From Microcystis aeruginosa NIES-843 (GTDB taxonomy: Bacteria > Cyanobacteriota > Cyanobacteriia > Cyanobacteriales > Microcystaceae): 32,000 nt of DNA. The stretch spans positions 5,400,001-5,432,000 of the forward strand of contig NC_010296.1 in the NCBI RefSeq assembly GCF_000010625.1, in the 5' to 3' direction. The notes under the pieces are model-generated. The model did not search any database and was not told where the DNA came from. It saw nothing but the letters and a program-made list of their open reading frames with translations. Shown here piece by piece: positions 1 to 32,000 of this stretch. Within the stretch, counting starts at the first letter, position 1. Every line of letters begins with the position of its first letter. Both the position numbers and the translations under genes were made by a program.

Positions 1-972
1 TTCTGCATAAACTATCGCTATTTGATCGCTACTATCTCCCCCCTCATCATCGAGAGAACTAGCATAATTAGCTAAAGAAATTTGCGAAAAGGAGCCAGAG
101 GTTTCCTCCTGATTAGTTTTATTTTTTGCTTCTCCTGTCAAATCCTTTGCTAAAGCAATTACTCGATCTAAATAGGCCACTTCATCGACAAAACCCGCCT
201 TTTTCGCCGTGGTTGCTTCCAGAATACCTTGAGTATCAGAAATAGTTTGCACCTGTTGGGGGGTTAAATTGCGACTTTTGGCCACTGTGGCACTATAATT
301 AGACCAAATTGTATCGAGTAGGGTTTGCAGCTGCTGACGATTCTGGACACTTAAATCCTGACGCGTATAGGGTTCCACCGCACCTTTAAAAGAACCCACT
401 TTTACCACTTGTACCCCCACACCATACTTTTCTAGTGCATCGGCAAAAAAGGTTTGTTGACTACTTAAACCATTAATTTCCATTCTCCCCACGGGATTAA
501 TAATCACCTTTTCAGCAACGGAAGCGAGATAATATTCCTTTTCCGTCCATTCCACATCGTAGGCGATAATTTTTTTACCCGATTGGCGAAATTTTGCCAA
601 AGCTTGCCGCACTTCCGTCAGGGTAGCATAGCCATATTCACCGACAGTGCCGCGACCGTAGAGTAACAGACCGACAATACTATCATCAAGGGCGGCCTTT
701 TCGATCGCCGCTATCACCTGTCGTAAATTTAAAGTGGTCCGACTCTCACTGGTCAAACTATCGGCTAAACTTGAACTAGGGGGAGCATCGCTGATATTGG
801 TGGCTAAGTTAAAGACTAAGACTGATTTTTCCTTAACTGAGGAGCTATCGCTAGAAATCAGGAAAGAAAGCAGTAGAAATGCTAATCCCCCCACACCTAG
901 GGACGAAAATACCAATAATCCCAATAAAGTTCCCAAGCAACTAGCGAAAGTTTGTTTAAAAAACTGACCCAT
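1..972 (-). CDS. sppA: Signal peptide peptidase SppA (67K type), N-terminal 324 codons; the 3' end runs off the window
   Basis: Absent from the ORF track because the window edge truncates it. My translation of the minus strand from the ATG at 972..970 reads MGQFFKQTFASCLGTLLGLLVFSS (membrane anchor) ...IVGLLLYGRG...KKIIAYDVEWTEKEYYLASVAEKVIINPVG...VKVGSFKGAVEPYTR...IAIVYAE, with no stop down to position 1 (972 nt = 324 codons). This is the typical SppA layout. The + strand ORF 734..967 is its antisense shadow. Confidence 0.8.
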   Translation of the reverse strand, partial: MGQFFKQTFASCLGTLLGLLVFSSLGVGGLAFLLLSFLISSDSSSVKEKSVLVFNLATNISDAPPSSSLADSLTSESRTTLNLRQVIAAIEKAALDDSIVGLLLYGRGTVGEYGYATLTEVRQALAKFRQSGKKIIAYDVEWTEKEYYLASVAEKVIINPVGRMEINGLSSQQTFFADALEKYGVGVQVVKVGSFKGAVEPYTRQDLSVQNRQQLQTLLDTIWSNYSATVAKSRNLTPQQVQTISDTQGILEATTAKKAGFVDEVAYLDRVIALAKDLTGEAKNKTNQEETSGSFSQISLANYASSLDDEGGDSSDQIAIVYAE

Positions 973-1610
973 CGGTTTTCATCTACTACTAATTATCCTG
1001 TTTCCTATTGTAGGGATTCCCCGCCCAGAAACAAGTTTTTTATCTGACTGCCTGACACATCTTGCTGAATCACCGACAGGTTAAGACACGGATGCGAGAG
1101 AACCAAATTCGGTCAAAGAAATCTTGTTTAGCTGGCTTGGAAGCAAAAATTGGTTCGAGGGATGAAACCCTTATAGAGAAAGACATTCGGCTATTTTTGT
1201 CAATTGTTTTCGCTCTAGAACAAAAGTGGTCTAGATTTTTTACTTCTATCTTTGACATTTTTCTTGACTTGAATATTTTTTGAGAACTTTTTTAGTTTCT
1301 CACTTTTTCTACTCCAAGAGCATAAGTATAAATACTTAAGCTATTTTCATTTTATATGCTACCAGTCATAAGCTGTTGACTATCTAAATTGCTCGTTAAG
1401 ACTGCAAGGGAGAAGGAGCAGGGAGAGGAAGTTTGAGCATTTGTACTAAAATTTTCAATCCGCAGTTTAAATTCAGTACAGCTTACTACAATTGGAAGTG
1501 CGGAATGTGGGTTAGAGGTCTATTATTGTCGTGCCTCTATCGGCTGAAAATACCGAAAAAAAACTCTTAAGTTATACTAAAATAATTAATACAGACACAC
1601 ATCTTCCCAG

Positions 1611-3005
1611 ATGGTGAAAAGGAATTATTTACCCTTGAAAACCACAGTTAAAGTCAGCACACAAACCCAATTACCCCTACATCTAGTTATCACCCATCCC
1701 CAGTATCGTTTTATCGATTTATTCGCGGGAATCGGTGGTTTTAGAATCGCTTTGGAGAAATTGGGAGGACGTTGTTTAGGCTATTCAGAAATCGATAAAC
1801 AGGCCATCCAAGTTTATCAACAAAATTTTATTAGCTATCTCAACAGCAATGAAATTGCTTTCGGAGATGTGAGTAAAATTAGCAATTTACCCGATAATCT
1901 CGATTTTATTGTCGGCGGCGTTCCCTGTCAACCTTGGTCGGTGGCGGGATGTTTACGGGGATTTGAGGATCCCCGGGGAAAACTCTGGTTTGATGTGATT
2001 AAATTAGTCCAGAAAAGTCAACCGAAAAGCTTTATTTTCGAGAATGTCAGTGGTTTAGCTAGTCCTCGCAATCGGGAGAATTTAGAGTTAATTATCGATG
2101 AATTAACCGGCTGTGGTTATCAAGTTTACTGGCAGTTATTAAATGCCTACGATTTTGGTTTACCCCAGAATCGCGAGAGAGTTTTTATCGTAGGAATTAG
2201 AAAAGATATAGACAACTATGAGCGGTTTAAATTTCCTTTACCTTTGGGTATCCATCCGAAGGTTTTGGATATTTTAGAAGACATCAAGAATATTCAACCG
2301 GTTAAGAAAGTCAAGTTATCTGCGGATACTTTATTTAATGGTTTTGTTCCTCCATCAAGAACTCGTTTTCAAAAAGAAGATGAATTAAATGACTTTTTTA
2401 TTTTTTCTGATTTAAGAAATGGCCACACAACTATTCATTCTTGGGATATTATCAAAACTACGGAACGACAAAAAAGTATCTGTTTAGCTTTGCTGAAATT
2501 AAGACGCAGTAAAAAGTATGGCGAAAAAGATGGTCATCCCGTGGCTTTTTCTACTTTTTTGGAAATTATACCCGACCTAAAAATCGAGGAACTAAATCAG
2601 TTAGTTTCTCTGGGGATTTGTTGGCAAACGCAGGAGGGTAAGTATGAATTTATTAACTCGAAAAATATGACGGGAATTAACGGCATTTATCGGATCATTT
2701 TACCGACGGCCGATATTATTCCTACCCTAACCGCTACGGGTGCTAAAGATTATATTGCTACTATTTCAATTACCGCTACTCATCCCCAAGAATACAAACA
2801 ATTGTTTTTAAAGAAAATCTATAAACCCAAAAAGTTTCGAGAAATTACTCCCCAAGATGCGCGTAAATTACAAGGATTCCCCGATAATTTTATCTATCAT
2901 CCACAGTCAGCTATCGCTAAAAAACAATTCGGAAATTCTGTTCCTATAACTGTAGTGCAAGCAGTAGCAAGAAATTTACTAGAAATAATTCGTCCCGATT
3001 ATTAG
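1611..3005 (+). CDS. DNA (cytosine-5)-methyltransferase
   Basis: 464-aa ORF with the C5-MTase motifs in canonical order: I FIDLFAGIGGF, IV GGVPCQPWS, VI FIFENVSGL, VIII QNRERVFIVG, TRD dipeptide region PTLTATG, IX REITPQDARKLQGFPDNF, X GNSVPITV. Confidence 0.92.
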   Translation: MVKRNYLPLKTTVKVSTQTQLPLHLVITHPQYRFIDLFAGIGGFRIALEKLGGRCLGYSEIDKQAIQVYQQNFISYLNSNEIAFGDVSKISNLPDNLDFIVGGVPCQPWSVAGCLRGFEDPRGKLWFDVIKLVQKSQPKSFIFENVSGLASPRNRENLELIIDELTGCGYQVYWQLLNAYDFGLPQNRERVFIVGIRKDIDNYERFKFPLPLGIHPKVLDILEDIKNIQPVKKVKLSADTLFNGFVPPSRTRFQKEDELNDFFIFSDLRNGHTTIHSWDIIKTTERQKSICLALLKLRRSKKYGEKDGHPVAFSTFLEIIPDLKIEELNQLVSLGICWQTQEGKYEFINSKNMTGINGIYRIILPTADIIPTLTATGAKDYIATISITATHPQEYKQLFLKKIYKPKKFREITPQDARKLQGFPDNFIYHPQSAIAKKQFGNSVPITVVQAVARNLLEIIRPDY

Positions 3006-3214
3006 ACTGCGGGATACTGACTCATATTAAAATATTTAAAGGCTTAAAAATCCAAGTTTTCGTTGTGGGGACTCCCTCGTCAGAAGTCAGTCATCAATAC
3101 CAAATTAAGTTATACTTCATCTTTATGAGAAAGTCTGTCAATTATCCTAATTGCTAAGGAGGTTAAAAATTGAGACATTTCCTAGTAAAAATCTAACTAC
3201 TTTAAATTGAAAAA

Positions 3215-4108
3215 ATGATCATGTTTAAACGATACGAAGCTGATGAGCAAGTTATATTTCATGGTGATTCTTTGCCGATTTTATCCAGTGAGATTGCCTC
3301 TAATTCTGTAGATCTAATTTTTCTCGATCCTCCCTATAATATAGGTAAGCACTTTGCCGATTTTTACGACAAATGGGAATCGGAAAATGATTATATAAAT
3401 TGGGCAAATCAAATTCTTGATCAGTGTCTTCGCATCTTGAAACCCCAGGGAACATTATATGTTATGGCCAGCACTCAAGCAATGCCTTACTTTGATCTTT
3501 ACTTAAGACAAAAAATGACGATTCTTAGTCGCATTATCTGGCATTATGATAGTTCAGGAGTACAAGCAACAAAATACTTTGGTTCGATGTATGAACCAAT
3601 ACTTCACTGTGTGAAAGATAAAAATAATTACACTTTTAATTCAAAGGATATTAAGATAGAAGCAAAAACCGGAGCAAAACGAAAACTAATTGATTATAGA
3701 AAAGCGATTCCGAGTCAATACAATACAGAGAAAGTACCGGGCAATGTCTGGTATTTCCCTAGGGTAAGATATCGCATGGATGAATACGAAAATCATCCCT
3801 CACAAAAACCTGAATCATTGCTAGAAAGAATTATTTTGGCCAGCACTGACAAGAGTGGAATTGTGCTTGATCCCTTTGCAGGAACTTTTACAGCTGCAGC
3901 TGTAGCTAAACGTTTGGGAAGAATTTCTATTAGTATAGAATCGCAAGAGGAGTATTTAAAAATTGGTCTTCGACGGATTCTCGGATGGCAAGAATACAAG
4001 GAAGAAAAGTTACTACCACCTCAAAAAAGCTATAGTAGAAAAAGCGAAAATAAACAAGAATCTAACTTTGTACAGGAGAGTCTTTTCGATGTCGATAGTC
4101 AAGCATGA
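3215..4108 (+). CDS. Beta-class amino DNA methyltransferase (N6-adenine favoured, N4-cytosine not excluded)
   Basis: 297-aa ORF. Catalytic motif IFLDPPYNIG lies near the N-terminus and AdoMet motif VLDPFAGTFTAAAVAKRLGR near the C-terminus. Motif IV before motif I is the beta-class order. Confidence 0.85.
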   Translation: MIMFKRYEADEQVIFHGDSLPILSSEIASNSVDLIFLDPPYNIGKHFADFYDKWESENDYINWANQILDQCLRILKPQGTLYVMASTQAMPYFDLYLRQKMTILSRIIWHYDSSGVQATKYFGSMYEPILHCVKDKNNYTFNSKDIKIEAKTGAKRKLIDYRKAIPSQYNTEKVPGNVWYFPRVRYRMDEYENHPSQKPESLLERIILASTDKSGIVLDPFAGTFTAAAVAKRLGRISISIESQEEYLKIGLRRILGWQEYKEEKLLPPQKSYSRKSENKQESNFVQESLFDVDSQA

Positions 4109-5168
4109 ATTCACCAAGATAATTATTAAAATTATCGATAATTACTTTCCCAATCAGGGAAATAGCATTTTAAATGCTAGTGAGTTATTGCAATATTTGA
4201 ACATTAAAACTAGAGCCGCTAATCGAGGTTCTAAATCCCGAGCAGGATTGGCTAACCATTATGCCATTTATGTTTTAGTGGAAGACTATATTAATAATGA
4301 GTTTCATCTTAAGGATGGATACGACGAGTATCAAGGCGCTCAGTATATGACACTTTTTCGCAGGCAAAGGGAGCTTCCTTTTGGCGATAAATTACAAAAT
4401 CATGCTCTCAATCATCGATTAAATCAGGAATTTAACAAGTATTTTCCCACTTTATCTTATCTGCCGATAATTAGAGATGTTAAAACCAATAGATACTGGA
4501 TTAATGAGAATTTAATTAAGTTTTCTCTAGAGGGTAATCAAGTTAATATTGCCCTGGTAATTATAGATATAATTGATGCCTATGTGCAAACAAGACAAAA
4601 AGCATTTAATCAATTTATCAGCTATTGTCAACAGATGATTGATATTCAACAGCAAGATCCCCAGAGAGCCATTGAATTTATTCGGAGTTTACTCAGACCA
4701 AACATTGATGCTAGAGTTTTTGAGATTGTCAGTTATGCAATTCTTAAAGAGTATTATGGGGAACGGAAAATATATTGGGGATGGTCGCCTGATCAGTTAA
4801 ACTCTGAATACTTACTTTTATATAAAACTGGTCGAACAAATGCCAATGACGGGGGGATAGATTTTGTCATGAAACCCCTAGGTCGATTTTTTCAAGTTAC
4901 GGAAACGATAGCTGCTGATAAATATTTTTTAGATATTGATAAAGTGCAAAAATATCCCATTACTTTTGTGGTTAAAACCGAGCAGACTTGCGAGGAAATT
5001 TTAGAAAAAGTTGCGGAGCAAGCTAAGATAAGATACAAGATCAGGGCAATTGTCGAAAGATATCTAGAATCGGTAGAGGAAGTGATCAATATTCCCGAAT
5101 TAATCAACCGTTTTGAGCGGGTTTTAGCTCAAGGTAAAGGAGGAGCGGTAATTGCAGAAATGGTTTGA
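4089..5168 (+). CDS. Candidate type II restriction endonuclease (Mrr-like PD-(D/E)xK core suspected)
   Basis: Track ORF 3963..5168 overlaps the MTase by 146 nt. The in-frame ATG at 4089 is preceded by AGGAG (4074..4078) and overlaps the MTase stop by 20 nt, the usual M-R coupling. The protein has FEIVSYAILKEYYG...NDGGIDFVMKP...FFQVTET, which resembles the FE...DGGID...Q.K core of Mrr-type nucleases. The function is otherwise inferred from position. Confidence 0.5.
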   Translation: MSIVKHEFTKIIIKIIDNYFPNQGNSILNASELLQYLNIKTRAANRGSKSRAGLANHYAIYVLVEDYINNEFHLKDGYDEYQGAQYMTLFRRQRELPFGDKLQNHALNHRLNQEFNKYFPTLSYLPIIRDVKTNRYWINENLIKFSLEGNQVNIALVIIDIIDAYVQTRQKAFNQFISYCQQMIDIQQQDPQRAIEFIRSLLRPNIDARVFEIVSYAILKEYYGERKIYWGWSPDQLNSEYLLLYKTGRTNANDGGIDFVMKPLGRFFQVTETIAADKYFLDIDKVQKYPITFVVKTEQTCEEILEKVAEQAKIRYKIRAIVERYLESVEEVINIPELINRFERVLAQGKGGAVIAEMV

Positions 5169-5266
5169 CAGAGCCGGATTGAGTTTAACCTAGAATCAGA
5201 GCCATAAAGATATCTAACTCCCCAGCTAAACTAGAATAGAAAGATAGGAAAGCGATCGAAATTAGA

Positions 5267-6901
5267 ATGACGACCGAAATTGAAAAAGAACTAGAAACCA
5301 GCGAAGCTGTCTTGGAAAAACGGCGAAATTTTGCCATTATCTCCCACCCTGACGCGGGAAAGACCACCCTGACCGAAAAACTGTTACTATACGGGGGTGC
5401 AATCCATCAAGCGGGTGCAGTCAAAGCAAGACGCGACCAACGCAAAGCCACCTCCGACTGGATGGAAATGGAAAAACAACGGGGAATTTCGATTACTTCC
5501 ACGGTTTTACAGTTCGATTATCGTGATTTTCAGATTAATCTCCTCGATACTCCCGGCCACCAAGATTTTAGCGAAGATACCTATCGTACCCTGGCCGCTG
5601 CCGATAATGCGGTGATGTTAATCGACGCGGCCAAAGGTTTGGAACCCCAAACGAGAAAACTCTTTGAAGTGTGCAAACTGCGGCAGTTACCCATCTTTAC
5701 CTTTGTTAACAAAATGGATCGCCCCGGCCGCGAACCTCTGGATTTATTGGACGAAATCGAGCGAGAATTAGGATTACAGACCTATCCCGTCAATTGGCCG
5801 ATCGGAATTGGCGATCGCTTTCGGGGAGTTTTTGATCGAGCCACCCAGACCATACACCTGTTTGAACGTCGCTCCCACGGCTCTCAGGAGGCGCAGGAAA
5901 CCGTGATCGAGCTTGGCGACCCCAAAATTGAGGATTATCTCGAAAAAGACCTGTATTACCAGTTAAAAGAGGATATAGAACTACTCTCGGAATTGGGTGC
6001 AGAATTGGATTTGCCAGCAGTTCACGCAGGAGAAATGACCCCGATCTTTTTTGGTAGCGCCATGACCAATTTTGGGGTGAAATTATTCCTAGAATCCTTC
6101 CTCGACTATGGATTGGCACCCAGAGGACGCAATTCCTCCCTCGGTGTCCTTGATCCCACCTATCCCGATTTCACCGGTTTTGTCTTCAAACTGCAAGCAA
6201 ACATGGATCCCAAACATCGGGACCGGGTAGCCTTTGTGCGGGTATGTACGGGGAAATTCGAGAAGGATATGGTAGTAAACCACGCTAGAACCGGTAAAAC
6301 TATCCGTTTATCCCGTCCTCAGAAACTTTTTGCTCAAGATCGCGCAGTTATTGAAGAAGCTTATCCCGGAGATGTGATCGGATTGAATAACCCCGGGGTC
6401 TTTGCGATCGGTGATACCATTTATATGGGTAAAAAGCTCGAATACGAAGGTATTCCCTGTTTTTCTCCGGAATTATTCGCCTATCTCAGAAATCCTAACC
6501 CTTCCAAGTTCAAACAGTTTCAAAAAGGAGTCTCGGAATTACAGGAAGAAGGGGCCGTACAGATATTATCCTCGATCGATGAATTTAAACGCGACCCGAT
6601 TTTAGCCGCCGTCGGTCAATTACAGTTTGAAGTGGTGCAATTCCGTCTTTTAAGCGAGTACGGAGTCGAAACTACCCTCGAACCCCTAGCCTATAGTTTA
6701 GCCCGTTGGGTCGCCGGGGGTTGGGCCGCTTTAGAAAAAGCAGGTAAACTCTTTAATACTCTAACTGTCAAAGATTACTGGGGTCGTCCCGTCTTATTAT
6801 TCAAAAATGAGTGGAATTTACAGCAAGTCAAAGAAGATCATCCCTCTTTGCAATTAAACTCGATCGCACCGGTAGGATCGGGAGTGCAACCCCAATCCTA
6901 A
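5267..6901 (+). CDS. prfC: Peptide chain release factor 3 (translational GTPase)
   Basis: 544-aa [31 protein letters not shown] (G1), [26 protein letters not shown] (G3), FVNKMDR (G4). Length and N-terminal pattern are typical of RF3. Confidence 0.95.
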
Positions 6902-7013
6902 CCCTTAATCCCCCAAGACAATTGCCGAACTGGTCAGGACAAGATAGCGACCCCCCAGACAACTAGACTAAAGTAGAAGTGGTCAGAAAGTCTCGATCTT
7001 TCCTAACACTCGG

Positions 7014-7724
7014 ATGTCTCAAAGCACTATCGTTGACGAGTCCCTCACCATTAGAAAAAGTCCTGCTGTCAATTCCCGAATTAATCCCTGTTTAATTCGC
7101 TTTTGTTATTTTCTGGGAAATTATCTGGTTTTACCGGCTTTTTTCGGCAAAATAACGGTGACAGGCCAAGAAAATATTCCCCTAACGGGGGGGGTCATCC
7201 TTGCACCTACCCATCGGTCCCGTTGGGATGCGCTGATTTTACCCTACGCGGTGGGACGCTTAGTTAGTAGACGCGATTTGCGCTTTATGGTTTCCGCTAA
7301 CGAGATGAAAGGGGTGCAAGGTTGGTTTATCCGACGTTTGGGGGGTTTTCCCGTCAACACCGATCACCCCGGTATGGGTAGTCTGGTCCATAGCGTCGAA
7401 CTTTTGGCCGCGGGGGAAATGGTGGCGATTTTTCCGGAAGGGGGTATCTGTCGCGATCGAGTGGTTCATCCTCTTAAACCGGGGGTAGCGCGGATCGCGT
7501 TGGAAGTTAAGACCATGAAACCCGATGCAGATATCAAGATTTTGCCGGTAAGCATTAGTTATAATCAGCCTTACCCCGGATGGGGAAGCGAAGCGACAGT
7601 AAACATCGGTCAAGGGATTAATGTGCTTGATTATCAACAAAATTCGCTAAAACGGGAAACTGTCCGCTTAACCAAAACCTTGAGCGATCGCTTAAAACTT
7701 CTCCACGAGGATCAATCCCCTTAA
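7014..7724 (+). CDS. 1-acyl-sn-glycerol-3-phosphate acyltransferase family protein (PlsC-like)
   Basis: 236-aa ORF with the HX4D acyltransferase motif (APTHRSRWDALIL) and the FPEGG block (VAIFPEGGICRD). Confidence 0.85.
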   Translation: MSQSTIVDESLTIRKSPAVNSRINPCLIRFCYFLGNYLVLPAFFGKITVTGQENIPLTGGVILAPTHRSRWDALILPYAVGRLVSRRDLRFMVSANEMKGVQGWFIRRLGGFPVNTDHPGMGSLVHSVELLAAGEMVAIFPEGGICRDRVVHPLKPGVARIALEVKTMKPDADIKILPVSISYNQPYPGWGSEATVNIGQGINVLDYQQNSLKRETVRLTKTLSDRLKLLHEDQSP

Positions 7725-7920
7725 TCAGCTGTTGACTATCTACCGCACAAGTGGGATTTCAAGGACGGATTAAAATGATTGTTTTAACTATTTTTAAGCA
7801 AAAAAGTGGCTTTTTTAGTTTAAATAAATAATATCTTGTTTTTTTCTGCTTCTAGCTCCTGAATACTGCCTCGAAGACCCATCAGATCGGTGAAAATGTC
7901 CGATTGTTGCAGGGGGTCTA

Positions 7921-8952
7921 ATGATAGAATGGGCATCAGCGAAAGTAGTTTGTGAGCGAAGTGATCCGATGCAGTTCCAAATCCAGCCAGACAGTGAAAT
8001 ACCCGCCTCTAAGCAATTATTTGACCAAATTCGCTTCGCTATCGCCTCTCGTCAGTATCCCCCGGGCCATCGTTTACCTAGTACCCGTCAACTAGCTATG
8101 ATCACGGGATTACACCGTAATACGATAAGTAAAATTTATCAACAACTGGAAGACGATGGGTTAGTGGAATCCATAGCAGGTTCGGGGATTTATGTGAAGG
8201 CTCGCGGGCATGAAAACGATAATTTATTGGGTTCGCCCCTATTGGAACAAAATCCAGAAATAGGCCGACTAATTCGCCAGAGTTTGGCTGGTTTTCTCGC
8301 TCAAGGTTTAACTTTAGAGCAAATTCGCGAGTTATTACTGGCGGAAATCGATTGGCGATCGCAGTGTGGTTCTCAAGTTCTTGTCACCATTCCCCGTCAC
8401 GATTTGGGTGCAGGAAAACTAATGTTGAGAGAATTAGAGCAATCCCTCAAAATTCCCGTCCAATTAGTGGCAATGGAGGATTTAGCCCAAGTTTTAGCCA
8501 ATACTAAATCTGCCACTGTTGTCACCAGTCGCTATTTTATCAGTGTGGCGGAGGAAATTGCCGCTCCTTTTCACCTGCGAGTCATTCCCATCGATATCTA
8601 CGATTACAGCAAGGAATTGGCATTAATCAAAAAATTACCCACCGATAGCCGCTTGGGGATTGTCAGTATTAGCACCGGTATTATTAAGGTGGCCGAAATT
8701 TTAATTCATAGTTTACGGGGCGATGATTTATTAGTTATGTCTGCCCAAATTCATGAAACGGATAAGTTAAAAGTTTTAGCTCGAACTTCCCAGACAATTA
8801 TCAGTGATCAAGCGAGTTATACTTTAATTAAAAATCTGATTAATGAAGTGCGATCGGATTTAATTCGTCTGCCAGAAATTATCTGTAGTGATAATTATAT
8901 TGGGGATAAATCAATTCAATTGCTAAGACGAGAATTAGGATTAGGTGGTTAG
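7921..8952 (+). CDS. GntR-family transcriptional regulator, probably the cyanobacterial PlmA-type subfamily; the true start may be the ATG at 7969
   Basis: N-terminal winged-helix pattern IPASKQLFDQIRFAIASRQYPPGHRLPSTRQLAMITGLHRNTISKIYQQLEDDGLVESIAGSGIYV. The ~250-aa C-terminal domain is unlike the FadR/HutC/MocR effector domains I recognise. The PlmA assignment is from memory of that subfamily's size and phyletic range. Confidence 0.8.
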   Translation: MIEWASAKVVCERSDPMQFQIQPDSEIPASKQLFDQIRFAIASRQYPPGHRLPSTRQLAMITGLHRNTISKIYQQLEDDGLVESIAGSGIYVKARGHENDNLLGSPLLEQNPEIGRLIRQSLAGFLAQGLTLEQIRELLLAEIDWRSQCGSQVLVTIPRHDLGAGKLMLRELEQSLKIPVQLVAMEDLAQVLANTKSATVVTSRYFISVAEEIAAPFHLRVIPIDIYDYSKELALIKKLPTDSRLGIVSISTGIIKVAEILIHSLRGDDLLVMSAQIHETDKLKVLARTSQTIISDQASYTLIKNLINEVRSDLIRLPEIICSDNYIGDKSIQLLRRELGLGG

Positions 8953-9058
8953 AGGATAAGCTAGGACACATTTTAACCGCTAAATCTCTCCCAATCCCTT
9001 TACTGTTACCTCTTGCCTTATCTCAACAAGCAATTTAAGTAGGGAGGCACAATTATTT

Positions 9059-9123
9059 GTAGGATGGGTTAGCGGTAGCGTAACCCATGCTGGCGTTGGG
9101 TTTCATGCTTCAACCCAACCTAC
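9059..9123. repeat. Small nested-palindrome element (dispersed-repeat/MITE-like)
   Basis: gtagg-a-[gggtta gcggtagcg taaccc]-atgctggc-[gttgggtt tcatgcttc aacccaac]-ctac. Two internal hairpins are enclosed by the outer inverted arms gtagg/cctac. It is intergenic, with no ORF. Confidence 0.5.
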
Positions 9124-9329
9124 GTTCATCTTATATTTAATTCCACTCACCCACTTAAATGCGCGGGCGGCTGAACTTTAAAATTTATTTTAGTCTATGG
9201 TTACTATTGACAATAACTTAGAGCAAATCGAGAATAAAAGCGAAAAAAACTTTTAGGAAGTATTAAATTTTTAGTACAATGGCGAAAGAATAGGGACAAG
9301 CTCAATTTTTCACTCTCGAACGAGGCTAA

Positions 9330-10448
9330 ATGAAAAGTGCTGACTGTTTAACGGTATCCCCCGGGGAACCGCTTACCGATTGGCAAAAACTGGGATTAGA
9401 TTTGGTGGCTCGTTGGCAGGGACGAGATGTTATCCTAGCGATCGATCTTACCGGTAGTGTTAACTTTAATGATGAAGGACGCACGCGCCTTGGTCAAATT
9501 ATTCGCGATAGTTTAAAAAATAACGATTCGGTTTATTTAGTACCCTTTGCTGATAATGTCCAACCGATTGAAGAACCGATTTTAATTCGCGGAAGGGAAG
9601 ATATAGACGCGGTTTTAAAAGCGATTCCCTGGCAATCTAGCCAAAGTGCTAAAAATACCGATATTCAGCGCGCAGAATGGCACGTTTATCCCCGACTGGC
9701 ACGCTTAAATCAGTGTCGTTTAACTGCCAATCAAGCTATCAAACCCCAGTCGGTAGTTTGGATTACCGATGCACCCCTTTCTACCGCTGCGGGGATTACT
9801 TCCCAACAGTGGATAGAAACCCCAAAAAATAGCCCTTTTCGTCTTGCTAATTCTCCCGAAAGTTTGGAGAGACAAAACTGGCTTAATTCCCTACCAATTA
9901 ATCTAAGAACCCAAGAAATTACCGCCACTAACGGCAATAAATATAAACTATCAGTGGTCGATATTGCTCCCACAGCACAAGAGTTTTGCACTCCCGCACC
10001 GGGAGGACAGGAAACCTGTTTGATTAATTCTTATCTCTTGAGTCAGTTATGGTTGCCAGCATTGGCAATTACATTAATGGGAATTGGGGGAATAGTAGCG
10101 AGTATTTTGGGAATTCGTCATTGGTTGCTGTTAAATACTGCTTGGACTATTAAAGTCTCATCTAATGATGATGAGAATGAAATACAAAGATATACCCTAA
10201 AAACATCCCAAAGAATTAACATCGGTGGGGAAGGAGTTAATACCATTGATTGTCCGGGAGAAGAAACCCGTTGTTATTTAGAAAGACGCGGCAATCAGTT
10301 ATATCTGAAACCCAGTAAACAAGCAGAGATTTTTTATCGAGGTAATCAACTAACTCAGGAGGTGAAGATAGATAAAAATTACCTGACTTTAACCTATCAC
10401 CATAACCATCAAGATTTCGACCTACAAATTCAGATTAGGAAAAAATAA
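9330..10448 (+). CDS. vWA-domain membrane protein with a C-terminal beta-rich (weakly FHA-like) domain
   Basis: 372-aa ORF. DVILAIDLTGSVNF (MIDAS-like DxTxS), SVYLVPFADNV and VVWITDAPLS fit the vWA strand pattern (aa ~33-215). One TM helix, LWLPALAITLMGIGGIVASILGI (aa ~240-262). The C-terminal ~100 aa read RINIGGEG..IDCPG...CYLERRGNQLYLKP...IFYRGNQL, which is FHA-like in spacing but lacks the canonical Arg/Ser/His. Confidence 0.6.
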   Translation: MKSADCLTVSPGEPLTDWQKLGLDLVARWQGRDVILAIDLTGSVNFNDEGRTRLGQIIRDSLKNNDSVYLVPFADNVQPIEEPILIRGREDIDAVLKAIPWQSSQSAKNTDIQRAEWHVYPRLARLNQCRLTANQAIKPQSVVWITDAPLSTAAGITSQQWIETPKNSPFRLANSPESLERQNWLNSLPINLRTQEITATNGNKYKLSVVDIAPTAQEFCTPAPGGQETCLINSYLLSQLWLPALAITLMGIGGIVASILGIRHWLLLNTAWTIKVSSNDDENEIQRYTLKTSQRINIGGEGVNTIDCPGEETRCYLERRGNQLYLKPSKQAEIFYRGNQLTQEVKIDKNYLTLTYHHNHQDFDLQIQIRKK

Positions 10449-10466
10449 CTTCAGGAGATTTAAACC

Positions 10467-13400
10467 ATGGCTAACACCAGTCAAACCCGCGCTATCAAAC
10501 GGACAATTATCATCGGATTAGGTGGTACTGGTCGAGATGTGTTGATGAGAATTCGTCGCTTTATTATTGATAAATACGGGAAGTTATCTAACCTACCCGT
10601 TGTCAGTTTTGTTCATATTGACACAGATAAAAATGCTTTCAATGGTTCGGGTTTACCCACAGGAAATAGCTATCACGGAGAAGAAATTATTCTATCAGCT
10701 GCCGAAAGAGTATTCATTAATATGAATGCTCAGGATGTTAACAATCTCACCTATGAACTTGAACACCAAACCCTTTTTGAAAGTCCCTTTTCCCATATTG
10801 AAAGCTGGTTAGACCCAAGGCTAAAAAAACAAATAACTTCCATTGAAAATGGTGCGGGGGGTATTCGTCCCGTCGGTCGTTTAGCTTTCTTCCATAACTA
10901 TCAAAAAATTCAAGAGGCAATTGAAGCAGCGGAAAGACGAACTTCTGGTCATGAATCCTTTATGTTTAGCGGTAAAGTTAATGGTCAAAGTTTTAATGTC
11001 CAAGAGGGTTTAAATGTCTTTGTTGTCGGTTCTTTGTGTGGGGGAACTGGTAGCGGTATTTTCCTCGATGTGGCCTACACTTTGCGTCATATTTTACAAC
11101 AAACCGCCGAATATACATCCTTTGGTTATTTGGTAATTAGTCCTAAACTTTATGGTGATGGTGCAATTATGAGAGCTAATACCTATGCAGCTTTGAAAGA
11201 GTTAGATCATTATACCAATGAAAGTAATTCCTTTCAAGTCTGTTATGATAAACAAAATTTCGTCAACATCGATGAAAAACGTTCTCCTTTTGATTTTGCC
11301 TACTTAGTTTCTAATCGCACTGCGGGAGATTACCGGATTAATAACAAAGGTAAATTATGTAATGTCATTGCTTACAAGATTTTCTTGGATTTTGCCGATG
11401 AGTTATCTCCTCGCATCAAAGGCAATCGGGATAACTATAAAAACTCGATGATTAGTCCAGATAATCATCCTTTTCAGATGTGTCAAGGTTATATGTCCTT
11501 TGGACTAGCGAGGATTTATTTTACTCGCGACCGAATTGTGCAGATTGGTCTCAATCGTTTTACGCTCAAGTTAATTAAATTTTGGTTAGAGGGATACGGT
11601 CAAAGTCCCAGTGGACAAGAGTTATTAAGTAAGTTCCTAGCTAATTGGAGTACCCAAAGTAATAAGGATTATTTTACTGCCAGATTGGAAGAAGCAACCC
11701 TAGAGAATAATAAAACTTTTTCTAAGACTTTAACCTCTTGGAAAAATTCCCTAGAGGAAGAAATATCTAATAGTCAAGATTTGGAGAATTTACCCCAAAC
11801 CGTCAAGCAATCCCTAGAAAAAGAGTTTCGCAAAGTACAGGGGGGAGAAACAGATAGCAGTCGCGGAATCTGGTTAACTCTGACCCAACAAACTCAACCT
11901 AAATTAATCGAAAAATTTAAGTCAGATATTGACCAATTTTTGGAGATTCTTCTTAATCCTGATAGCTTAGAATTTTCTTTGGAAAATAGCCTATCTTTTT
12001 TGGTCGCTTTACAAGTACAGATTAATACCTACAAGGGTAATCTAGAGGAATTATCTCAGGATAATAAAGGGTTTCATTCCTCGGAAAAAATTGATAACAT
12101 TTGGCGAAATGTTAAACAAACTCTCGAAGATATAAACGGGAAAAAGTCTGTCTTCAAGATGTTCAGTAAAAATGCCAATAGCGAGAAAATCAAAGCTGAG
12201 TTAAGAGACTACGTTCAAAGCGGACAAAAATTAATTCAGCATAACTTTAATTTCAGCATCAATGGGGAATCCAGAAAGATTGTTGAAGCGATTCTCAAGC
12301 ATATTTCTAGTCGAATGCTGCAGATACAACAACTGAAAGAAACCCTATATCAGCTAATCACAGAATACGATAAATACGAACAGGAGTTAATGCAGTTAAA
12401 TCTCGACGAGATGACTGGGGAAGCTATTTTCCCAGAGGAGAATATTGATAACTGTATCCCTGACAGTAACTCCCGAACTCAATACATTTCCGTTAGCCAA
12501 AAAGTCACCAATAATTTAGGCTATAATACTTCCCTATTCAGTTTATTTAGCCAATCTTTTGTTATTGATAATGAAACTCTCAAAGAGAACCTAACAGCAA
12601 CAATCGAGAAACAGTTTCAATCAGTAAGCACTAATAAAATTGATGCAGTAATTAAGCGATTTATGGGTCAATATAAACCCCATGATTTTCCTGAACGTTT
12701 GGCGCAAATTTTGCGAGAAGCTGATTTAATGTTACCGATAAATGTTAATGATGCTTACTATCGCTTGCATCCAGATAAAAAATTACTAATTGGGACTAAG
12801 GACGATAATTCACCCACCATGCAAAGATTTATGAAGACTATTGAATCTGATTTAAATATTAATCGGGGGACTTCTTTTGAATCAATTCAAACGGACGAAG
12901 AAATCCTAATTACCTACGAGTTTGGTGGGTTTCCCCTAAGAATCATTACTGATTTATCTGGGTTACAAAAAATCTATCAAGACCAAAAGAGAATCAGCAT
13001 TTTACATAATGATTACAGGATAGATTTTGCTGATATTATCCCACCACCTGCCAAATTAATTGAGGAATTAGAGTTTATTTTCTATCCCGCAATTGCTCTC
13101 GGTTTACTAGAATACGATGAGGAAGATGATACTTATCAATTAGTCATCGAAGGCGATTTATTTAACAATAAGTCCATCATTGACATTAGCGGTAATTGGC
13201 GACTTGCTTTAGAACAATTTGCTTCTCGTAAGGACATGATTAATGCTTTGCAGGTACTGCTTAATCAGGCAAAAAATGAGATTTTGGCTAATCCTCCTCT
13301 ATTATTTACTAACGAGGGTGATTATTTCCAGAAGGTCAGCTATTTTGTCAACAATGTCAAAAATTTACCCGACCATCACCCCAATTATCGCTACAAAGAT

Positions 13401-13616
13401 AAGGTAGTTGGACAAGATGGAAATCATATACAGGAGGCAAAAGAAGGAATTATCACCCGTTTTGTTAATCAACTGAAAATGGAACTAGAAAAACGTGCTG
13501 CTGAACAGAAAAAACTCGAAAAACAACAGCAAAAGCAACAAACTTTACTGGGAACAAATAATAACAGTAGTCAACCCAGTTTACCCGCAGAGATTAGCAC
13601 TGCTGATGAATTGTAA
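10467..13616 (+). CDS. Tubulin/FtsZ-superfamily GTPase-like protein with a ~750-aa non-tubulin extension
   Basis: 1049-aa ORF; AGGAG sits ~10 nt upstream. IIIGLGGTGRDV (T1-like), ENGAGGIRPVGRLAFF (T3-like) and VFVVGSLCGGTGSGIFLDVAY (aa 192-197 GGTGSG, matching the tubulin signature GGGTGSG). The remainder is helical or coiled, with a Gln-rich tract and a disordered tail ending in ADEL. Confidence 0.75.
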   Translation: MANTSQTRAIKRTIIIGLGGTGRDVLMRIRRFIIDKYGKLSNLPVVSFVHIDTDKNAFNGSGLPTGNSYHGEEIILSAAERVFINMNAQDVNNLTYELEHQTLFESPFSHIESWLDPRLKKQITSIENGAGGIRPVGRLAFFHNYQKIQEAIEAAERRTSGHESFMFSGKVNGQSFNVQEGLNVFVVGSLCGGTGSGIFLDVAYTLRHILQQTAEYTSFGYLVISPKLYGDGAIMRANTYAALKELDHYTNESNSFQVCYDKQNFVNIDEKRSPFDFAYLVSNRTAGDYRINNKGKLCNVIAYKIFLDFADELSPRIKGNRDNYKNSMISPDNHPFQMCQGYMSFGLARIYFTRDRIVQIGLNRFTLKLIKFWLEGYGQSPSGQELLSKFLANWSTQSNKDYFTARLEEATLENNKTFSKTLTSWKNSLEEEISNSQDLENLPQTVKQSLEKEFRKVQGGETDSSRGIWLTLTQQTQPKLIEKFKSDIDQFLEILLNPDSLEFSLENSLSFLVALQVQINTYKGNLEELSQDNKGFHSSEKIDNIWRNVKQTLEDINGKKSVFKMFSKNANSEKIKAELRDYVQSGQKLIQHNFNFSINGESRKIVEAILKHISSRMLQIQQLKETLYQLITEYDKYEQELMQLNLDEMTGEAIFPEENIDNCIPDSNSRTQYISVSQKVTNNLGYNTSLFSLFSQSFVIDNETLKENLTATIEKQFQSVSTNKIDAVIKRFMGQYKPHDFPERLAQILREADLMLPINVNDAYYRLHPDKKLLIGTKDDNSPTMQRFMKTIESDLNINRGTSFESIQTDEEILITYEFGGFPLRIITDLSGLQKIYQDQKRISILHNDYRIDFADIIPPPAKLIEELEFIFYPAIALGLLEYDEEDDTYQLVIEGDLFNNKSIIDISGNWRLALEQFASRKDMINALQVLLNQAKNEILANPPLLFTNEGDYFQKVSYFVNNVKNLPDHHPNYRYKDKVVGQDGNHIQEAKEGIITRFVNQLKMELEKRAAEQKKLEKQQQKQQTLLGTNNNSSQPSLPAEISTADEL

Positions 13617-13633
13617 AATTAATCAATCTTAAT

Positions 13634-13663
13634 AATGTTTCCCCAGCTATCTGAGGAAACATT
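13634..13663 (+). other. Intercistronic stem-loop (9-bp stem, 12-nt loop) between the tubulin-like and MotA-like genes
   Basis: aatgtttcc (13634..13642) pairs perfectly with ggaaacatt (13655..13663). No U-tract follows, so it is probably not a strong intrinsic terminator. It could be a processing or stability element. Confidence 0.3.
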
Positions 13664-13713
13664 CACCCCCAACTCTCTCTATCAACCACAATTCGAGGTA
13701 TCCAATAACTATC

Positions 13714-15375
13714 ATGGCATTATTTAACCTTTTTCCTCCCTATCTGATTGTTTTAACTCTAGTCTTGGTTATTTTTCCCACCGTCTTAGCTGTGGGAATC
13801 CGGATGACTCTCTATAAATATCTCCAAGATTCAACTGTAAAAGTCAAGGGTTTAATTCCGGGAACAAGTCTCAAGGGTTCACCTAAAATTATTTCTAATC
13901 TAGAGAATAGATTTAAGATAGCCAGTAGTCAACTAGATGATGTTAATACCGCAGCTTTGGTGGATGGTTTATACCATGAAGAAAAATTTACTTTCATGTC
14001 TAAATCCCTCAGCTGCGAGAAATGGGATTATTTTGTGAGAGTGTTACCCAATCTCCTCCTCGCTTTTGGTTTGTTGGGAACTTTCTTCGGAATTACTCTC
14101 AATCTGACGGGAATCAGCACACTTATCGATATCAATAATGTCGATATGCAAAGTTTGGGAGAAAAGCTCAAAACTCCCCTAGAAAGTATGGGGATTGCTT
14201 TTATCACTAGCTTAATTGGTTTAGCTTGTAGTTCTTTACTGACTGTGATTAACTTAATCTTTAACACCAACCTTGCTAAAGTAAATCTAATTAGTTCCCT
14301 AGAAGACTATTTAGATAACATCTTGCAGCCGACTGTAGAAGGGAATAGTCGCTTGGATAAAGCGGTTAATCGCATGGTGGATACACAGAAAGCATTTCTG
14401 ACTAACTTTCATAGCGAGGTGACGAGAGTATTAGAATCTTCTTTAGAGAAAGTTGCTAAAGAAATTGCTGATGGTAATCAGGAAACCGCTAAGTTAGTCA
14501 CCCAGGTTTGTGAAAGATTAACTGAAACTGCGGGAACCTTATCTACCGGTGCGACGACTTTTCAGCGTTCAGCTTTTGAACTTAACGAGCAAGTACCAAT
14601 TATCACGCAAGCAAACCGAGAGTTTACACAATCCTCTCAGGAACTAAAAAATAGTGTACTGCTTTTTAAACAAGCATCAGAGTTAATTGAAAAAAGTAAC
14701 TTCTCTGGTAATATCGAAAGGTTTACCGCTAGTTTAGCAGAAACCCAAGGAAGATTCTCTCAATCCACTGCAATACTAGAGCAGAATATCGGGGAGATTA
14801 TCAGCAGTAATAAAAGAGCTAACGATTTAGCAGAACAAGTGTATTTAAATATCCAAGAATCTTCTCAAAAATTACAAAATAGTGCGCTAGGTTTTCTGGA
14901 AGCTTCCGAAAAAATCGAAAGTAGTCAATTTGCCAATAAGTTAGTGCAAGCAACCGCAGATTTAATGACTGCTCATCAACAGTTTGCCGATTCTACTACA
15001 GATTTAAACCAATCAACTCAATCTCTAGCTTCTTTAACTCAAGACTTCCACCGTTCAATGACAACTATGGTTGAGTTAGGAATAAAAATTACTGACTTGA
15101 ATCAAAAATCTGAGACAATCCTAGAACAAAATCAGCAACGCTCAGTCACCGAACAAGAAAAGTTATCTAACATCCAGGGAGAATTAGTAAAATTAATCGA
15201 AACCGTGAAAACCTATCAAGACAGTTTTAACTCCGAGTCGAAACAATTAGGAAACCAACTTATCAATAGTCTCGAGGAAAAACTCCCCCAAACCTCCGAT
15301 AAAATCCTCACTGCTTCCCATGGCATTGAGCGCTCTAGTAATAATCTCGATCACCGAACAAGAAAAGTTATCTAA
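13714..15375 (+). CDS. MotA/TolQ/ExbB-family channel protein with a long helical tail (ZorA-like); N-terminal fragment of a gene interrupted by a frameshifting duplication
   Basis: 553-aa ORF. N-terminal TM helix (YLIVLTLVLVIFPTVLAVGI), then LLLAFGLLGTFFGITLNL and MGIAFITSLIGLACSSLLTVINLIF, matching the conserved GLLGT..G and A..T..GL helices of MotA/ExbB/TolQ. The rest is helical repeat sequence. The ORF ends at a TAA (15373..15375) 22 nt past the junction of a perfect 205-bp duplication. Confidence 0.75.
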   Translation: MALFNLFPPYLIVLTLVLVIFPTVLAVGIRMTLYKYLQDSTVKVKGLIPGTSLKGSPKIISNLENRFKIASSQLDDVNTAALVDGLYHEEKFTFMSKSLSCEKWDYFVRVLPNLLLAFGLLGTFFGITLNLTGISTLIDINNVDMQSLGEKLKTPLESMGIAFITSLIGLACSSLLTVINLIFNTNLAKVNLISSLEDYLDNILQPTVEGNSRLDKAVNRMVDTQKAFLTNFHSEVTRVLESSLEKVAKEIADGNQETAKLVTQVCERLTETAGTLSTGATTFQRSAFELNEQVPIITQANREFTQSSQELKNSVLLFKQASELIEKSNFSGNIERFTASLAETQGRFSQSTAILEQNIGEIISSNKRANDLAEQVYLNIQESSQKLQNSALGFLEASEKIESSQFANKLVQATADLMTAHQQFADSTTDLNQSTQSLASLTQDFHRSMTTMVELGIKITDLNQKSETILEQNQQRSVTEQEKLSNIQGELVKLIETVKTYQDSFNSESKQLGNQLINSLEEKLPQTSDKILTASHGIERSSNNLDHRTRKVI

Positions 15376-16679
15376 CATCCAGGGAGAATTAGTAAAATTA
15401 ATCGAAACCGTGAAAACCTATCAAGACAGTTTTAACTCCGAGTCGAAACAATTAGGAAACCAACTTATCAATAGTCTCGAGGAAAAACTCCCCCAAACCT
15501 CCGATAAAATCCTCACTGCTTCCCATGGCATTGAGCGCTCTAGTAATAATCTCGATGTGACTAATGCTAACTTGTCTCAGTTAATTGATACAGTGACAGA
15601 GCAACTTACTCAAGTCTCTGAGACAATCCTAGAACAAAATCAGCAACGCTTAGTCACCGAACAAGAAAAGTTATCTAACATCCAGGGAGAATTAGTAAAA
15701 TTAATCGAAACCGTGAAAACCTATCAAGACAGCTTTAACTCCGAGTCGAAACAATTAGGCAATCAACTTATCAATCGTCTTGAGCAAAGACTCTCCCAAA
15801 CCTCCGATAAAATTCTCACTGCTTCCCATGGGATTGAGCGCTCTAGTAATAATCCAGAGGTGACTAATGCTAACTTGTCTGAGTTAATTGATACAGTGAC
15901 AGAGCAAGTTACTCAAGTCAAGGAAGGCTTACAGTCTGAGTTAAACCAATCAACTCAATCTCTAGCTTCTTTAACTCAAGACTTCCAGCGTTCAATGACA
16001 ACTATGGTTGAGTTAGGAATAAAAATTACTGACTTGAATCAAAAATCTGAGACAATCCTAGAACAAAATCAGCAACGCTTAGTCACCGAACAAGAAAAGT
16101 TATCTAACATCCAGGGAGAATTAGTAAAATTAATCGAAACTGTGAAAACCTATCAAGACAGTTTTAACTCCGAGTCGAAACAATTAGGAAACCAACTTAT
16201 CAATCGTCTTGAGCAAAGACTCTCCCAAACCTCCGATACAATTCTCACTGCTTCCCATGGGATTGAGCGCTCTAGTAATAATCTCGATGTGACTAATGCT
16301 AACCTGTCTCAGTTAATTGATACAGTGACAGAGCAAGTTACTCAAGTCTCTGAGAAAATCCTAGAACAGAATCAGCAACGCTCAGTCACCGAACAAGAAA
16401 AGTTATCTAACATCCAAGGAGAATTAGTAAAATTAATCGAAACTGTGAAAACCTATCAAGACAGTTTTAACTCCGAGTCGAAACAATTAGGAAACCAACT
16501 TATCAATAGTCTCGAGCAAAGACTCTCCCAAACCTCCGATAAAATCCTCACTGCTTCCAATGCAGTTGAGCGCTCTAGTAATAATCTCGATGTGACTAAT
16601 GCTAACCTGTCTCAGTTAATTGATACAGTGACAGAGCAAGTTACTCAAGTCAAGGAAAGCTTACAGTCTGAGTTAAACC
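15004..16679 (+). repeat. Near-identical 732-nt (244-codon) super-repeat, two copies, each made of a 429-nt and a 303-nt subunit
   Basis: ttaaaccaatcaactcaatctctagc recurs at 15004 and 15941 (spacing 937 = 732+205), and ttaaacc recurs at 16673 (spacing 732). The caccgaacaagaaaag subunit starts at 15147, 15352, 15655, 16084 and 16387 (later spacings 429 and 303). Confidence 0.9.
15147..15556 (+). repeat. Perfect 205-bp tandem duplication (15147..15351 and 15352..15556)
   Basis: Both copies read caccgaacaagaaaagttatctaacatccaggg...gcgctctagtaataatctcgat with no mismatch that I could find. 205 is not a multiple of 3. Confidence 0.9.
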
Positions 16680-17257
16680 TTTTAAGCAATAACTTAGGGA
16701 TGGTAGTTGATGATAAATTAACTAAGAACTCAGAACAATTAAAAGCAGTTTCCCAATCTATTGAGAAAACAGCCAATCAATTTGGCAGCCTTAAATCAGA
16801 TTTTTCTCAAGTAATTAACGCGGTGAACACCAACACCAGTCAATTAACCGCTAACTTAGAATCTTTGCGAGATAAGTTAGAGAAAGTTATCGCTAAGGAA
16901 AATAAATCGAATCAGAAAATGATTGAACACATCTATGGAGAAATTCAAAAATGTTTAGCAGAACTGGAGAAAATTAACGATATGCGTTCTGACTTTTCTA
17001 ATTTAAATGATAAGATAGAAAAACTTTTTGAGACAATCCCTAATCCTGCTCAAAAAAATGTTCAGGATGACATTTATAAGTTAAATAAGAAGTTGGAAGA
17101 ACTTAAAAAACTTTTTGAGACAATCCCTAATCCTACTAAAAAAGATGTTCAGTCTGACTTTTCTAACTTAAAGGATAAGATAGAAAAACTTTGTGAGACA
17201 ATCCCTAATCCTACTCAAAAAGATGTTCTGGATGACATTAACACCCTATTTGAATAA
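15320..17257 (+). CDS. C-terminal tail fragment of the same MotA/ZorA-like gene (+1 frame relative to 13714..15375)
   Basis: 645-aa ORF. Its first 11 codons (MALSALVIISI) are an out-of-frame reading of duplication copy 1. From 15352 it reads the same repeat sequence as the upstream ORF (TEQEKLSNIQGELVKLIETVKTYQDSF...). Removing one 205-bp copy fuses 13714..17257 into a single 1112-codon ORF (3544-205 = 3339 nt = 1112 codons plus stop). Confidence 0.7.
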   Translation: MALSALVIISITEQEKLSNIQGELVKLIETVKTYQDSFNSESKQLGNQLINSLEEKLPQTSDKILTASHGIERSSNNLDVTNANLSQLIDTVTEQLTQVSETILEQNQQRLVTEQEKLSNIQGELVKLIETVKTYQDSFNSESKQLGNQLINRLEQRLSQTSDKILTASHGIERSSNNPEVTNANLSELIDTVTEQVTQVKEGLQSELNQSTQSLASLTQDFQRSMTTMVELGIKITDLNQKSETILEQNQQRLVTEQEKLSNIQGELVKLIETVKTYQDSFNSESKQLGNQLINRLEQRLSQTSDTILTASHGIERSSNNLDVTNANLSQLIDTVTEQVTQVSEKILEQNQQRSVTEQEKLSNIQGELVKLIETVKTYQDSFNSESKQLGNQLINSLEQRLSQTSDKILTASNAVERSSNNLDVTNANLSQLIDTVTEQVTQVKESLQSELNLLSNNLGMVVDDKLTKNSEQLKAVSQSIEKTANQFGSLKSDFSQVINAVNTNTSQLTANLESLRDKLEKVIAKENKSNQKMIEHIYGEIQKCLAELEKINDMRSDFSNLNDKIEKLFETIPNPAQKNVQDDIYKLNKKLEELKKLFETIPNPTKKDVQSDFSNLKDKIEKLCETIPNPTQKDVLDDINTLFE

Positions 17258-17279
17258 CTTCACCAACATATAAGTAACT

Positions 17280-17921
17280 ATGTCTAGACGTACCTACTAC
17301 CGAGATGAAGATAAATCGGTGGATGTTTATCCCGCATTTACCGATTTAATGTCCAATGCTTTCATGATTCTGAGTTTATTTCTCCTCTTGGCACTTTTTC
17401 AGTCCTATAATCTCATCAGCAAACTGGAGGAAGCTAACCGAAAACTGCAAACAGCAACCCCGATAGTTATCGATGAAAAATCAGGAAAATTCAAATTTCA
17501 GTCGGGAAGTGCTGAATTAAACCCTGCTTTAAAAACCTATATTCGTCAGCGCATTATTCCCGCTATCGAAACCATTACCAAAGACAGAGAAATCGACTTT
17601 ATTCAAGTAATTGGACACACCGATGGACAGGGAATACAAAAGACAAGTAATCTCGATAAAAATATCGAATCGGTTGCCAGCAGAAAACAATCTGTTAAAA
17701 TGCTAGTACCCGGTTCTAACACTGATTTAGGATTAATGCGAGCTTTAGCAGTAGTGCAAGAAATCGAAAACACAGGTAAACTCAAAAACGTCAAATTTCG
17801 AGCTTTTTCCGCAGGACAGTTATACCTCCCATCGGGTAACTTAGCTGCGGTTAATCGTGACGCAGATGCAAGCAGACGCAGAATTGAAATCCGTTTTATT
17901 CCCCCTGGTAGAAAACAATAA
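17280..17921 (+). CDS. MotB/OmpA-like stator partner (ZorB-like): N-terminal TM helix with a conserved Asp, plus an OmpA-type peptidoglycan-binding domain
   Basis: 213-aa ORF starting 22 nt after the tail gene. YPAFTDLMSNAFMILSLFLLLALF carries Asp22 (gat, 17343..17345) at the position of the protonatable MotB Asp. The C-terminal part reads VIGHTDGQG...DLGLMRALAVVQEI...RRRIEIRF, the OmpA-like pattern. Confidence 0.8.
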   Translation: MSRRTYYRDEDKSVDVYPAFTDLMSNAFMILSLFLLLALFQSYNLISKLEEANRKLQTATPIVIDEKSGKFKFQSGSAELNPALKTYIRQRIIPAIETITKDREIDFIQVIGHTDGQGIQKTSNLDKNIESVASRKQSVKMLVPGSNTDLGLMRALAVVQEIENTGKLKNVKFRAFSAGQLYLPSGNLAAVNRDADASRRRIEIRFIPPGRKQ

Positions 17922-18000
17922 GACAAAAAAATTCTAGAAATTTGTTTTTTTATCTTTTGCTTGTTACACTGAGGAAAGAACGAAATTCAAATCAATATCT

Positions 18001-18234
18001 ATGGAACAAAACACTTTAGAGGGGACTTGGGAAGAAATTTTACAGCATAGTGCTAAATTAGCAGGTCAGCGAGTGAGATTGACCATTCTACCTAATCAAT
18101 CTTCCAATTCTTCCACTCCAGAAACCCTAGACCAAAAATTAAAAGGAAGAGTTGGACGAGTTTATTTTCAGCCATCAGATTTATCTGAGCGAGTAGAAGA
18201 AGTTTTTACAAATATTTTAGATGATAAAGACTAA
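18001..18234 (+). CDS. Putative antitoxin of the downstream PIN toxin
   Basis: 77-aa ORF ending 14 nt before the PIN gene. I recognise no DNA-binding motif, so the call is positional only. Confidence 0.45.
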   Translation: MEQNTLEGTWEEILQHSAKLAGQRVRLTILPNQSSNSSTPETLDQKLKGRVGRVYFQPSDLSERVEEVFTNILDDKD

Positions 18235-18248
18235 TCAGCATTACATCA

Positions 18249-18656
18249 ATGACTCTTTGCGACGCTTCTCCACTTATTGCCTTAATTAATGAAGCTGATA
18301 AAAATCATCAGCGTTGTGTTGACATTTTATCTTCGCTATCGGCCCCCCTTGTCACGACTTGCGCTTGTTTTACCGAAGCAATGTATTTATTGCGTCGATA
18401 TGGTGGTTGGTTCGCACAACAAGAATTATGGGGTTATGTGGTAGATGAAATACTGGTAATACACCATCATAATTCAGATGAACTAAAAAGAATGGAAACC
18501 TTAATGATACAATATCAAGATGTTCCTATGGATTTAGCAGATGCTTCTTTAGTAGCCATGGCTGAAGTTCTTAATCAAAAACAAATATTCACTCTCGATA
18601 GCGATTTCTATATTTACCGACGGTATGGAAATCAACCTTTTGAGGTTGTACCTTAA
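18249..18656 (+). CDS. PIN-domain ribonuclease toxin (VapC-like)
   Basis: 135-aa ORF with four acidic PIN positions in the expected spacing: MTLCDASPLIAL, CFTEAMYLL, DLADASLVAMAE, FTLDSDF. Confidence 0.85.
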   Translation: MTLCDASPLIALINEADKNHQRCVDILSSLSAPLVTTCACFTEAMYLLRRYGGWFAQQELWGYVVDEILVIHHHNSDELKRMETLMIQYQDVPMDLADASLVAMAEVLNQKQIFTLDSDFYIYRRYGNQPFEVVP

Positions 18657-18670
18657 TTATTTTTCATTCC

Positions 18671-19231
18671 CTAGAGGGTGACATCCTCGTATAAATCCCG
18701 AAAAGATGCCTTCAGATTAATACTCTGCAAACTAAAACTTTCTTCCTGATAGGTTTGCAGAATCCATAAACCCTGTTCACCCCGTCGAAAAGTTTCCACT
18801 CGTTGGTGTTTACTATTCACTAAGACATATTCCTCTAAACTTTCTAGAGTTTGATAATCATTAAATTTATCACCCCTGTCAAAAGCTTCTGTGGAATCGG
18901 AGAGAACTTCGATAATCAATTTAGGAAAACTTTTGTAGGTAGCGGTTTCTCTATCTCTGTTATCGCAGGTGACAATAATATCAGGATAATAAAAGTGATT
19001 GCGTTTCTCTAATCTGACTTTCACATCGGCAAAATAAACCCGACAATCGGAACCCCGCAAATGATTACGAATGAGAAAAGTGAAATTGAGTCCGATAATA
19101 TTATGAGTATCCGTTGTCCCTGCCATGGCGTAAACTTGTCCATCGATATATTCATGTTTAATGGGACTTTTTTCTTCAAACTGAAGATATTCTTCTGGAG
19201 TGAGATTATTATAGTTAGATAAAGCAATCAT
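18671..19231 (-). CDS. Uma2-family (DUF820) PD-(D/E)xK endonuclease, copy 1
   Basis: 186-aa ORF. EEYLQFEEKSPIKHEYIDGQVYAMAGTTDTHN...YFADVKVRL...YPDIIVTCD...PKLIIEVLSDST...DRGDKFNDYQTL..LEEYVLV is the typical Uma2 pattern. Confidence 0.85.
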   Translation of the reverse strand: MIALSNYNNLTPEEYLQFEEKSPIKHEYIDGQVYAMAGTTDTHNIIGLNFTFLIRNHLRGSDCRVYFADVKVRLEKRNHFYYPDIIVTCDNRDRETATYKSFPKLIIEVLSDSTEAFDRGDKFNDYQTLESLEEYVLVNSKHQRVETFRRGEQGLWILQTYQEESFSLQSINLKASFRDLYEDVTL

Positions 19232-19257
19232 GGGTTTAATCGTTGAAGGAGATTTTC

Positions 19258-19848
19258 TTAAGTACTTTCGGGAGTATCATTAACCGTTTCTAGGGTGACA
19301 TCCTCGTATAAATCCCGAAAAGATGCCGTCAGATTAATACTCTGTAAACTAAAACTTTCTTGCTGATAGGTTTGCAGAATCCATAAACCCTGTTCACCCC
19401 GTCGAAAAGTTTCTACTCGTTGGTGTTTACTATTCACTAAGACATATTCCTCTAAACTTTCTAGAGTTTGATAATCATTAAATTTATCACCCCTGTCAAA
19501 AGCTTCTGTAGAATCGGAGAGAACTTCGATAATCAATTTAGGAAAACTTTTGTAGGTAGCGGTTTCTCTATCTCTGTCATCGCAGGTGACAATAATATCA
19601 GGATAATAAAAGTGATTGCGCTTCTCTAATCTGACTTTCACATCGGCAAAATAAACCCGACAATCGGAACCCCGCAAATGATTACGAATAATTGTGTATA
19701 TATTCCCCGAAACAATATTATGAGTATCCGTCGTTCCTGCCATGGCGTAAACTTGTCCATCGATATATTCATGTTTAATGGGACTTTTTTCTTCAAACTG
19801 AAGATATTCTTCTGGAGTGAGATTATTATAGTTAGATAAAGCAATCAT
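19258..19848 (-). CDS. Uma2-family (DUF820) PD-(D/E)xK endonuclease, copy 2 (tandem paralog)
   Basis: 196-aa ORF nearly identical to copy 1, offset by 617 bp, except for an 8-codon replaced patch and a 10-aa C-terminal extension. Confidence 0.85.
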   Translation of the reverse strand: MIALSNYNNLTPEEYLQFEEKSPIKHEYIDGQVYAMAGTTDTHNIVSGNIYTIIRNHLRGSDCRVYFADVKVRLEKRNHFYYPDIIVTCDDRDRETATYKSFPKLIIEVLSDSTEAFDRGDKFNDYQTLESLEEYVLVNSKHQRVETFRRGEQGLWILQTYQQESFSLQSINLTASFRDLYEDVTLETVNDTPEST

Positions 19849-20141
19849 CTTTTTTTCTGCTAGTTACAACTATATTTAAGTACCTAGGCAAAATTAATTA
19901 TACATCTAAGCTGTCAGCCTTTTCCGTAATCAGTAAGCAGTATTAAGTAACAGTAACATTCCCTGATTACTGTTCACTGTTCACCGATAACCGAAAAGTC
20001 TCCCCTCTCCCAGTCTCGACTAGGAAATTAACTTTGCAGGACTAGATACCTGTTCAAATACTGTCTAGGAGAACCAGCAAAAAGAGCCTAGAATGGTTAA
20101 TCTATATGCTATTACCCTTGTAACTCTCTATAACTACTGCT

Positions 20142-22061
20142 ATGACAACCCTAATTGACTATTCAAATATTCAATCTTTACCCGAAGTTTGGTCAATAGT
20201 TGCCCAACGTTTCCCCAATATTATCGCCCTGCACGATCCCCACAGTAAACCGGAAGTAATTCTCACCTATCGGGAACTTTATCAACAAATTCAGCAATTT
20301 GCCGCCGCTTTGCAAGCATTAGGAGTCACAGAAACCGAAAATGTCGCTTTATTTGCCGATAATAGTCCCCGGTGGTTTATTGCCGACCAAGGTTCCATGG
20401 CAGCCGGGGCTGCCAATGCGGTACGATCTGCTCAAGCAGATGCAGAGGAATTAGCCTATATTCTGGCCGATAGTGACAGTCAGACGCTGATTGTCGAAAA
20501 TAACAAAACTTTAGGGAAATTACTGGCGAAAATCCCTGAATTGCCCCTAAAATTAATCGTGCTGCTCACCGACGAAGACCCCGCTACTGGGGCGATTTCC
20601 GTGCAGACCTTAAATTTCAAGCAACTAATGGCGATCGGGGCTGAGAACACCCTTAAACCCATCACCAAGAGCGAAAATGATCTGGCTACCCTCATCTACA
20701 CATCGGGAACGACGGGACAACCAAAAGGGGTGATGCTAAGTCACGGTAATCTGCTGCATCAGGTACGCAACTTAAATGCTATCTTTCAACCGGATCCTGG
20801 CGATCGAGTTTTAAGTATACTACCTTCATGGCATTCCTACGAGCGCAGTTGTGAGTATTTCAGTCTAGCTCAGGGTTGCACCCAGATTTATACCAGTATT
20901 CGCACTTTTAAGTCCGATTTAAAGCAATTTAGTCCGCAATTAATGGTGGGAGTTCCCCGTCTTTGGGAATCTCTTTACGAGGGTATCCAAAAACAATTTA
21001 GCGAACAATCGGCCACAAAACAGAAATTAGTGAGATTTTTGCTAGAAAAGTCGGAAAAGTACGTTATTGCTAAACGTATCGCCGATAATCTCAGTCTAGA
21101 TCATCTTCACGCTTCCGAGATCGAAAGACTAAAAGCAAGAATTCAATCCCTCTTACTCTATCCCCTCCATGCCATCGGTGATAAGCTAGTTTATGGCAAA
21201 ATTCGCCAAGCAGTGGGAAATAAAGTTAAAATCTTGGTTAGTGGCGGTGGTTCCTTAGCCAGACATCTAGATACTTTCTATGAGATTGCCGGAATCCCGA
21301 TTTTAGTTGGTTATGGACTGACAGAAACTTCTCCTGTGGCTACCGTCCGTCGTATCGATCATAACCTGCGCGGGTCTGCCGGTCGTCCCGTCTTTCAGAC
21401 AGAAATCTGTATTGTCGATTTACACAGCAAAGAAGTCTTACCGACAGAAAAACACGGTTTAGTCTTGATTCGCGGTCCGCAGGTGATGCAGGGATACTAT
21501 AAAAAACCGGAAGCAACCGAAAAAGCGATTTCTCCCGATGGTTGGTTTGATAGCGGTGATATTGGTTGGTTAACCGCTGCCGGGGATTTAGTCTTAACTG
21601 GACGGGCCAAAGATACAATTGTTTTGAGCAATGGTGAAAATATCGAACCGCAACCGATTGAAGATGCTTGTTTACGCAGTCCCTTTATCTCCCAAATTAT
21701 GCTAGTGGGACAGGATCAAAAAGCTTTGGGGGCTTTGATCGTGCCTAATCTTGATATACTGGCCAATTGGGCGCAAGAACAGAAAATATCCTTAAATTTA
21801 CCCGATCTTCACAGCGATCGCTCAACGATTCTTTCTAGCGATCTCTACAGCAAAAAAGTCTTAGCTCTCTACCAACAAGAATTAAAGCGCGAGGTAAGAA
21901 ATCGGCCCAGTTATCGTACCGATGACCAGATTAAAACCTTTGAGTTAATTTTAGAGCCTTTTTCCCAAGAAAACGGCATGATGACCCAAACTTTAAAGAT
22001 TAAACGACCGGTAGTAACGCAACGCTATCGCGATATGATTAACGAGATGTTTGCCAAGTAA
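20142..22061 (+). CDS. aas: AMP-dependent long-chain fatty acid ligase; in cyanobacteria this single FadD-like gene is the acyl-ACP synthetase
   Basis: 639-aa ORF. AMP-binding motif YTSGTTGQPKGVMLSHGNL, GYGLTETSP, FDSGDIGW, LTGRAKD. The N-terminus resembles my memory of the Synechocystis Slr1609-type Aas. Confidence 0.85.
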   Translation: MTTLIDYSNIQSLPEVWSIVAQRFPNIIALHDPHSKPEVILTYRELYQQIQQFAAALQALGVTETENVALFADNSPRWFIADQGSMAAGAANAVRSAQADAEELAYILADSDSQTLIVENNKTLGKLLAKIPELPLKLIVLLTDEDPATGAISVQTLNFKQLMAIGAENTLKPITKSENDLATLIYTSGTTGQPKGVMLSHGNLLHQVRNLNAIFQPDPGDRVLSILPSWHSYERSCEYFSLAQGCTQIYTSIRTFKSDLKQFSPQLMVGVPRLWESLYEGIQKQFSEQSATKQKLVRFLLEKSEKYVIAKRIADNLSLDHLHASEIERLKARIQSLLLYPLHAIGDKLVYGKIRQAVGNKVKILVSGGGSLARHLDTFYEIAGIPILVGYGLTETSPVATVRRIDHNLRGSAGRPVFQTEICIVDLHSKEVLPTEKHGLVLIRGPQVMQGYYKKPEATEKAISPDGWFDSGDIGWLTAAGDLVLTGRAKDTIVLSNGENIEPQPIEDACLRSPFISQIMLVGQDQKALGALIVPNLDILANWAQEQKISLNLPDLHSDRSTILSSDLYSKKVLALYQQELKREVRNRPSYRTDDQIKTFELILEPFSQENGMMTQTLKIKRPVVTQRYRDMINEMFAK

Positions 22062-22122
22062 ATATTTCTGGCAAATATTCCCTAACCCCTTGACAAAAAG
22101 ACCTTTTTAGGATAAGCAAATC

Positions 22123-22572
22123 ATGGATGACGCACAAACCAGTTTATTACTGAAGCGCCCGGTGACAATTAAAGTCATCGTGACTCCGCGCTGGAAAGAA
22201 GAAGCACAACAGCAATTACAAGCACAAATGGCTCAAATTGACGCACAAATTCAACAATTAGAAACCCAAGGCCAAAGAGCGATCGCCGAAATTCAGCGTC
22301 AGAGTCTGATCCCCTTACCCCCCGCGGCTGCCCAACAGATTGACAATATTCAAATCCAAGTCAATCAACAAAAAAGTGAGTTTCTCGAACAAAAAAACCA
22401 GTATCTGCAACAATTGCAACAGGTACAACTCTTGGAACTCAATCAAGAAGTCGCCCAAGCACAACTAGAAAGCTTTTTCCGGGTCGAAAAAGGCGATAAC
22501 TTAGTAGCCAAAATGAATGTGGAACTCGTCCTTAGAGATGGCGTCGTCGAAGAAATTCGCGGCGAAATTTAA
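22123..22572 (+). CDS. Gln-rich coiled-coil protein, possibly YlqD family
   Basis: 149-aa ORF. KRPVTIKVIVTPRWKEE is followed by a long Q-rich helix and a C-terminal beta segment. The YlqD assignment is from memory only. Confidence 0.6.
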   Translation: MDDAQTSLLLKRPVTIKVIVTPRWKEEAQQQLQAQMAQIDAQIQQLETQGQRAIAEIQRQSLIPLPPAAAQQIDNIQIQVNQQKSEFLEQKNQYLQQLQQVQLLELNQEVAQAQLESFFRVEKGDNLVAKMNVELVLRDGVVEEIRGEI

Positions 22573-22818
22573 AGCTAGGGTGAGCAGTTCCCGTCACTGT
22601 CAACGTAACGGTTAAAATCGGCAATAGCAAGGGTTATTCTCCCTTGCTAACCCATAAAACCGCCCCTAGCTCACATCACCCCTGACATGACTTGATCAGG
22701 CCTGAAAAATATATTAAGATTCTTTATCGATCGCCCGGACACCCTCGCCTATATTGTTGTATAACTTCATATCTCCATCGACTCACCCTTAATTAGATCC
22801 TATAAATATAGAATCTCT

Positions 22819-24183
22819 ATGCTTTCTTTCTTACCCACTATTCTTTTAGCTCAGTCCGCCTCGGTCTTGCCCCAGATAGAGAGGAAATTAGTCACCCAAT
22901 ATCAGGAAGTGCGTCAGTTACCCGGTCAACTGAATGATGTGCTGGTTTTTAATAGCAATAGTCCCGAAATCGTAGAAAAAGAGGGAATTCTCCTCTCTAC
23001 TTTCCCCGGCAAAGGAAAACGTTATCCCGTAGCCCATCTCAATCATCCCCTACAAGGACGTTTTGACGTTTTCACCCACCACATCGCCCGTCAAACCGAT
23101 CCCAATCGCGACTTACACCAGGGCCTGATCGTTACTAATCCCACCTCCAGAAACCTGGTTATCCGCATCCTGCAAGGAGTCAGTTACGTCACCTCCGCCG
23201 ATGCCCCTTTTGTCGATTTACCCCCTCTGGTGGAAGATCCCAACGGCCGGGTTTTTTCTGGTCCCGGTTCCCGTTTAGCCAGCGATATCATGCGTCGTCG
23301 CCATGATACCCAATTTCCCGCCCAGATCGTCATTCCCCCAGGCCAAAGTCGGATGCTATTCGATCTGGTTATCCCCAGAAGTAGCGCCCGCTCGACCCTC
23401 CTGCGTCTCTACAGCGATGGCCCGGTCTATATGGCCAATTTAGCCCTCTACGAAGTTCCCCAAAAAGTCAACATCGAAGACAGGGAAATAGAAACCTTTC
23501 GTCCCCCTACCCTAGAGGAATGGCGTACCCTATTAGTTAGAGGTGATTTAGCCGCTCCTCGCGATTTTCCCCCCACTCCCCCCGATCAATGGTTCCCCGG
23601 AAGAAGAAATTTTTATGGTCGCGTGGCCGGAATTTCTGTCGGTTCGGAATGGGCAACCCGCATTGTCGATCCCAAAGGGGGAATTAATCTCACCATTCCT
23701 CAACCCGGTCAAGCTTTTGCCTATCCTTTAAGTACGGTGACAGCAGCTACTTTCGGAACCAGACAAATTCAAAGCGCCCCCATGTTAGTGCGTTATCCCG
23801 ATACGGCTTTCAAAGCTCACGGTAACTACGGTGTTCACTACTATCTGACTTTACCTCTATATAACAATACCAGCAAAACCCAGGTGGTGGCTTTGAGTAT
23901 TCAAACCCCAATTAAAGAAGACAATTATCTCGATCGCTTGCTATTTGTTGAACCCGTCCAGGGACCGGTATTTTTCCGGGGTGCAGTGCGCGTTACCTAT
24001 CGTAACGCACTGGGACGCACCGAGGAACGTTTTTTCCATCTCGTTCAACGGGAAGGACAACAGGGAGAAGCTTTAGTACAGGTGGAACTTCCCCCCGGAG
24101 CCAGACGCGACATTAATCTCGATTTTCTCTATCCCCCCGATGCCACACCCCCCCAAGTTTTGAGCGTTAAAACTTTGGAATAA
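22819..24183 (+). CDS. Conserved-looking secreted hypothetical protein
   Basis: 454-aa ORF with a signal-like N-terminus (MLSFLPTILLAQSAS). Codon usage is GC-richer and core-like. I recognise no catalytic motif. Confidence 0.65.
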   Translation: MLSFLPTILLAQSASVLPQIERKLVTQYQEVRQLPGQLNDVLVFNSNSPEIVEKEGILLSTFPGKGKRYPVAHLNHPLQGRFDVFTHHIARQTDPNRDLHQGLIVTNPTSRNLVIRILQGVSYVTSADAPFVDLPPLVEDPNGRVFSGPGSRLASDIMRRRHDTQFPAQIVIPPGQSRMLFDLVIPRSSARSTLLRLYSDGPVYMANLALYEVPQKVNIEDREIETFRPPTLEEWRTLLVRGDLAAPRDFPPTPPDQWFPGRRNFYGRVAGISVGSEWATRIVDPKGGINLTIPQPGQAFAYPLSTVTAATFGTRQIQSAPMLVRYPDTAFKAHGNYGVHYYLTLPLYNNTSKTQVVALSIQTPIKEDNYLDRLLFVEPVQGPVFFRGAVRVTYRNALGRTEERFFHLVQREGQQGEALVQVELPPGARRDINLDFLYPPDATPPQVLSVKTLE

Positions 24184-24255
24184 ATAGTTTTTCTCGAAAA
24201 GTTAACGGCTGATTGTCGGGGGTAATAAGTAAGATACACTGAAATTAATCTCTCT

Positions 24256-25209
24256 GTGAATCGGCCGATGAATATTAGCAAAACTTGCTTTATTTTCTGC
24301 TTATTATCTCAATTTTTGGGCAATGCAGCTGCGAGTTTAGCCGTGACTAAACTCGATTTTGATACCGGTCAACCCCTAACAAATCAAGTGGTTAGATCGG
24401 GGAAAATTAAGGTACAAGTTAGCTATCAACCCATCGACCTAAACGAGAGAGTTGATGATAATTATGATATTAATAATGTTTCTTATCAAATCTTTTATAA
24501 TGAGCAAATTTATCAGGAAAATAGCGGGTATAGTGCCTTTGGATCCGGCTATGTCGAATTAAGAGATTTAGATAATAATGGCATCGATGAGATTATCGTC
24601 TCCACCTATAGCGGCGGCGCACATTGCTGCACATCTTTGGTAATTTATACTTGGCAAAAAGATAAATTTATTAGAGAAGAAACGGGTTTTTTAGATGGTA
24701 GTGGTGGTTCCTTTGAAGATTTAGATGGAGATAATAATTATGAATTTGTCACCGTTGATAATGCTTTTTTGTACGCTTTTAGTTCCTACGCCGCCTCTTT
24801 TCCTCCCTCCAAAATTTATACTTTTCAACAGGGTAAATTAGCGGATGTCACTAGAAAATATCCCCAAGAATTAAGAAAAACTTTAGCAGCAATGTTGAAA
24901 GCCTTTCAGTTAGCTAAAAAAGAAAAAGCCGAAGTCAATGGCATTTTGGCCGGTTATGTCGCCCAAAAAATTCTCCTAGGAGAATACGAAGACGCTTGGC
25001 AATTTCTCCTCGCTAATTACGATAAAAACTCCGATTGGGGTCTCGATATCTATGGCGAAAGTACAGCGATCGGCAAATATCCAGACTTTCCCACTGCTCT
25101 AAGAGCTTTTCTCCTGAAAAATGGCTACTTAGGGTCTGCTGAAAAAGTTTGTTGGCGGGGGCAGGGTGTGGGGTGTGGGGTGTGGGGTGTAGGGTTTTCC
25201 CGATTTTGA
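24256..25209 (+). CDS. Secreted hypothetical protein with FG-GAP/VCBS-like Asp-rich loops; the 3' end reads into a repeat element
   Basis: 317-aa ORF. Signal-like N-terminus (CFIFCLLSQFLGNAAA), DLDNNGIDEIIV and DLDGDNNYEFV loops. The last ~24 codons (..WRGQGVGCGVWGVGFSRF) are encoded by the (GGGGTGT)n repeat element. Confidence 0.6.
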   Translation: MNRPMNISKTCFIFCLLSQFLGNAAASLAVTKLDFDTGQPLTNQVVRSGKIKVQVSYQPIDLNERVDDNYDINNVSYQIFYNEQIYQENSGYSAFGSGYVELRDLDNNGIDEIIVSTYSGGAHCCTSLVIYTWQKDKFIREETGFLDGSGGSFEDLDGDNNYEFVTVDNAFLYAFSSYAASFPPSKIYTFQQGKLADVTRKYPQELRKTLAAMLKAFQLAKKEKAEVNGILAGYVAQKILLGEYEDAWQFLLANYDKNSDWGLDIYGESTAIGKYPDFPTALRAFLLKNGYLGSAEKVCWRGQGVGCGVWGVGFSRF

Positions 25210-25349
25210 GGTAGTCAGTTACCTAAAATTCAGGGAAAAAGTCCCTGAATTTTACCCGCGATCACTCCAATGGTCAGCACTTTTTGAGGGGAAAAAAGTC
25301 TAAAAACCTTATCCAACAATGTTTTTAGATTTATTCCAGCAAACCCTAA
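25131..25349 (+). repeat. Dispersed ~210-bp repeat element, copy A (G-tract heptamers plus hairpin)
   Basis: agggtctgctgaaaaag...cagggtgtggggtgtggggtgtggggtgtaggg...aaaattcaggg aaaaagt ccctgaatttt...cactttttgaggggaaaaaagtc.aaaa.cttatccaaca..gtttttagatttatt. It aligns in direct orientation with 27267..27484, with scattered mismatches. Confidence 0.85.
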
Positions 25350-25615
25350 GTAGAGGCGATAAAATTCCATGTTCCAGGAGGGTTTTTTCGGCTGGTGGCA
25401 GTAAGCAATCAAACCAGAGAGGAGATTAAGGCAAAAATTAACAGAGCTACCGTGGCGGGAATGTTCAACGGAAGTTTCCCTTTGACAAAAAGCGACAACC
25501 TCTGCTGTGGCAGAATCTGTATGGGGGAACTTCCGCTAAAAACAGACAAATTTAACGGAGTTCGCGGTTCGGCATCACGCTTCGAGCGAGCGGCTGTTAA
25601 TAGCCTTGAACTCAA

Positions 25616-27205
25616 TCAACCTCCACCACCACAACCACCACCACCACCACCACCACAACCACCACAACCGCCACTGCCGCCGCCATCACTGCCGCTACTG
25701 CCGCCACAACCGCCGCTGCCGCCATCACTGCCGCCACTGCCGCCATCACTGCCGCCACTGCCGCCATCACTGCCGCCACTGCCGCCATCACTGCCGCTAC
25801 TAGCAGCGGCTATGGGAGTCAGCATTTGATACAAGTCTGCTAAAGCCATATCCGCCATCAGAACTGTTGCTCCAAACAACGCAACCGCAAGTACAAGTTC
25901 AGAATCGCTGCTATTGGCTGTTTTTAAAGGTTGTAAGCGATTTGTTAAATCATTAAAAATGATCTCTCCATAACGGCTGCGCTGACGCTGTGGTTTGACA
26001 AAAAACCTTGCTCCCAAAACTAGAAGCCCAAATATACAGATGAGAAGTAAACCAACTGGCTTATCGCGAGAAATTCCCACAGCCATTTTGCACAAGCCTA
26101 TTCCTAGAAGAATAACCACAATCAATGATGGATAAATTTGGGCTTTGAATGCTTGGGCATCGCTCAGAAACAAACCAAGTTGTTCTAGGCGGGCACGAAT
26201 GCTATCTTTCATTCCTGTAGACTTCCGGAAAACCTGTTCAATTGCCCCATCAGTGGCCAAAATATCTTGTGCAACCGCCTTTTCTACAGGATCGGCAATA
26301 GCATCGATCTTTCCTGTCACCACCAGTTTGCTTTGTGTTCTTCCAAATGGTGATTTTTCTTTTAATACCTCCACATAGCCTTGTTTTACCAAACTGGTGA
26401 TTGCGGCCATAATCAGGCGATGATTGCCACCCGCCAAGAAAGCTATCTCGTAAGTATTTAAATCAGGTTGCTGCTTTGTATTAGTGCTAACTAGGCACAG
26501 GGAAAAACGTAGCCAGGCTGCCAAAGCGATTCCCATCACTACTAGGGAAATATAGAAGGTTAAAAATTCCGGACCTGTAAAATTCATTGGGTTAGGAATT
26601 TGGGAGATTATCTGACAGCCAGTTATCATCAGTGAAAGGAAGGCTAAAAAGGTAAAGATGCCTATTTTTCGCAGTTGTGGTTTCAAGAAGATTGTCAAAT
26701 TAGGTTTTGACAAAACCCAGCTTTGTTGAGTGTTGATCCGGATAAAATGCAAATCTCGCCCGAATCGGTCTTTGGGTTTAGGCCAAATATCTATTGGGGG
26801 AATATGTCCAAAAAACTGTTCGTAACTTTCTAGCGTCTTGCTATACCAACTGCCAAATTTTAATTGCTCGGATGAACCCCCACGAGTCGGCTCGTGATGT
26901 AATGTGGTTTGCAAAATTTTGGGACAGAACTCTTGCCAGTACAATCGCGTATAGGTCAGATGTAAATGCCAAACTTGATCGATTTGGTCGGATGGCGTGA
27001 CCGGATGTCCTGCTGCAACGGCTAGAAATATAAACTTTTTGTATTCCTCGATCGCTCTCTGAGTATAGCCTAAGGACCAGCCGTTATCTTTTGCTAATCG
27101 TTGGCTGAAAGATAATTGACTATCTGGCCGATCCAAGGCAAATGCCTGAATTCTTTTGTATAGCTCTGTCTGTTGAAAGTTCATCGTCCCTAATGGGCTA
27201 TCCAT
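25616..27205 (-). CDS. Multi-pass membrane protein with an N-terminal GRDP/DUF1399-like domain and a C-terminal Gly/Ser/Cys low-complexity tail (resembles TIGR04222-domain proteins)
   Basis: 529-aa ORF. The N-terminus has QVWHLHLTYTRLYWQEFC. Several TM helices follow. It ends ...SDGGSGGSDGGSGGSDGGSGGSDGGSGGCGGSSGSDGGGSGGCGGCGGGGGGGCGGGG. The TIGR04222 resemblance (Gly/Cys-rich C-terminus) is from memory. Confidence 0.7.
   Translation of the reverse strand: MDSPLGTMNFQQTELYKRIQAFALDRPDSQLSFSQRLAKDNGWSLGYTQRAIEEYKKFIFLAVAAGHPVTPSDQIDQVWHLHLTYTRLYWQEFCPKILQTTLHHEPTRGGSSEQLKFGSWYSKTLESYEQFFGHIPPIDIWPKPKDRFGRDLHFIRINTQQSWVLSKPNLTIFLKPQLRKIGIFTFLAFLSLMITGCQIISQIPNPMNFTGPEFLTFYISLVVMGIALAAWLRFSLCLVSTNTKQQPDLNTYEIAFLAGGNHRLIMAAITSLVKQGYVEVLKEKSPFGRTQSKLVVTGKIDAIADPVEKAVAQDILATDGAIEQVFRKSTGMKDSIRARLEQLGLFLSDAQAFKAQIYPSLIVVILLGIGLCKMAVGISRDKPVGLLLICIFGLLVLGARFFVKPQRQRSRYGEIIFNDLTNRLQPLKTANSSDSELVLAVALFGATVLMADMALADLYQMLTPIAAASSGSDGGSGGSDGGSGGSDGGSGGSDGGSGGCGGSSGSDGGGSGGCGGCGGGGGGGCGGGG
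25678..25802. repeat. Tandem 21-nt repeats (ccgccatcactgccgccactg) encoding the (SDGGSGG)n tail on the minus strand
   Basis: Units at 25719, 25740, 25761 and 25782, plus a diverged unit near 25678. The 21-nt period keeps the reading frame. Confidence 0.85.
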
Positions 27206-27266
27206 AAACCCGGCCTCCCGAAAAAAACTGTTTCTAGTCGTTTATTTAGGCCGAAGAGGCTTAACT

Positions 27267-27484
27267 AGGGTTTGCTGAAAAAGCTTTTCCTGGGGGCAGG
27301 GTGTGGGGTGTGGGGTGTGGGGTGTGGGGTTTTACCAGTTTTGAGGTGGTCAACTACCTAATTTTCAGGGAAAAAGTACCTGAATTTTCCCCCGATCCCC
27401 GCAATGGCTGGCACTTTTTGAGGGGAAAAAAGTCCAAAAGTCTTATCCAACAAGGTTTTTAGATTTATTCAGCAGACCCTAACT
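27267..27484 (+). repeat. Dispersed ~210-bp repeat element, copy B
   Basis: Direct-orientation copy of 25131..25349, including gggggcagggtgtggggtgtggggtgtggggtgtgggg and the ttcaggg/cctgaa hairpin. Confidence 0.85.
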
Positions 27485-27830
27485 ATGCGTGAAGTTTAAA
27501 TTTCTTTACAAAAAGCTGGATGCTAACTATCCCTCTTTCAACTGGGCAATAAGTCTCGGAAACCGAAAAGAAAGTTGAGGAAACTGACAGAACCGGTTAG
27601 GTGAGGATAAAATACCAGTGGTCGCTTTAATATCACCTGAATAGTCGGTTTTTTGTGTCTTTCCCGAAACTATCGGCTGCTACCACTGGTTTGCTGTTGT
27701 TTGTTGTTGTAATCTGAGGAAATATAGTTCTTGCGTTCCCAAGCGCCTGAACTGCATTTGTCTCTCTAGTAACAATTGTAACAGACAATACCCATTTTGT
27801 GTAAAAAAAAGTAAACAATTTGGTAAAAAA

Positions 27831-29561
27831 TTATTTTTTGCGGTAATCTTCAACCCTCTGAGGACAGCCCCAGATTACCGTTTCCTGTTTGTAAACCACC
27901 ATACCGGGCTTGGCGCCCTTGGGTTTATAGACGTATTTGGGACGGGTATAGACGACGGGAACCTGTTCACTATGGCGAGCGCGGCTATAATAAGCGGCGT
28001 AATCGGCGGCAAATTGCAGATCGGCGGCTTCTGGAACTGTACCGGGGGTTAAACGGAGTAAAACGTGACTACCAGCGATTTCTTGACTATGAAACCAGAT
28101 ATCGTAATCGCTGGCGCTACGAAAAGTTAGCCGATCATTTTGACGGTTATTTCTGCCAATCCATAATTCTACTCCAGAGGGAGTAGTAAAGCGCATGGGT
28201 TCGGATTCTTTGTTATTCGTCCGATTACGCTGGTAATTGCTTTCTAGATACTTCTGTTGAATTAATTCTTCTTGTATCTCGTCTAGGGCCTGTAAATCTT
28301 CGCTGCTGCTATAATTTTCTAGTTGACTTAAACTCGATCGCACTTGTTCGAGATAATTAATTTCACTGACCACTTCCTCTAATAAAGGTTCCACCGCTAA
28401 CCGCGCCCTTTTTAATTTCTGATGTTGTTTATAAAAATATTGGGCATTCTGCACGGGATTTCTTTCGGGATCGAGAGGAATAATTACAGGTGTTCCTGTC
28501 TGGAAATCCGCCAAACTAATGCTAGTCATTCCCTGCTGTATTTGCTGCAGATTTGCCATTAATAAATCCCCTTGCTCTTTATAGCGATCAGCATGAGCAG
28601 ATTCTGCTAGTCTTGTTTGAAATCCCGCCGCTTTAGTTTGCAGTTTAGTCAGTAAAGAGATGACTTTTTGATTTAATTTTTGCTGTAGTTGTCGAAAGCT
28701 TTCTTGATTAATTTGGTCGCTATAATAACGGTTTAATAATTCTTGAACATTTTTAGCCGCTGCCAGTATCTCCCCACCGATCACCGTATAACCTTCTCTT
28801 GTCCATCCGGGTTGAAAGGTGTTATTTTCCAAGATTTTTAACCATTCTTGCCAAACTGAAAAGAGCTTTTCCCAATCAGTATTATCTAACTGATCCGTGT
28901 TTAATTTCGGGTTAATATTGGCTTTTTGCAACAGCGATCGAGCGATGACCGGACTAACACCACGATAGGTACTAACTAACTGTTTTTCGATAGTTTTAGG
29001 GATTAAACTAACTCTGGCTTGCCAACTGCTCAAGGATTCTTCTAAACTGGGATTTGTTGCCAATAAAACGGGGGGTAGTTGATAGATTTGTCCCGTTTGT
29101 ACGGTGCGAACACTGGACTGGGTGGCATTGACTTGATGGGCAACGGTGACAATTTGATTGTCAGCCGCAGTTAAAATAACATTGCTATATTTGCCCATAA
29201 TTTCTATATACAAATGCCCCAGGGCCGGATCATCCGGACGTTGGGCAAATTGCAGATCGATCACTCTTTCCCACGGGGCAACAAATGCTAATTTTGTCAG
29301 CGCCAAACCATTGAGTTGATGACGCAATTGATCGCTGAAAGTGAAGGTATCAGGGACTTTCGGCGGTGGATCACCAATATGCAGCCGCGCTCCTTGGGGA
29401 TGCCAAGAAATAATTAACCATCCCTTGCGATCGAAGGTTCGTAAATAGAGGGCGATCGTTTGGCGATCAATTTGATACACTTGTTCTAGTCTAGCCGGCA
29501 GCCAAGTGGCGGCAATTTCGGCACAAGTGGCGCTGAGGGTGGTAAAGTCTACGGATTGCAT
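27831..29561 (-). CDS. NFACT-family protein (FbpA/RqcH-like ribosome quality-control factor)
   Basis: 576-aa ORF. NFACT-N-like N-terminus, a central coiled coil, and the NFACT-R/DUF814 block GVELWIGRNNRQNDRLTFRSASDYDIWFHSQEIAGSHVLLR. Confidence 0.85.
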   Translation of the reverse strand: MQSVDFTTLSATCAEIAATWLPARLEQVYQIDRQTIALYLRTFDRKGWLIISWHPQGARLHIGDPPPKVPDTFTFSDQLRHQLNGLALTKLAFVAPWERVIDLQFAQRPDDPALGHLYIEIMGKYSNVILTAADNQIVTVAHQVNATQSSVRTVQTGQIYQLPPVLLATNPSLEESLSSWQARVSLIPKTIEKQLVSTYRGVSPVIARSLLQKANINPKLNTDQLDNTDWEKLFSVWQEWLKILENNTFQPGWTREGYTVIGGEILAAAKNVQELLNRYYSDQINQESFRQLQQKLNQKVISLLTKLQTKAAGFQTRLAESAHADRYKEQGDLLMANLQQIQQGMTSISLADFQTGTPVIIPLDPERNPVQNAQYFYKQHQKLKRARLAVEPLLEEVVSEINYLEQVRSSLSQLENYSSSEDLQALDEIQEELIQQKYLESNYQRNRTNNKESEPMRFTTPSGVELWIGRNNRQNDRLTFRSASDYDIWFHSQEIAGSHVLLRLTPGTVPEAADLQFAADYAAYYSRARHSEQVPVVYTRPKYVYKPKGAKPGMVVYKQETVIWGCPQRVEDYRKK

Positions 29562-29564
29562 TTT

Positions 29565-29602
29565 CAGTTATCAGTTATCAGTCATCAGTTATCAGTTATC
29601 AG
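29565..29602. repeat. Heptanucleotide tandem repeat (CAGTTAT)5, STRR-like
   Basis: cagttat cagttat cagtcat cagttat cagttat cag. It starts 4 nt upstream of the NFACT gene start codon (29561..29559, minus strand). Confidence 0.9.
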
Positions 29603-29704
29603 ATTTGAGTTTTAAGTGGACAGTGTTATCTAGCAGTTGCCGTTTTCTCTTGACTGATTACTGATTACTGTTCACTGAAAAGCCACCTAACCCCCATCAC
29701 CTTT

Positions 29705-30811
29705 TTAATTTTTACTTTTATAAAAGGGTTTTTTAACGACGGTAGCGGGGTAGGTAGTGCCGCGGATTTCTACTTCGATCGCTTGTCCGATCGCGGCGAA
29801 AGGTGTGGGAAGATAGGCTAAAGCGATCGCTGTGTTTAAAGTTGGTGATAAAGTGCCACTGGTGACTTTACCCACCACTTCCCCAGCGAATACTACCGGA
29901 TAATCGTGACGGGCGATATGTTTGCCGGACATCTGCAATCCCACCAAGCGCCGATTCACACCATTAAGTTTTTGGTCTTCAAGGACATTGCGACCGATAA
30001 AATCGCCTTTTTCTGGCAGATGAACCAACCAATTTAAGCCTGCCTCTAGGGGACTGGTGCTATCGTCGATATCCTGTCCATAAAGGGCTAAAGCTGCCTC
30101 TAAACGCAGGGTATCCCGGGCCCCTAAACCGCAGGGAGTCACCCCTAAATTTAAGAATTCCGTCCAAAGTCGCTGCCCGATTTCAGGAGGGGCCATAATT
30201 TCAAAACCATCTTCTCCCGTGTAACCGGTCCTAGCGATAAAAACTTTTTCCCCGAAAAGCTGGCTTTCCCAGTGATTAAATAGGCCAAAATCGCTTAATT
30301 TTTCCCCGACCAAGGACTGTAAAATTGTGGCTGCCTTGGGTCCTTGCAGGGCAATTAAGACCCTTTCTTGCGATAAATCCTTTAATTTGACCCCCGAACC
30401 CTCTAAATTGCCTAAAATCCATTCTCGATCTTTATCGGTGGTTGAGGCATTAACAATTAATACGCCTTGGCTTTCGCTTTGGTAGTAAAAGATAATATCA
30501 TCGATTATGCCACCGTCTGGGTTAAGTAAAACGCTATACTGTGCCTTTCCTGCGCTTAAACGGGCTAAATTAGAAGGAACTAGGGTTTGGAGAGATTGAA
30601 CCAGATTATCTCCAGTTAAGATAAATTTGCCCATGTGGGAAATGTCAAACATCCCCACACCGTTGCGGACAGCATTATGTTCGATTTTTAGGCCGCTAAA
30701 CTGTATCGGCATCTCCCAACCCGCAAAAGGGGTAAATTTGCTGGTTTGTTGGGCAATTAGGTCATATAAGGGGGTACGAATAGCGGGGGAAGTTGCTTCT
30801 TGGTTAGCCAC
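29705..30811 (-). CDS. gcvT: Glycine cleavage system aminomethyltransferase (T protein); GTG start
   Basis: 368-aa ORF. RTPLYDLIAQQTSKFTPFAGWEMPIQFSGLKIEHNAVRNGVGMFDISHMGKF is a classic GcvT N-terminus. The first codon is GTG (reverse complement of cac, 30809..30811), and an in-frame stop lies 9 codons upstream. Confidence 0.95.
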   Translation of the reverse strand: MANQEATSPAIRTPLYDLIAQQTSKFTPFAGWEMPIQFSGLKIEHNAVRNGVGMFDISHMGKFILTGDNLVQSLQTLVPSNLARLSAGKAQYSVLLNPDGGIIDDIIFYYQSESQGVLIVNASTTDKDREWILGNLEGSGVKLKDLSQERVLIALQGPKAATILQSLVGEKLSDFGLFNHWESQLFGEKVFIARTGYTGEDGFEIMAPPEIGQRLWTEFLNLGVTPCGLGARDTLRLEAALALYGQDIDDSTSPLEAGLNWLVHLPEKGDFIGRNVLEDQKLNGVNRRLVGLQMSGKHIARHDYPVVFAGEVVGKVTSGTLSPTLNTAIALAYLPTPFAAIGQAIEVEIRGTTYPATVVKKPFYKSKN

Positions 30812-30859
30812 GGTGATCTCGATCGACTGGTTTTCTGCCTAGACTAGCATAGCAGTTAT

Positions 30860-30925
30860 CAGGAGACAGGAGACTCCGAGACAGGAGACTCCGAGACAGG
30901 AGACTCCGAGACAGGAGACAGGAGA
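30860..30925. repeat. Tandem repeat (CAGGAGA)2-(CTCCGAGACAGGAGA)3-CAGGAGA
   Basis: Read directly from caggagacaggagactccgagacaggagactccgagacaggagactccgagacaggagacaggaga. It lies upstream of gcvT. Confidence 0.9.
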
Positions 30926-30943
30926 TTATTTTTATTTATACTT

Positions 30944-31076
30944 CCCACACCCCACACCCCACACCCCACACCCCACAACCTACTTCCCCACACCCCACAC
31001 CCCACACCCTACACCCTACACCCCACACCCCGCTTCCCCACACCCCACACCCCACTTCCCCACTTCCCCACTTCCC
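30944..31076. repeat. C-rich heptamer array (CCCCACA/CCCTACA/CCCCACTT variants); G-rich on the minus strand
   Basis: cccacaccccacaccccacaccccacaccccacaacctacttccccacaccccacaccccacaccctacaccctacaccccacaccccgcttccccacaccccacaccccacttccccacttccccacttccc. It ends 3 nt from the stop codon (31080..31082) of the TPR-protease gene. Confidence 0.9.
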
Positions 31077-31079
31077 AAT

Positions 31080-32000
31080 TCATAATTCCCACTCCCTTAA
31101 CCTTTCTCGCACCCTGTCAATGGGAATTGCGAAACCGCAGCCCAATCTAACGGCATTTTCTAGGGGTTTAGGAGTGGAGGGATTGGCACAAAATAAACCC
31201 GCTTGAGACATCACTCCCACCACTTGATTTTTATCGTTTAAAACTGGACTTCCCGACTGTCCAGAAACGACAAACATGGACAAACTTAAGGATTTTTCGT
31301 CATTATCATTAACCGTGCCTTTGCTGACAGTCCAATCTTTTTGATTAAAAGGATTACCGATCGAGATTACTGGTTGATTAGCGGCAATTGGTAGGGGCGC
31401 TAAAGCTAAAGGTTTTAAATCCGGGGGGGGATTTTTTACCTCCAATACTGCTAAATCGAGCCAGTCGTTAGCGGGGGTAGTGTGGAGAATTTTAGCTTTT
31501 GAACGCTTGGGAATTTTTCCCTTGGGTGGTTGGCTATAATACTCGACAAAAATGCGCGCCCCTGCATCGATTTCTTGACGGTAATTCGTCACCACATGGC
31601 GGTTAGTCACGATCCAAGCTGTATCTTGATCTCGTTTTAATAACCAACCAGTGCCGATACCATTGTTATTTTTGCCACGAATGACAATTTTAACAATTGA
31701 GCGTTTTAAATTCACCAGAGGATCACTCTTAACACTGGGAATTATCTCTGGCATTTTTAATAATTCGGGATTGTCGTGAATTAATCGCCCCCGTTGGATT
31801 TCCTGTAAAATAAATCTAACTTCTGATAAATTGGGATCAATTTCTACGGCCTGCCGACACCAATTTAGACCCTCATCGATCTGACCGCTATTGATATAGA
31901 TATAACAGAGATTTTCGTAAATCTCGGCATTTTTGGGGCTAATTTGGCGCGCCTGTTGAAAAACTGCCATCGCTTCCCCTAGTTTTCCCTGTTCCGCTAA
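31080..32000 (-). CDS. TPR-repeat protein with a C-terminal trypsin-like serine protease domain; the 5' end runs off the window
   Basis: The track ORF starts at an internal Met (31970), but the frame stays open to 32000 (LAEQGKLGEAMAVFQQAR..., a TPR helix). TPR: AEIYENLCYIYINSGQIDEGLNWCRQAVEIDPN. Protease triad contexts: TNRHVV (His), DLAVLEV (Asp), VSGQSGSPV (Ser). Confidence 0.8.
   Translation of the reverse strand, partial: LAEQGKLGEAMAVFQQARQISPKNAEIYENLCYIYINSGQIDEGLNWCRQAVEIDPNLSEVRFILQEIQRGRLIHDNPELLKMPEIIPSVKSDPLVNLKRSIVKIVIRGKNNNGIGTGWLLKRDQDTAWIVTNRHVVTNYRQEIDAGARIFVEYYSQPPKGKIPKRSKAKILHTTPANDWLDLAVLEVKNPPPDLKPLALAPLPIAANQPVISIGNPFNQKDWTVSKGTVNDNDEKSLSLSMFVVSGQSGSPVLNDKNQVVGVMSQAGLFCANPSTPKPLENAVRLGCGFAIPIDRVRERLREWEL

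Follow-up and report, generated by a model that had tools for sequence, protein, structure and literature searches.

What does the four-gene cluster at positions 9330-17921 of this Microcystis aeruginosa NIES-843 window (the whole analysed stretch, 32,000 nucleotides) encode: a new Zorya-like defence type, or a machine that acts on the cell envelope? The first-pass annotation had read it as an undescribed system in which a Zorya-like motor pair shares an operon with a tubulin-like GTPase and a membrane protein of the vWA type. The open reading frame coordinates agree with the arrangement that it gave, four closely spaced genes on the + strand with intergenic gaps of 18, 97 and 22 nt, and the co-operonic partnership was borne out. 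The features of the locus are as follows.

9207..9235, + strand: promoter-like site (TTGACA, 17 nt, GAGAAT), ~95 nt upstream of gene i; a consensus match only
9330..10448, + strand: gene i (MAE_58760), 372 aa; open reading frame with a vWA domain, a TM helix and a C-terminal FHA fold
10467..13616, + strand: gene ii (MAE_58770), 1049 aa; FtsZl1/Tubulin_2 (Pfam Tubulin_2, E=8e-101)
13714..17257, + strand: gene iii (MAE_58780 + MAE_58790, 'B7'); ZorA-like A subunit, frame broken
15146..15555, + strand: exact 205-bp tandem duplication (15146-15350 = 15351-15555) that shifts the gene iii frame
15351..16685, + strand: array of 303-nt (101-aa) tail repeats, 87-96% identity
16976..17239, + strand: three short repeats of ~78-87 nt ('ETIPNP.QKDV') at the tip of the gene iii tail
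17280..17921, + strand: gene iv (MAE_58800), 213 aa; ZorB-like B subunit (PADLOC ZorB1, E=9e-10)

The four-gene cyanobacterial operon is real, and brings a Zorya-type motor together with a divergent GTPase of the tubulin type and a membrane protein that carries a vWA domain. The promoter-like site is weak evidence, because the region has fewer such matches than its shuffles. As annotated at first, the block is AT-rich (GC ~0.35-0.39 versus ~0.42-0.47 in most flanking windows) and lacks HIP1 sites, none of which occur between 8363 and 21813 and six of which occur elsewhere in the window. Upstream there is an R-M-like cluster, and downstream there are two Uma2 genes, in line with the Uma2 nucleases noted earlier; the accompanying 'PIN TA pair' was not confirmed, with no PIN match at E<=0.05.

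The motor assignment comes from genes iii and iv. Gene iii is split into open reading frames of 553 aa (13714-15375) and 645 aa (15320-17257), and deletion of one copy of the exact repeat yields the single frame of 1112 aa that had been anticipated, with TM helices at 1-35, 107-134 and 158-185 followed by a long helical tail. The TM2-TM3 core matches PADLOC ZorA1 (E=1.2e-15), and the match to Pfam MotA_ExbB (E=0.015) is below the family cut-off. A profile of 23 orthologues retrieved only ZorA chains from the PDB (8vvn_C at 2e-6; 8qyh/8qyd at 3e-4 to 2e-3), with no MotA, ExbB or TolQ chain matched. Two invariant residues, T123 and S166, correspond in the alignment to T147 and S184 of EcZorA. 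The motor domain scores below the cut-offs of the curated NCBIfam ZorA models; all ten of the more distant motor-domain relatives that were scanned match ZorA HMMs. Gene iv encodes a short cytoplasmic N-terminus, one TM helix (19-47) with an invariant Asp22 at the position of EcZorB D26, and a C-terminal OmpA-type peptidoglycan-binding domain (IGHTD, SNxDLGLxRA, RRRIEIRF; Pfam OmpA E=1e-4), matching the earlier description of a MotB-like protein with a membrane Asp and a cell-wall anchor. Its profile found 8vvn_B (4e-6) and ZorB 8qyd_F (2e-3), with PomB and MotB weaker. PADLOC and the PDB profiles both place Zorya first, as the initial reading of a ZorA/ZorB-like pair with a long helical tail had proposed. 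Judged from sequence, B7 and the OmpA protein form a ZorA/ZorB-type pair with conserved ion-path residues, the architecture of a peptidoglycan-anchored, proton-driven motor that would be expected to assemble at 5:2 and to rotate.

Zorya types I-III combine ZorAB with ZorCD, ZorE or ZorFG (Hu et al. 2024 Nature, PMC11946911; Mariano et al. 2025, PMC11890865), and the sole known role of ZorAB is anti-phage defence (PMC11946911). As in Zorya, the A subunit of the cassette has three TM helices and extends into a long helical tail in the cytoplasm, Thr and Ser occupy the ion-filter positions, and the adjoining B subunit combines the essential Asp in its TM helix with an OmpA-like domain that binds peptidoglycan; ZorA and ZorB are the best sequence relatives of the pair in the PDB. 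The cassette differs in lacking ZorC/D/E/F/G (the absence of ZorC/D/E-type partners had been recognized from the outset), in having the tubulin-like GTPase and the vWA/FHA membrane protein upstream instead, in its sub-threshold NCBIfam ZorA scores, and in its vertical inheritance and housekeeping context rather than a defence island. MotAB/PomAB and ExbBD/TolQR also have the 5:2-type channel core (TM2-TM3 hairpin) and an Asp in the B-subunit TM helix, and MotB/PomB the OmpA-like domain; however, gene iii has three TM helices where MotA has four, and a long C-terminal tail, and the cassette lacks a MotB-type plug or linker region.

For gene i, previously described as a vWA-TM-beta-domain protein, an AF2 model (pLDDT 85) and its Foldseek matches at probability 1.0 (the vWA domains of ITIH1, alpha2delta and integrin; many FHA domains) show a vWA-TM-FHA-fold protein, with an N-terminal vWA domain, one TM helix (~239-263, by hydropathy) and a C-terminal FHA-type beta-sandwich (~272-370). 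The Pfam VWA_2 match is weak (E=0.046), and conserved alignment columns include an invariant MIDAS-type D39-x-T41-x-S43 plus T110 and D147. The topology is ambiguous: the K+R bias of the TM flanks across 52 orthologue sequences (0.7 on the N side, 3.5 on the C side) would place the vWA domain outside by the positive-inside rule, yet the protein has no signal peptide. FHA and vWA folds are also combined in the ArnA (FHA)/ArnB (vWA) pair of Sulfolobus, a complex that appears as a weak Foldseek match of gene i (rank 47, E=1.2e-2); in contrast to that pair, gene i carries both folds in one polypeptide with a TM helix between them, and the cassette encodes no kinase.

Gene ii bears the tubulin/FtsZ GTP-binding signatures first ascribed to it, with CGGTGSG at 191-197 in a divergent GTPase domain (~14-370) that matches Pfam Tubulin at E=2.9e-5 in addition to Tubulin_2. 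Beyond this domain, AF2 secondary structure indicates a long helical region (~355-770), a C-terminal alpha/beta domain and an acidic tail. The protein is conserved over its full length (42-64% identity across cyanobacteria), and the AF2 model of its GTPase domain is poor (pLDDT 30-70). FtsZ is held at the membrane by the tethers FtsA, ZipA and SepF, and here too a tubulin-superfamily GTPase is encoded beside a possible membrane tether, a likeness suggested by the 18-nt spacing alone. FtsZl1 has no recognisable T6-H7 or C-terminal polymerisation elements (PMC2875224), so that the earlier term 'polymer-forming' is an assumption and finds no support. A division role is unlikely, since T6-H7 and FtsZ_C are unrecognisable, ~680 residues are added relative to FtsZ, and conventional FtsZ is encoded elsewhere in genomes with FtsZl1 (PMC2875224).

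The system is not undescribed. Makarova & Koonin (2010, Biol Direct 5:33) proposed an FtsZl1-centred predicted membrane-remodelling system, the comparative-genomic study to which the first-pass annotation had alluded, and their Additional file 5 names this exact locus as MAE_58760 (vWA, COG2304), MAE_58770 (FtsZl1, 5410467..5413616), MAE_58780/MAE_58790 (B7, B7) and MAE_58800 (COG1360); the file also gives this quartet for Anabaena variabilis, Cyanothece PCC 8802 and Trichodesmium (PMC2875224). The NIES-843 cassette and that system are one and the same. The 2010 text calls B7 no more than a 'membrane-associated protein', takes the OmpA protein for a membrane protein of the beta-barrel type, and does not mention MotA (PMC2875224); here, by comparison, the two read as a motor of the ZorAB type, and an FHA fold makes up the C-terminal part of the vWA protein. 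We found no recognition of either point in the searchable literature. The 2007 gene starts leave out TM1 of the A subunit and the B-subunit TM helix with Asp22, which probably hid the ZorAB relationship. GAP1-N2 GTPase-centric tubulin-vWA systems of Firmicutes and Actinobacteria were classed as conflict systems by Kaur, Burroughs, Iyer and Aravind (2020, eLife), who mention neither MotA nor Zorya (PMC7159879). These systems likewise link an FtsZl1-type tubulin with a C-terminal coiled-coil/helical domain to membrane vWA proteins, one of them fused to an uncharacterised beta-rich domain (PMC7159879); the cyanobacterial cassette differs in having a ZorAB-like motor in place of a GAP1-type GTPase, an FNIII-repeat protein and HSP70.

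The 'giant tail' once taken as a defining trait proved to be a peculiarity of NIES-843, generated by tandem duplications: the repaired A subunit has 1112 aa, compared with 734-738 aa in other Microcystis and a family median of 556 aa. NIES-843 has four full units of the 303-nt repeat and three tail-tip repeats, where related Microcystis have one of each. The newest duplication, with copies identical at 205/205 positions (TRF period 205, 2.0 copies, 100% matches), is very recent and frameshifts the A-subunit gene; it is absent from the other Microcystis compared, in which gene iii is intact. The system is probably impaired in NIES-843, judging by the broken frame, unless the duplication is an assembly error.

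The cassette is a self-contained module of four genes, mostly vertically inherited in cyanobacteria. Co-occurrence of the genes holds across genomes, with 64 of 80 cyanobacterial loci, spanning all major orders, identical in gene order and strand (most of the rest are short contigs), a stable single-copy architecture, and no fifth conserved neighbour in the neighbourhood survey. An FtsZl1 NJ tree follows taxonomy, recovering Nostocales, Microcoleaceae, Pleurocapsales and Microcystaceae. The defence-island context suggested by the window does not generalize: a 96%-identical relative has no such TA/Uma2 block, and the flanks of 47 other loci, themselves not conserved, are mostly housekeeping genes with few real defence matches. 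No orthologue was found among plasmid or phage sequences. Taken together, the cassette does not look like a mobile defence island.

Our best reading, held tentatively and at a little short of even confidence, is that this FtsZl1-centred operon (vWA - FtsZl1 - B7 - OmpA/COG1360) encodes an envelope-anchored motor that would signal to a membrane-tethered FtsZl1 scaffold. Counted against it are the exclusively defensive role of ZorAB so far, a Meiothermus plasmid triad in a defence island, the conflict class of Kaur et al., the AT-rich HIP1-free block, a stand-alone motor paralogue, the ambiguous topology of gene i, the failure of the curated NCBIfam ZorA models to match the motor domain, the unrecognisable polymerisation elements of FtsZl1, and the low pLDDT (30-70) of the GTPase model.

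Anti-phage defence is the serious rival, although we consider it less likely. In such a system, in effect a new Zorya type, the motor would sense phage-induced damage to the envelope and then switch on FtsZl1 together with the vWA/FHA protein. These two would serve as an effector other than a nuclease, for example as a polymer blocking DNA entry, sealing the membrane or arresting the cell. Every known ZorAB system is defensive (PMC11946911), tubulin-vWA systems are classed as conflict systems (PMC7159879), a related vWA-FtsZl1 triad on a Meiothermus plasmid lies between HmaC/PDC-S01 and BrxL, and Deinococcus versions are plasmid-borne; the R-M-like and Uma2 neighbours, the base composition, and the strain-level tail variation with a pseudogenised gene iii fit as well. 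However, neither a nuclease nor any other effector can be recognised in the cassette, PADLOC matches neither gene i nor gene ii, and the taxonomy-tracking tree, stable architecture, housekeeping neighbours, lack of plasmid or phage orthologues and absence of the TA/Uma2 block from the close relative all speak against this reading.

That the motor instead energises an outer-envelope process (outer-membrane integrity, secretion, gliding or exopolysaccharide export), as do ExbBD/TolQR, GldLM and AglRQS, with FtsZl1 and vWA as track or scaffold, is doubtful. Membership of the same 5:2 motor superfamily, the peptidoglycan anchor, a possibly periplasmic vWA domain, wide conservation with vertical inheritance and the paralogous stand-alone pair are compatible with it. 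Yet the profile searches match ZorAB and not ExbB, TolQ or MotA chains, no TonB-, TolA- or GldM-like partner or outer-membrane component is conserved nearby, carriers include both motile filamentous and non-motile unicellular genera, and the long tail is cytoplasmic, so that motor output points inward. Least probable is the mere adjacency of two independent modules: FtsZl1 occurs alone (loci L074 and L080, MAE_54080, tll1020, Cyan7425_3752), a close paralogue of the motor pair stands without FtsZl1 in Pleurocapsa PCC 7319 (hence the motor does not strictly need it), and the largest gap in the cassette, 97 nt, parts the two pairs, but order and strand persist despite unconserved flanks, and in Deinococcus FtsZl1 also adjoins a ZorA-like and an OmpA protein.

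In the motor-scaffold reading that we prefer, which takes Zorya and the FtsZ tethers as its analogues, the B dimer would be anchored to peptidoglycan, and proton flow via Asp22 and the Thr123/Ser166 path would rotate the A pentamer and its tail, which would signal to a cytoplasmic partner, here the FtsZl1 GTPase in place of a nuclease. FtsZl1 would be kept at the membrane by the single-pass vWA/FHA protein, whose FHA fold probably lies on the cytoplasmic side facing FtsZl1 and whose vWA/MIDAS domain may be periplasmic; FHA-domain genes adjoin FtsZl1 in Planctomycetes, which fits an FHA-FtsZl1 contact. The same analogies lead us to infer a 5:2 complex that rotates, a contact between the tail and FtsZl1, and polymerisation of FtsZl1. 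Upon envelope perturbation, the module would drive an assembly or remodelling process at the inner membrane that is local and depends on GTP, and we favour envelope maintenance or a damage response over classical mobile immunity as its role in cyanobacteria.

Open reading frame calls place four co-directional genes, spaced by 18, 97 and 22 nt, in the window, in agreement with the arrangement proposed from the sequence alone.

9330-10448, plus strand: gene i (MAE_58760), ORF for a vWA protein of 372 aa
10467-13616, plus strand: gene ii (MAE_58770), ORF for FtsZl1, 1049 aa
13714-17257, plus strand: gene iii (MAE_58780 and MAE_58790), split into ORFs 13714-15375 and 15320-17257
17280-17921, plus strand: gene iv (MAE_58800), ORF for a ZorB-like/OmpA protein

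The first-pass annotation had regarded this cassette as an undescribed Zorya-like system. Its domain calls (ZorA/ZorB-like, tubulin-type and vWA) proved accurate in PADLOC, Pfam, PDB profile and Foldseek searches. The claim that the system was undescribed does not survive: both the cluster and this very locus were published in 2010 (PMC2875224). Makarova and Koonin then defined the FtsZl1 family and proposed a "multicomponent membrane remodeling system" comprising FtsZl1, a vWA protein, a GTPase and OmpA-family proteins (PMC2875224). For NIES-843, their Additional file 5 gives MAE_58760 (vWA, 372 aa), MAE_58770 (FtsZl1, 5410467..5413616, 1049 aa), MAE_58780 and MAE_58790 as "B7", and MAE_58800 (COG1360, OmpA family, end 5417921), and the identical quartet is given for Anabaena variabilis, Cyanothece PCC 8802 and Trichodesmium (PMC2875224). 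These coordinates equal the window positions plus 5,400,000, so the exact neighbourhood was already catalogued; the Tubulin_2 gene and the adjacent vWA, B7 and OmpA/COG1360 genes of the FtsZl1-centred operon are all present in the cassette. B7 was characterised merely as a "membrane-associated protein" and "MotA" is absent from the main text, although in Deinococcus operons the neighbour of FtsZl1 and OmpA is tabulated under its GenBank name, "MotA/TolQ/ExbB membrane protein" (PMC2875224). Two identifications appear to be new to the searchable literature: that B7 and the OmpA protein form a ZorAB-type motor, and that the vWA protein has an FHA fold. In that literature, whose full text is incomplete, we found no paper that joins Zorya, ZorA, ZorB or ZorAB-like proteins with tubulin or FtsZ or that cites the locus tags, and no experiment on phage protection by the cassette.

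Gene iii is split into two ORFs because of an exact tandem duplication, in which 15146-15350 matches 15351-15555 at 205 of 205 bases (TRF agrees); deleting one copy in silico yields a single ORF of 1112 aa. The repaired protein has three predicted TM helices (residues 1-35, 107-134 and 158-185) and matches PADLOC ZorA1 across the TM2-TM3 core (residues 106-203, E=1.2e-15), with a weak match to Pfam MotA_ExbB (E=0.015). Single-sequence phmmer searches of genes iii and iv against the PDB were too weak, and orthologue profiles were needed. A profile of 23 orthologous motor domains retrieved 8vvn_C (2e-6) and 8qyh/8qyd (3e-4 to 2e-3) from the PDB; beyond ZorA chains nothing was significant, and no MotA, ExbB or TolQ chain appeared. 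T123 and S166 are invariant in the 23 orthologues, and the HMM alignment to 8qyh pairs them with EcZorA Thr147 and Ser184, the ion-filter residues as defined by Hu et al. (PMC11946911). The same profile found 2620 representatives at E<=1e-3 in a library of 1.84 billion proteins, 118 of them at E<=1e-30, and all ten of the more distant matches that were scanned fit ZorA1, ZorA2 or ZorA3 models. The PDB matches, the ion-path residues and these distant relatives together place the gene iii family inside the ZorA radiation. The NCBIfam ZorA models gave no match at E<=0.1 to the N-terminal ORF, which holds the motor domain, and antiphage_ZorA_3 matched the tail only, scoring 33.9 bits where the cut-off is 250; the family is divergent enough for such models to miss its motor domain. 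Some ZorA-like homologues (P0143, P0144, P0158, P0166 and others) bear a precomputed match to PF28082.1, and a Pfam family for the ZorA-like motor domain may already be defined in a recent release.

Gene iv matches PADLOC ZorB1 (E=9e-10) and, under the gathering score, Pfam OmpA (E=1e-4). Its profile retrieved ZorB chains first from the PDB (8vvn_B, 4e-6; 8qyd_F, 2e-3), followed by PomB and MotB. The protein has one TM helix, with Asp22 invariant within AFTDLMSNAF, and in the alignments to 8vvn_B and 8qyd_F this stretch falls on the N-terminal part of ZorB; the essential TM Asp of the Zorya B subunit is EcZorB Asp26 (PMC11946911). The predicted peptidoglycan-binding motifs of the OmpA-type domain (IGHTD, SNxDLGLxRA and RRRIEIRF) are likewise invariant among orthologues. 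Genes iii and iv thus encode a pair built, in domain layout and key residues, like a ZorAB-type, peptidoglycan-anchored, Asp-dependent ion-driven motor. The gene starts deposited in 2007 lie at 13804 (MAE_58780) and 17364 (MAE_58800), whereas the conserved N-termini of orthologues show the true starts to be 13714 and 17280. The deposited starts, too far downstream, remove TM1 of the A subunit and the Asp22-bearing TM helix of the B subunit, which probably masked the resemblance of both proteins to stators. In several filamentous genera (for example at loci L019, L045, L068 and L076), an extra coiled coil of about 40-60 aa separates the TM helix of the ZorB-like protein from its peptidoglycan-binding domain; in the orthologue alignment unicellular genera lack this insertion, which may track periplasm width or peptidoglycan thickness.

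A giant tail had been taken as a defining feature of the A subunit. The long cytoplasmic helical tail is confirmed, but its size is not a general trait: the median tail of the family has about 350 aa, that of the repaired NIES-843 protein about 920 aa. Whole proteins range from 395 to 1112 aa (median 556 aa), other genera running from 395 aa (Merismopedia) to about 820 aa. Other Microcystis strains, one complete genome included, have an intact gene iii of 734-738 aa with single repeat copies, which identifies the giant tail as a strain-specific repeat expansion: NIES-843 carries four copies of a 101-aa unit and three of an 'IPNP' unit, against one of each elsewhere in Microcystis, as well as a frameshifting partial copy. 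For the newest step of this expansion, at 100% identity, the choice lies between real inactivation of gene iii and an error of assembly. Translation of the shortened frame would end after 553 aa, leaving the motor with about 360 aa of tail but no tail tip; in E. coli Zorya, deletions of the tail tip have been assayed for effector co-localisation (PMC11946911). Matches of the tail to SMC, JetC, LmuB, DUF1664 and apolipoprotein were set aside as compositional coiled-coil similarity.

Gene ii is full-length Pfam Tubulin_2 (E=8e-101), with a sub-threshold match to classical Pfam Tubulin (E=2.9e-5) around CGGTGSG. This motif, residues C191-G197, is invariant in 20 orthologues and corresponds to the signature GGGTG[ST]G. 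In the FtsZ/tubulin superfamily, GTP hydrolysis coupled to polymerisation depends on the T7 (synergy) loop and the C-terminal domain; Makarova and Koonin were unable to identify T6-H7 and C-terminal elements in FtsZl1 (PMC2875224). An AF2 model built from a 20-sequence alignment had a mean pLDDT of 64 (30-70 in the GTPase domain), and Foldseek retrieved nothing from the PDB at E<=1e-3 with this low-confidence model. ClyA-type toxins and dynein stalks were discarded as structural relatives, being long-helix look-alikes, and the FtsZl1 profile returned coiled-coil noise only from PDB sequences.

Gene i has a marginal match to Pfam VWA_2 (E=0.046), and its AF2 model (pLDDT 85) comprises a vWA fold, a long TM helix and a C-terminal beta-sandwich. 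Foldseek relates the first to the vWA domains of ITIH1, alpha2delta-1, integrin beta3 and CLCA1, and the MIDAS motif (DxSxS ... T ... D) is represented by an invariant D39-x-T41-x-S43 and nearly invariant T110 and D147. Foldseek assigns the sandwich to the eleven-stranded FHA fold (probability 1.0, target TM-score 0.6-0.7), with matches that include Rv0020c, Ki67 and KIF13B. This assignment comes from structure alone, as a Pfam scan of 22 orthologues returned neither FHA nor any other C-terminal domain. By inspection of the alignment, G299, R314, R319 and G321-N322 are conserved in the FHA region, and of the canonical phosphothreonine-binding residues (Gly-Arg, Ser-x-x-His, Asn-Gly) the Arg after the Gly, the Ser and the His are not evident. 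Lys and Arg residues flanking the TM helix number 3.5 on the C-terminal side versus 0.7 on the other (52 orthologue sequences), and no signal peptide was found. By the positive-inside rule, the FHA fold would be cytoplasmic and the vWA domain periplasmic.

The cassette block has a GC content of about 0.35-0.39, compared with about 0.42-0.47 in most of the window, and HIP1 (GCGATCGC) has no site across 8363-21813 and six elsewhere in the window, which bears out its earlier description as AT-rich and HIP1-free. Such a composition over 13.4 kb contrasts with the apparently vertical inheritance of the cassette in cyanobacteria; it may stem from the coding of coiled coils or from an older replacement. 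A PIN toxin-antitoxin pair and Uma2 nucleases had also been said to follow the block. Two tandem Uma2 genes are indeed present on the minus strand within 18001-19848, but the PIN pair is unconfirmed, because the two small plus-strand ORFs there (77 and 135 aa, 18001-18656) gave no match when PIN and antitoxin domains were looked for. In L004, a contig from a 96%-identical Microcystis relative, the whole 18001-19848 block is missing and hisD follows the cassette. Upstream, 1611-5168 resembles a restriction-modification cluster, and the same genes lie upstream of the cassette in L004.

1611-3005: C5 cytosine DNA methylase, part of the cluster
3215-4108: N4/N6 DNA methylase, part of the cluster
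3963-5168: 401-aa ORF with no Pfam match, overlapping the N4/N6 methylase gene

Genes for an AMP-binding enzyme and YlqD lie near the cassette both here (20142-22572, downstream) and at the Kamptonema locus L002 (6169-8665, upstream and divergent); the shared neighbours could be a remnant of synteny or due to chance.

With one genome scanned per GTDB species, FtsZl1 relatives were present in at least 539 species (at least 600 stretches), and the best 80 loci were analysed. All 80 are cyanobacterial, with full-length FtsZl1 homologues occurring throughout the phylum at 42-64% identity. The neighbourhood survey upheld the co-occurrence of the four genes: 64 of these best 80 loci carry all of them in the same order and on the same strand. 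Most of the others are short contigs, and FtsZl1 stands alone at two (Geminocystis and Aphanothece). A fifth conserved gene was sought beside the 64 loci and none was found, the top flanking cluster (14/64) reflecting lineage synteny within Nostocales. Housekeeping functions dominate the 148 nearest flanking genes at 47 loci (ABC transporters, sigma-70 factors, Ycf48, AMP-binding enzymes, DnaJ, phycobilisome proteins), with only a handful of real defence-type matches. PADLOC flank matches to MzaA, AriA, mad3 and mad8 were read as generic-domain matches, since their counts equal the ABC-transporter and sigma-70 counts, the comparison with Pfam being of member totals on the same proteins and not protein by protein. 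The FtsZl1 neighbour-joining tree, which has no bootstrap values, contains clades of Nostocales, Microcoleaceae, Trichodesmium with Okeania, Pleurocapsales and Microcystaceae. Searches for orthologues found only paralogues at <=31% identity in PLSDB plasmids and none in phage records. The stable gene order, housekeeping flanks, taxonomy-like tree and lack of plasmid or phage orthologues indicate that the cassette is a self-contained module of long standing, passed on mainly by vertical descent, and not a mobile defence island. The same flanks and tree, together with the absence of the TA/Uma2 block from L004, speak against the defence-island context that had been read from NIES-843 alone.

Related arrangements occur outside the cassette. 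On Deinococcus deserti plasmid 2 (L087, 5315-14556), FtsZl1 is followed by a ZorA-like protein of 411 aa (ZorA1, 1.6e-7; hhalign probability 94.5 against the cyanobacterial motor profile) and an OmpA protein of 200 aa (ZorB, 9e-6) that shares the aFsDLM motif; the link between FtsZl1 and a ZorAB-like pair therefore spans two phyla. Two small hypothetical genes lie on the other side of this FtsZl1, there is no vWA gene, and the motor pair is followed by an 859-aa protein ('LRR' in the 2010 table) and a beta-helix repeat protein. In Pleurocapsa sp. PCC 7319 (L085, 8001-9998), a stand-alone, closely paralogous motor pair (ZorA-like, 368 aa; ZorB-like, 286 aa, hhalign E=9e-75 against the cassette B profile) adjoins DUF3038 and DUF4335 genes, with FtsZl1 and vWA absent. 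Similar ZorA-like proteins of 363-369 aa are numerous in Pleurocapsales, some of them named 'methyl-accepting chemotaxis protein' by NCBI. In Planctomycetes, FHA-domain genes adjoin FtsZl1, itself fused to a kinase (PMC2875224, Additional file 5), which fits a contact between FHA and FtsZl1.

The cassette shares with the Zorya ZorAB core a three-TM A subunit with a TM2-TM3 hairpin homologous to the MotA/ExbB channel core, ion-path residues, a long helical tail, a TM Asp and an OmpA/MotB-type domain. Unlike Zorya types I-III, it lacks ZorC and ZorD, ZorE, or ZorF and ZorG, and contains no nuclease or other known effector; genes i and ii had no PADLOC match. It also differs from Zorya in lacking a defence-island context or patchy horizontal spread and in not passing the curated ZorA models. 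The motor pair is tightly and conservedly linked to FtsZl1 and a single-pass vWA/FHA protein. One possible mechanism is that the A and B subunits assemble as A5B2 and that proton flow would rotate the A-subunit tail, which would transmit a signal to FtsZl1; gene i may tether FtsZl1 to the membrane, and the output would be a GTP-dependent scaffold. Envelope maintenance, damage response or membrane remodelling is the favoured role, because of the vertical inheritance and housekeeping context, and we hold this whole picture tentatively, at not quite an even chance.

An anti-phage defence system is a rather improbable, though serious, alternative. In its favour are an exclusively defensive ZorAB record and the strain-level decay in NIES-843. 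On Meiothermus taiwanensis plasmid pMtWR-220 (L088, 142-13338), moreover, a triad of a vWA gene, a 910-aa-type FtsZl1 and a 679-aa hypothetical gene has HmaC (AAA+/DUF499) and PDC-S01 genes at one end and the gene of a BrxL Lon-like protease at the opposite end, which places this FtsZl1 subfamily, distinct from the cyanobacterial one, in a defence island. Kaur et al. (2020) likewise assign neighbourhoods that combine tubulin, vWA and GTPase genes in Firmicutes and Actinobacteria to conflict systems, with MotA and Zorya unmentioned (PMC7159879). The four genes of the cassette include no P-loop GTPase and no FNIII protein, in contrast to the GAP1-N2 GTPase-centric systems of that study, in which a GAP1-type TRAFAC GTPase and an FNIII-repeat component are linked to the tubulin and vWA genes. 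The cassette's vertical inheritance and housekeeping context count against defence. Less likely are an outward-directed energiser role of the motor and the mere adjacency of two independent modules.

It is conceivable, if doubtful, that across the cyanobacterial envelope a tubulin-superfamily protein is under the direct control of a rotary motor of the ZorAB type, whose rotating tail would act mechanically or allosterically. To our knowledge, ZorAB is known solely as the sensor and motor of a nuclease-recruiting anti-phage system. If such control is real, there are two options. In one, the cassette would be the first case in prokaryotes of an ion-driven motor that works with a cytoskeletal GTPase and serves the cell outside immunity, and exaptation would then link Zorya immunity to such a machine in one direction or the other. 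In the second, it would be a fourth type of Zorya, with a cytoskeletal polymer in place of a nuclease as effector. The NIES-843 window itself is of lower practical value, since its cluster is already catalogued and its motor gene frameshifted. A ZorAB-type motor in the cyanobacterial FtsZl1 operon nevertheless joins two open problems, the function of FtsZl1 and whether ZorAB has roles beyond immunity, and the two new identifications bring FtsZl1 function and non-canonical Zorya-type motors within direct experimental reach.

Follow-up and report, generated by a model that had tools for sequence, protein, structure and literature searches.

The window, which here means the whole stretch of 32,000 nucleotides of Microcystis aeruginosa NIES-843 that was analysed, carries a cassette of four genes on one strand, in a neighbourhood composed mostly of housekeeping genes. 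They encode, in order, a weakly vWA-like membrane protein, FtsZl1, a ZorA-like protein and a ZorB-like protein, and are separated by gaps of 18, 97 and 22 nt.

9330..10448, + strand: MAE_58760, a membrane-anchored, weakly vWA-like protein of 372 aa (open reading frame, orthologue conservation)
10467..13616, + strand: MAE_58770, an FtsZl1/Tubulin_2 family protein of 1049 aa (open reading frame, ATG start)
13714..17257, + strand: ZorA-like gene, MAE_58780 and MAE_58790, family 'B7' of Makarova & Koonin (PADLOC ZorA1, orthologue profile)
15146..15555, + strand: perfect 205-bp tandem duplication (2 x 205 bp) in the ZorA-like gene (Tandem Repeats Finder, 100% match, period 205)
17280..17921, + strand: MAE_58800, a ZorB/MotB-like gene encoding 213 aa (PADLOC ZorB1, E = 9.2e-10; Pfam OmpA, E = 9.8e-5)

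FtsZl1 and its putative nucleotide-binding region

Neither the FtsZl1 (FtsZ-like 1) family nor the gene MAE_58770 is new, both having been described in 2010 by Makarova & Koonin (Biol Direct 5:33; PMC2875224), whose Additional file 5 identifies MAE_58770 as FtsZl1 by locus tag and coordinates and also lists a second FtsZl1 paralogue in NIES-843, MAE_54080. A normal ftsZ is presumably kept elsewhere in the genome. An experimental study of any FtsZl1 family protein was not found in literature searches, in agreement with the sequence-only reading, which had called such proteins essentially uncharacterised experimentally. That reading had also located the 1049-aa open reading frame and its motifs exactly, and had assigned the protein to the tubulin/FtsZ superfamily, an assignment for which profile and structural matches have both now been found. 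Pfam Tubulin_2 (PF13809) matches aa 14-370 with E = 8e-101 over the full model, and nothing in the protein itself differs from other members of this family; Pfam Tubulin (PF00091) is hit at E = 2.9e-5, which does not reach the threshold of that model.

10488..11522, + strand: tubulin/FtsZ-fold GTPase region, aa 8-352 (model secondary structure, Foldseek, Pfam Tubulin_2 aa 14-370)
10515..10538, + strand: T1 loop GLGGTGRD, aa 17-24, aligned with IGVGGGGGN of E. coli FtsZ
10851..10880, + strand: T3 loop GAGGIRPVGR, aa 129-138, aligned with GAGANPEVGR of E. coli FtsZ
11040..11057, + strand: T4 loop, the tubulin signature GGTGSG, aa 192-197, aligned with GGGTGTG of E. coli FtsZ
Predicted elements, part 1 (aa): S1 8-18, H1 19-37, S2 46-52, family-specific insert ~59-128, H3 134-159
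Predicted elements, part 2 (aa): S4 176-189, H4 194-210, S5 216-223, H5 233-250, beta-hairpin insert 256-270
Predicted elements, part 3 (aa): S6 277-281, helices 294-310 and 314-329, S7-like strand 342-351

Alignment by hhalign of the FtsZl1 family profile with E. coli FtsZ (a query validated against the PDB) placed T1, S2/T2, T3, T4 and S5/T5 in register, and the earlier assignments of T1, T3 and T4 agree with it. Among 120 diverse members, G19 and G22 of T1 are invariant, with G17 and G20 at 90% or above; G129, A130, R134 and R138 of T3 reach at least 90%; and in T4, G192 and T194 are invariant, with G193, G195, S196 and G197 at 90% or more. G192-G195 are likewise invariant in a set of 68 sequences. 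Since the motifs are kept in 120 members whose mutual identity is only about 20%, they are not chance strings.

An AlphaFold2 model of the whole protein, built on a diverse 68-sequence alignment, is one compact body with a pLDDT of 90.7 and a pTM of 0.83. In a Foldseek search against the PDB the best 50 hits were all FtsZ, CetZ, BtubA or tubulin, with 110 hits at E <= 1e-3 and CetZ1 (4b46; E = 1.8e-7, probability 1.00) at the top; TM-scores normalised to the target were 0.33-0.53. The best hits in BFVD included phage FtsZ/tubulin-like proteins (probability 1.00) alongside weak matches to unrelated helical proteins. That the Gly-rich motifs might belong to another P-loop or Rossmann family, the tubulin likeness being accidental, is hardly credible. 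A Tubulin PF00091 score of 24.9 bits against a gathering threshold of 33 bits, and a profile search of PDB sequences that returned no FtsZ or tubulin chain, would fit such an origin, but it is refuted by the Tubulin_2 match, by five nucleotide-binding elements that follow FtsZ in order and register, and by the best 50 structural matches, all from the tubulin superfamily at probability 1.00.

Sequence and model together support a real, very divergent tubulin/FtsZ relative, and suggest a cytoplasmic tubulin/FtsZ-fold GTPase (aa ~8-352, loops T1-T5 intact) that may hydrolyse GTP, followed by a helical bundle and an alpha/beta domain. FtsZ, CetZ and tubulin have in common with it the GTPase fold of the N-terminal part and loops T1-T5 with the GGTGSG signature, but identity is ~15%, inserts of roughly 70 and 20 aa and about 700 extra residues are present, and neither an alignable T7 or H8 nor an FtsZ_C or Tubulin_C domain is found.

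The C-terminal region and the T7 loop

11427..11471, + strand: candidate T7-equivalent region, aa 321-335, RDNYKNSMISPDNHP, between the H7-like helices and the S7-like strand; unproven
11526..12746, + strand: helical region, aa 354-760, including a ~76-residue helix at aa 568-643 (pLDDT mostly >85)
12780..13547, + strand: conserved C-terminal alpha/beta domain, aa 772-1027 (model, family conservation)
13551..13613, + strand: Gln/Asn/Ser-rich acidic tail, aa 1029-1049, predicted disordered (pLDDT < 50)

The ~750 aa that follow the GTPase region had been described as unrelated sequence, which is inaccurate: the C-terminal ~700 aa form conserved domains, shared with hundreds of homologues from cyanobacteria that are 42-50% identical across 95-100% of the length. 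The helical region shows weak fold resemblance only, to ClyA-type toxins and TelA-like bundles (probability 0.2-0.8). Within the alpha/beta domain, which has no sequence match in Pfam, NCBIfam or the PDB, the motifs E-[FY]-x-G-F-P-L-R (818-825), Y837, L-H-N (846-848) and D-I-I-P-P (856-860) stand out; Y837 and H847 are conserved family-wide at 90% or above, and GFPLR is in the consensus. The protein ends in ...LEKQQQKQQTLLGTNNNSSQPSLPAEISTADEL, and residues 1029-1049 are probably disordered, as judged from the model. This acidic tail is clade-specific, in that many homologues run on from the same region through a linker into a SHOCT domain (PF09851), which the Microcystis clade does not have; the analogy drawn with the partner-binding tails of FtsZ and tubulin is accordingly tentative.

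The earlier view that no canonical C-terminal domain or T7 loop is recognisable holds, as nothing aligns reliably with E. coli FtsZ after helix H5 and T7 is not assignable. This matches the description of the family by Makarova & Koonin (PMC2875224), in which the T6-H7-T7 region and the C-terminal domain are not alignable and a long helical C-terminal extension is present. Conserved candidates for a T7 equivalent in the 120 diverse members are R321 (in 103), N323 (in 101, with D in a further 14) and D332 (in 80, with N in 10 and E in 8). Polymerisation-stimulated GTP hydrolysis is not assured, since neither a catalytic T7 loop nor a canonical C-terminal activation domain was identified.

These features bear on the proposal, which we consider improbable, that FtsZl1 does not polymerise and serves as a GTP-binding switch or scaffold, working through its large helical and alpha/beta domains as a monomer or closed oligomer, with the tubulin fold kept solely as a nucleotide sensor and no cytomotive filament. 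Besides the unalignable T7 loop and C-terminal domain, the compactness of the model, whose extra domains could block the longitudinal interfaces, would suit such a switch, as would TM-scores in keeping with a match confined to the N-terminal GTPase domain; Makarova & Koonin themselves name a protein that 'does not form filaments' as a possibility. However, all characterised members of the tubulin/FtsZ superfamily polymerise (authors' response, PMC2875224), and the conserved polar residues R321, N323 and D332 are placed where a T7-like element would sit. In addition, the predicted strand 342-351, helix 354-375, strand 772-778, helix 783-796 and strands 804-807 and 812-822 copy the beta-alpha-beta-alpha-beta-beta order of the FtsZ C-terminal domain, which may, on the model, be present in FtsZl1 but split by the helical insertion.

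The four-gene operon and its ZorAB-like genes

The cassette is a self-contained four-gene operon conserved across cyanobacteria. Across 80 cyanobacterial loci only these four families recur, the next commonest flanking family appearing in 13. In 71 of 73 evaluable loci FtsZl1 is immediately preceded by the vWA-like gene; the ZorA-like gene adjoins FtsZl1 in 62/63, and both ZorAB-like genes lie downstream in 60/63. One gene order holds in Chroococcales, Pleurocapsales, Oscillatoriales and Nostocales, and the supplement of PMC2875224 records the same neighbours for MAE_58770 (vWA, two 'B7' open reading frames and an OmpA-family gene). The cassette is near-ubiquitous in cyanobacteria (at least 570 genome hits) and looks vertically inherited, its identity tracking taxonomy, and its flanking genes vary between genera. 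It was not found in phages, only distant relatives were found on megaplasmids, and no nuclease or toxin effector is present within it. All four genes are under purifying selection, with dN/dS among Microcystis strains of 0.2-0.33 for the vWA-like gene, 0.20-0.34 for FtsZl1 and 0.04-0.10 for the ZorB-like gene, and of 0.31-0.65 for the ZorA-like gene.

MAE_58760 has an invariant, MIDAS-like D39-x-T41-x-S43 motif, an invariant Cys220/Cys230 pair, a single hydrophobic segment at ~aa 240-270 and a conserved beta-rich C-terminal part. Its vWA assignment, which follows the COG2304 vWA label in Additional file 5 of PMC2875224, is weak: Pfam VWA_2 gives E = 0.046, below threshold, two of 23 orthologues touch any vWA model, and a PDB profile search gave no hit. 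PADLOC defence models match neither this protein nor FtsZl1.

The last two genes are, by sequence, specifically similar to ZorA and ZorB. The ZorA-like protein combines a MotA/ExbB-type membrane core (GLLGTFFGI, AFITSLIGL), whose channel motifs GLLGT and AF.TSL.GL are conserved among orthologues, with a long coiled-coil tail containing 101-aa repeats. PADLOC ZorA1 matches core (E = 1.2e-15) and tail (E = 8.6e-14), while the generic Pfam MotA_ExbB model fares far more poorly (E = 0.015 against 1e-15), and the protein scores far below the cut-off of the NCBIfam ZorA models. A profile of 27 orthologues found type I ZorA of Shewanella (8vvn_C, 8e-8) as its best PDB hit, followed by E. coli ZorA (1e-4 to 7e-4); MotA, PomA, ExbB and TolQ were not hit. 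The ZorB-like protein has an invariant Asp22 within a near-invariant FTDLMSNAF at the start of its transmembrane helix, and an OmpA-like peptidoglycan-binding domain (GHTD...RRRIEIRF); the best PDB hit of its orthologue profile is Shewanella ZorB (8vvn_B, 7.9e-7).

In NIES-843 the ZorA-like gene is read as two open reading frames, 13714-15375 and 15320-17257. The 205-bp copies are identical, and deletion of one in silico restores a single open reading frame of 1112 aa; the gene is therefore frameshifted by the duplication in this strain, and the four-gene module may as a result be impaired. Tail length varies strongly, from 481-792 aa in other cyanobacteria to 738 aa at two Microcystis loci and 1112 aa here.

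Possible roles of the cassette

In Zorya systems ZorAB forms a proton-driven motor of 5:2 stoichiometry, and the recruitment or activation of cytosolic effectors depends on its tail (PMC11946911, PMC11890865). Types I-III (ZorAB with ZorCD, ZorE or ZorFG) share with the cassette the MotA-like core and long coiled-coil tail of ZorA and the transmembrane Asp and peptidoglycan-binding domain of ZorB, solved ZorA and ZorB being the best PDB relatives of its last two gene products. Unlike them, the cassette has no equivalent of ZorC, ZorD, ZorE, ZorF or ZorG, a tubulin-like GTPase and a vWA-like membrane protein occupying the partner positions; its ZorAB-like genes come last, whereas zorAB comes first in the canonical order; and its inheritance in cyanobacteria looks vertical.

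Tubulin-vWA-GTPase operons have been read as conflict systems by Kaur, Burroughs, Iyer & Aravind (2020; eLife 9:e52696). A tubulin homologue with a C-terminal helical extension beside a membrane vWA protein, and a preference for multicellular or colonial prokaryotes, are common to those systems and the FtsZl1 cassette, but the defining proteins of those systems are GAP1-N2 or DO-type TRAFAC GTPases, frequently accompanied by HSP70 or FNIII proteins, none of which occurs in the cassette, and MotA-type stators do not occur in the text of that paper. Distant FtsZl1 genes lie beside caspase-like, CHAT, TPR and TM2 genes, vWA and Ser/Thr kinase genes, HSP70, TPR and vWA genes, or TROVE, vWA and BrxL genes, and Deinococcus FtsZl1 genes also adjoin MotA/ExbB-like and OmpA-like genes. 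These neighbourhoods, together with the reading of Kaur and colleagues, were counted as defence-leaning context.

Makarova & Koonin (PMC2875224) proposed a housekeeping cytoskeleton for membrane remodelling or envelope maintenance. On that view FtsZl1 would polymerise along the inner membrane in a GTP-dependent manner, the vWA-like protein would tether the filaments, and a MotAB-type stator would power or position them. The module would act not in immunity but in forming vesicles, in the biogenesis of thylakoids or the envelope, or in processes linked to peptidoglycan. This role, which we regard as rather unlikely but a serious contender, agrees with the constant gene order over four orders, identity that tracks taxonomy, purifying selection on all four genes, the lack of phage copies and of more than distant megaplasmid relatives, the lack of a toxin or nuclease effector and of PADLOC matches to FtsZl1 and the vWA-like protein, and the largely housekeeping flanks in the window. 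Against it, the stator subunits are nearer to Zorya ZorA/ZorB than to any motility or Ton/Tol stator, the ZorA-like protein varies strongly in tail length and has the dN/dS of 0.31-0.65 given above, FtsZl1 relatives occur in conflict-type neighbourhoods, and the cassette flanks differ between genera. Moreover, the ZorA-like gene is dispensable, since it is frameshifted in viable NIES-843.

Vertical-looking inheritance, near-ubiquity and absence from phages, with only distant megaplasmid relatives, make a pattern unusual for defence systems and were counted against the favoured reading that follows, as were the missing effector, the non-canonical gene order, the housekeeping flanks, the lack of PADLOC matches to FtsZl1 and the vWA-like protein, the weak vWA call, the unreached NCBIfam ZorA cut-offs and the unassigned T7 loop and C-terminal activation domain.

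An anti-invader, Zorya-like role is favoured slightly over housekeeping membrane remodelling, and the reading to which we incline, with somewhat better than even confidence, is that FtsZl1 forms an assembly gated by GTP, to which a proton motor anchored in the wall is coupled. The ZorAB-like subunits would make up a 5:2 stator as in Zorya, fixed to the peptidoglycan and driven by protons, from which a long coiled-coil tail extends into the cytoplasm. FtsZl1 would bind GTP and, at the membrane and in concert with the vWA-like protein, assemble or change conformation; either the motor tail would govern this assembly or the assembly would govern the tail. Binding and hydrolysis of GTP, self-assembly, the biological role and, from gene linkage, the physical coupling of the four proteins are inferred.

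To the 2010 description of the family are added a high-confidence model of the FtsZl1 fold, the recognition of the C-terminal ~250 aa as a conserved alpha/beta domain and of the previously uncharacterised 'B7' neighbour as ZorA-like, and the placement of FtsZl1 in an operon of four cyanobacterial genes, the last two of which are similar to ZorAB, the proton-driven motor of Zorya anti-phage defence. Through such a module the state of the cell envelope would be linked to a cytoplasmic assembly gated by nucleotide.

Family identity and predicted fold of MAE_58770

The open reading frame at 10467..13616 (+) encodes a protein of 1049 aa, as the sequence-only reading had described, and the three Gly-rich motifs that had been picked out by eye lie at the positions proposed for them:

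GLGGTGRD, aa 17-24, (+): T1 loop, in register with E. coli FtsZ (hhalign)
GAGGIRPVGR, aa 129-138, (+): T3 loop, in register with E. coli FtsZ (hhalign)
GGTGSG, aa 192-197, nt 11040-11057, (+): T4 tubulin signature, in register with E. coli FtsZ

The tubulin signature [SAG]GGTG[SAT]G and the T1 and T3 loops are found in canonical order, and the motif residues are invariant or at least 90% conserved among 120 diverse FtsZl1 members. In a Pfam HMM search, PF13809 (Tubulin_2) was matched over aa 14-370 (E = 8.1e-101; 338.2 bits versus a cut-off of 27), spanning model positions 1-355 of 356, and PF00091 (Tubulin) over aa 183-251 only, below threshold (E = 2.9e-5; 24.9 versus 33 bits). PF13809 is the FtsZl1 family of Makarova and Koonin (Biol Direct 2010; PMC2875224), whose supplement lists this gene and its neighbours.

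Table. Entries in Additional file 5 of PMC2875224; genome coordinates equal window coordinates plus 5,400,000
5409330..5410448, 372 aa, MAE_58760: vWA (COG2304)
5410467..5413616, 1049 aa, MAE_58770: FtsZl1
5413804..5415375, 523 aa, MAE_58780: B7
5416004..5417257, 417 aa, MAE_58790: B7
5417364..5417921, 185 aa, MAE_58800: OmpA family (COG1360)

These coordinates agree with the window, so that MAE_58770 had already been catalogued in 2010; the family, the Pfam model and the exact gene are already known. In an independent search the protein was present in four Microcystis genomes at 94-96% identity, and homologues carry the NCBI product name 'tubulin-like doman-containing protein'. NIES-843 also encodes a second FtsZl1 paralogue, MAE_54080 (1078 aa; genome 4968984..4972220, outside the window), which was entered without conserved neighbours in the 2010 supplement (PMC2875224).

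The family is large, with the GTPase region represented in 4707 clusters (50% identity) at E <= 1e-3 and in 2156 at E <= 1e-10, and the best 150 cluster representatives mostly have 900-1200 residues. A close relative is present in at least 570 species-representative genomes, the best 80 of which are all cyanobacterial. In most cyanobacterial homologues (e.g. the aligned proteins P0007, P0010 and P0022) a disordered linker is followed by a SHOCT domain (PF09851, ~30 aa), corresponding to columns ~1100-1173 of the homologue alignment; the Microcystis clade ends before this domain, at ...STADEL. The final residues are predicted to form the disordered tail that had been proposed from the sequence, with pLDDT < 50 for aa 1029-1049 in the AF2 model and a Gln/Asn/Ser-rich, acidic composition.

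Similarity to canonical tubulins and FtsZ is remote. A search of PDB sequences with a profile of 30 full-length FtsZl1 homologues yielded no chain of tubulin or FtsZ, and the N-terminal FtsZl1 profile reached only E = 0.0099 against E. coli FtsZ in local-mode hhalign, with an FtsZ query that had been validated against PDB FtsZ chains (808 bits over residues 1-383). Confident blocks were obtained at T1 (FtsZl1 IGLGGTG, FtsZ IGVGGGGGN), S2/T2 (VSFVHIDTD, VEFFAVNTD), T3 (GAGGIRPVGR, GAGANPEVGR), S4/T4 (VFVVGSLCGGTGSG, VFIAAGMGGGTGTG) and S5/T5. Beyond H5 hhalign gave no reliable alignment with E. coli FtsZ and T7 was thus not placed; the 2010 analysis was likewise without a reliable alignment past H5 (PMC2875224).

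With 30 close cyanobacterial homologues AF2 modelled the N-terminal domain poorly (pLDDT 64), and an alignment of 68 diverse family members gave a model with pLDDT 90.7 and pTM 0.83; conclusions on the fold refer to this 68-sequence model, which is a predicted and not a solved structure. Foldseek returned 110 PDB matches at E <= 1e-3, the best being CetZ1 (4b46; E = 1.8e-7), and the best 50 were all CetZ, FtsZ, BtubA, tubulin or gamma-tubulin at probability 1.00. Phage FtsZ/tubulin-like proteins were among the best matches to viral models (probability 1.00), interleaved with weak helical matches. Target-normalised TM-scores were 0.33-0.53, as would be expected if the GTPase domain alone matched well. 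With both a Tubulin_2 profile match and structural matches of the model, the tubulin-superfamily assignment stands, and membership of MAE_58770 is supported by profile comparison and by predicted structure. The Tubulin_2 match, the block alignment with FtsZ and the Foldseek results refute the alternative, named in advance by the sequence-only reading, of placing the Gly-rich motifs in another P-loop or Rossmann family. Of all branches of the superfamily, FtsZl1 has probably diverged furthest.

Table. Domain map of MAE_58770 in the predicted (AF2) structure
GTPase region, aa 8-352
S1 8-18, H1 19-37, S2 46-52 (GTPase region)
family-specific insert, about aa 59-128 (GTPase region)
H3 134-159, S4 176-189, H4 194-210, S5 216-223, H5 233-250 (GTPase region)
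beta-hairpin insert 256-270, S6 277-281 (GTPase region)
helices 294-310 and 314-329, loop 330-341 (GTPase region)
10-residue S7-like strand 342-351, with invariant G346 (GTPase region)
all-helical region, aa 354-760, including a helix of ~76 residues at aa 568-643
alpha/beta domain, aa 772-1027
disordered tail, aa 1029-1049

A single compact body is implied by the model's pTM of 0.83. The sequence following the N-terminal motifs, which had been taken as unrelated, comprises ~700 conserved aa and is not filler: in cyanobacterial homologues the alignment covers 95-100% of the length at 42-50% identity, and the C-terminal motifs E-x-G-F-P-L-R (818-825), Y837 and H847 persist even at ~20% identity. 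The helical region weakly resembles pore-forming toxins of the ClyA type, TelA and dynamin (probability 0.2-0.8; E > 0.01), which was put down to the generic similarity of long helices.

The sequence-only reading had recognised neither a canonical C-terminal domain nor a T7 loop; Pfam likewise gave no FtsZ_C or Tubulin_C match, and past H5 the alignment is too unreliable to identify T7. Since neither element was identified, FtsZl1 could be a GTP switch that does not polymerise, which we regard as improbable. Two observations bear on these elements. Residue conservation between S6 and the S7-like strand, counted in 120 diverse members, was 87/120 for N283, 98/120 for A302, 97/120 for D/E308, 103/120 for R321, 101/120 for N323, 80/120 for D332 (plus 10 N and 8 E), 120/120 for G346 and 106/120 for P353; of these, R321, N323 and D332 would most plausibly belong to a T7-equivalent element. 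In the AF2 model, strand 342-351 and helix 354-375 are followed by the helical insertion and then by strand 772-778, helix 783-796 and strands 804-807 and 812-822. The order, we infer, reproduces S7-H9-S8-H10-S9-S10 of the C-terminal domain of FtsZ, and such a domain could be present but split by the insertion.

The cassette and its ZorAB-like genes

MAE_58770 is the second of four open reading frames on one strand, separated by gaps of 18, 97 and 22 nt:

9330..10448, (+): vWA-like gene
10467..13616, (+): FtsZl1
13714..17257, (+): ZorA-like gene, annotated as two B7 open reading frames
17280..17921, (+): ZorB-like gene

Across 80 cyanobacterial loci these are the only recurring gene families, each in 69-79 loci, and the next commonest flanking family occurs in 13/80. 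The vWA-like gene is adjacent to FtsZl1 in 71 of the 73 loci with enough flanking sequence, the ZorA-like gene in 62/63 evaluable loci, and both Zor-like genes are adjacent in 60/63. Among Microcystis strains, dN/dS is 0.20-0.34 for FtsZl1, 0.20-0.33 for the vWA-like gene, 0.31-0.65 for the ZorA-like gene and 0.04-0.10 for the ZorB-like gene. Scans for promoters and terminators yielded no more sites than expected by chance; a TTGACA-17-GAGAAT site lies at 9207-9235, upstream of the first cassette gene.

The two downstream partners resemble ZorA and ZorB specifically. The first B7 open reading frame matched the PADLOC ZorA1 model at E = 1.2e-15, versus 0.015 for Pfam MotA_ExbB, and in the second the tails of PADLOC ZorA models were matched at 8.6e-14. 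Single-sequence phmmer searches of the neighbour proteins against the PDB gave nothing useful, and orthologue profiles were needed. With 27 orthologues, the ZorA-like N-terminal profile found type I ZorA of Shewanella (8vvn_C; 8e-8) and E. coli ZorA (1e-4 to 7e-4); only ZorA chains were significant, and MotA, PomA, ExbB and TolQ were absent from the PDB matches. The tail adds about 300-900 residues. NCBIfam ZorA_3 scored 33.9 bits, so far below its cut-off of 250 that the likeness to ZorA is to be read as similarity and not as curated membership. The gene at 17280-17921 matched PADLOC ZorB1 (E = 9.2e-10), and the best PDB match of its orthologue profile was ZorB (8vvn_B; 7.9e-7); in this protein Asp22 never varies and lies in an almost invariant stretch, FTDLMSNAF, and the OmpA-like motifs GHTD...RRRIEIRF are conserved. 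The ZorA/ZorB PDB entries were identified via PMC11890865. Judged from these profiles, the 'B7' and 'OmpA-like' partners are a ZorAB-type stator pair tightly linked to the cyanobacterial FtsZl1 clade.

The split of the ZorA-like gene into MAE_58780 and MAE_58790 is caused by a perfect 205-bp tandem duplication (15146-15350 and 15351-15555; genome 5,415,146-5,415,555), which shifts the frame because 205 is not a multiple of three. Deletion of one copy in silico restored a single open reading frame of 1112 aa; lengths are 481-792 aa in other cyanobacteria and 738 aa in two other Microcystis loci. Repeats of 303 bp (101 aa), at 15351-15919 and 16046-16651, lengthen the tail further. As to the duplication itself, it could truly inactivate the gene, represent repeat-mediated variation in length or be an artefact of assembly.

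The upstream partner, labelled vWA (COG2304) in 2010 (PMC2875224), is only weakly vWA-like (9330-10448; Pfam VWA_2 E = 0.046). Just 2 of 23 orthologues matched a vWA model, both weakly in Pfam, and the family of 23 had no match in the PDB. D39-x-T41-x-S43 is invariant, and the C-terminal part is conserved. The protein has no signal peptide and a single hydrophobic segment, just before which stands an invariant pair of cysteines, Cys220...Cys230 (EFCTPAPGGxETC); its C-terminal ~100 aa look beta-rich and possibly FHA-like by eye, without Pfam support.

Genomic contexts and comparison with known systems

Two DNA methyltransferase genes lie upstream of the cassette, C5 cytosine at 1611-3005 and N4/N6 at 3215-4108, the latter overlapped by a 401-aa open reading frame without a family match (3963-5168); these genes, about 4 kb before the cassette, are a possible restriction-modification cluster. 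Downstream are a VapC/PIN-like open reading frame at 18249-18656 (NCBIfam Mtu_PIN_fam E = 7e-5, below cut-off) and two tandem minus-strand genes for Uma2-family putative endonucleases (18671-19231 and 19258-19848). The genes at 20142-31970 are of housekeeping type (AMP-binding acyl-CoA synthetase-like, YlqD, DUF3370, NFACT/RqcH-like, glycine-cleavage T protein and a TPR-trypsin-like peptidase), with no obvious defence island on that side.

A housekeeping role for the cassette would fit neighbours that are mostly housekeeping genes and a vertical, near-universal cyanobacterial distribution. It would also be consistent with absence from phages and mobile plasmids: tblastn found no FtsZl1 match in phage genomes, and in plasmids only nine distant relatives, on megaplasmids. 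The cassette is without a toxic effector, and neither FtsZl1 nor the vWA-like protein matched PADLOC, NCBIfam or PHROGs. We consider this role a tentative, minority possibility.

A defence role would fit the specific ZorAB similarity, the variable ZorA-like tail, the apparent dispensability in NIES-843 and the conflict-type contexts of FtsZl1 relatives. Some distant FtsZl1 genes stand alone; others occur with vWA and Ser/Thr kinase genes, with a periplasmic binding protein and a two-component system, or with HSP70, GrpE, TPR and vWA genes. Two loci have a defence-like appearance. In a metagenomic locus (L084, 444-9363) the order is Gly-zipper, caspase-like Peptidase_C14, FtsZl1, TPR, TM2 and CHAT, and on Thermus oshimai pTHEOS01 (L090, 3667-13318) it is TROVE, vWA, tubulin-like protein, a 677-aa hypothetical protein and BrxL, the BREX Lon-like protease. 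In another metagenomic locus (L086) a PIN gene and a small upstream open reading frame are inserted directly after the FtsZl1 homologue. On Deinococcus deserti plasmid 2 (L089, 5315-14556) the genes after FtsZl1 encode a protein of 411 aa, which was MotA/TolQ/ExbB in the 2010 supplement (PMC2875224) and is hypothetical in RefSeq now, and then a member of the OmpA family. The stator association thus recurs outside cyanobacteria, with a much shorter tail.

The cassette matches Zorya in the features of both motor subunits, namely a MotA/ExbB-type channel subunit with a long cytoplasmic helical tail (ZorA) and a transmembrane-helix Asp with a peptidoglycan-binding domain (ZorB). Work on Zorya has described ZorAB as a 5:2 proton motor, the tail of which is needed to recruit or activate effectors (PMC11946911, PMC11890865). 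In contrast to Zorya, ZorC/ZorD, ZorE and ZorF/ZorG are absent, FtsZl1 and the vWA-like protein match no PADLOC model, and no helicase, nuclease or HNH gene lies within the cassette. MAE_58770 itself is typical of its family in its total length of ~1000 aa and its long non-tubulin helical C-terminal extension.

Makarova and Koonin proposed membrane remodelling for FtsZl1 (PMC2875224), and tubulin-vWA-GTPase operons were later reinterpreted as conflict systems by Kaur et al. 2020 (eLife 9:e52696). The present cassette differs from the latter systems in having no linked GAP1-N2 or DO-type TRAFAC GTPase gene, and there is no P-loop GTPase among its four recurring families. The only P-loop GTPase near the cassette, RF3 (5267-6901), is separated from it by two unrelated genes; as a candidate for the 'distinct GTPase' of FtsZl1 operons it was rejected, being a standard translation factor that is unlinked in other genera. 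Literature searches turned up neither a publication connecting FtsZl1 with Zorya nor experimental work on PF13809, polymerisation data included.

Possible mechanism and significance

A single membrane-associated machine seems, on balance, a slightly favoured explanation of the cassette. A ZorAB-type stator, anchored to peptidoglycan, driven by protons and bearing a long cytoplasmic tail, would be coupled to an FtsZl1 assembly gated by GTP, and the vWA-like protein would serve as membrane partner. For now, it is gene linkage that suggests that a ZorAB motor may drive or gate tubulin-fold assembly. A further, more doubtful step would be to regard the cassette as a fourth kind of ZorAB-based machine, in which a rotary motor, by way of its long tail, controls GTP-dependent assembly of a tubulin-fold protein at the membrane, where the vWA-like protein would be the anchor. 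The output would then be a cytoskeleton-like polymer and not a nuclease, serving either an anti-cyanophage response or a motor-driven bacterial tubulin system.

The family was known before; what is new is a high-confidence fold model of FtsZl1 as a compact three-part protein with conserved non-tubulin domains, a domain map of its C-terminal two thirds and the candidate catalytic residues R321, N323 and D332. The anonymous 'B7' and 'OmpA-like' neighbours are newly recognised, by profile similarity, as a ZorAB-type stator pair that nearly always accompanies the cyanobacterial FtsZl1 clade, and the 205-bp tandem duplication is newly identified as the cause of the split ZorA-like gene. If the functional link is true, bacterial cytoskeletons would be joined with ion-driven 5:2 motors or with Zorya immunity; this would be the first functional link of a 5:2 ion motor to a tubulin homologue and the first function assigned to FtsZl1, with relevance for bloom-forming Microcystis and its cyanophages.

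Follow-up and report, generated by a model that had tools for sequence, protein, structure and literature searches.

In the genome of the bloom-forming cyanobacterium Microcystis aeruginosa NIES-843, the type strain and most used Microcystis reference, the zorA-like gene is a strain-specific broken allele, split by a 205-bp tandem duplication. Is this a recent mutation, one state of a reversible switch, a functional division into two proteins or an artefact of the reference assembly? We consider it probable that the duplication is real, very recent and restricted to NIES-843, as a lineage or as a culture; it would have arisen in the tail region of the zorA/motA-like gene by illegitimate slippage or template switching, with a frameshift that leaves the gene probably inactive and revertible. 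Positions are those of the 32-kb window (the whole stretch of DNA analyzed, 32,000 nt).

Direct string comparison found no mismatch between the two 205-nt copies (Table 1), confirming the perfect tandem duplication described in the initial annotation and leaving no overlooked differences between them. A chance origin of two identical copies of this length is impossible. Period-205 identity spans 15146-15556 (411 nt), and Tandem Repeats Finder (TRF) reports a period of 205 with 2.0 copies, 100% matches and a score of 822. The duplication sits within a natural 303-nt repeat array; the spacing between successive natural unit starts is 303, 429 and 303 nt, and their identity to the reference copy is only 76-96%, which sets the perfect pair apart from them. 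The junction, with a microhomology of exactly 1 nt (T), is out of register with these units and, as first noted, unlike any other repeat boundary: the window contains the string CTCGATCACCG a single time, at 15346. For a raw-read search on the duplication, AATAATCTCGATCACCGAACAAG is the k-mer we name.

The reading frame shifts at the junction because 205 = 3n+1. Translation of the ORFs bore out the predicted stop of the upstream frame, the continuation of the tail as a 645-aa ORF in the +1 frame, and the recovery of a single 1112-codon ORF, starting at 13714, once one copy is removed. The locus tag MAE_58780 (BAG05700.1) is located within ORF1. With two or more copies translation always ends at residue 553, since the shifted frame runs into a TAA within copy 2; this also rules out a return to frame with 4 or 7 copies, and the one-copy state is the only in-frame state.

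Table 1. Features of the split gene, its repeats and the neighboring genes.
Feature	Position	Strand	Remarks
372-aa membrane protein, first gene of putative operon	9330..10448	+	vWA/MIDAS-like motif AIDLTGS (DxTxS), seen by eye
FtsZl1-type tubulin-like GTPase, 1049 aa, intact	10467..13616	+	directly upstream of ORF1, same orientation; = BAG05699.1
ORF1, truncated ZorA/MotA-like protein, 553 aa	13714..15375	+	546 native residues + HRTRKVI, then TAA at 15373-15375; = RefSeq WP_231859676.1
Natural array of coiled-coil units, ~101 aa (303 nt)	15146..16685	+	unit = X (205 nt) + Y (98 nt); start-to-start spacing 205, 303, 429, 303; TRF period 303
Copy 1 of duplicated segment X, 205 nt	15147..15351	+	identical to copy 2 (TRF 100%); inside first natural 303-nt unit of tail-coding region
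ORF2, remaining tail in +1 frame, 645 aa	15320..17257	+	first 10 residues (MALSALVIIS) out-of-frame; = RefSeq WP_231859677.1
Novel junction CTCGA-T-CACCG	15346..15356	+	end of X joined to start of X; 1 nt microhomology
Copy 2 of duplicated segment X, 205 nt	15352..15556	+	TRF, string identity, variant comparison
Segment Y, flanked by perfect 8-nt inverted repeat	15557..15657	+	GTGACTAA at 15557-15564, TTAGTCAC at 15650-15657
ZorB/MotB-like partner, 213 aa, intact	17280..17921	+	FTDLM Asp motif before one TM helix, OmpA-like domain; PADLOC ZorB1 E = 9.2e-10

The proposed MotA/ZorA-like identity of the gene is supported at the HMM level. The PADLOC model ZorA1 (PDLC00597) matches residues 106-203 of ORF1 (E = 1.2e-15), six further ZorA models match as well, and the next gene is recognized as ZorB (Table 1). 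ORF1 contains three hydrophobic segments, starting at about residues 1-17, 107-116 and 158-167 (19-residue windows). Its N-terminal domain has no Pfam match at E ≤ 0.01, PDB sequence searches returned coiled-coil noise and no match to solved ZorA structures, and an AlphaFold model built from a shallow alignment was too poor to use (pLDDT 38.8). The restored protein extends for about 900 residues past TM3, and ORF2 gives matches to ZorA tail regions and to coiled-coil families. The split allele misleads annotation: RefSeq names both halves ‘methyl-accepting chemotaxis protein’, while no MCP family, and hence no MCP signalling domain, is among the Pfam or NCBIfam matches for ORF1 or ORF2.

Comparison with orthologous loci in related strains, a check proposed at the outset, bears on the age of the duplication. 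The M. viridis NIES-102 orthologue (1112 aa) is intact and collinear, aligning without gaps to the restored NIES-843 gene; there are 36 mismatches in 3339 nt, just one of them beyond nt 1611. Each of approximately 210 further Microcystis homologues is either a single ORF or a fragment cut off at a contig end. Single-ORF orthologues have 1112, 738, 734 or 662 aa, among other lengths, and the number of 101-aa repeats differs among strains, with complete single-ORF products of 689-1176 aa. The junction peptide is absent from the ~210 homologues of other assemblies, except for one contig (L020) of GCA_002196445.1, and CTCGATCACCG is absent from the ten loci L001-L010. A junction 31-mer was not found in JGI metagenome contigs, the lone match to a junction 20-mer in metagenome DNA is an unrelated high-GC sequence, and a 97-aa junction-centered protein query retrieved only three candidates, which added no information. 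The intact NIES-102 orthologue and the junction-free homologues indicate that the duplication is derived and young and, as judged from these sequences, strain-specific, in agreement with the very recent event listed among the possible causes. Both copies differ from the single NIES-102 X1 at 4 positions and from every other X-type unit tabulated at 7-12; as both carry NIES-843-type unit-1 variants, their source is the strain's own unit 1.

The NIES-843 tandem duplication is in itself a mutation of an ordinary type. It would be the product of illegitimate replication slippage or of template switching; the 1-nt microhomology and the lack of register with the 303-nt repeats favor such slippage, as suggested early on, over unequal crossover between the 303- or 429-nt units. 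Two other origins of the junction, restriction-site ligation (GTSAC, GATC) and in-register recombination at ‘VT’ codons, do not reproduce the observed sequence. Segment Y may form a hairpin beside the end point of the duplication and may have had a role in the mutation; DNA folding of 15545-15668 gives -14.7 kcal/mol, with a statistically weak z of -2.2 relative to shuffled sequences.

Could assembly, cloning or finishing of the 2007 reference have introduced the duplication as an artefact, with the living strain carrying one copy and an intact 1112-aa gene? Phrap was used to assemble the genome from BAC-end and shotgun Sanger reads at ~6.5x coverage, and finishing was manual (PMC2779907). This modest coverage, the propagation of inserts in E. 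coli, an array that short-read assemblers are unable to cross and an exact look-up that found the 553-aa and 645-aa products on no other contig would all suit such an artefact, which the initial annotation had placed within the repeats. We nevertheless regard it as unlikely. Sanger reads are longer than the 410-nt structure, so that single reads would span it, and an overlap or graph mis-join of true reads cannot make a novel junction with 1 nt of homology, there being no repeat homology to mis-join. Both copies are exact and have the correct unit-1 flanks, and there are no frameshifted genes elsewhere in the window; with its other genes intact, the assembly is not indel-ridden. In the Logan assemblies (k=31), contigs with 100% identity to NIES-843 stop at 15033 and at 16628; a k=31 de Bruijn simulation reproduces both breaks and yields a junction-specific unitig of only 59 nt, and the contigs are therefore silent on copy number.

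A further reading, also raised initially, is a reversible ON/OFF switch. Under it, the 205-bp duplication would arise repeatedly at a hot spot, guided by structure (perhaps that of the adjacent hairpin-forming 98-nt segment), and be lost again by recombination, often enough to be measured in clonal NIES-843 and NIES-298 cultures, toggling the ZorAB-like/FtsZl1 system. If true, this would be a large-unit phase-variation switch of a ZorAB-like/FtsZl1 envelope system. In the pneumococcal type 3 capsule gene cap3A, spontaneous intra-ORF tandem duplications switch the gene off and revert precisely. Like them, the NIES-843 duplication is perfect and head-to-tail, falls in the range of tens to hundreds of bp, has a length that is not a multiple of 3 and causes a frameshift, and its precise loss restores the gene; in contrast to them, it has been seen once, in one reference genome, and it affects a membrane-motor gene of a cyanobacterium rather than a capsule enzyme. 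NIES-843 has a perfect intragenic duplication whose removal restores the ORF, together with an 8-nt inverted repeat around the 98-nt Y. Tandem duplications are a recognized route to phase variation, and ‘homologous recombination of tandem duplications’ is a route to localized hypermutation (PMC4235727). Such a switch is nonetheless improbable: statistical support for the hairpin is weak, signs of programmed switching were not found among the ~210 homologues, the JGI metagenome contigs and the NIES-298-type assemblies, and recurrence in independent isolates was not found, contig L020 being the only second instance.

That contig encodes a protein (P0076) ending in the NIES-843-type junction peptide and contains a perfect 205-nt x2 duplication with the same end points as in NIES-843, its own sequence differing at 9 of 205 positions. 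Set against one-copy NIES-298 assemblies, it is at face value within-clone variation, and the description as a single mutation private to NIES-843 would fail should the duplication in L020 be genuine and not reference-derived. L020 is otherwise 100% identical to NIES-298; three assemblies of the NIES-298 genotype (L024, L025 and L026) have a single copy, their 734-aa gene being intact and the same in all three, and L027 agrees with L024 over its whole extent. NIES-298 and NIES-843 are hyper-divergent, with a 6-nt indel, over a patch of ~110 nt that contains the left end of L020; the right end is ~31 nt ahead of NIES-298/NIES-843 divergence, and de novo contigs of the NIES-298 genotype continue through both positions. 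Ends that coincide with similarity break-downs where de novo contigs are continuous are the signature of reads placed along NIES-843 as a reference. A reference-guided assembly would copy the duplication yet show the strain's own SNPs in both copies, and the L020 duplication is best explained, from these sequence features, as an artefact copied from NIES-843 in this way. Recurrence, identity by descent combined with concerted evolution, and deletion of Y from an X-Y-X-Y array are other readings of the contig. We do not accept L020 as independent evidence, given its 100% match to NIES-298, the position of its ends at break-downs of similarity to NIES-843, and the impossibility of a Y deletion in NIES-298, which shows a single repeat unit with one X in its other assemblies analyzed. 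The NIES-843 allele has apparently spread into at least one other public assembly. A reversible ON/OFF state is conceivable and unsupported, its sole second instance being the probable reference-guided copy.

The two halves might instead function as a short-tailed channel (ORF1) and a separate soluble tail (ORF2), or a +1 ribosomal frameshift in the overlap (15251-15375) might yield a fusion of ~1180 aa. ORF2 is fully open over its 645 aa and almost identical to NIES-102, RefSeq lists both halves as separate proteins (553 and 645 aa) and not as a pseudogene, and the overlap contains AGA AAA G, where a +1 slip of tRNA-Lys might in principle restore the correct frame. An intact ORF2, however, is simply what a young mutation would leave. 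The sequence upstream of ATG 15320 (CTCACTGCTTCCC) has no Shine-Dalgarno-like motif, there is no promoter-like site near this ATG, no known frameshift stimulator is evident, and the orthologues are single ORFs, so that the split is not conserved. We consider a functional split highly improbable; of the initial proposal, the channel protein with a shortened tail holds, in that ORF1 stops at residue 553, and the separately translated tail fragment is not supported. An ordinary, recent, strain-specific knock-out mutation is the most likely explanation of the locus.

Translation of the split allele shifts frame at the junction and stops 7 codons on. The 553-aa product retains the membrane motor domain with approximately the initial third of the tail; the 566 residues distal to this, among them the tip of the tail, are missing. 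In E. coli ZorA, all tail truncations kept motor assembly and abolished defence (Hu et al. 2025, PMC11946911). By analogy, the truncated protein and the ZorB-like partner may still form the channel complex, in a system that is probably inactive, and recombination or slippage between the identical copies could revert the allele precisely. NIES-843 is probably a natural knock-out for a conserved, uncharacterized operon encoding a tubulin-like GTPase and a ZorAB-like motor. Literature searches gave nothing relevant for MAE_58780, the neighboring tags, the AJUU accession or a link between Zorya and tubulin.

Upstream of the split gene, Tubulin_2 (Pfam PF13809) matches residues 14-370 of the FtsZl1-type protein (E = 8.1e-101), and the 372-aa membrane protein has no Pfam, NCBIfam or PADLOC match. 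The FtsZl1 family has been described, with a clade formed by cyanobacteria (Makarova and Koonin 2010, PMC2875224), and the role of its operons in membrane remodelling is a prediction only (PMC2875224). Like those operons, the NIES-843 locus places a Tubulin_2/FtsZl1 protein with coiled-coil beside a putative OmpA-family protein, other membrane proteins and, tentatively in NIES-843, a vWA protein; the MotA/ZorA-like partner, in contrast, is unrecognized in PMC2875224. The OmpA match of the ZorB-like protein (E = 9.8e-5, 23.1 bits) falls below the curated Pfam cut-off of 27.2. The locus shares with Zorya ZorA/ZorB a membrane domain matched by ZorA HMMs, a very long alpha-helical tail and an adjacent ZorB-like protein with a TM helix, Asp motif and OmpA-like domain. 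It is not a canonical Zorya system: PADLOC found no match for the effectors ZorC/ZorD, ZorE or ZorF/ZorG in the neighbors at 7921-13616 or 18249-18656, and the genes present instead are those of the FtsZl1 GTPase and the putative vWA membrane protein. The NIES-843 tail also differs from that of Zorya in consisting of 101-aa repeats, in numbers that differ from strain to strain.

The zorA-like gene of M. aeruginosa NIES-843 is split into two ORFs (ORF1 and ORF2) by a perfect 205-nt tandem duplication, as the initial annotation had recognized; its observation and its reading were both correct. Direct comparison confirmed that the copies match at 205/205 nt, and Tandem Repeats Finder reports 2.0 copies with a period of 205 and 100% matches. 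ORF1 reads ...NNLD up to the junction and HRTRKVI past it, ending at a TAA (15373-15375), while the tail continues in the +1 frame as ORF2; deleting one copy restores the expected ORF of 1112 codons (1112 aa). The original gene model, MAE_58780 (BAG05700.1), lies within ORF1. The tail also holds natural repeats, with starts spaced 303, 429 and 303 nt apart; their units are only 76-96% identical to the reference copy, so the perfect 205-nt pair is a separate and much younger layer.

Coordinates of the duplication, the split gene and related features (window positions except for NIES-102)
Feature	Position	Size	Remarks
Copy 1 of 205-nt repeat	15147-15351		identical to copy 2, letter by letter
Copy 2 of 205-nt repeat	15352-15556		identical to copy 1, letter by letter
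ORF1	13714-15375	553 aa	equals RefSeq WP_231859676.1 exactly
ORF2	15320-17257	645 aa	+1 frame; equals RefSeq WP_231859677.1 exactly
ZorB-like gene	17280-17921		next gene; PADLOC ZorB E=9.2e-10
FtsZl1/Tubulin_2 protein	upstream of zorA-like gene	1049 aa	E=8e-101; BAG05699.1
Membrane protein, putative vWA	upstream	372 aa	MIDAS-like motif
M. viridis NIES-102 orthologue	L001 6640-9978	1112 aa	single ORF

The N-terminal domain of ORF1 has three hydrophobic segments and matches seven PADLOC ZorA models (best E=1.2e-15, residues 106-203); beyond it runs a helical tail, with matches to ZorA tail regions and to generic coiled-coil families. The RefSeq name ‘methyl-accepting chemotaxis protein’ finds no support in the family matches of ORF1 and ORF2. 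PDB sequence searches returned only coiled-coil noise, and the AlphaFold model has a pLDDT of 38.8. In the ZorB-like protein, an FTDLM Asp motif precedes the TM helix, and there is a weak OmpA domain. The locus places a ZorAB-like motor within an FtsZl1 operon, a type of operon reported by Makarova and Koonin (PMC2875224). Unlike canonical Zorya, it lacks ZorC, D, E, F and G, none of which was found there with PADLOC models. The cluster (9330-17921; putative vWA membrane protein, FtsZl1/Tubulin_2 GTPase, ZorA-like, ZorB-like) is conserved in Microcystis. In the literature searched, no mention was found of a ZorAB-type motor whose partner is a tubulin-like GTPase and not the Zorya effectors.

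Orthologous loci in relatives, which the initial annotation had proposed comparing, carry single ORFs. The NIES-102 gene is intact and collinear with the one-copy gene, aligning without gaps to the NIES-843 sequence minus one copy (36 mismatches/3339 nt, only one of them beyond nt 1611), and in further Microcystis genomes the gene is likewise a single ORF, of 738, 734, 662 or 514 aa. Among ~210 homologues returned by protein searches, the junction peptides HRTRKVI and SALVIISITEQEK are absent outside NIES-843 except in one protein, P0076 (see below), and two scans of JGI metagenome contigs for the junction yielded nothing relevant. Both copies bear NIES-843-specific variants of repeat unit 1, differing from NIES-102 unit 1 at 4 positions and from every other tabulated unit at 7-12, which indicates that the extra copy derives from the strain's own unit 1. 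ORF2 shows no decay, and the event is thus recent. The duplication is young, strain-specific and frameshifting, a derived and private state; it is a known kind of mutation in an interesting but uncharacterized operon.

Could the second copy have been created during assembly? The NIES-843 genome was determined by Sanger whole-genome shotgun sequencing of 2.6-kb plasmid inserts and 34-kb BAC ends, and was assembled with Phrap at ~6.5 genome equivalents, with editing by eye and BAC insert sizes as a check (PMC2779907). A single Sanger read exceeds the 410-nt structure in length, and the remaining sizeable genes of the window are all intact. With just 1 nt in common with the native boundaries, the junction cannot result from mis-joining of true reads; an artefact is therefore improbable. 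Logan contigs from eight public runs (L011-L013, L004, L007-L010) are 100% identical to NIES-843 on either side of the array and end at 15033 and 16628, precisely the repeat boundaries for k=31.

P0076 (549 aa) ends in the same junction peptide. In its contig, L020 (GCA_002196445.1, AJUU01001746.1), a 205-nt unit differing from that of NIES-843 at 9 positions is perfectly repeated (x2), with the same end points as in NIES-843; at face value, the event would be site-specific and recurrent. Against this, L020 matches strain NIES-298 (L024, BEYQ01000011.1) at 100.000% identity over 5086 nt. Only one copy is present in three assemblies of this genotype, L024 and the Logan contigs L025 and L026, whose 734-aa gene is intact, identical among them and has a single repeat unit; a further run (L027) agrees with L024 over its whole extent. 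L020 also starts inside a ~110-nt patch where NIES-298 and NIES-843 are hyper-divergent and differ by a 6-nt indel, and ends 29 nt past the second copy, ~31 nt short of where the two strains diverge; de novo contigs of the NIES-298 genotype continue through both of these contig ends. Genuine recurrence is accordingly a minor possibility. Judging from these sequences, L020 is likely a propagated artefact, resembling the consensus that NIES-298 reads would give when mapped onto the NIES-843 reference: single-copy reads map to both reference copies, which then both show the strain's SNPs and remain identical.

ORF1 retains the motor domain and approximately the first 340 tail residues but loses 566, including the tip. 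In E. coli ZorA, deletion of the tail start, middle or tip leaves the ZorAB motor assembled and abolishes defence (PMC11946911); NIES-843, by analogy, probably carries a null allele. Separate translation of the tail fragment, raised initially as a possibility, gains nothing from ORF2, which has no recognizable ribosome-binding site or promoter. Recombination between the identical 205-bp repeats could return the gene to one copy. Since translation stops at residue 553 with any copy number of at least 2, the gene is restored only by an exact reduction to a single copy. A role as a switch has no positive support at present. In practice, the duplication matters mainly as a warning to those who use the NIES-843 reference.

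The natural 303-nt (101-aa) unit consists of the 205-nt segment (X) and a 98-nt segment (Y), and at the new junction the end of X abuts the start of X. The junction string occurs once in the window, at no other repeat boundary, and unequal crossover between natural units could not have made it, as initially argued, because crossover keeps register. Period-205 identity spans 15146-15556 (string comparison), leaving one shared base, T; given this 1-nt microhomology, illegitimate slippage or template switching during replication would be the likeliest origin. Y is flanked by a perfect 8-nt inverted repeat, GTGACTAA (15557-15564) and TTAGTCAC (15650-15657), and its predicted fold as single-stranded DNA is slightly more stable than those of shuffled controls (-14.7 kcal/mol, z=-2.2). 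A polymerase stall at a Y hairpin, directly at the end of X, is a plausible but weakly supported candidate for the trigger. Small minus-strand hairpins occur at every Y-to-X boundary (15132-15152, 15640-15660, 16069-16089, 16372-16392).

Strains differ strongly in tail length: complete single-ORF products measure 689-1176 aa, most commonly 738 aa, owing to differing counts of two elements, the 101-aa units and the short C-terminal repeats that contain ETIPNP (window 15146-17239, homologues P0001-P0212). Together with other lesions of the gene elsewhere (P0187, P0189, P0207 and the PCC 9807 fragment P0211), this suggests that the zorA-like gene is dispensable and often remodelled. Lesions in the region differ between strains: NIES-102 has the 372-aa gene broken in two, with products of 176 and 196 aa (L001 2251-3375), and carries an IS605 OrfB/TnpB gene downstream of its cluster. 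In the C-terminal part of the 372-aa gene (window ~10190-10260), NIES-843 and NIES-298 differ at up to 17 positions per 50 nt plus the 6-nt indel, and are otherwise ~96-97% identical around it. Two contigs of very fragmented assemblies, L021 (231-466; GCA_031546785.1) and L023 (~2645 onward; GCA_031544815.1), join repeat-region pieces to unrelated DNA and are probably chimeric; this DNA is an AT-rich bacterial ORF beside a phosphate-transporter-like gene in one, and in the other has, by eye, a reverse-transcriptase-type motif on the reverse strand.

The cluster is followed (~18000-18656) by a small ORF and a PIN/VapC-like 135-aa protein, a likely toxin-antitoxin pair, and by two tandem minus-strand Uma2-family genes (18671-19848) matching PADLOC candidate PDC-S03. 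At 1611-5168, a C5 cytosine methylase and an N4/N6 methylase are grouped with an unassigned 401-aa ORF, probably as a restriction-modification cluster.
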